In this document: positions 1 through 64,000 of the stretch, piece after piece | Position numbering within the stretch: the stretch's first letter is position 1 | Layout: each line of letters starts with the position of its first letter | NCBI GenBank assembly: GCA_016744775.1 | Contig: JADGDS010000001.1 | Coordinates: forward strand, 660,290 to 724,289 | Source of the DNA: Candidatus Marithrix sp. | Lineage (GTDB): Bacteria; Pseudomonadota; Gammaproteobacteria; Beggiatoales; Beggiatoaceae | Direction: 5' to 3' | Length of the DNA stretch: 64,000 bases | The notes under the pieces: model-generated | Database searches by the model: none | What the model saw: only the letters and a program-made list of their open reading frames with translations | Told to the model about the DNA's origin: nothing | Made by a program: the position numbers and the translations under genes

Positions 1-2
1 AT

Positions 3-578
3 AGTAATATTAATACTAGTAGCAATAGTAGTTTGGCTAATGCAGGTAATATTTATATAAATTCTAATATATTAGCATTGGATGATGCGACTATTTCGAC
101 TAATGCTGAAACAGCTCAGGGTGGCAATATTATTCTGAGTGCTAGAAAATGTTTTAAAATGAATAGTAGTGAGTTAAGTGCTACTGTGAAAGGTGGAATA
201 GGTAATGGTGGTAATTTAGCAATAGGCAATCCAAGTTTATTTAATATACAGGATAGTAAGATATTTGCTAATGCTAGCGGCGGTGATGGTGGGTTTATTT
301 TAATTATTAGTGATTCAGATATTTCAAGGGGTAATCAAATAACGGCTTCTTCTGAAACTGGGCGTGTTGGTGATATTAAAATTGATGATATTTATAATAT
401 AGATATAAGTACTTTACCAATAGAATTTTTTATAGATGATAAGTTAGTAATAAAACAAGATTGTTCAATAATAAATGATACTCAATCTGAATTGAGTACT
501 TTTGTTGTTACTGGTAGAGGTGGATTATCCAATGCACCTGATGATTTACAAACTTATATACCAAATATAAATTATTAA
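3..578 (+). CDS. C-terminal part of a filamentous-haemagglutinin-like beta-helix repeat protein (5' end outside window)
   Basis: The frame is open from the window edge. Gly/Asn/Ile-rich repeats (GGNIILSA, GNGGNLAIGN, GGDGGFILI) are typical of TPS/haemagglutinin-type exoproteins. Confidence 0.45.
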   Translation, partial: SNINTSSNSSLANAGNIYINSNILALDDATISTNAETAQGGNIILSARKCFKMNSSELSATVKGGIGNGGNLAIGNPSLFNIQDSKIFANASGGDGGFILIISDSDISRGNQITASSETGRVGDIKIDDIYNIDISTLPIEFFIDDKLVIKQDCSIINDTQSELSTFVVTGRGGLSNAPDDLQTYIPNINY

Positions 579-579
579 T

Positions 580-2367
580 ATGGCTAATCTCAAATTAGGT
601 AAGTGTAATCCCAAAGGCAATTTTGAATCATTATATATTCTTGAGGATGATTGTAATCCAAATTTAACAGGTAGTTTTCCAGAGCTACAACTTAAAACAG
701 GTGATGAAATCACTTTGCGTATTTTCCATTTTAATGATTTGCATAATGAGTTGAGGATTATTAATAAGGATAAAGACGATACACATGTTTTTTCTCAAAT
801 GGTTAAGATTGTTAAAGATGCAAAAGCGCAAGCGGCTGATAATGAGATTATATTATTTGTCTCGGCTGGCGATGATCATATGAATAATCCATTAGATGAG
901 TTATTGGGTTTTGATGTGGATAGTTTTAAGGCTAGTGCTGCATATATTGCTTATTCTGAAGCTGGTTTAGATGCTGCGGTTATTGGTAATCATGAGCTTG
1001 ATCGAGGTTCTGCTTTGTTGGCTAAGGCTATTGAAACTAATGCTAATTTTCCGGTTTTATCGGCTAATTTATATGGTTCTAAAAATTTAACCGCTGATCA
1101 TTATCATCCGGCTATTATTGGTATAGCTAAAGGTTTGAGAATTGGTATCATTGGTTTAACGACTCAACAAAAAACTTTAGTTAGGCAAAAGGATGATCCT
1201 AATTTCAATGTAGGTGACATATTGCTTAGTTTGAAAAATACAATATCAGATATTGCTCCATTGTCAGACATGGTCATTATCTTAAGTCATGTCGGTTATA
1301 ATGGTAAAATGAATGGTCAAGTTCGACATGAACTTGATGTAGGTGATATAGAAATTGCTGAGACAGCGGCTGCAATAACTGATAAACCAATGGTGATTGT
1401 TGGTGGGCATATGCACTTAAAGTTGAATGAAAATCGCTTGGAGGTGTATGGTCATAATGTGCCAATTGTGCAAGCTAGCGCGAAAGGTAATTATTTGGGT
1501 CAAGTAATTTTTTCTTTTGTACAATCAGAAACTTGTTTGCAATCACAAGTTAATGCTAATCTTATTCCTATAAAAAGACATGAGGATGAAGCTGATATAG
1601 ATATAGGATTTGAGCAATCGGTGATGGCTCCGTTATATGGAATGTTGGATGATAAGTTAGAAGAAATTATTGGGGTATTAAATTGTGCAGAGGATATTAG
1701 CTGTAGTAAAAATATGCAAGATCGTTATATTGGTGAAACGGTAATTGCAAATTTTATGAATGACGCTATTGTTGCACAAACTATGAATAAAGTTGATATT
1801 GCCGCTTTTAATGCTTCTGGCATCAGTGGTGGAATTGTTAATTCAGAAATTAGTTTTAACGATTGGTATCAGGTGATGCCATTTGCAGATACTATAGTTA
1901 TAGTTGATATGACAGGGCAACAAATTAAGGATATGTTGATGAGTAATGCACAACGTATTGTACGCCCTGAAGAGTTAAAAAGTAAGCAAGCTCCTGATTT
2001 AAAAGAATATATATCACGTGGTTTTTTACATTTTTCTAGTGCCCTACGTTATACTATTAAGTTAAATTATGATGCAACTACTGCCGTAGCAGAAGATATT
2101 ATGTTGCATAATCAAGCAATTGATGAGCAGTTAGATCTGGTTTTTAAAGTTGCTTTAAGTGATTTTCTTACCTTACGTGGTGCAGAAGGTTGGAATGGTA
2201 AAACAATTGGTGCTGGATTAGCTGAGCATATAATTGGTATGGATTTAACAAATTTGCCTCAAGATGATACTGGTCATGTTTATCGTAATGAAATTATTGC
2301 TTTTATTAAAAATAATTGGATTTTAAATGAAAGTATTGTTTGTGATGGTAGGTTAAATGTTATTTAA
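580..2367 (+). CDS. bifunctional metallophosphatase / 5'-nucleotidase family protein
   Basis: Calcineurin-like phosphoesterase motifs FNDLHN, AGDDH, GNHELD, SHVGY and GGHMH, followed by a 5'-nucleotidase-type C-terminal domain. The ATG lies 1 nt after the upstream stop. Confidence 0.8.
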   Translation: MANLKLGKCNPKGNFESLYILEDDCNPNLTGSFPELQLKTGDEITLRIFHFNDLHNELRIINKDKDDTHVFSQMVKIVKDAKAQAADNEIILFVSAGDDHMNNPLDELLGFDVDSFKASAAYIAYSEAGLDAAVIGNHELDRGSALLAKAIETNANFPVLSANLYGSKNLTADHYHPAIIGIAKGLRIGIIGLTTQQKTLVRQKDDPNFNVGDILLSLKNTISDIAPLSDMVIILSHVGYNGKMNGQVRHELDVGDIEIAETAAAITDKPMVIVGGHMHLKLNENRLEVYGHNVPIVQASAKGNYLGQVIFSFVQSETCLQSQVNANLIPIKRHEDEADIDIGFEQSVMAPLYGMLDDKLEEIIGVLNCAEDISCSKNMQDRYIGETVIANFMNDAIVAQTMNKVDIAAFNASGISGGIVNSEISFNDWYQVMPFADTIVIVDMTGQQIKDMLMSNAQRIVRPEELKSKQAPDLKEYISRGFLHFSSALRYTIKLNYDATTAVAEDIMLHNQAIDEQLDLVFKVALSDFLTLRGAEGWNGKTIGAGLAEHIIGMDLTNLPQDDTGHVYRNEIIAFIKNNWILNESIVCDGRLNVI

Positions 2368-3257
2368 TAAATGTTAGTTTCTCCTTCTGGGCGATCTTTA
2401 AAGCGTCTATGTACCCATAAATATTGTTCGGGTGCGTTTCTAGTCTGTGTTTCTATCAGTTGATTAATTTTGGTAGCGTCTTCTAAAGCTGCTTGCATTT
2501 TTATGGCTGGTAATAATATTACTTTATAGCCATTTTCTGTTCTTTGAGTGAAAAATGGAATTACAGCGGCGCCGCTTATTTTGGCAATACGTGAAATTGC
2601 GGTGTTAGTTGCCGCTGGTATTCCAAAAAAATCTGCAAAGATGCTATTTTTATGTCCAAAATTTTGATCGCTGGCAAACCATAGTGCTTTGTTTTGCTTT
2701 AAACTACGTATCATTTCTCGCACTGCTTCACGAGGTATGGCTTTTTCTGCACGACTTTCTCGACTTTTTTGCATAAAATGTTCAATTACTGGGTTTTCAT
2801 GTGGGCGATAGGTGGCATGAATTGCAGTGTGCATGGTTAAAAAGCGAGTTCCAATTTCTAGTGATGTAAAATGGGCACTTAGTAAAATTACGCCTTTGCC
2901 GCGTTTTAATGCGGCATCTAAGTGTTCTAAGCCTGAAATTGTTCCTAGAGATTCTAGACGTTTATCTGGCAACCACCATGCACTTAGCATTTCTAGTAAT
3001 CCCATTCCTAATGATTCAAAATGTTGACGTACTAGTTTATTTTGTTGTTTTTCATTTAGTTGAGGAAAACATAGTTTAATATTTATGCTTGCAATTTTAC
3101 GACGACGATTAGCTAGTTTATAAAATAATAATCCTAGTTTTTTGCCTGTAAAACGTTGCCAGCTATGTGGTAAACGGGTTAAACTCCATAATAAGCCAAT
3201 TCCAGCCCATAATAGCCAATAACGTGGTTTTAGTAAGGTAATAAAAGATGAGTTCAT
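2364..3257 (-). CDS. lpxL: lipid A biosynthesis lauroyl/myristoyl acyltransferase (LpxL/HtrB family)
   Basis: 297 aa with an N-terminal TM helix, the HX4E acyltransferase motif (SAHFTSLE) and family-typical length. Confidence 0.8.
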   Translation of the reverse strand: MNSSFITLLKPRYWLLWAGIGLLWSLTRLPHSWQRFTGKKLGLLFYKLANRRRKIASINIKLCFPQLNEKQQNKLVRQHFESLGMGLLEMLSAWWLPDKRLESLGTISGLEHLDAALKRGKGVILLSAHFTSLEIGTRFLTMHTAIHATYRPHENPVIEHFMQKSRESRAEKAIPREAVREMIRSLKQNKALWFASDQNFGHKNSIFADFFGIPAATNTAISRIAKISGAAVIPFFTQRTENGYKVILLPAIKMQAALEDATKINQLIETQTRNAPEQYLWVHRRFKDRPEGETNIY

Positions 3258-3265
3258 TAGTTAGT
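3156..3265. repeat. direct repeat copy A (functional 5' end of lpxL)
   Basis: Aligns by eye with 5580-5667 at roughly 90% identity, apart from one 21-nt in-frame gap in copy B. Confidence 0.85.
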
Positions 3266-3272
3266 TTTAGTA

Positions 3273-4313
3273 TCAAATATAAAAATTCTGTTTTTTTGTA
3301 ATTCCACTACCTAAATTTACGCCAATATCTGTTTTACTATCGATATCTAGGTTATTAAATATTTTATTATCTTTTTGAATTTCTAAAATTTCTTTTTTTA
3401 TAAATTTTTGATCAGGAGTTTTTATAATGATATAGTCTCCTATTTTAATTTTATTATTTTCAATTTCAAAGCATAAAATTGAACCCTTTTTAAAAACCCC
3501 TTTGACATTTACTATTTCAGTACGCAAAAACTGAGTTTCATATTCAAGTTCTTTTTCAACAATAGTTTCAAATATAGCTTTTCCATAGTTTTCCAAAAAT
3601 TCAATATAATTATCAAACTCTGTGATATTTAATATATTATCAATATCTGCGCCATGAGCAATCTCATTTCTACGAATTACAAGATCATCTATTATTGCAA
3701 ATAACTCATCTCCTCTATTTGAAATATTCTTACCAAATTTCTGCTTTAGAAATATAGAAAATTGCTCATTAAGTTTAAGCTTTGTTAGCAATTCAATATC
3801 GAGAGATTTAAAAGCCTCAATTATTTTTGAATGTTTTAGGTTTCCAGATAATGGGGAAAAAGCATCTCTGTTAAGTTTATAGTCGGATGGGTTACTAATA
3901 CAATGGCTTAAGCTAAGTAATAAGTCTTCTTTTGTCAAATGTTCGTATTTGACAAATCTATTCTCATTGACTAATGAAATTAATTTGACAGATAAATCAA
4001 AATTATTTTTGCGGAGTGTGCTGGGTAAGTCATTATAGCTCTTAATAATATTAGGAAGTGTATCAATATGTTCTTGTATCCAAATGCCAATATGTTTTTC
4101 TATTATGCCATATAGTGAAATGATAATAGCTTTATATTCAAATATTTTTTTTGATTTTCCAAAACTATGCAAATGCTCGTTAAATATTTTTAGTGATTGT
4201 TCATTTGAATTTCGAGTGGCAGCCTCAAGCTTATTAGTTAGATCTATATGCTTTATATATTCTTTAACATTATTGATATCATTGAAAAAATGTTGTAATG
4301 AAATATCTTGCAT
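3273..4313 (-). CDS. HEPN-domain protein (Rx4H motif) with a small C-terminal beta-barrel-like domain
   Basis: 346 aa. The helical N-terminal two-thirds contain RRNEIAHG (RNEIAH = Rx4H HEPN signature). The C-terminal ~80 aa (GVFKKGSILCFEIENNKIKIGDYIIIK...ILEIQKDNK...IGVNLG) resemble an EF-Tu-domain-2-like barrel. It lies 8 nt downstream of the DUF262 gene. Confidence 0.6.
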   Translation of the reverse strand: MQDISLQHFFNDINNVKEYIKHIDLTNKLEAATRNSNEQSLKIFNEHLHSFGKSKKIFEYKAIIISLYGIIEKHIGIWIQEHIDTLPNIIKSYNDLPSTLRKNNFDLSVKLISLVNENRFVKYEHLTKEDLLLSLSHCISNPSDYKLNRDAFSPLSGNLKHSKIIEAFKSLDIELLTKLKLNEQFSIFLKQKFGKNISNRGDELFAIIDDLVIRRNEIAHGADIDNILNITEFDNYIEFLENYGKAIFETIVEKELEYETQFLRTEIVNVKGVFKKGSILCFEIENNKIKIGDYIIIKTPDQKFIKKEILEIQKDNKIFNNLDIDSKTDIGVNLGSGITKKQNFYI

Positions 4314-4321
4314 ATTAAAGC

Positions 4322-5512
4322 CTAGTTTATGTATTTCTTAAATAAATTATCAAAATATTCAATTCTGGCTTTAACCTTTGATGGAAGGTTGTTTCTTCCC
4401 TCAAAAAATTTGCTACCATCACTGAAATGTTTCTTATCATATCGCGTATTATTTATCTCTTTTGCATGATGTAATATCTGATATTTTTTACTGATATTGT
4501 TTGCTATTGACTGCATTAATGGATCATAAATTACTTTTTGTGGTTTTGTGAATTGTCTCTCATATGCAGGTGCAATGAATGCTTTTTCACCAAATATTTC
4601 ATAGGCTATTTCAATGCTTTGTGTAAATAAGTTTTCTAATTCAAGTAATGTGCTGTCTGGAAATTGATTTGCTTGTTTTAAATATTCATCTAAGAAATCT
4701 TCAATTGTGCCTGAAAACTTATCTAGAAAACGATAAGCAAAGAATCTTAAAACTAATTCAACATCATCCATTTTTCGATAAGCGTCACTAGTCAATAATT
4801 TTTCTTCTCCATCACTTTCTAATGGAATTTGCCACATTTTTCTAAAATTATCATTCTTTGAAAGTTTTAGACATAATTGATTAAATTTCCCATTGTAAAG
4901 TGCATTTCTTGTTTCTTGGGCTGTTAATTTTTCGCCACCACTATTTAACCTTTCAAAAACAATTTGTTTTAATTCTTCTGCTTCTTCAGGTGTTTTTGCT
5001 GTTTCTTCAAGCAAGATTATTGAAGATATATACCTTCTATCAATTCCTTTTTGTATTTCTACTGGTAATTCATGATACTTTTTACCATCTAACTCTTTCC
5101 AATATTCAAGACTTTCTAAAGCAAAGTTACCACTATAATAATCAACAATTGATGTTAATCTTTGCAATCCATCCATGACTTCAAATTTTGAATAATCATA
5201 CTCGTATAAAAAGATAGGAGGCAGCGGCACATTCATAATAAAAGATTCTATTAATCTAGATTTTCTTCCTTTATCCCAGCGTTTTCTTCTTTGATATTCA
5301 GGGTTTAACTTGTAATCTCCACTATCGATCATGCTTTTTATACTTTTCACAGGATAGCGAGCTTGTTCTGTAACAATACGTATTTCACCTCTTTTATACT
5401 TAGCATTTATGTCTTCATCTGACATGGTTACTATATCTTCATTTATTTTCTTTAATGAGAAAATTTCACCTTCAATTTTTGGCATATTTTTTTGTTCGCT
5501 TTTATTAATCAT
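4322..5512 (-). CDS. DUF262 (ParB-like / GmrSD N-terminal nuclease-NTPase) domain protein
   Basis: 396 aa with the DUF262 hallmarks YQRRKRW and the DGxQR motif (MDGLQRLTS). No DUF1524/HNH half is present. Confidence 0.75.
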   Translation of the reverse strand: MINKSEQKNMPKIEGEIFSLKKINEDIVTMSDEDINAKYKRGEIRIVTEQARYPVKSIKSMIDSGDYKLNPEYQRRKRWDKGRKSRLIESFIMNVPLPPIFLYEYDYSKFEVMDGLQRLTSIVDYYSGNFALESLEYWKELDGKKYHELPVEIQKGIDRRYISSIILLEETAKTPEEAEELKQIVFERLNSGGEKLTAQETRNALYNGKFNQLCLKLSKNDNFRKMWQIPLESDGEEKLLTSDAYRKMDDVELVLRFFAYRFLDKFSGTIEDFLDEYLKQANQFPDSTLLELENLFTQSIEIAYEIFGEKAFIAPAYERQFTKPQKVIYDPLMQSIANNISKKYQILHHAKEINNTRYDKKHFSDGSKFFEGRNNLPSKVKARIEYFDNLFKKYIN

Positions 5513-5579
5513 TGAGTAGCTTTATAATAATTATAATAATATTTAACTAATTTGTCAATAGCTGTTATTTACCCTAACA

Positions 5580-5667
5580 TTGCCAACTATGTGGTAAATT
5601 AGTTAAACTCCATAATAGCCAATAACGTGGTTTTAATAAGGTAATTAAATATGAGTTCATTAGTAAG
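5580..5667. repeat. direct repeat copy B (orphan lpxL 5' fragment, overlaps the ABC gene start)
   Basis: The reverse strand reads MNSYLITLLKPRYWLLW-SLTNLPHSWQC*, a degraded copy of the LpxL N-terminus (MNSSFITLLKPRYWLLWAGIGLLWSLTRLPHSWQ). Confidence 0.85.
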
Positions 5668-7192
5668 TATTAAAAATTTTTCAGTTGCTTTTGGTAAAAA
5701 AGAAGTTGTTCATAATGTTAGTTTGGATATTCAAGCCGGCGAAAAATTAGCCTTAGTTGGTGAATCCGGTTCAGGTAAATCAGTGACGGCTTTGTCTATT
5801 TTACAATTACATGATAAGCGGCGTGTAACTTATCCTAGTGGTTCTATAGAATTGAATTCTAAAAATTTGCTGGAATTTAGTAAAGCCGAATTACGTCGTG
5901 TGCGTGGTAAAGATGTTGCTATGATTTTTCAGGAGCCAATGACTTCGTTAAATCCTGTTTATCCTATTGGCACACAATTAATAGAACCTTTATTGATACA
6001 TGAAGGTATCAGCCGTGCTGCCGCTCGTCGTCGTATGATTGAGTTATTGGATTTAACCGGTATTCCTGAACCTGATAAACGTTTTAATGTTTATCCTCAT
6101 ACTCTATCTGGTGGGCAACGTCAACGTGTTATGATTGCAATGGCATTGGCTTGTAATCCTAAATTGTTGATTGCTGATGAGCCAACTACTGCATTAGATG
6201 TCACAATTCAGTTGCAAATAATTGAGTTATTAGAAAAGATGCAAAAAGAATTTGGTATGGCGGTGTTATTAATTAGTCATGATTTAAATTTGGTAAAACG
6301 CTTTGCTAAACGCATTTGTGTGATGCAACAAGGTAATTTAGTTGAAACTGCCAGTGTAGATAATTTATTTAAAAATCCTCAACATCCTTATACCAAACAC
6401 CTACTAAATAGCCAACCTGAAAGAATTCAAACCGAATATGATTATAACTCTAAACCAGCTCCTTTATTAGAAGCTAAAAATGTTAATTGTGAATTTGTAA
6501 TCAAAAACACGAAAATTAAAGCGGTTGATAATGCAAATCTTCATATATTACCCGGAGAAACTTTAGGTGTAGTTGGAGAATCAGGCTCAGGTAAAACTAC
6601 ATTAGGAATGTGTCTATTAAAATTACAAGACTGTAGCGGCGATGTTGATTATTCGCAATTAACGCCCTTGCGTCGTAGTTTTCAGGTGGTTTTTCAAGAT
6701 CCTTATTCTTCCTTATCACCACGTATGACGATAGAAGATATTATTGGTGAAGGTTTGGTAATTCATTCTCCAGAATTAAGTCGTAAGCAGCGACGTGAAC
6801 GTATTATTAATATCTTAACTGAGGTAGGATTAGAAGCCAATGTCTTAAAACGTTATCCTCATGAATTTTCAGGCGGGCAACGACAACGTATTGCTATTGC
6901 ACGAGCTGTGATTTTAGAACCAAAATTAATTTTACTAGATGAACCAACTAGTGCTTTAGATGTATCCGTACAAAAACAAGTGTTGCAATTACTAGAAAAC
7001 TTACAACAAAAACATAATATCAGTTACTTATTTATCAGCCATGACTTAAAAGTAATTCGCGCTATATCTCACCGTATAATTGTAATGCGTCATGGTAAAT
7101 TTGTGGAACAGGGTGAAACTGAGCAATTATTTAAGAATCCACAACATGATTATACACAGGCTTTATTACACGCATCTTTATTTACAATATAA
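5651..7192 (+). CDS. ABC transporter ATP-binding protein with duplicated ATPase domains (YejF/oligopeptide-type)
   Basis: Two Walker A motifs (GESGSGKS, GESGSGKT), two signature motifs (LSGGQRQR, FSGGQRQR) and two Walker B motifs (LLIADEPT, LILLDEPT). No cognate permease is adjacent. Confidence 0.85.
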   Translation: MSSLVSIKNFSVAFGKKEVVHNVSLDIQAGEKLALVGESGSGKSVTALSILQLHDKRRVTYPSGSIELNSKNLLEFSKAELRRVRGKDVAMIFQEPMTSLNPVYPIGTQLIEPLLIHEGISRAAARRRMIELLDLTGIPEPDKRFNVYPHTLSGGQRQRVMIAMALACNPKLLIADEPTTALDVTIQLQIIELLEKMQKEFGMAVLLISHDLNLVKRFAKRICVMQQGNLVETASVDNLFKNPQHPYTKHLLNSQPERIQTEYDYNSKPAPLLEAKNVNCEFVIKNTKIKAVDNANLHILPGETLGVVGESGSGKTTLGMCLLKLQDCSGDVDYSQLTPLRRSFQVVFQDPYSSLSPRMTIEDIIGEGLVIHSPELSRKQRRERIINILTEVGLEANVLKRYPHEFSGGQRQRIAIARAVILEPKLILLDEPTSALDVSVQKQVLQLLENLQQKHNISYLFISHDLKVIRAISHRIIVMRHGKFVEQGETEQLFKNPQHDYTQALLHASLFTI

Positions 7193-7542
7193 TGTCATAC
7201 ATACTTGAAGCGATAAAAAAAGCAGAACGTGAACGTGAGATAATTCAATATATTGAATATACTCATAAATTATCATACCAAGTACCAGCTTGGCACAGAA
7301 AAAGTATAATATATATACCAATTATGGTATCTATAATAATGTTATTATGGCCTCAAGTACCATTGATGCCAAAAAAAACTTATATTATTAAACCTACAAT
7401 TTATCAATCCATGCCTCTATATAGAGTATATAATTATACTCCTACTACATCTATGATAAGCTCTACAAAGATTTATCATCGTGATGAAAAATTAAGTTTT
7501 GACAAGAAAAGAAGCAGAAAATTGATTAATTATGAAAATTAA
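7192..7542 (+). CDS. hypothetical small membrane protein
   Basis: 116 aa with one predicted TM segment. The start overlaps the upstream stop. No recognised domain. Confidence 0.35.
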   Translation: MSYILEAIKKAEREREIIQYIEYTHKLSYQVPAWHRKSIIYIPIMVSIIMLLWPQVPLMPKKTYIIKPTIYQSMPLYRVYNYTPTTSMISSTKIYHRDEKLSFDKKRSRKLINYEN

Positions 7543-8071
7543 AAGTCGTTGGAACAAACGTGCAAAACCGCAAACTATTGAAGATATAGCGGGAGCATTA
7601 GGTTTTATTAGTTGGACAATTTCTGGTAATGCAGTATTAGAATTAGAAAAGAAGGGCTACGACACAACAAGTAATAACCATCGTCTTGATATAATAGGAG
7701 AATTTTTAACATTTTTGCTGCAAGTTGCTGATAGATTAGCCTATAAACAAATGGATGATGAAAAGCGGAAGGCTTTTATTGTTGCTTTAGCGCAACATAT
7801 GGCAGATACTTTTGCTGGAAATAAAAAAGATTTGTTAGGTGAAGGAGAACACCGTCAAGCGTTTATTGATTTAATCAATAAACGAGCAGAAGATTATGCC
7901 GGATTAAGTTTTAATAATGGTGAAGCTGGCTTTGATTTTCTACGTTATTTTGGCGAACAAGTCGAAGCTTTGATGAAAGAAAAACATTTTGCCAGTCAAC
8001 AAATTATGGATATAGAAGCACCTGATGCTATTAGGGCTTTTAAAAAGGCAATGACGGATTTATTTAAATAA
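7532..8071 (+). CDS. hypothetical cytosolic protein
   Basis: 179-aa ORF with a protein-like, helical composition. It overlaps the upstream ORF by 11 nt. Family not recognised. Confidence 0.5.
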   Translation: MKIKSRWNKRAKPQTIEDIAGALGFISWTISGNAVLELEKKGYDTTSNNHRLDIIGEFLTFLLQVADRLAYKQMDDEKRKAFIVALAQHMADTFAGNKKDLLGEGEHRQAFIDLINKRAEDYAGLSFNNGEAGFDFLRYFGEQVEALMKEKHFASQQIMDIEAPDAIRAFKKAMTDLFK

Positions 8072-8329
8072 AATAATTTCAGTTTCTGCAAATGGCCTAA
8101 AAATAGGCCATTTCGGATTTTTATACCATTCCGGTTTTTTGCTTGATATATATAATGTTCCTGTCTTTAAGTCTCTCCAGCTATAAATAATAAGTTTGTG
8201 ACATGTTTTATCAATAGCAATACAAGCATTACCACAAGATTTGCCTCGTTTGCATTGTATTGCTTCTACATTTATATAAATAAATGTTAGGCTAATTATT
8301 AATAATATTTTCCAATGCCAGTAAATCAT
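8060..8329 (-). CDS. hypothetical small secreted Cys-rich protein
   Basis: 89 aa with a signal-like N-terminus (WKILLIISLTFIYINVEA) and a CxxGKSCGNACIxxxxxCH motif. It overlaps the lysA 3' end by 38 nt. Confidence 0.35.
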   Translation of the reverse strand: MIYWHWKILLIISLTFIYINVEAIQCKRGKSCGNACIAIDKTCHKLIIYSWRDLKTGTLYISSKKPEWYKNPKWPIFRPFAETEIILFK

Positions 8330-9545
8330 CTATAGTCTCACGTCTGCGTATTAGATATACACGATCTTGATCTACCATTATTTCTGGTATTCGTGGACGA
8401 CTATTATAATTGGAACTCATTACAAAACCATAGGCACCGCTGCCACGTATTGCTAATAAATCGCCTTCTTTTAAGGCTAACTCTCTGTTTTTACCTAAAA
8501 AATCACCAGTTTCACATATTGGTCCAACAATATCATAATTTTTTACTGTTTCATCTTGTCGTGGTTTAACTGGCACTATTTGTTGCCATGCGCCATATAA
8601 TGCTGGGCGAATTAAGTCATTCATTGCAGCGTCAACAATGGCAAAATTTTTGTCTGGTGTGTTTTTTAGATATTCTACTTGGGTGAGTAAAATACCTGCA
8701 TTCGCTGCAATCGCACGCCCGGGTTCAATCAAAATTTCATATGGAAATTCATCACCTAATATTTGTGTTAATGCTTCTACATATTCATTCGGTTTTGGTG
8801 GATTTTCATCCTGATAAACAACTCCTAAACCGCCACCTAAGTCTATATGCTGTAATTCTATATCTGCAAGTTTTAATTTTTTTATTAATATAAATACTCG
8901 TTTTAAGGCATCTACAAAAGGCTCTACTGTAGTTAATTGTGAACCAATATGACAATCTATACCAGTAATTTGAACATTATCTAATGATGCCGCTTTGATA
9001 AAAATATCCATTGCATCATCAATTGCAATACCAAATTTATTTTCTTTTAAGCCGGTAGAAATATAAGGATGTGTATTAGCATCGACATCAGGATTGACTC
9101 TAAATGAAACTGGAGCAGATTTACCCATTGTAGCCGCAATGTCATTTATACGATGCAATTCTGCCTCAGATTCAACATTAAAACATCGAATTCCTACATC
9201 TAAAGCGCGGGAAATTTCTGCCTTAGTTTTACCTACGCCAGAAAATACAATTTTTTCTGCTTTTCCACCTGCTTGTAATACACGTTCTAATTCTCCACCT
9301 GATACAATGTCAAAGCCGCTACCTAAACGTGCTAATATATTTAAGATGGCTAAATTGGAATTAGCTTTGACGGCATAACAAATTAGATGGCGATAATTTT
9401 TTAAGGAATTATCAAAAACCTGCCAATGTCGTTCCAATGTAGCGCGAGAATAAACATAACAAGGTGTACCATAAGTTTCAGCAATTTTGCTTAAATCTAC
9501 ATTTTCAGCATATAAGTAAGCATTGCGATAATCAAAGTAATCCAT
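8292..9545 (-). CDS. lysA: diaminopimelate decarboxylase
   Basis: 417 aa with the PLP-lysine region YAVKANSN, the GGGLG motif and CETGD, aligning full length to the LysA pattern. Confidence 0.9.
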   Translation of the reverse strand: MDYFDYRNAYLYAENVDLSKIAETYGTPCYVYSRATLERHWQVFDNSLKNYRHLICYAVKANSNLAILNILARLGSGFDIVSGGELERVLQAGGKAEKIVFSGVGKTKAEISRALDVGIRCFNVESEAELHRINDIAATMGKSAPVSFRVNPDVDANTHPYISTGLKENKFGIAIDDAMDIFIKAASLDNVQITGIDCHIGSQLTTVEPFVDALKRVFILIKKLKLADIELQHIDLGGGLGVVYQDENPPKPNEYVEALTQILGDEFPYEILIEPGRAIAANAGILLTQVEYLKNTPDKNFAIVDAAMNDLIRPALYGAWQQIVPVKPRQDETVKNYDIVGPICETGDFLGKNRELALKEGDLLAIRGSGAYGFVMSSNYNSRPRIPEIMVDQDRVYLIRRRETIDDLLALENIINN

Positions 9546-9661
9546 TAGTTTTTATCCGTTATTGTTTGTTCTGGTGGTAATGGGCGTATTAAGTCGCCTT
9601 TTTGACCACATGCACTAATATTTATTAAAAGTAAGGTAATTATTATAGTTACTATTTTCAT
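9545..9661 (-). CDS. lptM: small lipoprotein LptM/YifL-like (below ORF-track cutoff)
   Basis: Hand translation gives MKIVTIIITLLLINISACGQKGDLIRPLPPEQTITDKN*. It has a lipobox (ISAC) followed by the CGQKG-L motif typical of YifL/LptM. Its TAA overlaps the lysA ATG (TAATG). Confidence 0.6.
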   Translation of the reverse strand: MKIVTIIITLLLINISACGQKGDLIRPLPPEQTITDKN

Positions 9662-9705
9662 TAAAATTGCATCCTAAAAATTAAATCATCAATTAGAATC
9701 TAATT

Positions 9706-11754
9706 ATGGAAAATTTTAAATCAGCCCTTAAAGCTTTTTCTAAAAAGAAGTTAGATATTCAACAGTTAGCAATTAAGCTTGACATTGTTTTACAAAAAAC
9801 ACCCGCTCGTGCGATGTATTTATTGTCTTATCTACAAGACTTAAAACGAGAAGGAAAAATTTCTTTAGATGATTATTTAGTTCTTAAATCTCGAATTGAG
9901 CCCTTTTATGATAAAACTGTATTAACAGAAGAGCAACCAGCATCAGTAAGTTATTCATCTTCTTCATCTGATACAGATGATAATAGCAATATTAATTCCG
10001 GGCAAACGATTCAAGATGATCATCAATTTCGCCTAGAAACAAAGTTATATTTTGATATTGGAGGTTCTGTCTGGCAAGCTACTGATATTGTTAGACAACA
10101 ATCTGAATACCCTGATAGTTTTGTTAGTATTAAATTTCTGGATGAGAAATTTAAAGAAATGTCAGGTGTATTAAAGGCATTGGTCTATGAATTTCATCGT
10201 TATCAAAGATTGAATCATATTAATATTGCCGCTGCATATCAATTAGCTAAGACGCAAGAACACTTTTTTTTAGTCACAGAATATTTTAAAGGCTTACCAT
10301 TAAAAACGTTTATTGAGAAACACCCAGATGGCATTTTAATGACAGATGCGAAGCCTATTATTATAGCTATGGCTAATGCGCTGGAATATGCTCATAATAA
10401 TAATGTTATGCACTCTGATTTTAATTCAGAAAATGTTTTATATGCGCCTGACAGTCAGCAAATTAAAGTTACTAATTTTGGTATTTCTTATGTTATTAAG
10501 CATCAAAAAGGATCAGGTTTGGATTTTGATCTTCGTGATGATGTTTATGGTTTAGCCTGTGTTACTTATGAGTTATTAAGTGGTAAAAGTGTTGATCAAG
10601 AATCTTTTCAACCCATAAAAAAATTAAATCGAAAACAAAATAAAGCATTACGACATGCTTTAGCTGAGAATGATAGAACCCTTACTGTTAGACAGTTTAT
10701 AGATGAATTCTTTTCTCAGAAACAGAAAAAATCTTCTTCAATGGGAGCGATGATTTTTGGTCTTATGGCTGTAACTCTTGCCGCTGCTGCTGGAAGTATT
10801 TTCCAACCAGTGAAAAAAATTCAAGAATATATGCTGGTTGCCCAAAAAACTTCGATTCCTTCTACGACTGAAAATATAATTTCAGTAGCAGAGCCAAAAC
10901 CAGAACCAATACCAATACCAACTTTACAAGCACGCACACCAGTTGTTAATGAAATTAATCAACAAGAAATTATTAATTTATTGCAAGAGTGCCGATCTTA
11001 TATTAATTCTGATCATCTTACCACTAGTATCCGTGGTGACAAATACACTGCTCTGGCTTGTTATCGACAAGTATTAGAAAATTCACCTAATGATAGTGAA
11101 GCTATTACCGGCTTAAAATACATAGAAAATCGTTATATAAAATGGACTGAAAAATATTTAGATCTACAAAATTTTAGAAAAGCTGGCAGATATATCAAAC
11201 GTTTAGAAGAAGTTAATCCACGTTCACTAGTTCTACTTGATTTAAAACAACGTTTAAAACAAGGTTTTTTAGTTGAAGAAGCGCGTAAAATTGAACAAGT
11301 ACGTAGCACAGAAGAAGCTATGAAACAAGCTCTTCAAAATAATACTGAGATTGATACTCCAGTTAATGTTGAAATTGATATTAGTTCTAAAGAATTATCA
11401 GAAGAAGAAAAACAGAAAGTTACTGAATTACTTACAAAATGTCAAAGATTCTTTAAAATCAAACATTGGACAGCTGGGCGTAATGGTAATGCTGTAGCTT
11501 GTTACAAAGATGTCTTGAAACTAGATTCAACTAATACTGATGCCTTAGATGGAGTTAAAACAATAGAAGCTAAATATTCAGCTTGGATAGAAGCTGCTAT
11601 CAAAACTAAAAGATTTAAAAAGGCAGAACGTTTATTAAGACGCATGAAAAAAATCAATTCTGCAACTGCAAAGAATTTGAAACAGCATCTGGCAGAGGAA
11701 CGTAAAAAATATTTAGAAGAAAAAGCTTTAACTGAAACTTTTGTTAATGAATAG
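9706..11754 (+). CDS. membrane-anchored Ser/Thr kinase-like protein (probable pseudokinase) with two C-terminal TPR/Sel1-like repeats
   Basis: Kinase-fold signatures are VSIK, LVTEY, HSDFNSEN (for HRDxKxxN) and NFG (for DFG). A TM segment (GAMIFGLMAVTLAAAAG) follows, then two homologous ~110-aa helical repeats. Confidence 0.7.
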   Translation: MENFKSALKAFSKKKLDIQQLAIKLDIVLQKTPARAMYLLSYLQDLKREGKISLDDYLVLKSRIEPFYDKTVLTEEQPASVSYSSSSSDTDDNSNINSGQTIQDDHQFRLETKLYFDIGGSVWQATDIVRQQSEYPDSFVSIKFLDEKFKEMSGVLKALVYEFHRYQRLNHINIAAAYQLAKTQEHFFLVTEYFKGLPLKTFIEKHPDGILMTDAKPIIIAMANALEYAHNNNVMHSDFNSENVLYAPDSQQIKVTNFGISYVIKHQKGSGLDFDLRDDVYGLACVTYELLSGKSVDQESFQPIKKLNRKQNKALRHALAENDRTLTVRQFIDEFFSQKQKKSSSMGAMIFGLMAVTLAAAAGSIFQPVKKIQEYMLVAQKTSIPSTTENIISVAEPKPEPIPIPTLQARTPVVNEINQQEIINLLQECRSYINSDHLTTSIRGDKYTALACYRQVLENSPNDSEAITGLKYIENRYIKWTEKYLDLQNFRKAGRYIKRLEEVNPRSLVLLDLKQRLKQGFLVEEARKIEQVRSTEEAMKQALQNNTEIDTPVNVEIDISSKELSEEEKQKVTELLTKCQRFFKIKHWTAGRNGNAVACYKDVLKLDSTNTDALDGVKTIEAKYSAWIEAAIKTKRFKKAERLLRRMKKINSATAKNLKQHLAEERKKYLEEKALTETFVNE

Positions 11755-12852
11755 ATGATTATTAATCGTTATTTATTTCGCGAAATACTAAATACTTTAT
11801 TAGCAATAGCTTTGCTATTAATCATGATTTATATAAGTCATCGTTTTATGAAGTATTTAGTACAAGCTTCGGTAGGTGATTTACCGGCTGAATTCATATT
11901 TCAGTTATTAGCTTTGCGTCTCTTAAGTGATTTAATGCTAATTTTACCATTAGCATTTTTTTTAGCATTATTATTATCTTTAGGGCGTTTATATAAGGAT
12001 AATGAAATCACAGCGATGGTGGCTTGTGGTATTCCATTACCATTTAAAAGTATTATTGGCTTTGGTGTAAGTTTTGGCTTTATCATAGCATTATTATCCT
12101 TAATATTAGCTCCTTGGGCTGAAGAAAAACGGGCAATCTTACAGGTACAATTAACGACATCGGCGGAAATGGGAGGAATTGCCGCTGGGCGTTTTAAGGA
12201 GTTTAGTCATGGCAATGGTATATTTTATATAGAAGAATTAGATACAGATAGCAAGGTGATGAAAAGGCTATTTGTGCAGGTGAATTTAGATAAGAAACGA
12301 GTGGTAATGATAGCAAAACGCGGTTATCAATTGGTAGAAGATGGTGAATTATTTTTAGTTTTAATTGATGGTAATCGTTATGAAACTGAAGTAGGCAAAT
12401 TAAACTATCTTATAACTAACTTTGCTGAACATAGAATTAGAATTCCAAAACGTCTTGACGCTATACCAAAAATTGCTAGAGTTGAGGCAATGCCTAGCTA
12501 TTTATTATTTTTGGCAGAAAAAAAGGAGTTACAAGCAGAATTACAATGGCGTTTATCTTTGCCATTATCCGTAATTCTATTAGCAGCATTAGCGGTGCCG
12601 CTATCTCATACTACGCCGCGTCAGGGGCAATATTCTAAAATCGTTTTAGGTATTCTGATTTATTTGATTTATAACAATTTGTTAAATGTTGCCAAAAAAT
12701 GGGTAGAACGCGGTGATGTTCCAAATTGGATTGGAATCTGGTGGGTGCATTTGGTATTGTTATTGATAATCATTATTTTATTTAATTATAGTCATATGAA
12801 AAATCTAGTTAAAAGGAATGTTAATTATGCGACAACTAATGTTAAACATTAA
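11755..12852 (+). CDS. lptF: LPS export ABC transporter permease LptF (C-terminal tail replaced by cassette sequence)
   Basis: 365 aa with a YjgP/YjgQ-type N-terminus (MIINRYLFREIL) and six TM segments. Confidence 0.8.
   Translation: MIINRYLFREILNTLLAIALLLIMIYISHRFMKYLVQASVGDLPAEFIFQLLALRLLSDLMLILPLAFFLALLLSLGRLYKDNEITAMVACGIPLPFKSIIGFGVSFGFIIALLSLILAPWAEEKRAILQVQLTTSAEMGGIAAGRFKEFSHGNGIFYIEELDTDSKVMKRLFVQVNLDKKRVVMIAKRGYQLVEDGELFLVLIDGNRYETEVGKLNYLITNFAEHRIRIPKRLDAIPKIARVEAMPSYLLFLAEKKELQAELQWRLSLPLSVILLAALAVPLSHTTPRQGQYSKIVLGILIYLIYNNLLNVAKKWVERGDVPNWIGIWWVHLVLLLIIIILFNYSHMKNLVKRNVNYATTNVKH
12698..12804. repeat. direct repeat copy A (3' end of lptF)
   Basis: 12733-12804 is identical over 72 nt to 13558-13629. 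The upstream part matches apart from a gap. Confidence 0.9.
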
Positions 12853-13117
12853 TGATCAAAAGTTAGAAGCAGCACTAAATTCAATTGCAAAAGAACAAAG
12901 TAAAGATGTTACGGATGTGATAATAAATGTTCTTCAACATTTTATTAAACAAAAATCACAAATTCCTGTAAAAAAATTAGATCCTTTCCGTCACTCAGTT
13001 CAAATCCAATATGACGTTGAAGAAGATTTAAATGAAGTAAAACCTTTTGCTGAGGTTAAAAACAGTGCAAAATTTGGTCAAGAATTAAGAGAACAATTAT
13101 GGCGGAGAAACTATTAA
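12818..13117 (+). CDS. putative antitoxin of a VapBC-like pair
   Basis: 99-aa ORF directly upstream of the PIN gene, with its stop overlapping the toxin ATG (TAATG). The true start may be the ATG at 12827, after an AGGA. Confidence 0.5.
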   Translation: MLIMRQLMLNINDQKLEAALNSIAKEQSKDVTDVIINVLQHFIKQKSQIPVKKLDPFRHSVQIQYDVEEDLNEVKPFAEVKNSAKFGQELREQLWRRNY

Positions 13118-13521
13118 TGGGTAAGCTTTTGATGTGTGATACCTGTGTAATTATTGACTCTATCAATGGAAATGATTTGTTGTTGTTTCAATTAAAACAA
13201 AATTCTTTTATTCTCTTTATTAATTCCATTATTGAAATGGAATTATTGCAAGGATCGCATGATAAAAAAGAATTAAGAAAAATTGAACAAGAGTTAAAAA
13301 TCTTTCGTAGATTGGAAATCAATCAAGATATTTTAGATACGGCAACCCATTTAGTAAAAAAATACTCATTGTCTCATAACTTGAAATTAGCAGATGCGCT
13401 TATTGGAGCTACTGCTCTGACTTACGATCTACCTCTTTACACATATAATACCCGTGATTTCAAGTTTATTCCTAATATTGTACTTTGGGATTCGTCAACC
13501 ACCGAAAGTGGTAATTTTTGA
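13117..13521 (+). CDS. PIN-domain ribonuclease toxin (VapC-like)
   Basis: Acidic PIN residues occur in order: CDTCVIID, ELLQG, ADALIGATAL, TYNTRDF. The start was chosen at the TAATG overlap; the track start is 13099. Confidence 0.7.
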   Translation: MGKLLMCDTCVIIDSINGNDLLLFQLKQNSFILFINSIIEMELLQGSHDKKELRKIEQELKIFRRLEINQDILDTATHLVKKYSLSHNLKLADALIGATALTYDLPLYTYNTRDFKFIPNIVLWDSSTTESGNF

Positions 13522-13539
13522 TTATAAATCAAGCTTATA

Positions 13540-13629
13540 AATTGGGTAGAACGTGGAGGAATCTGGTGGGTGCATTTGGTATTGTTATTGATAATCATTA
13601 TTTTATTTAATTATAGTCATATGAAAAAT
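13540..13629. repeat. direct repeat copy B (orphan lptF 3' end with its own stop)
   Basis: Reads WVERGGIWWVHLVLLLIIIILFNYSHMKNAIRGLVKNA* and is followed by a perfect hairpin terminator. Confidence 0.9.
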
Positions 13630-13659
13630 GCTATAAGAGGTTTAGTAAAAAATGCATAA

Positions 13660-13690
13660 GACCTGACAGGTTTTAAAAACCTGTCAGGTC
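13660..13690. terminator. perfect palindrome GACCTGACAGGTTTT-A-AAAACCTGTCAGGTC (repeat family 1)
   Basis: Perfect 15-bp arms. Related copies lie at 32946-32978 and 45187-45213, all at gene ends. Confidence 0.7.
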
Positions 13691-13835
13691 TGAAGTACTA
13701 GTAGTCTGTCAACTTTGTTTTGAGGGTACGACCCAAACTAAAGTTTGGACTCCTACTAGGTTCTCATCTTTTAATAAAGTCTAAGGATGCGAGGAATATT
13801 GTTAGTTTTCAATGGGAACAAGTTTAATTGTTGAT

Positions 13836-13880
13836 TTATCATCTATTTATCGGTGATTATAACCGATAAATAGATGATAA
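13836..13880. repeat. perfect 19-bp inverted repeat (TTATCATCTATTTATCGGT / ACCGATAAATAGATGATAA)
   Basis: Read directly; the loop is 7 nt. It sits exactly at the 5' truncation point of the ATPase fragment. Confidence 0.8.
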
Positions 13881-14239
13881 TTCAACGTAATATTGATTAT
13901 GCAGAAATTCAGCGTAAACCAGAATTATTTCCCTTAATACGTTATTTAGTTGACACTATTCCTGAGCAACATTACCTAATTTTAGGAAGTGCATCACGAG
14001 ATTTAATTCGGCAAAGTTCAGAAACTCTTGCTGGTAGAATTTCTTACTATACCCTGTTAGGTTTGAGAACAATGGATATTAATTCTGACCAAATAGAACA
14101 ATTATGGTTCACAGGAGGCTTACCTTCTTCATTTTTAGCCGCAGATGATGCTATAAGTTATCAATGGCGCGAAGATTACATTAGAACCTTTCTGGAACGG
14201 GATATTCCAGCAGAGACTTACAGGCTATTTTATTTATAA
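13874..14239 (+). pseudogene. internal fragment of a COG1373-type AAA ATPase (DUF4143 family)
   Basis: The 121 aa (LILGSASRDLI...LAGRI...WFTGGLPSSF...YIRTFLERDI) match the middle of the family represented intact at 58074-59387. Walker A and the C-terminal domain are missing. Confidence 0.6.
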
Positions 14240-16350
14240 TGCAAAACCAACAAATTCTCATCAACCACTGAAGGTGGTAAATTTTGATTAAAGCTAGGCA
14301 CTTTATTTTCTAATACCACTTTAATTGCATCATTTGGGCGATAATAGGTGGATTTATATTTGTTGATACTTGTAACTTTATTGTTTTTAAGTCTCACATT
14401 TATATATTTTTCACCTATAATTGAAGTATTATAATAACCCTTTCCTGTTAATGTTACCCATTGATTATTTTTAAAAGTTACCATTTGTGCTATTTCTTTA
14501 CCGCTTGCAGTTTCCCATAAGCGTATAGTGCCGTCAGCACTGGCTGATAATATCAATTTGCCATTCGGAGAAAAACTCACAGATTCAACAAAAGAAGAAT
14601 GCCCTTTAAAACTACGGATTAAACGTCCATTTTTGATATTCCATAATTTTATGCTTTGATCTCTACTGCCAGATAACGCCATTTTACCATCAGGAGAAAA
14701 TGCTACCTGATTGATAGGACTTATATGCAAATTAAAATTACGAATTAAACGCTTTTGCTTAATATTCCATAATTTCATAGTGTTATCAGAACCACCAGAT
14801 AAAGCCATTTTACCATCAGGAGAAAATGCTACACTATTTACACCATAACTATGATCCCGAAAAGTAGTAATTAAACCCCCTGTATAAAGATCCCAAAGTT
14901 TTATAGTATGATCATCACTTGCGGATAATGCTTTGGTTCCATCAGGAGAAAATTTAATGCTATTTATAGTTTTACGATGTCCATATAAAGTGTGAATTAT
15001 ATCTCCTGTCTTAACATTCCATAACATAATACTTTTATCTAAACTAGCTGATAAAATAGTTTTTCCGTTTGGAGCAAATGCAACGCTATTTACCCAAGAA
15101 GCATGAGCCTCGAAGCTACGTATTAAATAACCATCTTTAATTGACCATAATTTTATCGTGTCATCCCAACTTCCAGATAACGCCATTTTACCATCAGGAG
15201 AAAAGGCAACTGCTTTTATAGGTAAAAAATGTCCATAAAACTTTTTCACCAGATTACCACTTTCAAGAGACCATAGTCTTAGTGTTTTATCTATACCACC
15301 AGATAATGCAAACTTACCATTAGGGGAAAAGGCAATCGCATTAACTGCTTTGGTTTTACCTTTAAATTCCCGAATTAATCGTTCACTATTAACAGCCCAT
15401 AATTTAATCTTTTTATCCGAACCAGCAGATAAAACAGTTTTACCATTTGGTGAAAATGTAACGCTATTTACCCAAGATTCATGTCCATTAAAAGTGTGAA
15501 TTAATCGCCCACTATTCACATTCCATAATTTCATGGTTTCATCAACACTGCCAGATAAAACCGTTTTGCCATCAGGCGAAAAGGCTACACTATTTACCCA
15601 GAAACTGTGCCCTTTAAAGCTACGAATTAAACGTAATCGTTTAAGATCCCATAATTTAACTGTATTATCCCAAGCACCAGATACAGCCATATTACCATCA
15701 GGAGAAAATTTTATATCTTGTATATATGATGTATGTGCCTGAAAATTATGCAATAATTTTCGTCTATTAATATCCCATAATTTGATTGTTTGATCCCAAC
15801 TCGCAGATAAAGCTCTTTTTCCATTAGGGGAAAATGCAACCGCTGTAACATTCCACGAATGTCCATAAAATGTACGTATTACACGCCCTGTTTTAATATT
15901 CCATAATTTAATAGTTTTATCATAGCTGCCAGTTAATATAGTTTTTCCATTAGGAGAAAAAGCGACACTACTAACATGTTTTAAATGCCCCTTAAAAGTA
16001 CGAATTAAACTTCCATCATTCAAATTCCACAATTTAACTGTTCTATCTGAACTAGCAGATGCTAGTATTTTAGCATTAGGAGAAATAGCGATACTTTCTA
16101 TTGATTCACTATGTGCATGAATCTTACGAATCAAACGCGCTGTTTTCATATCCCATAATTTAATGGTTTGATCATCACTAGCTGATATTACTTGTTTGCC
16201 ATCTGGTGTAAAAATTACATGATTTATATCACCAACATGCCCTAATTGTAATAAGAGTTTATTTATTGCTTGGTCGGCATATAAATAATTTATTGAATTA
16301 ATTAGTATTAATATATGTATTATGCTTATGGAAATATTTTTATAAAACAT
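14230..16350 (-). CDS. secreted WD40-repeat protein (about 14 blades, two propellers) with a ~90-aa C-terminal domain
   Basis: 706 aa with a signal-like N-terminus. It has ~14 consecutive ~42-aa units of the form GH...V.SVAFSPDGK...SGS.D.TIKLWN. Confidence 0.85.
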   Translation of the reverse strand: MFYKNISISIIHILILINSINYLYADQAINKLLLQLGHVGDINHVIFTPDGKQVISASDDQTIKLWDMKTARLIRKIHAHSESIESIAISPNAKILASASSDRTVKLWNLNDGSLIRTFKGHLKHVSSVAFSPNGKTILTGSYDKTIKLWNIKTGRVIRTFYGHSWNVTAVAFSPNGKRALSASWDQTIKLWDINRRKLLHNFQAHTSYIQDIKFSPDGNMAVSGAWDNTVKLWDLKRLRLIRSFKGHSFWVNSVAFSPDGKTVLSGSVDETMKLWNVNSGRLIHTFNGHESWVNSVTFSPNGKTVLSAGSDKKIKLWAVNSERLIREFKGKTKAVNAIAFSPNGKFALSGGIDKTLRLWSLESGNLVKKFYGHFLPIKAVAFSPDGKMALSGSWDDTIKLWSIKDGYLIRSFEAHASWVNSVAFAPNGKTILSASLDKSIMLWNVKTGDIIHTLYGHRKTINSIKFSPDGTKALSASDDHTIKLWDLYTGGLITTFRDHSYGVNSVAFSPDGKMALSGGSDNTMKLWNIKQKRLIRNFNLHISPINQVAFSPDGKMALSGSRDQSIKLWNIKNGRLIRSFKGHSSFVESVSFSPNGKLILSASADGTIRLWETASGKEIAQMVTFKNNQWVTLTGKGYYNTSIIGEKYINVRLKNNKVTSINKYKSTYYRPNDAIKVVLENKVPSFNQNLPPSVVDENLLVLHYK

Positions 16351-16405
16351 TATTTTTTATCCATGTGTTGCTACATTTATAGAGGGATTCAACGTAGCAT
16401 GAAAA

Positions 16406-16648
16406 CTAATGTGAGTTTTGTATAAAATTTTGTAATACAAATGCTATTTGAGTATGTTTTAACTGAAGAGATTGTTTCACAGCTATTTGTGCTTGATCAA
16501 TTTTATTGTTTATTAATAGCTTAATAGCTTGATTACAAAGATATGCGGCTTGAGATTCAATTGTTAGCAACCTAGATAAATCAGTGCCACAACGATTACA
16601 GATAGAATTGTCTTTGATACATGCCTTACAAATTGGACATCGTTCCAT
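16406..16648 (-). CDS. zinc-ribbon protein with a helical tail
   Basis: 80 aa with CPICKAC...CNRCG (CxxC-N9-CxxC). Its start overlaps the Hsp70 stop by 1 nt. Confidence 0.55.
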   Translation of the reverse strand: MERCPICKACIKDNSICNRCGTDLSRLLTIESQAAYLCNQAIKLLINNKIDQAQIAVKQSLQLKHTQIAFVLQNFIQNSH

Positions 16649-18330
16649 TATGATTCCAAATAATAAAGAATATCAGATAATTCATCCATTGATTCTTTTA
16701 AATCATTTTTATCTTTAATGGCTTCAATTAAATTTATAATATCCTCACTATCCTCAGAGGAAGCTTGATCTAACATACGTTCTGCTTTTTCTATTAAAGC
16801 TTTGGATTGTACAATCGTATGATGATTATCATCATCACCAAATATTGTGTCAATACGTTTTTTAGCTTCTGCAATTTCGTTTGCTTCAAAACGAGAAATC
16901 GCATTATCTATTATTATAGATTTTTCTAAGTTAGTATTTTTTTCTACTGCTGATACATTTAAAATTCCATTTAAATCTAATTCCAACTTCAGTAAAATTG
17001 GATTACCTTGAGGCACTTGACTTAAACCTTCAACCATGAATTCACCAATTTGAATATTATTCAGAGCATCAACATCTTCTCCTTGAAATATTCGTACTTC
17101 TACCGCTTCTTGATTATCCCGCATGGTATAGAAAACATCCGTTTTCATCATCGGTAGAGAACTATTTTTTTGAATAATTGGCACATACATATAAGGATAT
17201 AATTCTCCATTTAATTTCCCTATCGCGCTTGTGCCATAAGTATAAGGAGTAATATCAACTAATACAGATGCTGCTACTTTATGCCCTGCAATTATAGCAG
17301 CTTGAATTGCTGCACCAGTAGCAACACATAAATCTGGATCAACTTCTAATCGTGGTTGTTGTTTGAATTCTGCTTCTAAACGTTTACTGACTAATGGTGT
17401 GCGAGTGCTACCTCCAACTAATAAAATTTCATCAATATCAGACGCAACTAAATTGGCACCATTGAGTGCAATATGTACAGCTTCTAAGGTTTCATCTATA
17501 TAGTCAGCAATCATTTCTTCATAATCATCTCGTGATAATTCGAGTGATAAATGTATTGGAGTGCCATTTTGTTGTTCCAGATATTCTTCTTCAATTGTCA
17601 CAAAAGGTTGATTAGATAAAGCGCGTTTTGCTGTTTCAGCGGCACGATTAATACGTGCCATCGCCTTAGATGATTGTGGTTTTATATGATCAATAATATA
17701 ATCGATGATCTTTTGATCAAAATCATCACCACCTAATTTATTATTACCATGACTAGCTAAGACTTCTACTACATCTTCTTCCAAACTAACTACCGAAACG
17801 TCAAAAGTACCACCACCTAAGTCATAAACAAGAATTTTTTTATTGGTTTTATGATTAGCTTCATAAGACAATGCTGCCGCTGTTGGCTCGTTAATCATTC
17901 TTACAACTTCTAAGCCTGCAATTTCACCAGCTTCACGAGTAGCTTGACGTTGAGCATCTGAAAAATAAGCTGGTACGGTAATAACGGCTTTATTTACTGG
18001 TTCATTTAAATATGATTCTGCAATTGCTTTGAGCCGCTTTAGAATCATCGCGGAAATTTCTTGCGGAGTATAAGATTGTTCAGCTAGTTCTAATTTTATT
18101 TCTTCTCCCATATGACGCTTAACTGATTTAATAGTGCGTTCTGGGTATAAAACATATTGATTTTTAGCTGGTGTACCTACTAATATTTCATTGTTATCAC
18201 TCATCCCTACAAATGATGGAACAATTTTATTGCCAGCTTCTTCAATTACGATGATTTTGCCATCTTGAACTACTGCTATTTCAGAATTCGTAGTGCCTAA
18301 ATCAATACCTAGGATAATTTCATTATTCAT
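16648..18330 (-). CDS. non-canonical short Hsp70 family ATPase (HscC-like length)
   Basis: 560 aa with the Hsp70 signatures GIDLGTTNS, DLGGGTFDVS and VGGSTRTPLV. The substrate-binding/lid region is shortened relative to DnaK. Confidence 0.85.
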   Translation of the reverse strand: MNNEIILGIDLGTTNSEIAVVQDGKIIVIEEAGNKIVPSFVGMSDNNEILVGTPAKNQYVLYPERTIKSVKRHMGEEIKLELAEQSYTPQEISAMILKRLKAIAESYLNEPVNKAVITVPAYFSDAQRQATREAGEIAGLEVVRMINEPTAAALSYEANHKTNKKILVYDLGGGTFDVSVVSLEEDVVEVLASHGNNKLGGDDFDQKIIDYIIDHIKPQSSKAMARINRAAETAKRALSNQPFVTIEEEYLEQQNGTPIHLSLELSRDDYEEMIADYIDETLEAVHIALNGANLVASDIDEILLVGGSTRTPLVSKRLEAEFKQQPRLEVDPDLCVATGAAIQAAIIAGHKVAASVLVDITPYTYGTSAIGKLNGELYPYMYVPIIQKNSSLPMMKTDVFYTMRDNQEAVEVRIFQGEDVDALNNIQIGEFMVEGLSQVPQGNPILLKLELDLNGILNVSAVEKNTNLEKSIIIDNAISRFEANEIAEAKKRIDTIFGDDDNHHTIVQSKALIEKAERMLDQASSEDSEDIINLIEAIKDKNDLKESMDELSDILYYLES

Positions 18331-18893
18331 ATTTTATTAACTTTAACTTCTGCAAGACGTAAAATTTCATTTTCCCACATGAAACCTTTACGTAATTCTC
18401 CTGTAACAATAGCATTATCTATTGTTGTTTGTTTATCTACTTCAACTGCTCGCATCAAATGTGGATCAAGAATTTTATTTAACACATCTATAGGCAATAC
18501 TTTATGCTTAGCCAATTGCTGCTCAAAGCGTCGTAATGTCATTGCTTGACCTTCTTTTATACTTTCTATAAGCGCAAATTCTCGTTTATAAAACCATTTC
18601 CAAAATGAAGGTTTATAATTATTTAAACTAAGCATAGCTGCATGTAAACGATCATAAACTTCTAAGAAATCTAATAAGAGATGTCGTATCAATTCACGAT
18701 CTTGATTATTATCCTTGAACATATCCAAAGCTTTTTTGACTTGACGCGATTCTAATTTTACTTCATTACGTAATGCCGCTAATTCAGTAAATAAGGCAAA
18801 TAAATCTGTTGTATTTGTATCCTCAATTTCATCAACAGTTTGTAAATAAGTTTCAAATTGTGTAAGCAGTTCTACTTTTTTACTATCATCCAT
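18327..18893 (-). CDS. GrpE-like nucleotide exchange factor
   Basis: 188 aa. A coiled N-terminus is followed by a GrpE-type C-terminus (LDPHLMRAVE...VTGELRKGFMWENEILRLAEVKV). It overlaps the Hsp70 start by 4 nt. Confidence 0.65.
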   Translation of the reverse strand: MDDSKKVELLTQFETYLQTVDEIEDTNTTDLFALFTELAALRNEVKLESRQVKKALDMFKDNNQDRELIRHLLLDFLEVYDRLHAAMLSLNNYKPSFWKWFYKREFALIESIKEGQAMTLRRFEQQLAKHKVLPIDVLNKILDPHLMRAVEVDKQTTIDNAIVTGELRKGFMWENEILRLAEVKVNKI

Positions 18894-19182
18894 GAGTTTC
18901 TAATAAGACTTTTGTTAATAATTTTTCATTAGTGGCTTGTAATTTATCGACTGATAAGCTATCTTCTAAAAAAGCAAATATATTGGGCATATCCTTATTA
19001 AATAATTGATATTTTATACGTTTTTTTTCGGTACTGATTAAATCAAAAGCAGAACGAATTTTTTTAAATTCATCTGGAGCTTGCTCAGGGCTATAAATTC
19101 TGACCTTTTTTAAATAAGCTTTTTTGATGTCATCATCACTTGCATCTGTAGATACATCGAGAATATCAAAGGCTGTTATCAT
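18886..19182 (-). CDS. J-like domain protein lacking the HPD motif
   Basis: 98 aa. AFDILDVSTDASDDDIKKAYLKKVRIYSPEQAPDEFKKIRSAFDLIS aligns to the J-domain helices I-III, but SPE replaces HPD. Confidence 0.65.
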   Translation of the reverse strand: MITAFDILDVSTDASDDDIKKAYLKKVRIYSPEQAPDEFKKIRSAFDLISTEKKRIKYQLFNKDMPNIFAFLEDSLSVDKLQATNEKLLTKVLLETHG

Positions 19183-20785
19183 ATTTTTTCATAAAATTAA
19201 TAATCATCATTGCTGTGCGCTTATCTCCTTGATTGTTTGCAATTTCAATTGCTTTATCAATTATGTGAAATTTATTTCCATCTAAATTAAAAATTTTACC
19301 ATGAATTTCTCCATAAACTTGATAAAACATAAATGCTGGGTGATTTAACCAACGTTTATTGGCTTCAGTTGCAAATTTTGTTAGCAAATTATAATTTGCT
19401 AAATTTTTAAAGCATTCACATAAACTCAACATTTCGTTTTGAGAAAAATCCAGTTTAGCCATTTTTATAATAGTAGCTTTGATTTCCTCCACACTTTCGC
19501 TAAGACAATCTACCTTTTCTGCCAAATAAGCATTAATTATATTAAGTAATTTTAAAGCATTATTTTTAGTAGGGGTAATATTGGCTTTAGAAAGTTTCAA
19601 ATCAAGAAACTGACGCTTACTTTCAACAATGACTCTAAATCTATCACAAATACCATCTTTTTCAAGCAGCATCTTAATAGCTGTTGCTTGATTATCGCTA
19701 GTGTGTAAGGCTAATAAAGCTTGATTGATTTGCACAATATCATTAGGCTTATTAACTTTTTCTAATTCCTTACTAGCTAAAGTATATTTCTTGGTTTTAA
19801 TTAATTTATGAGCATGAGATATATGAGATGCGACAGCACAATCACGCGCTTTTGCATTAATTGGATCTATTTTTAATAAGGTTTGAGCATATTTTACGGC
19901 TTTTTTAAAGGCTTTTTTGCGTGTAGCAGATGCCATACCAAGTAACAAAATATCAGGATCTTTGGGTAAATGTTTCAGTGCAGTATCAACCCATTTATGA
20001 TATGACTTTAATTCACCCTTATGTTCATACCATTTGGCTAATTTGAGATAAGTGTTTTTATCTGCTGGATCATATAATAAACTTGCTTCTAAATCACTGA
20101 TTATATTTTCTTTATTGTGAGCTAATTCAACTAAATGACGATAAATAAAAGCGATTTTTAATTCATTATTTTGTTCCTGTTTCAGATATTTGATACATTT
20201 ACGCCAATACTTATCAGCTTCATCTTGTTCAGAGCTAAGTGCTAAAATACGATTTTTTTCAAATGATGATAATGATCCAAATTCGCGTTCATAAATTTTA
20301 ATTCCTGTAGGATAATGAGGCAATAAGGCTAGGCAAAACTGACGACTTTTTTCTTTACCGAAAAATTGCCAATTTTTTATCACTAGTTCTAATAAGACTT
20401 TATTGCTTTGTGGTTTTATAACTTTATTAATCATGTTAATTTGCTTATCATTCCAGCCTTTCAAGCTAGCAATCAAAGCCAATTCATCAGAATTAGGCTT
20501 GCTAGAAATCAATGATTCAATTGAATTTGTTGATAAACTAATAACCGTAGCTAATTTCTTATATGGAGAATCTTCTGGAATTTTATTAAAAAGTTGCAAA
20601 CTAGCATCAGTTTCAATTAAAATTAATCCCTTAATAATAGTAGTGCAATCTCTATAAGGCGAGCGAAAAGGAATTTGTTTTAAAGCGGCTTTACAGGCTT
20701 CATAGTTTCTTTGTTTATAGTTTGACAGAGCGTCTTTAAGCAAAATCAAGTCTTGTGTTTTAGAATGTTTTTTCTTTTTACGCAT
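19166..20785 (-). CDS. TPR-like helical repeat protein, first gene of the Hsp70 operon
   Basis: 539 aa, all-helical, with several TPR-like units (e.g. YLKLAKWYEHKGELKSYHKWVDTALKHLPKDPD). It overlaps the J-like gene by 17 nt. Confidence 0.5.
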   Translation of the reverse strand: MRKKKKHSKTQDLILLKDALSNYKQRNYEACKAALKQIPFRSPYRDCTTIIKGLILIETDASLQLFNKIPEDSPYKKLATVISLSTNSIESLISSKPNSDELALIASLKGWNDKQINMINKVIKPQSNKVLLELVIKNWQFFGKEKSRQFCLALLPHYPTGIKIYEREFGSLSSFEKNRILALSSEQDEADKYWRKCIKYLKQEQNNELKIAFIYRHLVELAHNKENIISDLEASLLYDPADKNTYLKLAKWYEHKGELKSYHKWVDTALKHLPKDPDILLLGMASATRKKAFKKAVKYAQTLLKIDPINAKARDCAVASHISHAHKLIKTKKYTLASKELEKVNKPNDIVQINQALLALHTSDNQATAIKMLLEKDGICDRFRVIVESKRQFLDLKLSKANITPTKNNALKLLNIINAYLAEKVDCLSESVEEIKATIIKMAKLDFSQNEMLSLCECFKNLANYNLLTKFATEANKRWLNHPAFMFYQVYGEIHGKIFNLDGNKFHIIDKAIEIANNQGDKRTAMMIINFMKKYDNSL

Positions 20786-20843
20786 AGGATGTTATTATAT
20801 AGCTTTATTAAAAATAGTATAGTATAAGGAGATATAAAGAAAT

Positions 20844-21440
20844 ATGACTGACAATGTCGTTGAAGATAATAGCAGACGACGCTTCTTGGTTGCGGCTACA
20901 AGTGTAGTTGGAGCTATTGGAGCTGGTTTTGTAGCAGTACCTTTTTTAACATCCTTCTCTCCAAGCGCAAAAGCACAAGCAGCTGGTGCCCCAGTAGAAG
21001 TTGATATTAGTAAAATCGAAGAAGGTCAAAGACTTACCGTGGAATGGCGCGGTAAACCTATTTGGATAGTCAAAAGATCAGAACAAGCCTTACAAGAATT
21101 GTCAAGTTTAAATGGTAAATTGCGTGATCCTAATTCTGAGGTAATTAGTCAACAACCTGATTATGCGAAAAATGCTGAGCGTTCAATTAAGCCAGAATAT
21201 TTAGTATTGATAGGAATCTGTACTCATTTAGGTTGTTCACCTTCTTATGTTGAGGCTGATAATCCGATAGGAAGCACCATTGATCCTGACTGGAAAGGTG
21301 GGTTTTTCTGCCCATGTCATGGTTCTAAATTTGATTTAGCAGGGCGAGTATATCAGAGTGTTCCAGCACCTACGAATTTAGTTGTGCCTCCTTACACTTA
21401 TCTAAGTGATACTCGTATTTTAATAGGAGCTACTGCTTAA
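20844..21440 (+). CDS. petA: ubiquinol-cytochrome c reductase Rieske iron-sulfur subunit
   Basis: Tat-type signal (SRRRFLVAAT) and the Rieske boxes CTHLGC and CPCHGS. Confidence 0.9.
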   Translation: MTDNVVEDNSRRRFLVAATSVVGAIGAGFVAVPFLTSFSPSAKAQAAGAPVEVDISKIEEGQRLTVEWRGKPIWIVKRSEQALQELSSLNGKLRDPNSEVISQQPDYAKNAERSIKPEYLVLIGICTHLGCSPSYVEADNPIGSTIDPDWKGGFFCPCHGSKFDLAGRVYQSVPAPTNLVVPPYTYLSDTRILIGATA

Positions 21441-22654
21441 TGAATAAAATGTTAGATTGGGTGGATAGTCGTTTTCCATTAATGAGTTTGTGGAATGAAC
21501 ACTTAGCAAAATATTATGCACCGAAAAATTTTAATTTTTGGTATTACTTTGGATCATTAGCATTATTAGTGCTGATATTACAAATAGTAACTGGTATTTT
21601 TCTTACCATGAATTATAAACCAGATGCAGAATTAGCCTTTGGCTCTGTTGAATACATCATGCGCGATGTGAATTATGGTTGGTTGATTCGCTATATGCAC
21701 GCAGTTGGTGCCTCATTCTTTTTTGTAGTGGTTTATCTACATATGTTTAGAGGTTTGATGTATGGTTCATATAGAAAACCGCGTGAATTAGTCTGGTTAA
21801 TAGGCATGTTTATTTATGTGTGCTTAATGGCTGAAGCATTTTTAGGTTATTTGTTACCTTGGGGGCAAATGTCTTATTGGGGTGCGCAAGTTATTATTTC
21901 CTTATTTGGTGCAATTCCTTATGTTGGTGAAGATTTAGCATTGTGGATACGCGGTGATTATGTAATTGCTGATGCTACTTTAAATCGTTTCTTTGCTTTT
22001 CATGTAATTTTGGTACCTTTAATTTTATTGGTGTTAGTCGTATTACATATTATAGCTTTACATGAAGTAGGTTCTAATAACCCTGATGGTGTTGAAATTA
22101 AGAAGAATAAAGATCCAAAAACAGGTATTCCTGTAGATGGAATTCCTTTTCATCCATATTATAGTGTTAAAGATATAGTTGGCGTAACAGTATTTTTAAT
22201 GCTATTTGCTGGGGTAATATTTTATGCACCAGAATTCGGTGGCTATTTCATTGAAGCTAATAACTTTTTCCCTGCTGATCCATTAAAAACACCTGAACAT
22301 ATTGCGCCTTTATGGTATTTCACACCTTTTTATGCAATATTGCGTGCAATACCTGATAAATTAATGGGCGTAATGGCAATGGGTGCAGCTATTGTAATTT
22401 TATTTGCTTTACCTTGGTTGGATAGAAGTCCTGTAAAATCAATTCGTTATAAGGGTTGGATTTATAAATTTGCTTTAACTTTATTTGTTATAAGCTTTTT
22501 TGGTTTGTGTTATTTAGGTATGGTAGGACCCACACCAGTTAAAACTCTGTTAGCACAAATATTTTCCTTTATATATTTTGCATTTTTCTTATTAATGCCT
22601 TGGTATTCCACAATAGATAAAACCAAGCCGGTTCCAGAAAGGGTGACTGACTAA
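21440..22654 (+). CDS. petB: cytochrome b of the bc1 complex
   Basis: 404 aa, polytopic, with a conserved cytochrome b N-terminus (FNFWYYFGSLALL, RYMHAVGASFFF). Confidence 0.9.
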   Translation: MNKMLDWVDSRFPLMSLWNEHLAKYYAPKNFNFWYYFGSLALLVLILQIVTGIFLTMNYKPDAELAFGSVEYIMRDVNYGWLIRYMHAVGASFFFVVVYLHMFRGLMYGSYRKPRELVWLIGMFIYVCLMAEAFLGYLLPWGQMSYWGAQVIISLFGAIPYVGEDLALWIRGDYVIADATLNRFFAFHVILVPLILLVLVVLHIIALHEVGSNNPDGVEIKKNKDPKTGIPVDGIPFHPYYSVKDIVGVTVFLMLFAGVIFYAPEFGGYFIEANNFFPADPLKTPEHIAPLWYFTPFYAILRAIPDKLMGVMAMGAAIVILFALPWLDRSPVKSIRYKGWIYKFALTLFVISFFGLCYLGMVGPTPVKTLLAQIFSFIYFAFFLLMPWYSTIDKTKPVPERVTD

Positions 22655-23349
22655 TGAAAAGAGTAATTTTAACTTTAATTTTCTTAATACCAAATATTAG
22701 TGTTGCTAGTGGTGGTGTTCAACTACAACATGCAAATAATGACATTCGTGATAAAGGCTCATTACAACAAGGGGCTAAGTTATTTGTCAACTATTGTATT
22801 GGTTGTCACACTGCAAAATATATGCGTTATCAACGCATTGGTAAAGACTTAGGTTTAACTAATGCTGAATTACAAGATAATTTAATGTTTAGTGCTGAAA
22901 AAGTCGGTGAAACTTTAGATATAGCAATGGATAAAGATGATGCTAAAAAATGGTTTGGTGTAAACCCACCAGATTTAAGTGTTATTGCTCGCGCTCGCGG
23001 TACTGATTGGTTATATACTTATTTGTTAAGTTTTTATTTAGATCCTTCACGCCCAAATGGTATAAACAATCTAGTATTTAAAGATGTTGGTATGCCTCAT
23101 GTTTTATGGGAACGTCAAGGTTGGCAAAAACTTGTTGATAATAAATTAGAATTAGTAAATAAGGAAGATGAGGCGAAAGCTAAACAATATCGTCAAGATG
23201 TACGTAATTTAGTGAATTTCTTAGATTATGTTGGAGAACCTGCCAAAGTAGCGCGTTATGATTTAGGTTGGAAAGTTATATTCTACCTTGCAATATTCTT
23301 TATATTTGCTTATGCATTGAAAAAAGAATATTGGCGTGATATACATTAA
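22654..23349 (+). CDS. petC: cytochrome c1
   Basis: Signal peptide, haem motif CIGCH and a C-terminal TM anchor. Third gene of the translationally coupled petABC. Confidence 0.85.
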   Translation: MKRVILTLIFLIPNISVASGGVQLQHANNDIRDKGSLQQGAKLFVNYCIGCHTAKYMRYQRIGKDLGLTNAELQDNLMFSAEKVGETLDIAMDKDDAKKWFGVNPPDLSVIARARGTDWLYTYLLSFYLDPSRPNGINNLVFKDVGMPHVLWERQGWQKLVDNKLELVNKEDEAKAKQYRQDVRNLVNFLDYVGEPAKVARYDLGWKVIFYLAIFFIFAYALKKEYWRDIH

Positions 23350-23355
23350 TGTATA

Positions 23356-23449
23356 AAATCCCCCCTAGCCCCCCTTTTATTAAAGTGGGGGATTATCAAA
23401 TAATACGATTTCCTCCCCCTTTATTAAAGGGGGGTAGGGGGGGATTTTA
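23356..23449. repeat. composite poly-C/poly-G palindromic element (repeat family 3)
   Basis: AAAATCCCCCCTAGCCCCCCTTTT ... AAAGGGGGGTAGGGGGGGATTTT, with internal CCCCCTTT/AAAGGGGG hairpins. Relatives lie at 34745-34782, 38834-38896 and 26005-26031. Confidence 0.75.
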
Positions 23450-23459
23450 GGAGAAAATT

Positions 23460-23828
23460 ATGACTTCAATGCAACCATATTTATTACGTGCTGTACATGA
23501 ATGGATTACTGATAATGATTTTACAGCATATATATTAGTGAATGCGGATTACGAGGGCTGTGAAGTACCTCGTGAATATGTTGATAATGGTAATATTATT
23601 TTAAATATTTCCACAACAGCGGTAGAAAATTTAGTATTAGATAATGATTCGGTGGATTTCAATGCTAGATTTTCAGGGCAACAAATGAATGTATCTATTC
23701 CGATACCAGCAGTTTTAGCAATTTATGCACAAGAAAATGGCAAAGGTATGTCATTTCAAGCTGAGCCTGAAGAAAAGAAGGAAGTATCTCCACCGCCAAA
23801 AAAACCAACACTTACATTGGTTGAATAA
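23460..23828 (+). CDS. sspB: ClpXP adaptor / stringent starvation protein B
   Basis: The N-terminus MQPYLLRAVHEWITDN matches the SspB family. The tail is acidic/Pro-rich. Confidence 0.8.
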   Translation: MTSMQPYLLRAVHEWITDNDFTAYILVNADYEGCEVPREYVDNGNIILNISTTAVENLVLDNDSVDFNARFSGQQMNVSIPIPAVLAIYAQENGKGMSFQAEPEEKKEVSPPPKKPTLTLVE

Positions 23829-24126
23829 AACCGGGCATCTCCAACATTTCTAAGGAGATGCCACGCATCAACACCCTTCCCGTCTGACGCTGATTATTAC
23901 CATCGTCAAATTCAAATTGATATAGTCTTTGTATTATTAATTTACCATTATTATTACGTTTTAAACCCATTCGTACTAATGCAATAGTATCATCTAATAA
24001 TTGTAGTTTCAATTCTCTACAGGTTTGTTTACAAATAAGTTTTGCCCTTTCACGAGATTTTAATGTGTCAAGCCAAAACCATGTTATAATACTGATTAAT
24101 AATAGTAATATTATTGTTGTTATCAT
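23812..24126 (-). CDS. DUF3301 family membrane protein
   Basis: 104 aa with an N-terminal TM segment, then WFWLDTLKSRERA...LQLLDDTIAL...YQFEF, as in DUF3301. Confidence 0.65.
   Translation of the reverse strand: MITTIILLLLISIITWFWLDTLKSRERAKLICKQTCRELKLQLLDDTIALVRMGLKRNNNGKLIIQRLYQFEFDDGNNQRQTGRVLMRGISLEMLEMPGFIQPM
24020..24126. repeat. direct repeat copy A (5' end of the DUF3301 gene)
   Basis: 24024-24085 matches 25341-25402 with 1 mismatch in 62 nt. Weaker similarity continues to the start codon. Confidence 0.85.
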
Positions 24127-24159
24127 GAGAATTTAATTTTATTATTAGTAATGGATTTT

Positions 24160-24180
24160 GGAGTTCAAACTTTGAACTCC
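24160..24180. repeat. GGAGTTCAAA-C-TTTGAACTCC hairpin (repeat family 2)
   Basis: Perfect 10-bp arms. Relatives lie at 25167-25188, 26038-26060, 27647-27680 and 38316-38337. Confidence 0.75.
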
Positions 24181-24221
24181 TGAATTAAAAATATGTCAGA
24201 TTAGTTAATAAGGAGTTTGTA

Positions 24222-25124
24222 ATTTTTAAAAACCTTTCAATTATTATATTTTTAGCCGCTGTGATTAGTGGTTGTAATGATGATGATGGTGCTGGTGATT
24301 CGCCGGTTATTGATTTAATAAAATCTCAATCAGAGAAAAATTCACAGAAAATAGCTGATTTACAAGTTCAGTTATCTGAGCAATTAGAAAAAATTCAAAC
24401 AAATACTTTTGTTGCTGGTAAAGTCTTTCGCGATAAGTTAAAGGATGGTAGCTTTGCTCCAGAGATGGTTATGATTGCTGGTGGTTCTTTTAGAATGGGT
24501 GATATTCAAGGTGGTGGCAGGGATAATGAACAGGCAGTGCATTATGTTTTGGTTGATAGGTTTGCTATGGGGAAATATGAAGTTACCTTTGCTGAATATG
24601 ATAAGTTTGCTGAAGCTACTGGTAGAGAAAAGCCTAGTGATAGTGGTTGGGGGCGCGGTAATCGTCCAGTAATTAATGTTTCTTGGAATGATGCTACTGC
24701 CTATACAAAATGGCTTAGTGATCAAACTGGTAAGCAATATCGTTTGCCTACTGAAGCTGAGTGGGAATATGCAGCTAGAGCTGGTACGGATACTAAGTAT
24801 TGGTGGGGTAATGAGATTGATGGCAGTAAAGCAAATTATAACCAGAATCTTGGTAAAACTTCTTCAGTGGGAAATTATAAAGCTAATAAATTTGGTTTAT
24901 ATGATACTTCAGGAAATGTATGGGAATGGACATGTTCTGAATTTGAAGATAAATATAATGGTAAAGAAAAACAATGTGTTACGAATGCAAGCAATTTATC
25001 CTTTCGTGGCGGCTCGTGGAACAGCGGCGCGAGGGTTGTGCGCTCGGCTAACCGCTACTGGAACACGCCGACTGACCGCAGCCTCTACGTGGGCTTTCGG
25101 GTGTTAAGACTCGTAACCCTTTAA
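24222..25124 (+). CDS. lipoprotein with a formylglycine-generating-enzyme / C-type-lectin fold (SUMF1-like) domain; candidate DGR target
   Basis: FGE-sulfatase family motifs (MVMIAGGSFRMG, INVSWNDA, RLPTEAEWEYAAR, GNVWEWT, RGGSW...GFRV). The track start is GTG 24261, which would cut a lipoprotein signal. The in-frame upstream sequence after AAGGAG reads (ATT)FKNLSIIIFLAAVISGC. Confidence 0.75.
   Translation: MFKNLSIIIFLAAVISGCNDDDGAGDSPVIDLIKSQSEKNSQKIADLQVQLSEQLEKIQTNTFVAGKVFRDKLKDGSFAPEMVMIAGGSFRMGDIQGGGRDNEQAVHYVLVDRFAMGKYEVTFAEYDKFAEATGREKPSDSGWGRGNRPVINVSWNDATAYTKWLSDQTGKQYRLPTEAEWEYAARAGTDTKYWWGNEIDGSKANYNQNLGKTSSVGNYKANKFGLYDTSGNVWEWTCSEFEDKYNGKEKQCVTNASNLSFRGGSWNSGARVVRSANRYWNTPTDRSLYVGFRVLRLVTL
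25005..25103 (+). other. candidate DGR variable region (VR) at the gene 3' end
   Basis: By hand count about 67/99 nt are G+C and about 14/99 are A, against AT-rich flanks. It encodes RGGSWNSGARVVRSANRYWNTPTDRSLYVGFRV, and the variable-position codons are mostly NNC. Confidence 0.55.
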
Positions 25125-25166
25125 ACTTTATCACTTTTACCATTTTTTTTGAGTATTTATGGAATT

Positions 25167-25306
25167 TGGAGTTCAAAGCGGAGCTTTGTTTTTGTGGATA
25201 GGGGTTTATAGCTATATACAACAACTACAGGGATTGCACCGCAGGGATAAATATTCTTAACTAACAAGAAAATCCCTGTTAAAATGCAATCCCTGTAGTT
25301 TTTTTT
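25167..25306 (+). mobile_element. ~140-nt MITE-like / small-RNA-like repeat, copy 1
   Basis: More than 90% identical by eye to 38316-38452. It contains a family-2 hairpin, TTGTGG-N15-TATATA, then a 27-bp-arm hairpin (CTACAGGGATTGCA...TGCAATCCCTGTAG) followed by a T-run. Confidence 0.7.
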
Positions 25307-25336
25307 CTACACGTTCGGCATTACGTTCTTGTTATA

Positions 25337-25440
25337 CAGCTTTGTTTACAAATAAGTTTTGCCCTTTCACGATATTTTAATGTGTCAAGCCAAAACCATG
25401 TTCCAAGGTTTATTATTAACAATAATAACTGAAATGAATT
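25337..25440 (-). pseudogene. orphan duplicate of the DUF3301 gene 5' end (direct repeat copy B)
   Basis: The reverse strand reads ..LLLLIINLGTWFWLDTLKYRERAKLICKQS, against the intact gene's LLLLISIITWFWLDTLKSRERAKLICKQT. There is no in-frame ATG and similarity ends abruptly. Confidence 0.8.
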
Positions 25441-25482
25441 ATTATATAGTTTTTTTCATCTTTTATAAAAGGAATATTCTTC

Positions 25483-25998
25483 ATGAAAACCAAAATATAT
25501 TTAGTCAGCAGTATAGTATTAGGTTTTACAATAAGTGTTGCAGCAGTTGCTGAACCTAAAACTAAACGTTTATTAGAAGCTTTTGATGTTAATCAAGATG
25601 GTTCTATGACAACATCTGAAGTGAAACAAGTTTTAACTAAACGTTTCAAAGCTAATGATAGCGATGGTGATGGATTTTTAAATTTCAATGAAACCGTAGC
25701 TGCTTATGAACAAGCAAAACAAGAACGTGCAGTAAAACGTTTTAATAAGATTGATCAAAATGGAGATGGTACAGTAACACTAAATGAATTTTTAACTACA
25801 GTCAAAAAATATTCTGCTTATAAACAGAAACTTATTCAACATAGATTTACAAAAAAAGATAAAAATAATGATGAATTAGTTTCATTAACTGAATTTACTA
25901 AGCCATTACCATTTTTTGATCATTTTGATTTTAATAAAGATAATGTAATTTCCTTAGAAGAAATTACAAGTAAGTTTAATCATCATCATCATAAGTAA
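25483..25998 (+). CDS. secreted EF-hand calcium-binding protein
   Basis: Signal peptide and five DxDxDG-type loops (DVNQDGSMTTSE, DSDGDGFLNFNE, DQNGDGTVTLNE, DKNNDELVSLTE, DFNKDNVISLEE). AGGA lies 8 nt upstream of the ATG. Confidence 0.8.
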   Translation: MKTKIYLVSSIVLGFTISVAAVAEPKTKRLLEAFDVNQDGSMTTSEVKQVLTKRFKANDSDGDGFLNFNETVAAYEQAKQERAVKRFNKIDQNGDGTVTLNEFLTTVKKYSAYKQKLIQHRFTKKDKNNDELVSLTEFTKPLPFFDHFDFNKDNVISLEEITSKFNHHHHK

Positions 25999-26037
25999 GT
26001 TCCTTAGCCCCTCCAGCCCCATTTAGGGGCTTAAATT

Positions 26038-26060
26038 GCAAAGCTCCGCTTTGTACTCCA
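26038..26060. repeat. family-2 half element (GCAAAGCTCCGCTTTGTACTCCA)
   Basis: Shares GCTTTGTACTCCAG with 27667-27681. Confidence 0.6.
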
Positions 26061-26107
26061 GATTTGTTGTTATCTAACATCCTCTCCAAAATAAAGAAGT
26101 TTTAATC

Positions 26108-27643
26108 ATGAAAAAATTTTTCAACACTGCTGGAGCTTGTGTGCCAGAAAAGCATTATATGCTAACTAACGATGTTAGTAATATGAAAAAATTGATTGAC
26201 AATGAACGTTATTTCATTCTACACGCTCCACGTCAAACTGGTAAAACCACCTTAATGTTGCAATTGATGGAACAAATCAACAAAGAAGATAAATATATTG
26301 CACTATATGTAAATGTAGAAGTAGCACAAGCGTGGCGTAATAATGTTATCGAAGTTAATAATACAATTGTTAATCAGTTCCGTATTCAAACTGAAATATC
26401 TTTACCAAAACAATATCAACCATCAGCGGCTTGTTTTGAAAATATAGGTAATGAATTTTCATTATTCTTAATACGATGGTGTTTAGAACTTTCAAAACCC
26501 TTAATAGTATTTATGGATGAAGTAGATGCACTAATTGGTGATGGCTTAATATCAGTATTACGCCAATTACGTAGCGGCTATACTCAACGCCCACGCGCCT
26601 TTCCTCATGCTTTATGTATGATCGGATTACGAGATATTCGAGATTATAGAATCTATTCCGACTCATCACAGCGTTACATAGTTGGAGGTTCAGCTTTCAA
26701 CATAAAAGAAAAATCAATTCGCCTACAAGATTTTACCTATGAACAAGTAAAAGAATTATACGCACAACACACAGCGGCAACTGGTCAAAATTTTACTCAC
26801 CATGCACTACAAAGAGTTTTTGAACTAACCCAAGGGCAACCGTGGCTAGTAAATGCTTTGGCTAGAGAATTATGTTTTGATGATTATGCAATACCGTGGG
26901 AACAAACAATTACTAAAGAAGACGTAAATAATGCCGCAGAAATTTTAATCAAACGTCGCGATGTACATTTAGATCAACTAGCAGACAAATTGACAGAACC
27001 AAGAGTAGAACGGGTTATTCAATCAATATTAATTGGCGAAGAAGTAGAAAATACCAATCTGAATGAAGATAAACAATACTTAATTGACTTAGGATTAATT
27101 CGTTCCGGAGAACAAGGCTTAGAAATAGCCAATCCAATTTATCGCGAAGTCATTCCAAGAGAATTAACAGCTTACCGTCAAGATATGTTAGGACAAAATC
27201 CTCAATGGTATGTAAAAGAAGACGGAAAACTAGATATTCAGAAAGTATTAGAAGCTTATATAGAATTTTATAAAGAGCATAGCGAACTAGTAACCAAACG
27301 AAAAACCTATACTGAAGCAGCACATCACTTATTATTTATGGCATGGCTACAAAGAATAGTAAATGGAGGCGGCTATATTAGTCGAGAATACGCCGCTGGT
27401 TTAGGGCGAGTAGATTTATGTATTGATTTTGCTGATGAAAGATTTGCTTTTGAATTAAAACTAAGCGGCAAAAAAGCCTTAACAGAAGGAATAAAACAAC
27501 TAATAAACTACTTAGATAGACTAAGCTTAGACAGCGGCTGGTTGATAATTTTTAATCGTAAGACAGTTGAAGACTGGGATAAAGTAGGTGAAAGACAAAT
27601 TGTGGAAGAAAAAGGCAAAAGGATTGAGGTTATTTGGTTATAA
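26108..27643 (+). CDS. AAA+ ATPase with a C-terminal PD-(D/E)XK-type nuclease motif
   Basis: Walker A (HAPRQTGKTT), Walker B (VFMDEVD) and a C-terminal GRVDLCIDF...FAFELKL (D...ExK) motif. Confidence 0.7.
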   Translation: MKKFFNTAGACVPEKHYMLTNDVSNMKKLIDNERYFILHAPRQTGKTTLMLQLMEQINKEDKYIALYVNVEVAQAWRNNVIEVNNTIVNQFRIQTEISLPKQYQPSAACFENIGNEFSLFLIRWCLELSKPLIVFMDEVDALIGDGLISVLRQLRSGYTQRPRAFPHALCMIGLRDIRDYRIYSDSSQRYIVGGSAFNIKEKSIRLQDFTYEQVKELYAQHTAATGQNFTHHALQRVFELTQGQPWLVNALARELCFDDYAIPWEQTITKEDVNNAAEILIKRRDVHLDQLADKLTEPRVERVIQSILIGEEVENTNLNEDKQYLIDLGLIRSGEQGLEIANPIYREVIPRELTAYRQDMLGQNPQWYVKEDGKLDIQKVLEAYIEFYKEHSELVTKRKTYTEAAHHLLFMAWLQRIVNGGGYISREYAAGLGRVDLCIDFADERFAFELKLSGKKALTEGIKQLINYLDRLSLDSGWLIIFNRKTVEDWDKVGERQIVEEKGKRIEVIWL

Positions 27644-27646
27644 GTT

Positions 27647-27680
27647 TGGAGTTCAAAGCGAAGCTTTGCTTTGTACTCCA
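27647..27680. terminator. family-2 hairpin TGGAGTTCAAAGC...GCTTTGTACTCCA
   Basis: Imperfect long hairpin between two convergent genes. Confidence 0.6.
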
Positions 27681-27688
27681 GTTCTCAA

Positions 27689-28612
27689 CTAATATTTAAC
27701 CTGTTGATCTGCATGATAAGACGAACGAACCATTGGACCACTTGCAACATTTTTAAAACCCATTTTTTCCCCTTCAATTCTCAACTGTTCAAATTCTTCT
27801 GGAGTAACATAACGTTGCACCGCTAAATGATGAGGGCTAGGTTGTAAATATTGCCCTAAAGTTAGCATTTCACAATCATGAGCGCGTAAATCTTTCATTA
27901 CCTCTAAAACTTCATCAATTTCTTCACCTAAACCTAACATCAAACCAGACTTAGTCGGAACATCAGGATGTTCAGCCTTAAAACGTTTTAACAATTGCAA
28001 TGACCACTTATAATCAGCACCCGGGCGAGCTTGCTTATATAAACGTGGCACAGTTTCTAAATTATGATTTAAAACATCAGGCGGTGCTTGATGAAATATA
28101 TCCAAAGCAACATCCATACGCCCACGAAAATCAGGAACTAAAATTTCAATTTTAGTATTTGCTGATTGCTCACGTATTGTCTGAATACAGGCGACAAAAT
28201 GTGCAGAACCACCATCGCGCAAATCATCACGATCAACTGAAGTAATCACAACATAATTTAATTTCATATCAGCAATAGTTTTAGCTAAATTATGTGGTTC
28301 CTCAGTATCTAAAGGCTCCGGGCGACCATGTGCAACATCACAAAAAGGACAACGTCGCGTACAAATATCGCCCATAATCATAAAAGTTGCAGTACCACCC
28401 GAAAAACATTCATTTAAATTTGGACAAGCCGCCTCTTCACATACAGTATGTAAATTATTTGCTCGCAACTTCTCTTTTAAACCATTAACAGTATTACCTG
28501 TAGGTACTTTCATACGTATCCATTTAGGCTTACGTAATGGAGTCGTAGTAGGTATAACCTTAATAGGAATACGAGCAGTTTTATCAGCACCACGCTGTTT
28601 AATAGGAGTCAT
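27689..28612 (-). CDS. lipA: lipoyl synthase
   Basis: Radical-SAM cluster CTRRCPFC plus the auxiliary cluster [12 protein letters not shown]. 307 aa. Confidence 0.9.
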
Positions 28613-28614
28613 AA

Positions 28615-28977
28615 TTAAAATTTATTTATAGGTCCTCGATAAATAACCATAGTAGTTCCAACAGATTGTTTTTTATTGTCATAGCCTACTAAACGAATAT
28701 GATCAGTAGGGTGAATACGATGACATGTTTTGGCTTCAGCTAAGATATTATCTACCTTTGACTCACCAAACATTGGTAATTTCCAGAAATACCAATAATG
28801 ACCATCAACATTATTGGGTTCAGTATGTTCAATAGCTGGCACCCAACCTTTATTGATTATATATTTAATCTGTAACTCTATATGCTCATCACTCATTTCA
28901 GGTAAATATGAAAAAATTTCAAATTTTCTACTATTTGGATCATTTAAACCTGAATGATAATCTTGCATTGCATTCAT
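28615..28977 (-). CDS. cbbS: RuBisCO small subunit
   Basis: [22 protein letters not shown]...GWVPAIEH...[11 protein letters not shown] matches form IA CbbS. The start was moved to the internal Met; the track start is 28998. Confidence 0.85.
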
Positions 28978-28984
28978 ATTATTT

Positions 28985-30367
28985 TTACTCAAATTCATGC
29001 CATGTTTTCATAGCAATTTTAAGTTCAGGGCTATGTTGAGCAGCATCCCTTAAAATATCCTTGCTTTGTTCTTCTAAATTAATGCCTTGATTGCGTGCAT
29101 CTGTACAAGCTTCAAGGGCAATGCGATTAGCAGCAGCTCCTGCTGCGTTACCCCAAGGATGCCCAAGCGTAGCTCCACCAAATAAAAATACAGCATCATC
29201 ACCAAAAATTGACACCAGTGCTGGCATATGCCAAACATGAATACCACCCGATGCAACAGGAAATATCCCCGGTGTTAATCCCCAATCCTGATCAAACATT
29301 ATGCCATGATCAGGATTTTCCTTTACATATGATTCACGTAATATATCAATGCAACCTAAAGTAGAATTGCGTTCAGATTCTAATCTTTCAACAACTGTAC
29401 CAGTATGTAAATGATCACCGCCCGATAAACGTAATATCTTACTTAATACGCGAGAATGCACACCATGAAATGGATGGCGATCAATAACCGCGTGCATAGT
29501 ACGTTGAATATGTAACAACATACCATTCTCACGACACCAATTAGCCAATCCTGTATTGGCACAAATACCACCAATAATATAATCATGCATAATAATAGGC
29601 GCACCTAATTCTTTAGCAAACTCAGCGCGTTTATACATTTCTTCAGGAGTAGCAGCGGTTACATTTAACAAATGACCTTTACGTTCACCAGTTTCAGCCT
29701 CAGCTTTTTTTACAGCCTCCATTACAAATTCAAAACGATCTCGCCAACGTATAATAGCTTGAGAATGCACACTTTCATCATCTTTAGTAAAATCTAAACC
29801 GCCTCGTAAACACTCATAAACGGCACGACCATAATTTTTAGCTGATAAACCTAATTTAGGTTTAATTGGACTACCAAGTAGGCTACGACCATACTTATTT
29901 AATTTATCGCGTTCTACCAACATACCATTAGGTGGACCACCGCAAGTCATGACATAAGATATTGGAAATCTTATATCTTCTAAACGTAATGCCCTTAATA
30001 TATTAAGGTTAAACACACTTCCTAATAATGAAGTAAAAACATTTACAATAGAACCTTCCTCAAATAAATCAATTGGATATGCAATATAAGCATAAAAAAT
30101 ATTTTCATAACCCGGTATATCTTTTATATGGTAGGCACGAGCTTTATAACGTTCTAAATCAATAAATAAATCAGTCCATACATGAGTCCAAGTACCAGTG
30201 GAAGATTCTGCTGCTACAGTAGCCGCTGCTTCTTCATAGCATACAGGATTTTTTGTGGTAATTTTAAAACATGCCAGAAAATCTGTTTCTTTTGGCGTAT
30301 AATCTGGTTCCCAATAAGTATTGCGATATTGTTGTACACCAGCTTGATAACTTTTACTTGACACCAA
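28985..30367 (-). CDS. cbbL: form I RuBisCO large subunit with atypical active-site residues and a short C-terminus
   Basis: Strong form IA similarity ([70 protein letters not shown]). The start is TTG 30367 or GTG 30364, after AAGGAGAG. Confidence 0.85.
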
Positions 30368-30403
30368 TCTCTCCTTATTTTATAACTAATAACAGGTTTT
30401 ACT

Positions 30404-31330
30404 ATGCACATGACTTTACGTCAATTAACTTTATTTAAAGCGGTAGCACAACATTTAAGTTTCACTCGCGCCGCTGCTGAATTATGTTTAACTCAACCCG
30501 CTGTTTCAATACAAATCAAACAGTTAGAAGGTCATATGGGTATGCCTTTATTTGAACAAATAGGCAAACGCATATTTTTAACTGATGCAGGGCGTGAATT
30601 ATACGCTGCTAGCGATGATATTTTTAATCGTATTGAAAATTTGCAAACATCTCTTAATGAATTACAGGGTTCAATTAAAGGGCAATTAAAATTATCTGTA
30701 GTAACAACAGCGACATATTTTATACCATCTATATTTAAAAGTTTTTTAAAACAGTATCCAGAAGTTAGTCTTCGCCTCACAGTTAGAAATAGAAATAATG
30801 TTTTAGAACGGCTAACGAATAATAAAGAAGATTTAGTGATAATGGGGCAAGTGCCTGAACAATTGCATGTTACAGCTAAACCTTTTTTAGACAATCCCTT
30901 AGTTGTATTAGCACCACCACAACATGCTCTTATAAATAAATCTAATATACCATTAGAAAGATTAGCAAAAGAGACTATGTTAGTTCGAGAAGTAGGATCT
31001 GGAACACGTCTAGCGATGGAACGTTGTTTTGCCTCACATAATTTAGAATTAGCACAAACAATGGAATTAGGCAGTAGTGAGGCAATTAAACAAGGTGTGA
31101 TAGCAGGCTTAGGAATTTCTGTATTATCAAAACATGCCGCTAATTTAGAATTAGCAAGCGGAATGATAAAATTATTAGATGTAGAAGATTTTCCTTTGGA
31201 ACGTAATTGGTATGTAGCACATTTAGCAGATAAAGAAATGTCTTTAGTAGCCCGTACTTTCTTAGAATTTTTATTAAAAAGCGGTTCAGAAGTAGTCAAA
31301 GAAGTTTCAAAACAATTTAATAAAAGCTAA
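30404..31330 (+). CDS. cbbR: LysR-family regulator, divergent from cbbL
   Basis: N-terminal wHTH (LRQLTLFKAVAQHLSFTRAAAELCLTQPAVSIQIKQLE) plus a LysR substrate-binding domain, in the classical divergent position. Confidence 0.85.
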   Translation: MHMTLRQLTLFKAVAQHLSFTRAAAELCLTQPAVSIQIKQLEGHMGMPLFEQIGKRIFLTDAGRELYAASDDIFNRIENLQTSLNELQGSIKGQLKLSVVTTATYFIPSIFKSFLKQYPEVSLRLTVRNRNNVLERLTNNKEDLVIMGQVPEQLHVTAKPFLDNPLVVLAPPQHALINKSNIPLERLAKETMLVREVGSGTRLAMERCFASHNLELAQTMELGSSEAIKQGVIAGLGISVLSKHAANLELASGMIKLLDVEDFPLERNWYVAHLADKEMSLVARTFLEFLLKSGSEVVKEVSKQFNKS

Positions 31331-31332
31331 AA

Positions 31333-31354
31333 AAAATCCCCTTATGGGGATTTT
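31333..31354 (+). terminator. AAAATCCCCTTATGGGGATTTT hairpin
   Basis: Perfect stem flanked by A-run and T-run, directly after the cbbR stop. Confidence 0.7.
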
Positions 31355-31367
31355 CCCTTCATTAATT

Positions 31368-32033
31368 ATGATTTTATTCAATCAAGGCAATTCGCTACAA
31401 ATTCGTCAAATTCAACCAAAAGATGCTTCAATATTAACTGAAGCTTATAAAAACCCTGAATTCATGCGCCTTTACGGCACCACTATCACACCGCTAACCG
31501 AAGAACAATTATACGAACGTCAAAATTACAGCATCGAAGACTTAGGCTTTATAGAATATTTAATAATACACAAACAACATGGAGCAATTGGCATAGCAAT
31601 ATTAACTGAATATGCCGCTATTCATAAACGCGCCCAATTCATGATAGGTTTATTTGAAACAGAACACCGTTCAATTGGCTATGGCACCGAAGCGACATTA
31701 TTAGTACTAGATTTAGCATTTAACGCCTATGGTTTACACAAGATTTTTTCATATGTTTATGCTTACAATGAATTTTCTCATAAAAATATGCTGAAATTTG
31801 GTTTTGAACATGAAGGAATATTAAAAGATCATCATTTCCTAATAGAAGAAGAAAAATTTATAAATCTATATGTAAATGCTATGACAGAAACAAGATTTAG
31901 AAACTATGAAAAAATTAGCCGCTATTCTCGACGACTAATTGGACGAGATGTTACTCAAAAACCAATCAAACTAAGCCCAAAAAAAATATCATCAAACAAT
32001 CATAAAAATTTTCTTAATAGTTTATATTATTAA
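31368..32033 (+). CDS. GNAT-family N-acetyltransferase with a basic C-terminal tail (paralogue 1)
   Basis: RimJ/L-like GNAT core (IGYGTEATLLVLDLAFN..LHKIFSYVYAYNE...FGFEHEG). Paralogous to 34804-35514. The start was moved past the terminator; the track start is 31344. Confidence 0.7.
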   Translation: MILFNQGNSLQIRQIQPKDASILTEAYKNPEFMRLYGTTITPLTEEQLYERQNYSIEDLGFIEYLIIHKQHGAIGIAILTEYAAIHKRAQFMIGLFETEHRSIGYGTEATLLVLDLAFNAYGLHKIFSYVYAYNEFSHKNMLKFGFEHEGILKDHHFLIEEEKFINLYVNAMTETRFRNYEKISRYSRRLIGRDVTQKPIKLSPKKISSNNHKNFLNSLYY

Positions 32034-32100
32034 AATAATAAAAAACTAGAAATTTTAAAAAATATGTATTAATATATATACTGAAGTCAATGAAACATAT

Positions 32101-32910
32101 ATGAGGGTAAAAAAAATGGGAAGTCAAATGAAGAAAAAAACCATACAAAATGCCGTAGCTAGCACATTTCTGATAGCTACAAGTCCAGCTTGGGCAAAAG
32201 GCAGTGGTGCTGGTACCTCTGAAGGCGGCAAAAGCCAATTAGGTGTAAATCAATTGTCTTTAGAAGAATTTCCGGGGCGCAATGCGACAGTTTGTACAGA
32301 TCCAAATGATAATGCAGGTAAAGGTGGAGCCAATGCTATACCTAATGATCTTGACATTGCTGTTGATCCTTTTAAAGATAATTACATAGGTGTGGAATTT
32401 GTAGTACGAGATATTATAGCGCATAATACAGATTACATATTGTATCTAGTATATAGTCCTCAATTATCACCTACTCCGCAAATGCCTACTCCTAAATCAA
32501 CAAATAAATTAGGTGTTGATCTTTCTGGTTTAGAAATAGTGGCAATTATGGATATTCCAGCTCAAACACTCCTAGCTCAAGGCTCTACTCGTTTAGGGGC
32601 TGCTGATCCAAGACCCCATAGCGCAGTAAGTTTCTCCTTTAACTTCGATACAAGCACTTTACCCGGGTTTGTACGCGATAATGCAAAAGTCTATTTCCAA
32701 GCTGCCTTAATAAGTAAAAGCAATTTTAATGCTGGAAGATTTAGTGAAATGATTTTATCTGAAGTTGATACTGTCGGATTTGTGGCTAATAATTGTGCTG
32801 CTGGTAGTAACAGTATAAATGCTGGTGATGATGATGGACTATCTAAATCTGGTAGTATAGTACCTGATAATGTTCAAGTTCAGCCGGGTAGTGGTACTGG
32901 TGGCAAATAG
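32101..32910 (+). CDS. secreted protein of unknown family (X1), homologous to 35520-36548
   Basis: Signal peptide (MKKKTIQNAVASTFLIATSPAWA; the start is probably 32128). It shares the block FNFDTSTL...YFQAALISKSNFNAGRFSEMILSEVDTVGFVANNC with X2. Confidence 0.6.
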   Translation: MRVKKMGSQMKKKTIQNAVASTFLIATSPAWAKGSGAGTSEGGKSQLGVNQLSLEEFPGRNATVCTDPNDNAGKGGANAIPNDLDIAVDPFKDNYIGVEFVVRDIIAHNTDYILYLVYSPQLSPTPQMPTPKSTNKLGVDLSGLEIVAIMDIPAQTLLAQGSTRLGAADPRPHSAVSFSFNFDTSTLPGFVRDNAKVYFQAALISKSNFNAGRFSEMILSEVDTVGFVANNCAAGSNSINAGDDDGLSKSGSIVPDNVQVQPGSGTGGK

Positions 32911-32945
32911 AATAACTTGCAAACCACATTAGTTTGAATAAGTCA

Positions 32946-32978
32946 AGACCTGTCAGGTTTTAAAAACCTGACAGGTCT
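32946..32978. terminator. family-1 palindrome AGACCTGTCAGGTTTT-A-AAAACCTGACAGGTCT
   Basis: Perfect arms, in inverted orientation relative to the copy at 13660. Confidence 0.7.
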
Positions 32979-33010
32979 GATAATATCATTAATCCTCTTA
33001 AGGAAGTAAC

Positions 33011-34738
33011 ATGTACAAAAAATTCCTAACTTTATTTATCCTATTAATATTCACGTCACCGATATACGCTATTCCAACCATCAACCTTGATAAACCCACT
33101 GCTAGTTGCAGCCAAGCGGATAATCATTTCATTTTAACTGGTACTGCAACCGGAGTTGGTGGTGGTCAAGGTATTGATATAATATTAGTTTTAGATGATT
33201 CTGGTAGTTTAGGTCATACTGATCCTGCTGCTACACGTTTTAATGCTCTTACAGAACTATTAAATAGTTTTGGTCCAGATGCTAATTTGAGATTAGGTTT
33301 AGCATTTTTTACATCAACTGCTACATTAAATGTACCTTTAGCTAAATTAGATACTGTTATACCAGCAATTAATCAAGAAATACTAGATCATCAAAAGCCC
33401 GGTGGTGGTACAGCAATTGGTGAAGGCATTAGAATAGCTGATGCAGAACTAAAAGCTAATGGTCGTGCTGGTGCTACACATGTGATAATGGTATTTACTG
33501 ATGGTATGGATGGAGGTTCAGATCCAATTGGAGCTGCTACAACGGCTTCTGCTCATGCTATCGTTAATGTTGTTGGCTTAGGTCCAGAAGCATTTAATCT
33601 ACCTGAAAACCAAGCGATTGCAGATGCAGGTAAAGGCACACTAATGCCTGCAACTGATCCCCAAAAATTAGCTGCATTATTCCGAGATGCTAGACAAGTT
33701 GGTATTCAAAGTGTTGAAGTTAAAAACCTAACAACTAATACTCCAGCTAATATTACAATGAGTACCGGTATTTTTACCGCACCAATTGATTTAGTAGAAG
33801 GTCAAAATACTATAGAAATTACTGCGGTTGATACTGATAATCAAAGTGAATCCACTTCAATTGACATTGAAAGAATCACAGAAGGTTGTGGAACTTGCCC
33901 CGGTAGCCCTTGTCTTGATAAAAAAGAACCTACTGTTGAAAAAGGACAATGTTCTGGTCGTAAAATCAGAACACGCCCACAAGTAGTTATGGCTGGTTTT
34001 GATCCACCAGTAATTGGTAAAAATACCAAAACCTTTAATGTCATAGCAACAGTACGTGAAGGTAGTAATCCTATTGCTAATGTTACCGTTGATCCGATTC
34101 AATCTAACGGCATGAATTCATTAGGTTTAGGTTGGCCAATGAGAAAAGTTGGCAAATGGGAAAATGGAGATCAAGTATGGATAATTAGCCTAGAAAGCAA
34201 TATTCTACCTAATGATGTACCTATAGCCAATTTGTTTGGTACCAAGGCTGGTCAATATGTAATTACCATAGCCGATAATGCTCGTAATCACCATTCATTT
34301 CCAAATTTAGAATTTGGTAATAATGCTGAAATGCCACTAAACGATAACTTAGATAAAACATCAGCAATTTACACCGCAAAAGGACCAACAGCTCCAATAC
34401 CAATGGTATTAGCCGCAGGTTTTGATCCAACACTAGTAGATTTTGGTGATAATTGTTATAAAGTAAAAGCTATGATTCGTCCCGGTGCTGCCGCTATCAA
34501 ATCAGTAACATGGCAACAAAATAATGGTGAACGTTCTTTCCCATTAACAGAAGAACAAGATCTCAGTAATGGTGATAAATTATATACATATATAAGAACC
34601 TTTCCACGAGGAAGCTTATCAACTCAAGTATTAACCAACTTATTTGGTTCAGGAAAGATACAATCAGTGATTGAAGTTATTGATGCTAATAATAATTCAT
34701 ATCAATTTCCAGTGCTTATGAGAAGTAGTAAATTTTAA
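33011..34738 (+). CDS. secreted von Willebrand factor A domain protein with two C-terminal Ig-like repeats
   Basis: Signal peptide, MIDAS motif (LDDSGSLG ... T ... FTDG), and two homologous ~115-aa repeats beginning MAGFDPPVIG / LAAGFDPTLVD. Confidence 0.8.
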   Translation: MYKKFLTLFILLIFTSPIYAIPTINLDKPTASCSQADNHFILTGTATGVGGGQGIDIILVLDDSGSLGHTDPAATRFNALTELLNSFGPDANLRLGLAFFTSTATLNVPLAKLDTVIPAINQEILDHQKPGGGTAIGEGIRIADAELKANGRAGATHVIMVFTDGMDGGSDPIGAATTASAHAIVNVVGLGPEAFNLPENQAIADAGKGTLMPATDPQKLAALFRDARQVGIQSVEVKNLTTNTPANITMSTGIFTAPIDLVEGQNTIEITAVDTDNQSESTSIDIERITEGCGTCPGSPCLDKKEPTVEKGQCSGRKIRTRPQVVMAGFDPPVIGKNTKTFNVIATVREGSNPIANVTVDPIQSNGMNSLGLGWPMRKVGKWENGDQVWIISLESNILPNDVPIANLFGTKAGQYVITIADNARNHHSFPNLEFGNNAEMPLNDNLDKTSAIYTAKGPTAPIPMVLAAGFDPTLVDFGDNCYKVKAMIRPGAAAIKSVTWQQNNGERSFPLTEEQDLSNGDKLYTYIRTFPRGSLSTQVLTNLFGSGKIQSVIEVIDANNNSYQFPVLMRSSKF

Positions 34739-34744
34739 TAATTA

Positions 34745-34782
34745 AATCCCCCCTAACCCCCCTTTTTCAAAGGGGGGATTTC
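34745..34782. terminator. family-3 poly-C/G hairpin
   Basis: AATCCCCCCTAACCCCCCTTTTTTCAAAGGGGGGATT, directly after the vWA gene stop. Confidence 0.65.
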
Positions 34783-34803
34783 AACAAAGAGTAAAAAAAC
34801 CCC

Positions 34804-35514
34804 ATGATTATCTCCAACCAAGGAAAATCATTACACCTACGTCAAACCGAAGCCAAAGACGCTCCAATCTTATTAAAAGCCTACGACGATGAATCCTTTA
34901 TCCGCCTCTATCGTTCTAACAATGTCACTCCAAAACCAGAACAACTAGTTGAAGGTTTAAAAAAACGAACTGAACTTCATCCAACTCAATTGGGTTATTT
35001 AGAATTTATGATAGAGCATAAGGAACATGGTGCTATTGGTGTCGCAGCATTTGGTGATTATGCGCCCTATCATAAACGAGCAGAATTTCTAATTGGTTTA
35101 TTTCAAGAAAAAAATCATTCAGTAGGTTATGGTACTGAAGCCACACTTTTAATGCTTGATTTAGCCTTTAACGTCTATAATTTAAATAAGATTTATACAT
35201 ATGTATATGAATATAATGAATCTTCAGAAGATCAAACGGTTAAATTTGGTTTTAAAAAGGAAGGTTATTTAGAATCTCATCATTATTCAACACGCGAAAA
35301 AGGCTTTGTTGATTTATATATCAATGGTTTAACACTAGCAAACTTTCGCAAACATGAAAAACTTCGTCGCTTTTCTAAACGGTTAATAGGGCGAGATATT
35401 ACTCAAGCTCCTAGGCAAATAAATGTAAATGAAGATGTTTCTCCTGTAGAGAATGAAGAACAAATGAAAAAACGTTTTTTAGAAGGCATACGATCAATGG
35501 CAACACAAGGATAA
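34804..35514 (+). CDS. GNAT-family N-acetyltransferase with a basic C-terminal tail (paralogue 2)
   Basis: Collinear with 31368-32033 (e.g. VGYGTEATLLMLDLAFNVYNLNKIYTYVYEYNE; RFSKRLIGRDITQAP vs RYSRRLIGRDVTQKP). Confidence 0.75.
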   Translation: MIISNQGKSLHLRQTEAKDAPILLKAYDDESFIRLYRSNNVTPKPEQLVEGLKKRTELHPTQLGYLEFMIEHKEHGAIGVAAFGDYAPYHKRAEFLIGLFQEKNHSVGYGTEATLLMLDLAFNVYNLNKIYTYVYEYNESSEDQTVKFGFKKEGYLESHHYSTREKGFVDLYINGLTLANFRKHEKLRRFSKRLIGRDITQAPRQINVNEDVSPVENEEQMKKRFLEGIRSMATQG

Positions 35515-35519
35515 TTACA

Positions 35520-36548
35520 ATGTTAAAAAAAGCAATCTTAATCTCAACAATCAGTATTTATAGTCAATTTAGTGCCGCCGCTATCTGTTTAGATGAATTA
35601 CAAACAGATAACGCACAAATTTGCACTCCAATAACGACAAAAAATAAATGCACAATGCCAAACCAACTAACTTTGGCGATTAACTCAAAAGTTCCTGCCA
35701 TCAAAATAGGATTTGCTACCAGTCAAATTCCAGCAGATGGTAAAGATTACAAATTATTTCTATTAGTTGAACGTACCAAACTATTAACTTCACTGTTAAA
35801 ACTCAAAAAACCAGAAACAACTAACACATTTGAAGATCACTTATGGAAATTGAAAAAAATCTTGATCACAAAATTAGAAATTCCAGCAACTCGACTATTA
35901 CGAAATGCACGAACTCGTATAGCGGCAACTCCAGCAATTGCTAATTTAACCAAAATACTACCTTTTAATTTTGATACAGCAACACTGTTGAAACAGAAGC
36001 AACTATCTATTCAAGCGGCTTTAATCACAACCACAGATTTCAAAGCGGCAAAATGGGATAAGATCAAGTTTTCTGAAATTGACACACTGAAATTTATAAC
36101 AAAATCATGTCCAAATAAAGTCAGAAAAAAAAAACTAATTACAACTAAACTAAAGCCAGAACAAGTACAGGAATTTACCGATAGAAAAAAGCTAGCAACA
36201 GAAATGTTTAGATCAGTATTCACTCACTTAGAAAACGGAAATGTAACTGTTATTATTGACAAAATCAATAACAAATGGCAATTAGTACCAGTTGATATAA
36301 CAAAATATCCAATGAATATTTACTGCCTAGCAAAAAAAAATTGTATAGGTGGAATATATGCAAGCATACAGAATCACAACAAAAAAGGAGAAATATTATA
36401 TAGAATACACAAAGGCAAAAACATGACAATAAGCTGCGCATGGAAAGAATTCTATTCTGAACCATTTAAAACCATGTCAGAACAACTTAAAAAAGATGCT
36501 CTGGAACGGGCGTGGCATTGGGGAAAAGTTTGTTTTAAAGCTTCTTAA
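35520..36548 (+). CDS. secreted protein of unknown family (X2) with an extra Cys-containing C-terminal domain
   Basis: Signal peptide (MLKKAILISTISIYSQFSAAA). The homologous block is FNFDTATL...IQAALITTTDFKAAKWDKIKFSEIDTLKFITKSC. Confidence 0.6.
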   Translation: MLKKAILISTISIYSQFSAAAICLDELQTDNAQICTPITTKNKCTMPNQLTLAINSKVPAIKIGFATSQIPADGKDYKLFLLVERTKLLTSLLKLKKPETTNTFEDHLWKLKKILITKLEIPATRLLRNARTRIAATPAIANLTKILPFNFDTATLLKQKQLSIQAALITTTDFKAAKWDKIKFSEIDTLKFITKSCPNKVRKKKLITTKLKPEQVQEFTDRKKLATEMFRSVFTHLENGNVTVIIDKINNKWQLVPVDITKYPMNIYCLAKKNCIGGIYASIQNHNKKGEILYRIHKGKNMTISCAWKEFYSEPFKTMSEQLKKDALERAWHWGKVCFKAS

Positions 36549-36912
36549 AATGCGATTCTAACAATTTAGCATCAATTGGATAGAATAATGCTTCTATTTT
36601 GATATGATCATCATAACGTTGTCTTAACTTATCTAAATGATGAACTTCCGCTTTGTCAACAAATAAAATTAACTTAGTTTCTGGAAGGTGGCTGGCTATT
36701 TTTGCAAATAATGAATCAACATTGCTTATAAATGAGCCATATTTTGGTCCAAAAATAAATTCAGCCACTATAATATTAGGACTATTTTTATTCAAATAAA
36801 ATAAAGCTTTCCGCACTGTATTGATTTTAAAGACTTCATACCCATTTTTTTTATACAGTTCAGAAAAATCTGGATAGCCACCTATTTCTATTATTGATAG
36901 TAAGTTTTTCAT
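36535..36912 (-). CDS. hypothetical protein with a receiver-like (flavodoxin-like) pattern
   Basis: 125 aa with an alternating beta/alpha pattern (IIVAEF, LILFVD). No clear phospho-acceptor Asp. Confidence 0.4.
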   Translation of the reverse strand: MKNLLSIIEIGGYPDFSELYKKNGYEVFKINTVRKALFYLNKNSPNIIVAEFIFGPKYGSFISNVDSLFAKIASHLPETKLILFVDKAEVHHLDKLRQRYDDHIKIEALFYPIDAKLLESHFKKL

Positions 36913-36928
36913 AGTATCTTGTTTTTTT

Positions 36929-36954
36929 AAATGGTATTACATATAATACCATTT
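36929..36954. promoter_or_regulatory. 11-bp-arm palindrome AAATGGTATTA-CATA-TAATACCATTT containing TATAAT, directly upstream of the PIN gene
   Basis: Read directly. TATAAT lies at 36942-36947 and the ATG at 36955. Plausibly a TA operator/promoter. Confidence 0.45.
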
Positions 36955-37377
36955 ATGAATACTGTTAATGTTGTTATTGATACAAACGTTGTAATTGCTG
37001 CACTTAAGTCAAAAAAAGGTGCATCATATAAACTATTAATGTCTTTACCTAAAAATATTTTTGTTCCTAATATTTCTGTACCACTCTTTCTTGAATATGA
37101 ATCAGTTGCAAAAAGGAGTGGGATGATAACAAAGCTTAGCACTATTGATATTGATGCCATTCTTGATTATTTGTTAAGCAAATCAAATATTAGAAAAATT
37201 TTCTTCTTATGGCGTCCCTTTTTGAAAGATCCAAAAGATGATTTGGTGTTAGAAGTAGCAGTCAAATCACAAAGTGAATATATTATTACGTTTAACAAAA
37301 GAGACTTTGAGGGCTGTGATAAATTTGGTATTACGGTAATAACCCCTCATGAATTCATAGTAACAAGAAATATATAA
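36955..37377 (+). CDS. PIN-domain toxin
   Basis: NVVIDTNVVIAAL...ILDYLL...DPKDDLVLEVAV...IITFNKRDF is the PIN (TIGR00305-like) pattern. The track start is 36931. Confidence 0.7.
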   Translation: MNTVNVVIDTNVVIAALKSKKGASYKLLMSLPKNIFVPNISVPLFLEYESVAKRSGMITKLSTIDIDAILDYLLSKSNIRKIFFLWRPFLKDPKDDLVLEVAVKSQSEYIITFNKRDFEGCDKFGITVITPHEFIVTRNI

Positions 37378-37379
37378 TT

Positions 37380-37616
37380 ATGAGTACACTAAGCTTAAGA
37401 TTACCAGATTCACTTCACAATGAAGTTAAATCGCTGGCAAAAAATGAAGGAATTTCTATTAATCAATTTATTTCATCTGCTGTAGCTGAAAAAATGTCTG
37501 CACTATTAACGGAGCAATATCTTATGAAAAGAGCAAAGCAAGGAAATGAACAAACATTTCTAAGAGCAATGTCTAAAGTTCCAGATGTTGAACCTGACAT
37601 AGAAGACAGACAATAA
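37380..37616 (+). CDS. ribbon-helix-helix (HicB/Arc-like) antitoxin
   Basis: MSTLSLRLPDSLHNEVKSLAKNEGISINQFISSAVAEK is a typical RHH. It lies 2 nt after the PIN gene, i.e. in reverse TA order. Confidence 0.65.
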   Translation: MSTLSLRLPDSLHNEVKSLAKNEGISINQFISSAVAEKMSALLTEQYLMKRAKQGNEQTFLRAMSKVPDVEPDIEDRQ

Positions 37617-37630
37617 GAAATATTTACACA

Positions 37631-38311
37631 ATGCACATTATAATTTTATTATTACTTTTATTAGCAATAATTTATGGTCCCCAACTTTGGGCTAAAAGAG
37701 TTCTAAATAAGTATAGCCGACATCGTGATGATTTTCCCGGCACGGGCGGTGAATTAGCTCAACATTTATTAAAGCAACTTAATATGCCTGTTAAAGTTGA
37801 GATTACTGAAGCCGGCGATCATTATGATCCTATAGATAAAGTTGTCCGTTTAAGTTCAGATAATTTTAATGGCAAATCTTTAACCGCTGTTGCTACAGCG
37901 GCTCATGAAGTTGGACATGCTATTCAAGATCATAGTGGTTATAAGGCTTTACATAATCGCACTAAGTTAGTGCGTATTGCGCAAGTTGCTGAAAAAGTTG
38001 GTGCTGGTTTAATGATGATGATTCCTGTTATTGCTTTAATTGCGCGTATTCCTGCCGCTGGTGTTTTGATGTTTTTAGGCGGTATTGCCAGTTTAGGAGC
38101 TTCGGTATTGGTTCATTTAATAACTTTGCCAGTTGAGTTTGATGCTAGTTTTAATCGCGCTTTACCAATATTAGAAAAAGGTCAATATATTAATGAAATT
38201 GATCAAAAAGCTGCACGTAAAATTCTTATCGCCTGCGCTTTAACTTATGTTGCTAGTTCATTAGTTAGTTTGCTTAGCTTGTGGCGATGGATTGCTATTT
38301 TAAGGAGATAA
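37631..38311 (+). CDS. membrane zinc metallopeptidase (YugP-like)
   Basis: HEVGHAIQ (HExxH) with an N-terminal TM segment and C-terminal TM segments. 226 aa. Confidence 0.75.
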   Translation: MHIIILLLLLLAIIYGPQLWAKRVLNKYSRHRDDFPGTGGELAQHLLKQLNMPVKVEITEAGDHYDPIDKVVRLSSDNFNGKSLTAVATAAHEVGHAIQDHSGYKALHNRTKLVRIAQVAEKVGAGLMMMIPVIALIARIPAAGVLMFLGGIASLGASVLVHLITLPVEFDASFNRALPILEKGQYINEIDQKAARKILIACALTYVASSLVSLLSLWRWIAILRR

Positions 38312-38315
38312 TTAA

Positions 38316-38452
38316 TGGAGTTCAAAGCTGAGCTTTGTTTTTGTGGATAGGGATTTATAGCTATATACAACTACAGGGATTGCATTTTAGCAGGGATAAA
38401 TATTCTTAACTTACAAGAAAATCCCTGTTAAAATGCAATCCCTGTAGTTTTT
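38316..38452 (+). mobile_element. ~140-nt MITE-like / small-RNA-like repeat, copy 2
   Basis: See copy 1 (25167-25306). 27-bp inverted arms, a 23-nt loop and a terminal T-run. Confidence 0.7.
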
Positions 38453-38534
38453 GAGATATATTTGTTGTAATTGATTTTAAATACTCCATACCCATTTTGT
38501 TCACACATTTTAATTTTAATAGAATAAAAAATTT

Positions 38535-38813
38535 TTGAATCGCAAAATTTATAGCCTATTATGCGCTGCATTTCTATTTGTTCAATATACAGCCATAATT
38601 CATGCAACAAATCATCAGTTTCACACTCCTACATCTGACTGTGAAGTGTATTTTGCTGCCGAAAATTTGGGCAATGCCTTAGTTGATCTGGCTATAAATT
38701 TTAATTTTTGTATCTTTGGTTGTGATGTTTTACCTTTCTTTATAGCTGATTATTCTCAGCTAGTTATTCTACATTTCTTTGCTCGCGCTCCTCCTATTTC
38801 TCTTCATATTTAA
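38535..38813 (+). CDS. hypothetical small membrane/secreted protein upstream of the metal-uptake genes
   Basis: 92 aa with a TTG start, a hydrophobic N-terminus, His/Cys residues and a C-terminal ARAPP. Weak evidence. Confidence 0.3.
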   Translation: MNRKIYSLLCAAFLFVQYTAIIHATNHQFHTPTSDCEVYFAAENLGNALVDLAINFNFCIFGCDVLPFFIADYSQLVILHFFARAPPISLHI

Positions 38814-38833
38814 ATTGTTTTGTTTAACTTTTC

Positions 38834-38896
38834 AGCCCCCCTACCCCCTAAAGGGGGAGCTACAATAAACACCCCCTTTAGGGGGCTGGGGGGCTT
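38834..38896. repeat. family-3 long inverted repeat (AGCCCCCCTACCCCCTAAAGGGGG ... CCCCCTTTAGGGGGCTGGGGGGCT)
   Basis: ~24-nt arms with 2 mismatches, read directly. Confidence 0.75.
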
Positions 38897-38921
38897 AATC
38901 AATTAATATGAAGGAAATTTA

Positions 38922-40082
38922 ATGAAAAAATTAACAACAGCTATTGCTTTAGCTATTTCTACTAACAGTGCTATTGCGGAAACCAATAAGTCATTTAATC
39001 CTGACATAAGTATTATTTTGGATGGGCGTTATGCTAATTTTCAAAATAATCCTGAAGACTATGAATTGCCCGGCTTTCAATTAGGTGGTGAATCTGGTTT
39101 AGGTGAAGATGGATTTAGTCTTGGGCATAGTGAATTGGTGTTTAGTGGCAATATTGATGATAAATTTTATGGTGTCTTAACTGCCGCTTTGCATTCTCAT
39201 GATGGAGAAACTCATATCGAATTGGAAGAGGCTTATTTTGAAACTTTAGGCTTGGGTGCTGGTTTAAATGTTAAAGCTGGACGGTTTTTTTCTGCTATGG
39301 GTTATCTAAATGACCAACATGAACATTCTTGGGATTTTGCTGATGCGCCGCTGATTTATCAAGGATTATTTGCTAATCATTTGAGCAATGATGGAGTACA
39401 AGTTAGTTGGATTGCTCCTACTGATTTATTTATTCAAACTGGTGCCGAAGTTTCTCATGATGATGCTTATACTTTATTTGCTAACTTTGGTGGTGATATT
39501 GGTGATAGTCATAGTTGGCAAATTGGTATTTCTCATTGGTCAAGTAATATAGATGCTCGTACTAGTGCTGCTCATGATCATGGAGCGGAAGTAGTTCATA
39601 CTCCTAGTTTTAGTGGTGATAGTCAAATCAATGCCATTGATATTGTTTGGAAATGGGCACCTAATGGTAATTATAAAGATCGCAATTTTAAATTACAATT
39701 TGAATATTTTGATCGTCAAGAAGATGGTACATTTGAGATCTTAGGTAGTGATCCATTGAAAACTGTTGCTTATGATGGTAGTCAAAGTGGTTGGTATCTA
39801 CAATCGGTTTATCAATTTATGCCTCAATGGCGCGTTGGCTTACGCTATGATCGTTTAGATAGTGATAATAAGGCTTCAAATGAAACCTTTTTATCTAATG
39901 TTGGATTAGATAATGAAGGTATTACGCCACAGCGTTATAGCATGATGCTAGATTGGTCTTATACTGAATATAGTCGTGTTCGTTTGCAATATAATCGCGA
40001 TGAGTCTTATGAACAGGCAGATGATCAAATCTTTTTACAATATACCATGAGTTTAGGTTCACATGGTGCGCATACATTTTAA
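38922..40082 (+). CDS. outer-membrane beta-barrel protein (porin-like, metal-uptake associated)
   Basis: Signal peptide, alternating beta-strand pattern and a C-terminal aromatic residue (..GAHTF). Confidence 0.6.
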   Translation: MKKLTTAIALAISTNSAIAETNKSFNPDISIILDGRYANFQNNPEDYELPGFQLGGESGLGEDGFSLGHSELVFSGNIDDKFYGVLTAALHSHDGETHIELEEAYFETLGLGAGLNVKAGRFFSAMGYLNDQHEHSWDFADAPLIYQGLFANHLSNDGVQVSWIAPTDLFIQTGAEVSHDDAYTLFANFGGDIGDSHSWQIGISHWSSNIDARTSAAHDHGAEVVHTPSFSGDSQINAIDIVWKWAPNGNYKDRNFKLQFEYFDRQEDGTFEILGSDPLKTVAYDGSQSGWYLQSVYQFMPQWRVGLRYDRLDSDNKASNETFLSNVGLDNEGITPQRYSMMLDWSYTEYSRVRLQYNRDESYEQADDQIFLQYTMSLGSHGAHTF

Positions 40083-40092
40083 GGAAACTATT

Positions 40093-40992
40093 ATGAATAA
40101 GAAATGGTATATATTAATATTAATTATTACTTTTAGTCAACCAGCAGCAGCAAAACTAAATGTATTTGCATGTGAGCCTGAATGGGCGGCATTAGCTAAA
40201 GAACTAGGTGGTAATAAACTTAGAATTTATAGTGCTACCACTGGCTTACAAGATCCACATCATATTCAAGCTCGCCCTAGCTTATTAGCAAAAGCGCGAC
40301 GTGCTGATTTATTAGTTTGTACTGGAGCAGAATTGGAAATCGGTTGGTTGCCAATTTTGTTAAGACGAACTGGTAATAGAAAAATACAAGTTGGGCAACT
40401 TGGGCATTTTATGGCAAGCGATTATGTGAAAATGTTAGATATACCAACTGTTGTTGATAGAAGTCTAGGCGATATTCATGCTGCTGGTAATCCACATATT
40501 CAAACAGATCCATCTAATATTGCTAACGTTGCTTTAGTATTAGCACAACGTTTGATTCAAATAGATCCTAGAAGAGCTAATTATTATCAGCGTCGTTATC
40601 AAAATTTTTCTAAACGTTGGCAACAAGCAATGCAACGTTGGAAAAAACAAGCTGCAATATTAAAAGGTACATCCATAGTTGTTCATCATAAAAGTTGGGT
40701 CTATATGGAAAATTGGTTAGGATTACAAGAAGTTGCTACTTTGGAACCAAAACCGGGCTTACCACCTAGTAGTTGGCATTTAGCACAAGTTCTAAGAACG
40801 CTAAAACAAAATCCAGCAAAAATGGTTATTCATTCAGCTTATCAAAATTCGCGCCCTGCAAAATGGCTAGCAAGAAGAGCTAATATTCCAGCAGTTGCTT
40901 TACCTAGTACGGTAGGTGGTAACAAAGCAGCTAAGGATTTATTTAGTTTATTTGATAACATTATAAATCAATTAAAGGCAGCTATTAAATGA
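40093..40992 (+). CDS. metal (Zn/Mn) ABC transporter substrate-binding protein, ZnuA/TroA family
   Basis: Signal peptide and conserved DPHHIQARPS and AAGNPHIQTDP metal-ligand regions. The start was set at the ATG after AAGGAAA; the track start is 40063. Confidence 0.75.
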   Translation: MNKKWYILILIITFSQPAAAKLNVFACEPEWAALAKELGGNKLRIYSATTGLQDPHHIQARPSLLAKARRADLLVCTGAELEIGWLPILLRRTGNRKIQVGQLGHFMASDYVKMLDIPTVVDRSLGDIHAAGNPHIQTDPSNIANVALVLAQRLIQIDPRRANYYQRRYQNFSKRWQQAMQRWKKQAAILKGTSIVVHHKSWVYMENWLGLQEVATLEPKPGLPPSSWHLAQVLRTLKQNPAKMVIHSAYQNSRPAKWLARRANIPAVALPSTVGGNKAAKDLFSLFDNIINQLKAAIK

Positions 40993-41774
40993 GCTTAGAA
41001 GGTTTGGACTTAAATATTTTAGGTCCAGCCTTCTTGGCTGGATTATTAGTAATTGCTACTCATGTGCCGCTTGGTCAAGAAGTTTTAGCGCGTGGTATTA
41101 TTTTTATTGATTTAGCTATTGCTCAAATAGCTGGACTTGGAGTAATTGCTGCTCATAGCTTTGGCTGGGAAAGTCATGGTTGGGAAGTACAAATTGCCGC
41201 TGTAAGTGCTGCATTATCAGGAGCATTAATCTTGCATTGGACAGAAAAACTATGGCCAGATATACAAGAAGCCTTAATTGGCGTATCATTTATACTAGCT
41301 GCCTGTATTGGCATATTGCTTCTATCAAATAATCCTCATGGCGGAGAACACTTACAAGAATTATTAGTCGGTCAAATTTTATGGGTTAATCCAAGCAACT
41401 TAATACCAATAGCAGTAATATATGCAATTATTTTAGGAATTTGGTTTGGACTAGCAACAGCGCGTATTGGTAGATTAGGATTTTATATACTATTTGCTAT
41501 TAGCGTCACAGCCTCAGTACAACTAGTAGGAGTATATTTAGTATTTGCGACGCTAATTATTCCAGCATTAGCAACACGAAATCTAAAGAAAAAACTAATT
41601 TATGGATATATTATTGGTATTTCAGCCTATATTATAGGTTTAGTATTATCAGCACTGTTTGATTTACCTACCGGAGCAGTGGTGGTATTGTCATTAGCAG
41701 TTATTGCCGTTTTATCGCGCTATTTAATTATTTATGTCAAAAAAAACAATTCAAGCTATCAGGGGAATGAATGA
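40989..41774 (+). CDS. metal ABC transporter permease (ZnuB-like)
   Basis: 261 aa, polytopic, translationally coupled to the binding protein. No ZnuC-type ATPase gene is adjacent. Confidence 0.7.
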
Positions 41775-43011
41775 CATTCTCCCAACACAAACACCAATTT
41801 GGCAACATATTGAACTTACACTTCGTAAAGTTTTAGAAAGCTACGGCTATCAAGAAATTCGGATGCCCATATTAGAAACAACAGAATTATTTAGTCGTTC
41901 TATAGGAGAAGTTACTGATATTGTTGAAAAAGAAATGTTCAGTTTTATAGATCGTAATTCTGATAATCTCACATTACGCCCTGAAGGAACTGCTAGTTGT
42001 GTTAGAGCCGGCATTGAAAATGGATTATTTTATAATCAAATACAAAGATTATGGTATATGGGTCCAATGTTTCGTCATGAACGCCCGCAAAAAGGTCGAT
42101 ATCGACAATTTAATCAACTCGGTGTAGAAGCTTACGGCTTAACCGGTGCTGATATTGACGCTGAAATAATTTTAATAACAGCGCGTTTTTGGCAAAAATT
42201 AGGACTTGATAATTTAGAATTACAAATTAATTCACTTGGAAGTGCCGAAGCACGAGCAGTTTATCGTGATAAACTAGTAAATTATTTTTTAGCTAACGAA
42301 AGTCAATTAGATGAAGACAGTAAACGCCGCTTAAACACAAATCCTTTGCGGATATTGGATAGTAAAAATCCTCAAATGCAAAATTTGATACAATCAGCAC
42401 CACAATTATTAGATCATCTTGACAAAGAATCACAAACACATTTTAATGAATTAAAGAATATTCTTGATCAAGCTGGTATTAATTATCGCGTCAATCCCCA
42501 ACTAGTACGTGGTTTAGATTATTATAATCGCACCGTATTTGAATGGGTAACACAAGAATTAGGCGCACAAGGCACTATATGTGCAGGTGGGCGTTATGAT
42601 ACCCTAGTAGAACAAATCGGCGGGCATCCAACTCCAGCGATTGGTTTTGCAATGGGGCTAGAACGACTGGTATTATTATTAGAATCTAAATTGCAATTAA
42701 ACGACATTAATCCCCATATTTATATGATAATAGTGGGTAATGAAGCAGTGCAACAACAAGGTTTTGTTTTAGCAGAATCTTTACGTACTGCCTTACCAGA
42801 ACTACGTTTGATTACCAATTGTGGTGGTGGTAGTTTTAAAGCTCAATTTAAACGCGCTGATAAAAGTGCTGCTAAATTCGCGTTAATACTTGGTGAAGAT
42901 GAACTTAATAAGCAACAAGTTGCAATCAAATTTTTACGTGAAAAGCAAGCACAAAAATTATTATCCATATCTGAATTAGCAGATAAACTAAAACAATTAA
43001 TAAAGGAATAA
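41734..43011 (+). CDS. hisS: histidine--tRNA ligase
   Basis: [17 protein letters not shown], class II motifs ([28 protein letters not shown]) and an anticodon-binding C-terminus. Confidence 0.9.
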
Positions 43012-43013
43012 GA

Positions 43014-43715
43014 GTGGCACATTACGAAACTGAACAAGAACAATTAGAAGCAATTAAAAAATGGTGGAAAGACAATGGTAGTTCGATTTTTATTGGAATA
43101 TTAGTAGGAGTAGGCTTATTATTTGGCTGGCGTTGGTATAATAGTCACACCGATCAACAAGCACAATTAGCCTCGAATCTATATGAAAATATGCAAAATT
43201 CAGTTTCAACAGAAGATTTAGAAAATGCAGAAAATATCACCGCCAAACTATTAACTGATCACAGTGATAGCCCTTATGCGATTTTGGCTGCTTTGAATAT
43301 GGCACGTCAAGATATAACAAAAAAAGACTTAGCAAGTGCCCATGTACGTTTACAATGGATACTTGATCAAGATATAAAATTAGAGGAATTAAAACACATT
43401 GCTCGCTTACATAAAGCGAAATTATTCTTATCAGAACAAAAAGTAGCAGAAGTAAAAAAATTAATTACAAATATTGATGTAGGTAAATTTAAAGCTTCTT
43501 ATGCAGAATTAACAGGTGATATTGCAATAATAGAAAATGAAACTGATAAAGCACGGATTGCTTATACAGAAGCCTTAGAAGCTGATTCCACTCGTCAACT
43601 TGTGCAAATGAAATTAGATAATTTAGGAAATAAAGTACAAATTCAGGCACAAATTCCTAAATCTATAATTTTACCGGAAATTGTTGACGATTATGGCAAT
43701 GAAAGCACTTTATAA
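43014..43715 (+). CDS. yfgM: YfgM-like membrane-anchored TPR protein
   Basis: EQEQLEAIKKWWKDNG followed by a TM segment, in the conserved position between hisS and bamB. GTG start. Confidence 0.7.
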   Translation: MAHYETEQEQLEAIKKWWKDNGSSIFIGILVGVGLLFGWRWYNSHTDQQAQLASNLYENMQNSVSTEDLENAENITAKLLTDHSDSPYAILAALNMARQDITKKDLASAHVRLQWILDQDIKLEELKHIARLHKAKLFLSEQKVAEVKKLITNIDVGKFKASYAELTGDIAIIENETDKARIAYTEALEADSTRQLVQMKLDNLGNKVQIQAQIPKSIILPEIVDDYGNESTL

Positions 43716-44850
43716 ACTAGTTTTTTTTATATTATTGCTATTACTAAATGGCTGTGGTTGGTTTAAAACCAAAGATAATAGTGAACCACCTGCACCTTTA
43801 GTAAAATTTACTCCCAGTTTCAGTTTAAAAACTTTATGGACAGCTGATACGGGAGCGGGAATTGACAAGTACTTTCTAAAACTAAAACCTACTCTAAAAA
43901 CTGGTAATTTATTTACTACATCTCCAAAGGGACATGTACGTGTCTTTGAATTTGCCAACGGTAAATCAATATGGCAGACTAAATTAGATATACCCATTTC
44001 AACTGGTCCTGGAGTTGGTGAAGATTTAGTTTTAATTGGAAGTCATAAAGGTGATGTAGTTGCATTATCATTAGAAAATGGTAGCAAACAATGGCAGACC
44101 AATGTTTCTAGTGAAATATTAGCAACTCCTCGTATAAATCAAGGCATAGTGATAGTACGTACTATTGATGGCAAAATATCTGCTCTAAATAGCCAAACCG
44201 GAAAACGTATCTGGATTTATGAACGCCCACGGGTTCCATTACTAAGTTTGCGTGGAACCAGTTCACCAATATTAACGGATCGTTTTATTATTGCAGGCTT
44301 TGATGATGGCAAAATGGCAGTTTTAGAATTACAAACCGGCAAAGTATTATGGGAAGCTCAAATTGCAACACCAAGTGGGCGTACCGAATTAGACAGAATA
44401 GTTGATATTGACGCTGATCCTATCTTATATAAAGACATAGTTTATGTAACCAGTTATCAAGGGCGTACCGTAGCTATTGACTTAGTAAGGGGTAAATTAT
44501 TATGGGAAAAAAAATCATCATCCTATAGCGGCTTAGCTATAGATGATGATTATCTTTATATCAGTGATAGTAATGGCTATGTTGCTGCAATGGATAGGTT
44601 TTCAGGAGCAGAACAATGGAAACAAGAAAAACTAAAAGCTCGTGCTATAACAACCCCAGTATTAATCAATGATTATATTGTCGTTGGAGATTTAGAAGGT
44701 TATTTACATTGGATGAAACGTGAAGATGGCAAATTTGTGACTCGCCATCAAATAGATAATTCTAGTATCAAGGTTGCACCAATGGTATTAGATGAAACCT
44801 TAGTAGCTATTAGCAGTGATGGAAAAATAGTGGCATTGCAAGTAGAATAA
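43699..44850 (+). CDS. bamB: outer membrane protein assembly factor BamB
   Basis: Lipobox LLLLLNGC and PQQ-like beta-propeller repeats. The track start is TTG 43681. Confidence 0.85.
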   Translation: MKALYKLVFFILLLLLNGCGWFKTKDNSEPPAPLVKFTPSFSLKTLWTADTGAGIDKYFLKLKPTLKTGNLFTTSPKGHVRVFEFANGKSIWQTKLDIPISTGPGVGEDLVLIGSHKGDVVALSLENGSKQWQTNVSSEILATPRINQGIVIVRTIDGKISALNSQTGKRIWIYERPRVPLLSLRGTSSPILTDRFIIAGFDDGKMAVLELQTGKVLWEAQIATPSGRTELDRIVDIDADPILYKDIVYVTSYQGRTVAIDLVRGKLLWEKKSSSYSGLAIDDDYLYISDSNGYVAAMDRFSGAEQWKQEKLKARAITTPVLINDYIVVGDLEGYLHWMKREDGKFVTRHQIDNSSIKVAPMVLDETLVAISSDGKIVALQVE

Positions 44851-44853
44851 AAT

Positions 44854-45183
44854 ATGCAAGGTTTTATTGACTTCCTAAACTTCAGGTTTTTTATAAGTCC
44901 CTATGTTTTGCTAGCCTGTTACTATATTGGAGCAATTGGTGTTCCAATTGGAAGTTGGTTCTTAGCCTTGTGGATAAAACGTAAATATTGGTTAGCGTCT
45001 AATATTTACGATTTAAGTAAAATAACATTCATTAAGATCACAAGAACAAAAGATAGAATACTGTTATATATTCTATTTCTTGTGTTTTTCATTTGTATGG
45101 AAATTATGTGGCGTATGATGTTTGAATTTATTATTGCTTATTTACAAATGAGAGATGCGCTTATGGAACTGGCAGGACATTGA
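44854..45183 (+). CDS. hypothetical membrane protein
   Basis: 109 aa with three hydrophobic segments. Family not recognised. Confidence 0.4.
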   Translation: MQGFIDFLNFRFFISPYVLLACYYIGAIGVPIGSWFLALWIKRKYWLASNIYDLSKITFIKITRTKDRILLYILFLVFFICMEIMWRMMFEFIIAYLQMRDALMELAGH

Positions 45184-45186
45184 GAC

Positions 45187-45213
45187 AACAGACCTGACAG
45201 CTGTCAGGTTGTT
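45187..45213. terminator. family-1-related hairpin (AACAGACCTGACAG/CTGTCAGGTTGTT)
   Basis: Lies between the convergent genes 44854-45183 and mraY. Confidence 0.6.
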
Positions 45214-45221
45214 CTAACAAT

Positions 45222-46304
45222 TTAACGAATTTTCAAACTAGCCAATCCAATCAACACCAACATAATAGTAATTATCCAAAAGCGTACAATGACACGCGGC
45301 TCAGGCCATCCTTTTAGTTCAAAATGATGATGTATCGGTGCCATACGAAATATTCGTCGCCCCGTTAGTTTGAAGGAAGCTACTTGCAACATCACTGATA
45401 CAGTTTCCATTACAAATACACCTCCCATAATAAGTAACACTAATTCTTGTCTAACCACTACTGCTAATATTCCTAATGCAGCACCTAATGCTAATGCACC
45501 AACATCTCCCATAAAGACTTGAGCTGGGTAAGTATTAAACCATAGAAAACCTAATCCAGCTCCTACTATTGCTCCGCAAAATATCATTACTTCCCCAACA
45601 CCAGCAATGTAAGGAATACCTAAATATTTAGCAAAATTAATATGTCCAGTGGTATAAGCAAATAATGCAAACGCACCTGCTACTAAAACAGTTGGTACAA
45701 TTGCCAAACCATCTAAACCATCAGTCAGGTTTACCGCATTACTGGTACCTACAATTACAAAATAAGTTAATAATATAAACATCCACGGTGATAACTGAAT
45801 TACCGTTTTAACAAATGGTATTACTAATTGTGTTTCAGTCGGTGATTGGACATTCATTAATAAAAATACAGCGGCTCCAAAACCAAATACCGATTGCCAA
45901 AAATATTTAGCTTTAGCAGATAAACCTTTAGAATTACCCAAAGCTACTTTTCTATAATCATCAATCCAACCTATGACTCCAAACAATAAAGTGACAATTA
46001 ACACTACCCACACAAAACGATTTGATAAATCACCCCATAACAAAGTACTAAAAGCTATAGAAATTAAAATAAGTGCCCCACCCATTGTCGGAGTGCCACT
46101 CTTTTTTAAATGGCTTTGTGGTCCATCATCGCGTACACTTTGTCCAATTTTTAATAGCGTTAAACTTTTTATTAATACTGGACCAACAATTAAAGAAATA
46201 ACTAATGCGGTAATAGTAGCTAAGATCGCTCGTAAAGTTAGATATTGAAAGACATTAAAGCCGCTATAAAAAGAACTTAGATACTCACTTAACCAAAGCA
46301 ACAT
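45222..46304 (-). CDS. mraY: phospho-N-acetylmuramoyl-pentapeptide transferase
   Basis: 360 aa, polytopic, with MraY motifs ([25 protein letters not shown]). Confidence 0.9.
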
Positions 46305-46305
46305 A

Positions 46306-47646
46306 TTATACTTCCTCCTGTAAGGCGTTTACTATTGTTTCCATTTTCATTCCGCGTGATCCTTTAACTAATATAGTTGCATTTGTTGATTTTTGTTTTA
46401 AATATTCTATTAAATCAGTATGTTGTTCAAAATGCTTAGCTCCTTCACCAAAACTATCGACTGCATTCTTACTCAATTCGCCAATAGCTAATAATGATTC
46501 AACTCCAAATTCTCGTGCTTGTTTTCCAGCTTGTTTATGGAATTCAACATCTTGGCTACCAAGTTCATTCATATCACCTAGCACTAAGATGCGTGGCGCA
46601 TCACTTTGCTGTAATACCATTAAAGCAGCTTCCAAAGAAGTTGGATTAGCATTATAAGTATCATTAATAATTGCAGAATCATTAATGCCTTTGCATAATT
46701 GTAAACGCCCTTTTACTGCTTGCATGGTTTCTAAACCATTTTTTATAGTGTCTAAAGAGCAAGCACTAGCCAAGGCACATGCACTAGCGGCTAAAGCATT
46801 CATGATATTATGTTGCCCGGGTATGGGTAAATGAATTGTTATATCACCATTTGGTGTTTTTAAATTAAAATCGCTGCTAGCAACATTTAATTGAATCTTT
46901 GTTGCCATAACATCAGCATGGTTTTTAATAGCAAAAGTACTAATAGTATGTGGTGCCGCTAAATCACGCCAAAGATCAGCATAATCATCATCATTATTAA
47001 TAACAGCAATACCATCAGCTTGTAAATTAGAAAAAATTTCCCCTTTAGCCAGTGCTACACCCTTAATAGTTTTAAAACCTTCCAGATGAGCTGGAGCGCA
47101 TTGAGTAATAGTCGCTACATTTGGCGGTGCTAATTGAGTTAAATAGTCGATTTCACCAGCATGATTCGCACCCATCTCAATTACAGCCTGACGATGCGTA
47201 GAATTTAAATTAAATAAAGTCAAGGGAACTCCAATATCATTATTGAAATTACCCTCATTAGCTAAAACATTTTCTGCAAAAATAGCGCGTAGCATTTCTT
47301 TAGTAGTAGTTTTACCATTACTACCAGTAATTGCAACTAATGGTAATTTAAAACGTTCTAACCAAAATTTGGCTAAAGAACCTAAAGCTTTGCGCGTATC
47401 AGCCACACACAAGCAGGGTAAATTACAATCTGCTACTACCTGTTCAACAATAACCGCGCTAGCTCCATTCTCTTGAGCCGCTGACACAAATTTATGTCCA
47501 TCAAAATTTTCACCGCGTAAGGCAACATAAATTGTTCCCGGTGTAATCTTGCGCGTATCGGTGTTACAACCGGTAAATTTAACATCATCTCCTAATAAAG
47601 TTGCATTTAATGCTGGTGCAACTTCACTTAAATAAAGTTCTATCAT
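46306..47646 (-). CDS. murF: UDP-MurNAc-tripeptide--D-Ala-D-Ala ligase
   Basis: Mur ligase P-loop [14 protein letters not shown], in the position between murE and mraY. Confidence 0.9.
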
Positions 47647-47652
47647 AATAAT

Positions 47653-49065
47653 TTATTTTACTAATTCTCTATCACTAAATGGCAAACGATGATCACCAAT
47701 TTCTTGATAATCTTCATGCCCTTTACCAGCAATTAAAACAATATCATCAACAGTTGCCTGTTGTAGAACATATTCAATAGCCTCTTTTCGATTAGCTATA
47801 ACTGCTTCAGGTTTTGGGCAACCCTGTAATATGTCATCAATAATGCTTTGAGAAGTTTCATGACGTGGATTATCATCTGTAATAATAACCTTATCAGCAT
47901 AAGTTTGTGCAATTTCACCCATAATTGGGCGTTTACCTTTATCACGATCACCACCGCAACCGAATACACACCATAATGTTCCCTTATTATGTTGTTTTAA
48001 TGTTAATAAGGCTTGCTTTAAAGCGTCAGGAGTGTGTGAATAATCAATGATGATGGTGGCTTGATCTGAGTTGCCAAATCGTTCCATTCTACCGGCTACT
48101 GCTGGTAATTTTTTGATTTGTTTCAATAATTCAGATAAAGAATAACCCATATTTAGTAATACTGCTAACACAGCTAAAATATTACTAATATTAAATTCTC
48201 CAAACCAAGGAAAATAACATTGCTCACCTTGGATTGTAAAAACAGAACCATTGTTATCATAACGCTCTATTTTGGCATATAGATCAGCAGATTTATCATG
48301 CAGACTATAAGTCAATGGCGTAACTGTACTTGCTAAATTACTTAAAATCTGTTGCCCAAAAATATCATCACTATTTATAATAGCAGTTTTTAAATTAGGC
48401 ATGGTAAACAATCGTAACTTAGCTTCACCATAAGCCTGCATAGTTTTATGATAATCCAAATGATCGCGACTTAAATTAGTAAATACCGCAGTATCAAAAT
48501 TAATTGCATTAACTCTGCCTTGCACTAAAGCATGAGATGAAACCTCCATAGCAACTGTTGACGCTTGAAGCTCAGCAAATAAAGCTTGCAAACGAATTGC
48601 ATCAGGAGTGGTATGACTAGCAGTTTTCAAATTCCCATAAACACCATAACCCAAAGTACCTAATAAACCACAGGCTGTATTTTGAGTTTGTAATAAATGA
48701 GCGATTGCATGTGTAATAGAAGTTTTACCATTAGTGCCAGTCACGCCAATCACTTGCATATTATCAGAAGGATTCTTATAGAAACGCGCTGCGATTGTTC
48801 CGACTTGTTGAGATAAATTAGGGATACTGATACAAGGGATGCCACCGGCTAATTGTTCAACGCCGGCAACTGGAGCCTCTTTTAAGATTGCGACTGCACC
48901 TTTTTCTAAACTAGATTCAATATAAACATCGCCATGCTGTTGCGTACCTGCGAGCGCGAAAAATGCCTCACCACCGCATACAGCGCGACTATCTAAATTT
49001 AAACCACTAATATTGCAATCTAACTCTTTGGGTAAATCAATTTTTAATAAATTACTTAATAACAT
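47653..49065 (-). CDS. murE: UDP-MurNAc-L-Ala-D-Glu--2,6-diaminopimelate ligase
   Basis: GVTGTNGKTS P-loop and the DNPR motif (TDDNPRHE). Confidence 0.9.
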   Translation of the reverse strand: MLLSNLLKIDLPKELDCNISGLNLDSRAVCGGEAFFALAGTQQHGDVYIESSLEKGAVAILKEAPVAGVEQLAGGIPCISIPNLSQQVGTIAARFYKNPSDNMQVIGVTGTNGKTSITHAIAHLLQTQNTACGLLGTLGYGVYGNLKTASHTTPDAIRLQALFAELQASTVAMEVSSHALVQGRVNAINFDTAVFTNLSRDHLDYHKTMQAYGEAKLRLFTMPNLKTAIINSDDIFGQQILSNLASTVTPLTYSLHDKSADLYAKIERYDNNGSVFTIQGEQCYFPWFGEFNISNILAVLAVLLNMGYSLSELLKQIKKLPAVAGRMERFGNSDQATIIIDYSHTPDALKQALLTLKQHNKGTLWCVFGCGGDRDKGKRPIMGEIAQTYADKVIITDDNPRHETSQSIIDDILQGCPKPEAVIANRKEAIEYVLQQATVDDIVLIAGKGHEDYQEIGDHRLPFSDRELVK

Positions 49066-49133
49066 TAGGTTCTTATTATTTAACTCTAAGAGAGGATAAT
49101 TTTAATTGCTAAAACATCCAACTATCGTGCCAA

Positions 49134-50279
49134 TTATCTGGCTAATATACATTTAAATTGTTCTTGTTCAATATCATTGATAAATTCAACATTTGAAGTA
49201 ATGCTTAATATTCTTTTGATACCACTGCCTCTACCACTATAATGCAATACATATTTTGCAATAGAATTTAAAATAGGGTTTCTGTGTATTGATATGCCCC
49301 TTTTAATTTTTTCAACAGTTAGAGAATTTGTTAATTTTCCCGGATTTATGATTTCTATTCTATCATCAAACATAAAAATATTAATAGGAGCATTAATATA
49401 GTAATCTCTATGAACCAAAGCATTAATGATAAGTTCACTAATCACTATCTCATCTATTTCTAATTTTCCATTAGAATTAAAATCTTTTTCTACTTGATAC
49501 CTTCTTAAATGACTTACAATAAACCTTAAACTATCTTCATAAAGTGTTTTAAGAGATCCTTTTATTCTAGCTTCTGATAAATATTGATTAGAAGATATGT
49601 CATCACCAATAAAATAAACACAATCTACATAAAATGATGGGCAAAATTTTTGGGTTAAGATTCCAAAAATTAGATTTCCTGCTAATGTTAAATGATTATT
49701 TTTTATCACCCCATAATTCTCTAAAATAGTTTCTAATTTCAAGTCACCATTTTTTAGATTGTCATATATATTTCTATCTTCAGTTGCCAAAAATTGATAA
49801 AAAAACTCTATATTCAAATCTGTAATATCTGTAGCTTTTAATTCTTCTTCATCTGCATAAAGTTTTTTAGATTCTGCAAAAAGTCTTCTTAACTCTTCTG
49901 ACGATACTTTTCTTTTATCACTTCCTGCTTTGGTGATATATAAGCCTTTATTGGTAGCGTATGGTTTATTCATACCCTCATCAACTTCAATAATTAATAT
50001 TTTTTTAGCCGCTATTTCTTCTATCTTTACAAGTGGATAAATAGGAGGATTTATATTTGCATTAATAACATTTCCAATCAATTGATTTAATCTTCTAATA
50101 TCATGATCATTTAAACCAACAATATTGCCGCCATCATCCACTCCAATAATTAACCAACCACCTTTGGCATTTGAAAAAGCAACAAACTCTTCGGCTAATT
50201 TATCACTATTTGTAATATTTACTTTAAACTGTGTATAACTATCTTCACCAAGTGAAATTCTTTTTTGTAAATCCTTCAT
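49134..50279 (-). CDS. AlbA_2 (Schlafen-like) + HATPase_c_4-type ATP-binding protein, copy 1
   Basis: EDSYTQFKVN...AFSNAKGGWLIIGVDDGGNIVG (AlbA_2) and a C-terminal ...ELIINALVHRDY... region. The start was set at the internal Met 1 nt after the upstream stop; the track start is 50393. Confidence 0.65.
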   Translation of the reverse strand: MKDLQKRISLGEDSYTQFKVNITNSDKLAEEFVAFSNAKGGWLIIGVDDGGNIVGLNDHDIRRLNQLIGNVINANINPPIYPLVKIEEIAAKKILIIEVDEGMNKPYATNKGLYITKAGSDKRKVSSEELRRLFAESKKLYADEEELKATDITDLNIEFFYQFLATEDRNIYDNLKNGDLKLETILENYGVIKNNHLTLAGNLIFGILTQKFCPSFYVDCVYFIGDDISSNQYLSEARIKGSLKTLYEDSLRFIVSHLRRYQVEKDFNSNGKLEIDEIVISELIINALVHRDYYINAPINIFMFDDRIEIINPGKLTNSLTVEKIKRGISIHRNPILNSIAKYVLHYSGRGSGIKRILSITSNVEFINDIEQEQFKCILAR

Positions 50280-50280
50280 A

Positions 50281-51318
50281 TTAACTAGCAGTTTTAGTTT
50301 CAAAAGCCCCTTTAAGTGAAGACATAACTTCACGACGTATTTCTTTGAAGCGTGGTTTTTCGTCTTCCATAAATGGTAATGGGCGACAAGCATTCATTGC
50401 ATGAATACCAAGTCGTGCCGTTAATATGCCCGCACCTAAACCTTGTGCGATTTGAGTTGACATCACTGATAATACTGAACCACCTATAATTTCAGCAGTT
50501 CCATCGGCAACTGTTTCACTTACATCAGCATAAATTAGATTTTGTATCACCGTAAGCATTAAACTCATTGAACCGAAAAATCCCGGTTTACCATTATAAA
50601 GTGTAGCAATTTGTCTAATCATACGCACATTACGCCATAAAGTTAATATCGTATCTATTAAAGCTATTTGACTGATCATAACAAATAAGGCTGTTTCTTT
50701 AGAAGATTTGGTAACTATTTGATATGCTTGTTGATCTATATCGTGCATAACTTGTTTAGAAAATAAGGCATAGATTTCGCGATCATGATGGCTGTCATTA
50801 ATGCTTATATAAAAACGATCTAAACGATTTCTAAAACTTAAATCTTCACTATAAAATAATCCTATTTTATTTAAATACGCTTTAGCGTTACCATAAGCAT
50901 TATTTGTAATAATTTTCTGCCCCTCTTGTTGTAAATTTGAAACAGTGCGTAATGTACGTATTTTTTGAATAGCTTGCCAAGTTAATGTTAAACTAGCTCC
51001 AGATATAATAATTATTAAAAATAAAAATACTGTACCTAGTATAAAATTATTATCATATTGTTCTACGATAAAATTATAACTATCCACTAATAGCATTAAA
51101 GTTAATAATCCACCTAATGAGGCTGCTAACCACAACCAAGCAGAATGTTTTGAAACGACAGGAATCGAGTTGGTGATTCTATCTTCATGCGATTGATCGG
51201 TTTCTAACTGAATATCATCTGGTAAAATGACTGGTGGAGTATAATCTAAGGTAACTTTTGCCTCATCTTCAACAGTAATTTCTACTTTATCTACATCAAA
51301 ATAAATTGCTGTACTCAT
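50281..51318 (-). CDS. YcjF-like membrane protein (UPF0283/DUF697)
   Basis: 345 aa with an acidic N-terminus, two central TM segments and a conserved C-terminal region (GILTARLGIHAMNACRPLPF). Confidence 0.6.
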   Translation of the reverse strand: MSTAIYFDVDKVEITVEDEAKVTLDYTPPVILPDDIQLETDQSHEDRITNSIPVVSKHSAWLWLAASLGGLLTLMLLVDSYNFIVEQYDNNFILGTVFLFLIIIISGASLTLTWQAIQKIRTLRTVSNLQQEGQKIITNNAYGNAKAYLNKIGLFYSEDLSFRNRLDRFYISINDSHHDREIYALFSKQVMHDIDQQAYQIVTKSSKETALFVMISQIALIDTILTLWRNVRMIRQIATLYNGKPGFFGSMSLMLTVIQNLIYADVSETVADGTAEIIGGSVLSVMSTQIAQGLGAGILTARLGIHAMNACRPLPFMEDEKPRFKEIRREVMSSLKGAFETKTAS

Positions 51319-51417
51319 AGGAATTATTCCTTATAAAATTATAAATAATCTGTAAAATGCTCTTGTATTATTATATCATTCTCATAAATTATAGTGTACA
51401 TAAAGGAAAATCAAATA

Positions 51418-51780
51418 ATGATGAATAAAATTCTTGCTGTAGATGATTCAAAAGTAGATCTTACAAATATGGAGAATATTATAACCGAGGCAGGTTATGA
51501 AGTTATAACAGCTTCTTCAGGCAAAGAGGCTATTGAAAAGGCAATTGCTGAACATCCTGACTTAATTTTTATGGATGTCATAATGCAAAAAATGGATGGC
51601 TATCAAGCGTGTAGGATATTAAATGAAAATGATGAAACTAAAAATATTCCTATTATTTTTGTTACTTGCAAGGGTCAAAAAGCAGATCGTATCTGGGCGG
51701 AAATGACAGGGGGTAAAGGTTTAGTCCAAAAACCTTACACCCCAAAAGACATTATTGAACAAATTGATAATTTACTTTAA
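51418..51780 (+). CDS. single-domain response regulator (CheY-like receiver)
   Basis: ILAVDDS, FMDVIMQKMDG (phospho-acceptor Asp), T(C)KG and KP are the receiver signature residues. Confidence 0.8.
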   Translation: MMNKILAVDDSKVDLTNMENIITEAGYEVITASSGKEAIEKAIAEHPDLIFMDVIMQKMDGYQACRILNENDETKNIPIIFVTCKGQKADRIWAEMTGGKGLVQKPYTPKDIIEQIDNLL

Positions 51781-53100
51781 TCAACTCATTATTGCATCTA
51801 ATGTTTCAAAATATTTATTTATTTCTGTTTCAGTACGCATTTCAGTAGCACATACTAATAAGGTATTGTCTGTTAGCTTATATCCACCTAAAATATTATT
51901 TTTTAATAATTGCTTTAAAACATCATCTACGGGTTTGTCTAACCTTAATACACATTCATGAAAGAATGGTGCATTAAAAACACGATTTACTCCGGTAATA
52001 GTTGATAGTTTTTCTACTAATTCACTGGTATTAGTGTGACATTTCAAAGCAGCTCGTTCTAAGCCTTCAGCTCCTAAGATCGCAGTATGAATCGTAGCTG
52101 CTGTCACCATCAAACCTTGATTAGTACAAATATTAGAAGTCGCTTTAGAGCGACGAATATGTTGTTCACGGGCTTGTAGGGTTAAAGTGTAACCAGTGTT
52201 ACCTTCTAAATCGACAGTGCGCCCAACAATGCGCCCGGGCATTTGACGTACATAAGCTTTTTTGCAACACATAAAGCCAAAATATGGTCCACCTCCAGAT
52301 AAAGGAATACCTAAAGATTGCCCTTCGCCACAGGCAATATCGGCACCTTTAGTACCCCATTCACCGGGAGGTGATAATGTCGCAATTGCTAATGGATTTA
52401 CCACTGCTATGACTAATAAACCTTGTGCATGTGCCCAATCAGTTAATTCATCAACTGCTTCTATGCCACCAAAAAAATTGGGTTGTGGAATAACTAAAGC
52501 GGCTGCATCAGATGTTTCAATATTAAGATTAATGGTGCCAGTTTCAGAATCATAAGGTATTTCTATCATAGAAATACCTTGATTTTTCACAATGGTATTG
52601 ACAACTTGCCTATAAATAGGATTTACAGTTGTCGGCATTAAAATCTGTTTTGCCTTTGCCTTTTTCAGCCGCACCGCCATTAAAACCGCTTCAGCTAATC
52701 CAGATGCACCATCATATAAAGAAGCATTAGAAGCTTCCATAGCGGTTAAATTAACCATCATACTTTGAAATTCATATAATAATTGCAAAGTACCTTGGCT
52801 AGCTTCAGCTTGATAAGGTGTATAAGCTGAATAAAATTCACCACGTGTAGTGATTTCCCAAACAGCGGCTGGAATATGATGCTCATATGCACCAGCACCA
52901 GCAAAACAAGTTGCAGTTGGAGTAGCGCGTTGCTGCATTAATTGTGAAATTTCCATTTCTGTTAATGCAGATGGAATTTTTTCTAAATCACCGCAACGTA
53001 ACTCAGCCGGAATTTCATCAAATAAATCTTCAATACTATTGGCACCAATAGTATCGAGCATACTGGCAATGTCATTATTCGTGTGAGGTATGTAGGGCAT
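51781..53100 (-). CDS. gcvPA: glycine dehydrogenase (aminomethyl-transferring) subunit 1
   Basis: [15 protein letters not shown] start, 439 aa, directly downstream of gcvH. Confidence 0.9.
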
Positions 53101-53458
53101 ATTCTTCAGGTTTCAGTAAATTGTCTAAAGTTTCACTTGGTTTGATTTTAAATAACCAAGCCTCTTCATATGGGCTACTATTAACCAATTCTGGAGAATC
53201 AGTTAAATTATCATTAATTGCAATGATTTCACCTGATAATGGGCTATATACATCTCCAGCAGCTTTAACCGATTCAATTACTACGACTTCATCTTTAGCA
53301 TTCACTTGAATGTTGAGTTCTGGTAACTCAATAAAAACTATATCGCCTAAAAGCTCTTGAGCATGATCAGTAATGCCTACAGTTACTGTATCATCATTTT
53401 CAACACGTACCCATTCATGAGTTTTGGTATATTTTAATTCTTGAGGTATATTACTCAT
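53075..53458 (-). CDS. gcvH: glycine cleavage system H protein
   Basis: Lipoyl-lysine motif [12 protein letters not shown]. 127 aa. Confidence 0.9.
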
Positions 53459-53474
53459 AACTATTTATTATAAA

Positions 53475-54560
53475 TTAAACAAAAATTTTACCATTTCTAA
53501 CAAACGGTGGTTTAACTACTTTTGCCGCTAACTGTTTATTGCGTATTGTTACCATAACTTGCTCATATTTTCCTGCTGGTACACGCGCAAAAGCTATAGA
53601 CTTACCAATAGTAGGTGAGAAAGTGCCGCTGGTTATTTGTCCAATACCACCACCTTCAACGGTGACAGTTTGATGCCCACGTAATACCCCTTTATCTTCT
53701 AATACTAAAGCGAGCATAATTTCATGATCTGCTTTCTCTTGTTGAGCTTCTAAAGCTTTACGCCCAATAAAATCTCGATCTTCAGGTTTAAAAGCCACCG
53801 TCCAAGTTAAACCGGCCTCTAAAGGAGAATAATTCTCATCCATATCAATTCCATATAGATTCATACCAGCTTCGAGTCGTAAAGTATCACGGGCACCTAA
53901 ACCAATTGGCGCGACATCAGCCGCTAATAATGCCTCCCAGAATTCTGGTGCTTGTTGTTCGGGTAATATGACTTCAAAACCATCTTCACCGGTATAACCA
54001 GTACGCCCAACAAAAACTTCATCATTCCAAGCGGCATTAAAAGGCTTAAGTTCCATTGCTGATTCTTGTAAATCTGCTGACAATAAAGGCTTAACTTTTT
54101 CACGTGCAAGAGGCCCTTGTACCGCAATTATTGCAAGATCGTCACGTTGTTTCACATCAACCTTAAAATCTTCAGCATGTTTTCTAATCCAAGCCAGATC
54201 TTTTTCAGTTGTAGCAGCATTAACAACTAAACGAAATTGGGTATCTGATACCAAATAAACAATTAAATCATCAATTACACCACCATTTTCATTCAACATG
54301 CAACTATAGAGGGCTTTACCTACATTTTTCAAGCGTCCAACATCATTTGCTAACAAATAGCTTAAAAAATAACCTACATTTTCTCCACTTAAATCGACAA
54401 CAGTCATATGTGAAACATCAAACATACCCGCAGATTTACGAACTTGATGATGTTCATTCAATTGTGAAGAATAATGCAAAGGCATATCCCAACCACCAAA
54501 ATCAACGATCTTAGCATTTGATTGTAAATGATTATTATATAAATAAGTTTTATTGCCCAT
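53475..54560 (-). CDS. gcvT: glycine cleavage system aminomethyltransferase T
   Basis: 361 aa with FGGWDMPLHY, MFDVSHM and GYTGEDGFE motifs. Confidence 0.9.
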   Translation of the reverse strand: MGNKTYLYNNHLQSNAKIVDFGGWDMPLHYSSQLNEHHQVRKSAGMFDVSHMTVVDLSGENVGYFLSYLLANDVGRLKNVGKALYSCMLNENGGVIDDLIVYLVSDTQFRLVVNAATTEKDLAWIRKHAEDFKVDVKQRDDLAIIAVQGPLAREKVKPLLSADLQESAMELKPFNAAWNDEVFVGRTGYTGEDGFEVILPEQQAPEFWEALLAADVAPIGLGARDTLRLEAGMNLYGIDMDENYSPLEAGLTWTVAFKPEDRDFIGRKALEAQQEKADHEIMLALVLEDKGVLRGHQTVTVEGGGIGQITSGTFSPTIGKSIAFARVPAGKYEQVMVTIRNKQLAAKVVKPPFVRNGKIFV

Positions 54561-54615
54561 ATAAGATTATATCCTGAGTAAATGACTTTGTTATTATAGC
54601 ATGAGATAATTAAAT

Positions 54616-55731
54616 TTAACTAAATCGCCAACGCAATGCTAAATAAGCACTAATAAAAAAAACAAAACTAACTATAAATAAATAAAATAAAGGTGGCCAT
54701 AAATGACCAAAATCACGCAGCTTAAAAAATGATCTAACTAATGAAGTATTTTTAGTTTCAACTAAATTAAGATCATTAAAACTATTTAAGTTAAATTTTA
54801 ATTTTAATATTCCTCCTTGCGCATAAGCATCAGTAGTTAAAATAGACTCAAAAGCCCAACGCTGAATCGTAATTGCACTAAGACTATTAGCTAAATTAGA
54901 CCAAATATGATTTTCTAAATCTACTTGAGGGCGCAATAATCCACCAAATAACAATTGTGGAATCATTAATAATGGAACCAATGTCAAAGCGACACGATAA
55001 CTTTTTACTATTGATGAAATAAATAAACCTAACGAAGCGGAAACAAAAGCGGCTACCCAAAGTATTAGCCAAATATACAAAATATAATGAAATGATAATT
55101 CTAATAATAAAGGAACGACTATTATAGATAATAATACTGTTTGTATGCCTAAAATCACAGCTAAGACAAAGAATTTAGCTGATAAATAAGGAAAAAGAAA
55201 TAAATAAGAACGAATTTCTCTCTTTAACAAACCTTGTTCAGTAACAATTTCTTTGCATGATCCCATGATACCAAACCAAATACTTGCTGCTACTAATAGA
55301 AAATAAACACTACCACGTCGTAAACTGCCTATATTACTAATGATTGTATGCTTAACATCATTTAAAGCAAAATGAGGCAATTGCACATTTTTCTGATCAA
55401 AAAAAGCTTTAATGGTGGTTTGAATATATTGATGTCGTAAGATAAAACTATCCTGTTTAGCTAATGTTTTAGCATACCTATGTAATTTATCAATATTGAC
55501 GCTTTTCTTAGCCTGTTGCAAAGCTGATTTCATCACATCAAAATAATATAATACCCTTATTGCCTCATCATAATTATGATTATCGCGTTCAAAATTATAA
55601 AACGCGACAATAATCAACATAGCAATTAAAGGAACCTGTAATATTATTAAAGCTAAATTAAGTTTATCAGCAAAAATAACCCTAAAATTACGTTGTATTA
55701 ATACAATAAATTGATTTAATTGAATAAGCAA
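54616..55731 (-). CDS. ABC-2 type transporter permease-like membrane protein
   Basis: 371 aa with a TM1-long loop-5 TM layout typical of ABC-2/ABCG permeases. No ATPase partner is adjacent. Confidence 0.55.
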
Positions 55732-55761
55732 AAAATTTTAATTCTAAGTAGGAGAAATAAA

Positions 55762-56397
55762 ATGACACGTACCCGTGTAAAAATTTGCGGTATTACTCGT
55801 GCAGAAGATGGACGTATAGCCGCGAAATATGGTGCAGATGCTATTGGCTTAGTATTTTATGAAAAAAGCCCACGCGCTGTCAATATTGAACAGGCACAAA
55901 CAATTATTCAAAGCTTACCAGCTTTTGTAACAGTTGTGGGTTTATTTGTAAATGCTGAACCTGATGTGATAAATAATATCTTGGCAAAAGTGCCAATAGA
56001 TTTATTACAATTTCATGGGGAAGAATCACCAGAATATTGCAGTGGTTTTAATAAACCCTATATGAAAGCTTTACGAATGCGCCCCAATATAGAACTTGAA
56101 ACTGTAATTGCAAAATATCAAACAGCAAAAGGGATATTATTAGATAGCTATGTACAAGGAGTAAAAGGCGGCACAGGTACGGTATTTGATTGGCAACAAA
56201 TACCATCAAATCTATCGAAACCCATTATAGTAGCAGGTGGTTTAACAGCAACAAATGTAAATGCAGCCATCAAAGTTTTAAATCCTTATGCGGTTGATGT
56301 TAGTGGCGGGGTAGAATCAGCGAAGGGTATTAAAGATAGTGGAAAAATTGCTGAATTTATGCAGGGAATTAGCCATTACGATAAAGGGCAACCATAA
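55762..56397 (+). CDS. trpF: phosphoribosylanthranilate isomerase
   Basis: [17 protein letters not shown] and AGGL motifs. The start was set at the ATG after AGGAG; the track start is 55720. Confidence 0.85.
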
Positions 56398-56473
56398 AGG
56401 ATTGCCCCTACATAGGGTGGTTTAACATAATAAATATATTGTAGGGGCAATCCCTTGTGGTTGCCCTTTATCG
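56379..56473. terminator. 34-nt-arm inverted repeat that includes the last 19 nt of trpF
   Basis: CGATAAAGGGCAACCATAAAGGATTGCCCCTACA ... TGTAGGGGCAATCCCTTGTGGTTGCCCTTTATCG, with 2 mismatches. It lies between convergent genes. Confidence 0.7.
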
Positions 56474-56479
56474 AATTAG

Positions 56480-56698
56480 CTAGGAAGCTTTTTCACACTC
56501 TTCAATCAATTTATCTAAAGCTTTAACATGACTTTTGGCTTCATTTTTTAATTCTGTAAGGAAATCGAATTCGCTTTTGCTGATTTTGCCATCAGCAAAT
56601 AGGCTTTCACGTAAAACATTGACTTCTTTTTCACTGATATGACCATCACCTAATGCAAAAGCTTTTGCTACTTTGCGCCATTCTGCCATTTTATTCAT
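56480..56698 (-). CDS. hypothetical small helical protein with two DG-IS-E repeats
   Basis: 72 aa with GDGHISEKEVNVL and ADGKISKSEFDFL (TerB/EF-hand-like repeats). Weak evidence. Confidence 0.4.
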   Translation of the reverse strand: MNKMAEWRKVAKAFALGDGHISEKEVNVLRESLFADGKISKSEFDFLTELKNEAKSHVKALDKLIEECEKAS

Positions 56699-56765
56699 TC
56701 TCCTTTTTTATAAAATAATAGAAAAAATAAGTTAGGCTTTTTATATGAGAGTGTTTTTTAGAATT

Positions 56766-56850
56766 TCAAGATGCCAACGCAAGGTTAAATATTCCTCCCT
56801 GTGCATAAGCGTCAGTAGAAGCCCAACACAACCAAGGGGTTGTTTTATAA
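56766..56850 (-). pseudogene. short remnant related to the ABC-2 permease gene at 54616-55731
   Basis: The reverse strand reads ..[23 protein letters not shown], against [23 protein letters not shown] in the intact gene. DNA similarity to ~54811-54870 is visible by eye. Confidence 0.5.
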
Positions 56851-56852
56851 AA

Positions 56853-58067
56853 TCATTTCCAAAGAGTAACTTTAACATAATCTTCAGTTACCTCAAAATC
56901 GACTTCTGTACCATTATGTTCTTTCATTAACGGAATAATCTTGCGACGTATCCCCATGCCGCGATTATCCATAAAATTATAATCTCGTAAAATATTAGTT
57001 ATAATCGGATTACGTGGAAAACGTTGCCCAGCTTTCATTTTTTCTATAGTCATACTATTAGCTAATCCGCCCGGGCTAGTTATTTCAAGGCGATTGGCAT
57101 AAATGTTCAAATTAACTTTATTAGGATTAGTCCAATCTCTATGAGCAAAGGCATTGACAATTAGTTCTCGAATAACAGCTTTGGGATAATCCCAACACCG
57201 TATTCGTCTCATAGAAACTAAACGCTCTTCAGAAATATAAGGTTGTAAATAATACAAAACTCTATCTGGTAAACTATATTCCAATACATCACGATGATTA
57301 ATAGCACTAGTTAATCCAGTAAACGGTATATTTAATATTTCATCTAAGCTAGCATCATAATCCATTTCCTTTCCAGAAAAAACTAATAAATGAATACCAG
57401 CTTGTGGTATTCCATAACAAGGCTGCTTACCAAACAAGGATAAACCAGTGATTGTGCATACTGGCGTACCAAATTCAGTTGCTACCATGAGATCAAGATT
57501 TTGTAATTTTTGATGCCAAGCTTCTTCTGAACTAGGAATTTCATCATCTTCAATAATATCAACTAAATATTGTTCTAAGCGTCGCTTATCTAATTGATCA
57601 AAACCGCGCCCTGATATAGGTAAAGATTCAGCATGTAATAAGCCACCTGTTTGAAATAAACGTAATTGTTGTTCTCTACTTGCCAAACGACTACTGCTAC
57701 CAAAACGAATATAAACATCTTCACGATCATTATGCCTTACTACATAAGGCTTAGTAGTGCCCATACCAACAGTCAGCACAGCTACCTTTTTACCATCATC
57801 CATGATAAGCTCTTCATAAAAAGGTATAATCTGTGGATGGATAAAACGACCAAATACAGTATCCATCAACCAATCTTGCAAATTTTCTCGTTGTATGCCA
57901 GATATACTACCATCATCTTCTACACCGAGTAATATTCTCCCACCTTGAAAATTAGCAAATGCTACAATTTCCTTAGCTAATTGTTCAGGGCGTAAATTAT
58001 CACGTTTAAATTCAACATTATAATTTTCCCCGTTGCTGATTATATTCAATAATTCTTTGTGATTCAT
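56853..58067 (-). CDS. AlbA_2 (Schlafen-like) + HATPase_c_4-type ATP-binding protein, copy 2
   Basis: GENYNVEFKRD...AFANFQGGRILLGVEDDGSISG, and a C-terminal ELIVNAFAHRDW... region. Same architecture as 49134-50279. Confidence 0.7.
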   Translation of the reverse strand: MNHKELLNIISNGENYNVEFKRDNLRPEQLAKEIVAFANFQGGRILLGVEDDGSISGIQRENLQDWLMDTVFGRFIHPQIIPFYEELIMDDGKKVAVLTVGMGTTKPYVVRHNDREDVYIRFGSSSRLASREQQLRLFQTGGLLHAESLPISGRGFDQLDKRRLEQYLVDIIEDDEIPSSEEAWHQKLQNLDLMVATEFGTPVCTITGLSLFGKQPCYGIPQAGIHLLVFSGKEMDYDASLDEILNIPFTGLTSAINHRDVLEYSLPDRVLYYLQPYISEERLVSMRRIRCWDYPKAVIRELIVNAFAHRDWTNPNKVNLNIYANRLEITSPGGLANSMTIEKMKAGQRFPRNPIITNILRDYNFMDNRGMGIRRKIIPLMKEHNGTEVDFEVTEDYVKVTLWK

Positions 58068-58073
58068 AATTAT

Positions 58074-59387
58074 TCAAACTTTAACAATTATTTTAGCTAA
58101 ACTTCCAGCCATATAAAGCGGAAAATATTTAACAACACTATCTTTCTTACTGGCAATATTTTTTTTAGATAAAATGATGGCATCATTCGGTGAATATTTT
58201 TGAATATACTGTTGCAAGCTCTTAGCTTGAGTGCGTATTCCAGCTTTTACTTCCAGAGGTATGATTTTATCATCTCTATTTTGCAAAAATTCTATTTGTG
58301 AATTGCGCTCTATCCAAGAATACAATTTTTGATTACCAGCACTCATAAGTTCTTGAGCTACAAAGTTTTCAGCAAAATAGCCCTTTGTGATTCCATAATC
58401 TTCATTAACCGGCAGATTGAGCATACAACCTAACAATCCAACATCAAACATAAAAAGTTTAAACATATTAGGCTTACAAAAGCTCTCTAGCGGCAATTCA
58501 GCTCGGTTGCAAACCTTAACCTTAATAATAAGCCCAGCCTGTTCTAGCCAATCAATCGGACCCTGTAGATCGGCAAAGCTCTTTTTTCCGGGAATCACAT
58601 CTTTAAAAATATATCTCTTTACTGACCCATCTAGGTTACGGACTAATTGCATAGGAAGATTTTCCAATACAGCCACAATATGCATTGAATTAGTTGCGCC
58701 AGCGTGTTTGGCAAAATCTTTATAATAACTTGCCAGTAAGTCTTGCTGAAGTTTTCGCGTATTATAACGGGCTTCAACTGGCGTATCTCGCAATGGTATA
58801 TATTCTTTGACAACTTGAGGCAAACCACCAGTTATAAAATATTCCATTAAATGTTCCCACAACATATCATGAACAATTTCAGGAATATTGGCGGATTTCA
58901 AACTTTCAACAAGCTGATCTTTACCAAGAGCTTGCAAAAATTCTTCAAATGTCATAGGGTATAGATGAAGTAAATTAACCTTACCCACTGGAAAAGATTC
59001 AGAGGATAATTTTACTCCAAGCAGAGAACCAGCACAGCACAAAGCCAATTCTGGCATTTCTTCATTGAAATATTTTAAACTAGTCAATGCTTTAGGACAT
59101 TCCTGTATCTCATCAAAAATAAGCAAATGCTTTTCAGGAATGATAGTTTTTCCAGCTACCAAGGATAATTCTCGAATAATTCGCTTTGGTACTAGATCAG
59201 CCTGAAAAATCTTAGCAAGTTGTGGCATTTGTTCAAAATTAAATCGAAAAAATGTTGGAAATTCATTTTTTCCAAATTGTTCAAGCAGATAACTTTTTCC
59301 AACTTGCCTTGCTCCATGTAGCAGCAGTGGTTTTCTAACAACTGAGTCTCGCCACTTAATTAATTCTGCATAAAGTATTCTTTTCAT
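58074..59387 (-). CDS. AAA ATPase with DUF4143 C-terminal domain (COG1373 family)
   Basis: Walker A (GARQVGKS), Walker B (LLIFDEIQ) and a C-terminal restriction-endonuclease-like region (..IEFL...IPLEVK). Confidence 0.75.
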   Translation of the reverse strand: MKRILYAELIKWRDSVVRKPLLLHGARQVGKSYLLEQFGKNEFPTFFRFNFEQMPQLAKIFQADLVPKRIIRELSLVAGKTIIPEKHLLIFDEIQECPKALTSLKYFNEEMPELALCCAGSLLGVKLSSESFPVGKVNLLHLYPMTFEEFLQALGKDQLVESLKSANIPEIVHDMLWEHLMEYFITGGLPQVVKEYIPLRDTPVEARYNTRKLQQDLLASYYKDFAKHAGATNSMHIVAVLENLPMQLVRNLDGSVKRYIFKDVIPGKKSFADLQGPIDWLEQAGLIIKVKVCNRAELPLESFCKPNMFKLFMFDVGLLGCMLNLPVNEDYGITKGYFAENFVAQELMSAGNQKLYSWIERNSQIEFLQNRDDKIIPLEVKAGIRTQAKSLQQYIQKYSPNDAIILSKKNIASKKDSVVKYFPLYMAGSLAKIIVKV

Positions 59388-59398
59388 CGTCTTTTATC

Positions 59399-59920
59399 TC
59401 AAATCCTAACAATCCCCGTCACCGCCTCAACCGCCTCTGGTGATCTTAATATATAAACTTTCCTAAAACCTTCATGTTTTAAATATCTTATAGATCTTTT
59501 TAAATCTTGATATTGCCTGCTGATTACATAATCATCAAAATTTCTATCTTGTCTGGCTTTATGTCTATCTTGACAGATTTGTTCTGGAATATCTAAAACT
59601 ATAGCTATAGGTGTATAAGAATATTTTAGTGTAAGATGAATCAAACTTTTACGACTTTCTTTTTGTACACTTGTTGCATCTACTACTGTTAAACATTTAT
59701 TTTTCATACGTTTAGCAATAATATAATCTAACAATGCAAACGCATCCTTTGTAACAGCCTGATTATTTTCATCATCAGAAATAATTGCCCTACATTCATC
59801 AGAAGATACTATTTCAGTTTTTTTAAAATGTTTTTTTGCAAAACTACTTTTGCCAGCACTAGAAACACCAATTATTACTACCAAAGATAAATTAGGAATT
59901 TTTATTTTCATATCTACCAT
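59399..59920 (-). CDS. stand-alone polynucleotide 5'-kinase domain (Pnkp N-terminal-like, AAA_33)
   Basis: GVSSAGKSSFAKKHF (P-loop), SSDECRAIISDDENNQ and VVDATSVQ, collinear with the kinase module of bacterial Pnkp RNA-repair enzymes. Confidence 0.7.
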   Translation of the reverse strand: MVDMKIKIPNLSLVVIIGVSSAGKSSFAKKHFKKTEIVSSDECRAIISDDENNQAVTKDAFALLDYIIAKRMKNKCLTVVDATSVQKESRKSLIHLTLKYSYTPIAIVLDIPEQICQDRHKARQDRNFDDYVISRQYQDLKRSIRYLKHEGFRKVYILRSPEAVEAVTGIVRI

Positions 59921-59967
59921 TATAATGATAAAATATCCTATTCAATCAAAAAACTTTATGTTCGCTA

Positions 59968-61152
59968 ATGACTGATTATTATAACCTACCTGATGAAAAT
60001 GGTCACTTTGGACCTTACGGTGGTCTTTTTGTATCTGAAACCTTGATGCAGCCGCTTGATGAATTGAAAAAAGCTTATGAATATTATAAGCAAGATCCTG
60101 AATTCTTAGCTGAATTAGATCATGATTTAAAACACTTTGTTGGACGACCATCTCCTTTATATCATGCCGCTCGTTGGTCTGAACGTTTAGGTGGCGCACA
60201 AATTTATCTGAAACGTGAAGATTTAAATCATACCGGCGCTCATAAAATTAATAATACCGTTGGGCAAGCACTATTGGCTAAACGCATGGGTAAAAAGCGC
60301 ATCATTGCCGAAACCGGTGCTGGACAACATGGTGTAGCTACTGCTACTGTTGCAGCTCGATTCGGTATGGAATGTGTCGTCTATATGGGTGCGGAAGATA
60401 TTAAGCGTCAAGCAATTAATGTTTATCGTATGCGCCTTTTAGGTGCCGAAGTTCGCGCAGTTGAATCTGGCTCTAAAACCTTAAAAGATGCACTCAATGA
60501 AGCCATGCGTGATTGGGTCACAAATGTCGATAACACCTTTTATATCATTGGCACTGTCGCAGGACCCCATCCATATCCAGCAATGGTACGTGATTTTCAA
60601 ACTATTATTGGTAGAGAAACACGCGAACAAATTTCACCAGATGTCTTAATTGCTTGTGTTGGTGGCGGTTCTAATGCTATTGGCTTATTTTATCCATTCT
60701 TAGAAGATAAACATGTTAGTATTTATGGTGTCGAAGCCGCTGGTGATGGCTTAGAAACCGGACATCATGCCGCTCCATTATGTGCTGGTAAACCGGGCGT
60801 TTTACATGGTAATCGTACCTATTTAATGTCAGATCAAAATGGTCAAATAATTGAAACCCATTCAATTTCTGCTGGTTTGGACTATCCCGGAGTTGGTCCT
60901 GAACATGCTTGGTTAAAGGATAGTGGGCGCGTCAATTATGTAGCCGTAACTGATAAAGAAGCCTTAACAGCCTTTCATGATCTAACTCGTTTAGAAGGTA
61001 TTATTCCAGCTTTGGAATCTAGTCATGCCCTTGCTTATTGTCAAAAACTTGCACCTACTCTTGACAAAGATAAAATTATAGTCGTTAATTTATCAGGACG
61101 TGGAGATAAAGATATTCACACAGTTGCTACGCTTGAAGGAATAGAAATATGA
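59968..61152 (+). CDS. trpB: tryptophan synthase beta chain
   Basis: [12 protein letters not shown]-lysine motif and GGGSNAIG. 394 aa. Confidence 0.95.
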
Positions 61153-61919
61153 GTCGTTTCACTAATTGTTTTAATAAAAAAGCCGCACTAATACCATTTA
61201 TCACAGCAGGTGATCCGAATCCAAAATTAACGGTGCCGCTAATGCACACACTAGTTGAAGCTGGAGCTGATGTTATTGAATTAGGTATTCCATTTTCTGA
61301 CCCAATGGCAGATGGACCAGTTATTCAACGCGCTAGTGAACGCGCCTTAGCCGCTGGTACTAGTCTTACTAAAGTTTTAGCAATGGTAAAACAATTTAGA
61401 ATTGACAATCAAACTACACCTGTGGTACTAATGGGTTATTTAAACCCAATAGAAATAATGGGTTATGAACAGTTTGCTAAAGCGGCACAAGATGCTCAAG
61501 TTGATGGTGTATTAACAGTTGACTTACCGCCAGAAGAAGCAACAGAATTTACTAATATATTAAAAAACTATAAAATTGCCCCAATTTTCCTCTTAGCTCC
61601 AACCACCACCACAGAACGGATTAAAAAAATTGCCAGCCAAGCAGAGGGATATTTATATTATGTATCACTAAAAGGAGTAACTGGCAGTGCCAATCTGGAT
61701 TTAAACAGTGTTGCTGAGAAATTAACCGAAATTAAAAAATATTCTAACTTACCAATTGGCGTAGGATTTGGAATCAAAGATGCAAAAACAGCGGCACAAG
61801 TAGCTACAATTAGTGATGCTGTAATTGTAGGAAGTGCCTTAGTACAATTAATTGAAAATACTTCTGAAGATAAAATATTAGAAGTTGTATCTGCGTTTAT
61901 AAGAGAATTCAATGAATAA
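61149..61919 (+). CDS. trpA: tryptophan synthase alpha chain
   Basis: [17 protein letters not shown] motif. Overlaps the trpB stop. Confidence 0.9.
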
Positions 61920-62709
61920 TACAAACTTCATTAAAATTCGTGATCTCCGCTTTGTGCGGGGAGAACGTGTTATTTTTGATGGTGTTGACATGGATATACC
62001 ACGTGGTAAAATTACTGCCATCATGGGACCCAGCGGCACCGGTAAAACAACTTTATTACGCTTAATTGGTGGACAACTTCGCCCAGATGCTGGTACAATT
62101 GAAGTTGATGACTTAAATGTACCAAACTTAAGAACCAAAGCACTTTATAATCTGCGTAAACGTATGGGAATGTTATTTCAAACCGGTGCCTTACTGACAG
62201 ATTTAACTGTATTTGAAAATGTAGCCTTTCCCTTACGCGAACATACTAAATTAACAGAATCCCTTATTCGTAATTTAGTTCTAATGAAATTAGAAGCCGT
62301 AGGTTTACGCGGAGCGCGTGATTTAATGCCAAATGAATTATCAGGCGGAATGGCGCGACGAGTCGCTTTAGCTAGAACCTTAGTCTTAGATCCAATGATG
62401 ATAATGTATGATGAACCTTTTACCGGACAAGATCCAATTTCTATGGGAGTTTTAGTGCGGCTAATTCGTTCTATAAATGACGCTTTAGGTTTAACCAGTA
62501 TTATAGTATCACATGATGTACATGAAACTGCTGAAATAGCGGATCTTATTTATGTTATTTCTAATGGCAAAATAGTTGGTAAAGGATCACCAAATGAATT
62601 AAAAACATCAGATTCTGCTTGGGTGAAACAATTTATCAATGCCGAATCCGATGGACCAGTACCATTTCATTATCCAGCACCAGATTACGCAGAAGACTTA
62701 TTATGTTAA
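61912..62709 (+). CDS. mlaF: phospholipid (Mla) ABC transporter ATP-binding protein
   Basis: [22 protein letters not shown] and MYDEPF, followed by mlaE. Confidence 0.85.
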
Positions 62710-63491
62710 TGTTAAATTTTTTTCAACGCATCGGTAGTGCCACAATTGACATTGTTCAACGCTTAGGGCGTGGGCACATTTTTTTTCTACAAGTACTAAC
62801 TAACATACCAAGTATATTTTTACGCCCCTCCTTAATCATCGCTCAAATTTATGCAGTTGGAGTTTTATCCTTAACAATTATAATTGTTTCAGGGCTATTT
62901 GTCGGAATGGTCTTAGGTTTACAAGGTTATAATACACTAGTAAATTTTGGTGCTACTGAAAGTTTAGGGGCAGTAGTATCATTATCATTAGTGCGTGAAT
63001 TAGGACCAGTATTAGCATCATTATTATTTGCAGGGCGTGCCGGTTCAGCTTTAACCGCTGAAATTGGACTAATGAAAGCAACTGAACAATTATCAGCTAT
63101 GGAAATGATGGCAGTAAATCCAATTAAACGAATAATTGCTCCCCGTCTAATTGCAGGAATATTTACCGTGCCTTTATTAGCAGCTATATTCAGCGCGGTT
63201 GGTATTATCGGTGGTTATATGGTTGTGGTTGAATTATTAGGAGTCGATTCAGGTGCATATTGGTCACAAATGCAAGCTCAAACCGACTTTATGGATGACA
63301 TAGTAAACGGCATCATAAAAAGTATAATTTTTGGTATAGTAGTAACTTGGATTGCAGTTTTTGAAGGTTACGATTGTACACCAACATCCGCTGGTGTAAG
63401 CCGTGCAACTACAAGAACAGTTGTACATGCCTCATTAGCAACTTTAGCACTTGATTTCATACTAACAGCTTTAATGTTTAACAATGTATAA
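62703..63491 (+). CDS. mlaE: phospholipid (Mla) ABC transporter permease
   Basis: MlaE-type polytopic protein (LVRELGPVL..LLFAGRAGSALTAEIG.MK.TEQL.A.E.M). The start was set at the ATGTTAATG overlap; the track start is 62619. Confidence 0.85.
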   Translation: MLMLNFFQRIGSATIDIVQRLGRGHIFFLQVLTNIPSIFLRPSLIIAQIYAVGVLSLTIIIVSGLFVGMVLGLQGYNTLVNFGATESLGAVVSLSLVRELGPVLASLLFAGRAGSALTAEIGLMKATEQLSAMEMMAVNPIKRIIAPRLIAGIFTVPLLAAIFSAVGIIGGYMVVVELLGVDSGAYWSQMQAQTDFMDDIVNGIIKSIIFGIVVTWIAVFEGYDCTPTSAGVSRATTRTVVHASLATLALDFILTALMFNNV

Positions 63492-63936
63492 ATTAATAAC
63501 TATCACATTCATCCTATTAACTTCATTTAATGTTGCAATGGCAACAGAAGATGAAGTACAACTAAAAAAGATCGCACCAACTATACAAGCCATAAATATC
63601 AGATTAAAAGGCACACAAAGAGAAGAACAAGTGCTTGATACTATTAAAGATATGGTCAATGATATATTATATAATGCTCGATTAGGAGTAGAAACGATAC
63701 CAATTGCAACAGATCCGACTATAACAACAATCGAAAACTACAAAAATTTAGAAATTATCATCCACGCCAAATCGCCAGAAAAAACCGGTCAAGCCTACCA
63801 AATTAGTATTACCTTACAAGAACAAGGTTATCGTGGAGAACCCAGATTATTTAAATATGTAGCTAAAGACTGGTGGTATTTTTATAGAGCTTTACAAGTT
63901 TTTTTATTGAAACGACTTAATTTGCAGACTAGATAA
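63484..63936 (+). CDS. hypothetical secreted protein (sits where mlaD would be expected, but is not MCE-like)
   Basis: 150 aa with a signal peptide (MYKLITITFILLTSFNVAMA). I recognise no MCE-domain features. Confidence 0.4.
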   Translation: MYKLITITFILLTSFNVAMATEDEVQLKKIAPTIQAINIRLKGTQREEQVLDTIKDMVNDILYNARLGVETIPIATDPTITTIENYKNLEIIIHAKSPEKTGQAYQISITLQEQGYRGEPRLFKYVAKDWWYFYRALQVFLLKRLNLQTR

Positions 63937-64000
63937 TACCATTTTATGTAATTCAGTAGTTGCAATACAGAATTACATAAATTATCATAACTGTATGATG

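Follow-up and report, generated by a model that had tools for sequence, protein, structure and literature searches.

The gene pair cbbL*-cbbS* of Candidatus Marithrix, which lies in the 64,000-nt stretch of DNA analysed here (the window), probably represents a functional paralogue that arose from the resident Beggiatoaceae cbbR-cbbL-cbbS(-cbbQ) locus of form IAq and that, judging from its sequence, would no longer be a RuBP carboxylase. The evidence is good that it is a paralogue and that the carboxylase apparatus has been lost; what the complex (L*S*) catalyses is a guess. The large-subunit gene cbbL* spans 28985..30367 on the minus strand and encodes 459 amino acids from a likely GTG start at 30364 (460 from a TTG at 30367), with a Shine-Dalgarno motif, AAGGAG, read 6 nt upstream of the GTG (30371..30376, minus strand). 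The product carries the Pfam domains RuBisCO_large_N (PF02788, 1.8e-37) and RuBisCO_large (PF00016, 2.6e-119), and passes the NCBIfam model of form I, NF003252, with 676.7 bits (cut-off 438). The models of form IV RLPs, on the other hand, stay far under their cut-offs (MtnW NF007095, 113.6 vs 409; OiaX NF042437, 113.1 vs 700; TIGR03332, 82.7 vs 513.6), and neighbour-joining trees place cbbL* on a long branch within form IA, so that it falls outside the form IV clade. Identity to canonical form IA is 75-76%, the nearest sequences being those of Beggiatoaceae IAq. This position, together with the adjoining RuBisCO_small domain, agrees with the original prediction of a form IA-like ORF followed by cbbS. 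Databases name such proteins "form I ribulose bisphosphate carboxylase large subunit" (e.g., WP_069472570.1, MCK5522850.1).

CbbL* aligns without a gap over 455 residues to RbcL proteins of solved structure, in the numbering of Halothiobacillus RbcL and at an offset of 6 to spinach RbcL (spinach = query + 6), whose numbering we use for active-site positions. An error of register in the first alignment is thereby ruled out, and the four substitutions claimed there, N123S, T173P, H294Q and K334R, are all present. The other 17 of 21 catalytic positions are kept: K175, K177, K201, D203 and E204, as had been predicted, and E60, T65, W66, R295, H298, H327, L335, S379, G380, G381, G403 and G404. In the minus-strand codons, AGT at 30017..30019 gives Ser123 in place of the canonical Asn, and AGT CCA at 29867..29872 gives Ser172-Pro173 in place of Cys-Thr, the CCA of T173P (29867-29869) standing two residues ahead of Lys175; N123S, C172S and T173P are fixed across the Marithrix clade. 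Gln294-Arg295-Thr296 (29498..29506, the region CAA-AGA/CGN-ACT) corresponds to the canonical His-Arg-Ala, with H294Q (CAA, 29504-29506) accompanied by A296T. The apex of loop 6 reads Glu333-Arg334-Leu335-Glu336-Ser337 (29375..29389) for Gly-Lys-Leu-Glu-Gly; here K334R (AGA, 29384-29386) is joined by G333E and G337S, and Arg334 is fixed clade-wide, while most relatives, and the sequencing run X8, have Gly at position 333. Finally, the protein ends ...KTWHEFE (TWHEFE and stop, 28985..29002) at spinach residue 466. Residues 467-476 are missing, and with them the canonical latch segment KFEFDTVDKLD and the C-terminal strand whose Asp473 latches over loop 6, as the original prediction had it.

K334 and N123 serve to position and polarise CO2, and H294 acts on O3 and in hydration and cleavage; K201, D203 and E204 are the carbamate and Mg2+ residues and Lys175 is the acid-base residue. 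CbbL* thus shares a trait of form IV, namely non-canonical carboxylation-specific residues with the carbamate lysine and metal ligands kept. Among about 158 ordinary form I loci none departs from the canonical residue at any of the 21 positions, and over 277 conserved columns these loci show 0-9 deviations, compared with 34-36 in cbbL*, which is far beyond chance. Furthermore, of the changes at columns with a conservation of 99% or more, 26 are found in all four compared clade members, and these cluster near the active site, with an enrichment of about 3-fold at 2-4 residues or less from its positions (P = 0.002-0.02). Three of the four replacements have been made at homologous positions of the Rhodospirillum rubrum enzyme, where K329R, N111S and H287Q (equivalent to K334R, N123S and H294Q) have a compiled vcMUT/vcWT of 0 and deep-mutational fitness values of 0.05, -0.04 and -0.01, respectively (0 being dead and 1 wild type), and mutation of I164, the equivalent of T173, leaves 1-6% (PMC11839469). 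The R. rubrum mutants, including I164T/N, are single laboratory changes in a form II enzyme that render it inactive or nearly so, whereas those of CbbL* are combined, natural and fixed in a form I enzyme, with many accompanying second-shell changes. These co-fixed changes could be compensatory.

The small-subunit gene cbbS* (28615..28974, minus strand) encodes 119 amino acids from an ATG at 28974, a start set by comparison with two related loci (L001 and L004; the mechanical ORF begins at 28998), and matches RuBisCO_small (PF00101, 1.8e-35). The lack of a small subunit, a trait of form IV, does not apply to this locus: cbbS* adjoins cbbL*, is strongly constrained and in some relatives is fused to it. 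One subclade has lost the cbbL* stop so that L continues in frame into S, and such natural fusions show that L* and S* work together. On the other side a LysR-family regulator (30404..31330, plus strand; Pfam HTH_1 and LysR_substrate) is divergently transcribed. Its best NCBIfam match is CbbR, at 260 bits and under the equivalog cut-off of 450; a CbbR-like gene also adjoins cbbL* in four further loci (L002, L004, L085 and L167), with dN/dS of 0.11-0.22. The spacer between cbbR and cbbL* measures 36-39 nt, against 222 nt in Thiomargarita (L018), and a promoter scan of this region gave nothing above chance. Two nt downstream of cbbS* lies lipA, a lipoyl synthase gene (27689..28612, minus strand; Pfam LIAS_N and Radical_SAM), which is probably co-transcribed with cbbS*. 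The adjacency is kept in the Marithrix clade only (synteny of L001, L002 and L004), and lipA occupies the spot of cbbQ in canonical IAq loci. In form IAq systems CbbL-CbbS is flanked by CbbR on the upstream side and by the CbbQ/CbbO activase on the downstream side. A tblastn search of the window and the Marithrix loci returned no CbbQ homologue, and in this respect the locus departs from form IAq; cbbQ is present in 68 of the 164 loci compared, Thiomargarita L018 included. Likewise, no prk, cbbM or carboxysome genes were found in the window or the Marithrix loci; the prk genes found elsewhere lie in loci of at least 49% GC (best match L088, 68% GC). The surroundings are those of an ordinary chromosome, with mur genes, hisS, bamB, trpBA, gcvTHP, petABC (cytochrome bc1), lpxL, lptF/G and lysA.

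Two sister lineages in Thiomargarita-like bacteria, likewise derived from form IA and accompanied by cbbS, have also lost Lys334 (Gln or Pro) and the tail. One, the P0043 clade (Thiomargarita sp. MCK5522850.1 and a partial sequence of Ca. Marithioploca araucensis), carries Q334, N381 (G381N) and S403 (G403S); the other, P0272, from a Thiomargarita sp. MAG (GCA_030635005.1), carries S173, R175 (K175R), K204 (E204K), P334 and Y379. All three lineages have A296T, G337x, W345x and R360H/Y in common and are monophyletic in 60 of 60 neighbour-joining bootstraps, a grouping that may reflect long-branch attraction. In the P0043 clade the gene order is always RNaseT-cbbL*-cbbS-cbbM, with the form II cbbM intact, and the neighbours of P0272 are LysR-...-DUF1015-NMT1. 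Selection on the sister-clade cbbL* is comparable with that on the adjoining form II gene (dN/dS 0.07-0.08 vs 0.07-0.13). The catalytic residues common to all three lineages are just K177, K201, D203, R295, H298 and H327; from these sequences, the want of a wider common set could mean that the role is non-catalytic or that the functions differ.

A second, canonical form IA cbbLS very probably resides in the same genome as cbbL*, since the two co-occur on separate contigs at equal depth. In three metagenomes the depth of the canonical contigs compared with those of the window was 100.5 vs 91.7 (X1), 429 vs 408 (X2) and 5.8-6.9 vs 5.4-7.0 (X3), that is, a ratio of about 1.0-1.1 across a 70-fold range, and the same canonical sequence tags recur in X6 and X8. 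L008 and L159 served as canonical reference loci. A second RuBisCO, which the original prediction had suggested looking for, is thus very probably present, and it is unlikely that cbbL* is the sole Marithrix RuBisCO and that autotrophy is in doubt. With the sister-clade cbbM as query we found no low-GC or Marithrix-labelled form II match, the nearest being two loci of 40-43% GC (L165 and L166). The published Marithrix genome paper inferred lithoautotrophy from "the large and small subunit". A RuBisCO activity of 2.48 +/- 1.76 nmol/min/mg has been measured in mats of these filaments from the field (PMC3873080); the activity of such lysates is low and assignable to neither enzyme.

Four other explanations have to be weighed. 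The chance that cbbL* stems from an error of sequencing or assembly, or is chimeric, is negligible, and nothing was found in favour of it. Identical contigs occur in X1 (depth 92) and X2 (about 400), and runs of other studies yield contigs 97-99% identical without indels and with the four codons unchanged. A single-filament genome (NZ_MCBX01000038.1), MAGs and JGI contigs as long as 1.84 Mb carry the same gene. The substitutions are thus borne out by independent assemblies, which refute sequencing error as their source. Early decay of the carboxylase in an intact ORF, one of the two readings put forward by the original prediction, is highly improbable as well. Redundancy would be plausible with a canonical copy probably in the genome, cbbL* evolves above the rate of canonical RbcL, and 35 formerly invariant positions vary within the clade. 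However, about 21 distinct sequences, which come from many sites and are 86-100% identical (the closest genome being Ca. Marithrix sp. Canyon 246), all have an uninterrupted ORF with the four changes and the truncation. Purifying selection on cbbL* (dN/dS 0.11-0.20, upper bootstrap limits at most 0.34) equals that on the adjoining lipA, petB, petC and sspB, essential neighbours, and on cbbS* it is tighter still (0.02-0.13). The 21 pocket positions are all invariant in the 21 clade sequences, compared with 78.7% of columns overall (P = 0.006), and synonymous codon changes have left new residues in place (e.g., Ser311 as TCT, TCA, TCG and TCC). The sister lineages are likewise intact and constrained. 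The low dN/dS and the fixed substitutions therefore largely refute decay. Most key changes run from AT to GC despite a composition of 33% GC; N to S, T to P, K to R, N205S, N207H and F311S all do so, with genomic GC3 at about 19%, and mutational pressure toward AT was rejected as their cause. Metatranscriptome contigs cover cbbS*/cbbL*.

That cbbL* is a working RuBP carboxylase, with about 20 other fixed changes compensating for those in the pocket and perhaps adapted to vent or seep water rich in CO2 and poor in O2, seems to us quite unlikely. The Mg2+/carbamate and phosphate-binding residues are all intact, Arg334 keeps the positive charge, and the gene has a small subunit, a CbbR-like regulator, a strong Shine-Dalgarno motif, purifying selection and transcription; moreover, a low RuBisCO activity is detectable in the filaments, and A296T corresponds to R. 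rubrum A289T, for which the mutational scan gave a higher apparent affinity for CO2 (PMC11839469). Against this stand the zero activity of each of the three R. rubrum mutants, the intolerance of ordinary form I loci to change at the 21 positions, the lack of the latch tail and of cbbQ, and sister lineages that are further gone (K334Q/P, E204K, K175R, G381N, G403S). With a canonical RuBisCO apparently in the same genomes, there is also no need for cbbL* to fix CO2. An alternative scenario, in which L*S* is a dead pseudoenzyme forming an L8S8-like particle that serves as a buffer or sensor of RuBP or other sugar phosphates, as a partner of RuBisCO or CbbR, or as scaffold or storage, is unlikely. 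In its favour, no complete catalytic set is common to the three lineages, and P0272 lacks a Mg2+ ligand (E204K) and Lys175; constraint is even over the whole protein, small subunit included, and a regulator or cbbM always adjoins. Furthermore, R. rubrum H287 mutants reportedly bind CABP more tightly than the wild type (Harpel and colleagues, 1998). Nevertheless, the Marithrix clade conserves its pocket better than other parts of the protein, with K175, K201, D203 and E204 in place, a pattern expected of catalysis or specific ligand binding rather than of a pure scaffold.

The reading we prefer, a paralogue of form IA with a function other than RuBP carboxylation, corresponds to the second option of the original prediction, a neofunctionalised form I enzyme. 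It fits the evidence and is strengthened by the sister lineages with other active-site losses and by the canonical RuBisCO that very probably coexists; the new function itself is so far a prediction, and some residual carboxylation may persist. In this context, L* would assemble with its small subunit, become carbamylated and bind Mg2+, and the pocket, under strong constraint and with both phosphate-binding sites kept, would bind a RuBP-like sugar bisphosphate. Lid closure and the addition of CO2 or O2 should be impossible. The complex might then catalyse proton transfer on the bound sugar phosphate, with enolisation as a first step to epimerisation, isomerisation or beta-elimination; it could, for instance, turn over xylulose-1,5-bisphosphate or other by-products of RuBisCO. 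Or it might bind the sugar phosphate tightly. The same 1998 work by Harpel and colleagues is said to have found that H287Q abolished detectable enolisation in R. rubrum, and this weakens the idea of proton transfer for the Marithrix clade. Expression would be under the CbbR-type regulator, and CO2 would be fixed by the canonical RuBisCO, that is, by the second form IA cbbLS in Marithrix and by form II in the sister clade. More tentatively, and against what we consider the better odds, the three lineages may constitute an unrecognised class of RuBisCO-like enzymes, recently derived from form IA, with a small subunit, non-carboxylating on RuBP-type sugar bisphosphates and accompanying the true RuBisCO of these giant sulfur bacteria under the control of CbbR; the epimerisation or removal of misfire products, again xylulose-1,5-bisphosphate, is a guess at its reaction.

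If true, this would be a case of neofunctionalisation caught inside form I, with the partnership of L and S kept and sometimes turned into a fusion. The canonical and derived pair, at 72-76% identity, would offer a tractable system in which to ask which residues make RuBisCO a carboxylase, and if L*S* acts on by-products of RuBisCO or on sugar bisphosphates, Calvin-cycle maintenance would gain a new component. Since cbbL* passes the NCBI family cut-off, it can mislead RuBisCO phylogenies, kinetic surveys and the use of cbbL to infer autotrophy; the RuBisCO copy of the Marithrix genome paper and the source of the low measured activity need re-checking. In the literature searched, whose coverage is incomplete, we found no earlier description of these substitutions.

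Two known systems invite comparison. The form IAq enzymes of Thiomargarita sp. (L018) and Ca. Parabeggiatoa (L008 and L012) share with the cbbL* locus the fold, the domain architecture, a similar small subunit and the divergent LysR/CbbR-type gene. They differ from it in that cbbL* has 4 of the 21 catalytic positions replaced and some 13-22 more changes at otherwise invariant columns, the Asp473 latch deleted, and lipA in the place of cbbQ, the order in Thiomargarita being cbbR-cbbL-cbbS-cbbQ. The form IV RLPs (the DK-MTP-1-P enolase MtnW/YkrW, the MTRu-1-P isomerase "DeepYkr", OiaX and the Chlorobaculum RLP) embody the same concept as CbbL*. As Tabita and colleagues reportedly set out in 2007/2008, they keep the carbamylated lysine and the metal site without the carboxylation residues, and the known ones use enolisation-type chemistry on phosphosugars. 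To our knowledge, all non-carboxylating RuBisCO homologues described so far are form IV proteins of ancient origin that have no small subunit. These RLPs form separate clades about 25-35% identical to form I, whereas CbbL* branches inside form IA and is accompanied by cbbS.

The divergent large-subunit gene of the window (28985..30367, minus strand) encodes 459/460 amino acids with the Pfam domains RuBisCO_large_N and RuBisCO_large. It is directly followed by the gene of a 119-residue small subunit (28615..28974) and, after a gap of 2 nt, by lipA (27689..28612). The start codon of cbbL is probably the GTG at 30364, with AAGGAG 6 nt before it, since relatives begin at the same site and a 99.8% identical database protein has 459 aa. 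A LysR-family gene, with CbbR as best NCBIfam match, lies divergently at 30404..31330. The spacer between the two (30365-30403) measures only 36-39 nt, against 222 nt and 94 nt in the Thiomargarita loci L018 and L167, so both promoters must sit within the adjoining coding regions, as is likewise the case in the related locus L004. The nearest genome to this stretch of approximately 33% GC is that of Candidatus Marithrix sp. Canyon 246 (Beggiatoaceae), with an RbcL 94% identical and the same local gene order. The order cbbR-cbbL-cbbS-lipA is kept in the loci of the clade, two of which (L001 and L002) continue with DUF3301, sspB and cytochrome bc1 genes. In these two lipA directly precedes the DUF3301 gene (23812-24126 in the window), while the window has an insertion at 24261-27643, with an AAA_35-type ATPase (26108-27643), an EF-hand-like secreted protein (25483-25998) and an FGE-sulfatase/PvdO-like protein (24261-25124).

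Other features of the window deserve mention. At 31344-36548 a two-gene module is present twice, a GNAT acetyltransferase and then a secreted protein without family match; the acetyltransferases (31344-32033 and 34804-35514) are clearly paralogous, the secreted proteins lie at 32101-32910 and 35520-36548, and a VWA-domain protein (33011-34738) separates the two copies. At 16648-18893 lies a short DnaK/HscA-like Hsp70 of 560 aa that scores under the equivalog cut-offs. Upstream of it, on the same strand, a protein of 188 aa weakly resembles GrpE, and the atypical chaperone pair adjoins a beta-propeller protein (14230-16350). Defence-like genes are dispersed among housekeeping genes (3273-5512, 49134-50393 and 56853-59387), namely a HEPN RiboL-PSP and a GmrSD-N protein, two Schlafen AlbA_2/HATPase_c_4 proteins and an AAA_14/DUF4143 ATPase.

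Comparison by phmmer with solved structures gave alignments without gaps over 455-457 residues against form IA enzymes, in which Halothiobacillus numbering applies directly and spinach numbering is offset by +6. The original prediction of a form IA-like reading frame ahead of cbbS, with Asn123 replaced by Ser, Thr173 by Pro, His294 by Gln and Lys334 by Arg, is confirmed at each position. The reported absence of the tail is also real: the protein ends at spinach position 466, and thus the Asp473-bearing strand is missing. Lys175, Lys177, Lys201, Asp203 and Glu204 are intact as had been claimed, and 17 of the 21 canonical active-site residues are kept overall. Further changes are C172S, A296T, G333E, G337S and D338E, together with N205S, N207H, F311S, Q401L and G405A. 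The protein also passes the NCBI RuBisCO large-subunit model (676.7 bits vs a cut-off of 438). Relative to 113-114 canonical form I proteins, it deviates at 36 of the 277 columns with at least 97% conservation, where ordinary sequences deviate at 0-9; genome and metagenome collections supplied approximately 158 ordinary form I loci, and each of them matches the consensus at the full set of 21 active-site positions.

The possibility of sequencing errors at these codons is excluded by an identical contig at depth 92 in one run and approximately 400 in another, as well as by contigs 97-99% identical to the window gene, free of indels, in the runs of other studies. Database clusters yielded a clade of about 21 distinct sequences that share 86-100% identity with the window protein; their sources are NCBI MAGs, JGI contigs (the longest 1.84 Mb), ENA and Logan. 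Ser123, Pro173, Gln294, Arg334 and the short tail are found in every one, including that of Canyon 246 (WP_069472570.1), annotated as 'form I ribulose bisphosphate carboxylase large subunit'. In one subclade (approximately 87% identity) the stop codon is gone and the large subunit is joined in frame to the small one via about 15 residues, the linker being the old intergenic region read through (..TWHQIEISKNHTNGMQDYHSG..). These natural fusions comprise five proteins of 585-586 aa from several sources, on contigs of up to 54 kb (P0005, at 389-2146 of locus L003; P0127, P0128, P0132 and P0138).

Within the clade, pairwise Nei-Gojobori dN/dS values, which are approximations, are 0.11-0.20 for cbbL (bootstrap upper limits at most 0.34), 0.02-0.13 for cbbS, 0.11-0.22 for cbbR, 0.08-0.12 for lipA, 0.05-0.12 for petB, 0.14-0.16 for petC and 0.12-0.17 for sspB; cbbL is thus constrained like its housekeeping neighbours. 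Yang-Nielsen estimates (0.06-0.08 versus 0.02-0.05 for canonical pairs) indicate somewhat less constraint than in canonical RbcL, but clearly no drift. Of two alternatives originally put forward, early decay in an intact frame can therefore be excluded, given this constraint and the presence of the substitutions in all of the approximately 21 sequences, while a neofunctionalised form I enzyme stands as the best-supported reading. At 236 columns at least 99% conserved in the canonical set, the clade is unchanged at 184, has a fixed new residue at 17 and is polymorphic at 35. No variation occurs in the clade at any of the 21 pocket positions, against an invariant share of 78.7% over all columns (hypergeometric P = 0.006). 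Twenty-six columns at least 99% conserved elsewhere are altered in the window, Canyon 246, P0002 and P0005 alike, and around pocket positions (within 2-4 residues) these changes show a roughly three-fold excess (Fisher P = 0.002-0.02). The key codon changes run mostly from AT to GC (AAY to AGT, ACC to CCA, AAR to AGA) in a gene with a GC3 of approximately 19%, and new residues survive synonymous change (Ser311 is encoded by TCT, TCA, TCG and TCC), so mutational bias does not explain them.

When Logan contigs of the window-bearing runs were aligned at 80% likeness to canonical cbbL (L159:9990-11900 and, from Ca. Parabeggiatoa, L008:10001-12000), contigs distinct from the window gene were recovered, in which ...AKHSPELAIA leads into a canonical tail and the cbbS is a different one. 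Their depths were 100.5 in run X1 (window contigs 91.7), 429, 378 and 391 in X2 (340-408), and 6.9 and 5.8 in X3 (5.4-7.0); the same sequence tags occur in X6 and X8, from other studies, at depths resembling those of Marithrix contigs. With depth varying 70-fold, a ratio that stays at 1.0-1.1 favours a single genome, though short of proof, and this canonical form IA cbbLS is probably a second RuBisCO locus in the same organism. The encoded peptides correspond to P0118 and P0271 (472 aa, 21/21 catalytic residues, full tail; 72% identity to the window protein), whose contigs (L176 and L177) have 30-35% GC and the order HAD hydrolase-dus-cbbL-cbbS. Both copies appear in a vent metatranscriptome, the divergent contig at a depth of about 13 and a canonical-type tail fragment at about 59, although the depth of contigs reflects expression poorly and DNA may have been carried over. 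Canonical form IA large subunits are also annotated in Enterovibrio and Grimontia hollisae (Vibrionaceae; P0061, P0065, P0084 and P0087), genera that, to our knowledge, are not usually counted as autotrophs.

Two sister lineages are similarly altered. The P0043 clade comprises seven sequences, among them MCK5522850.1 ('Thiomargarita sp.') and an incomplete protein from Ca. Marithioploca araucensis; here the tail is truncated and the residues are Gln334 (K334Q), Asn381 (G381N) and Ser403 (G403S). The genes are always arranged RNase T-cbbL-cbbS-cbbM (L084, 7946-11265; L171, L172, L174, L175), cbbM being an intact form II RuBisCO, and the divergent cbbL (dN/dS 0.074-0.081) and the adjoining cbbM (0.07-0.13) are under equal purifying selection. 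P0272, on seven contigs of a Thiomargarita sp. MAG, is altered more radically still: it has T173S, K175R, E204K (a Mg2+ ligand), K334P, S379Y and a truncated tail, in the order LysR-cbbL-cbbS-DUF1015-NMT1, the last an NMT1-like binding protein (L167, 2815-4570; L168-L170).

Lys334, at the apex of loop 6, and Asn123 place and polarise CO2 and stabilise the intermediate formed on carboxylation; His294 has its role at O3 and in hydration and cleavage, and the C-terminal strand with Asp473 is the latch that closes loop 6. The protein keeps Lys175 (acid-base), Lys177, the carbamate Lys201, the metal ligands D203/E204 and the two phosphate sites. What it has lost is specific to adding the gas and closing the lid, and what it has kept serves activation, sugar-bisphosphate binding and proton abstraction. 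A compiled literature table and a deep mutational scan of the form II R. rubrum enzyme (scan fitness 0 for dead, 1 for wild type) give a mutant carboxylation rate relative to wild type (vcMUT/vcWT) of 0 for the equivalents of K334R (K329R, fitness 0.05), N123S (N111S, -0.04) and H294Q (H287Q, -0.01), the 'dead' level having been set from all K329 and H287 mutations (PMC11839469). At I164, equivalent to T173, I164T leaves 6% and I164N 1% (PMC11839469). The Thr296 codon (29498-29500) represents a change common to all three divergent lineages; its R. rubrum equivalent, A289T, is among the few substitutions raising apparent CO2 affinity in vivo in that 2025 scan (PMC11839469).

Judging from sequence, the best-supported reading of cbbL-cbbS is a neofunctionalised paralogue with CO2 addition lost. 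Controlled by a CbbR-type regulator, the large subunit would still assemble with its small subunit and bind Mg2+ and a sugar bisphosphate in the conserved pocket, and the complex would no longer add CO2; residual carboxylation through compensated residues is possible but disfavoured. Since the machinery for proton abstraction has survived along with both phosphate sites, and the P0043 sister clade is physically tied to cbbM, we favour proton-transfer chemistry on a RuBP-like ligand, which might be epimerisation, isomerisation or elimination and might, for example, serve to handle RuBisCO misfire products. Nevertheless, H287Q reportedly abolishes enolisation in the R. rubrum enzyme and the three lineages have no common catalytic core; both points weaken the proton-transfer idea and make a ligand-binding pseudoenzyme a serious rival.

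The Marithrix genome paper reported 'a form I RubisCO' and inferred lithoautotrophy from it (PMC4971068). A single activity measurement exists, 2.48 +/- 1.76 nmol CO2/min/mg for mats taken from the field (n = 2); a compromised sample showed no activity (PMC3873080). Neither that paper nor the other genome papers on large sulfur bacteria that were consulted make mention of the atypical residues, and a targeted search found no description of these substitutions; within this literature, of incomplete coverage, we regard the feature as undescribed.

Regarding origin, neighbour-joining trees, in which long-branch attraction is possible, unite the three divergent lineages within form IA in 60/60 bootstraps. 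They have in common A296T, the loss of Lys334 and of the tail, and changes at G337, W345 and R360, and are nearest by identity (76-82%) to Beggiatoaceae IAq enzymes. The origin, we infer, is the resident IAq locus in an ancestral member of the family, a locus that diverged and shed the lid apparatus and the activase. The window and the Marithrix loci, all searched for cbbQ, are without this gene, in contrast to the canonical Thiomargarita IAq locus, where the order is cbbR-cbbL-cbbS-cbbQ.
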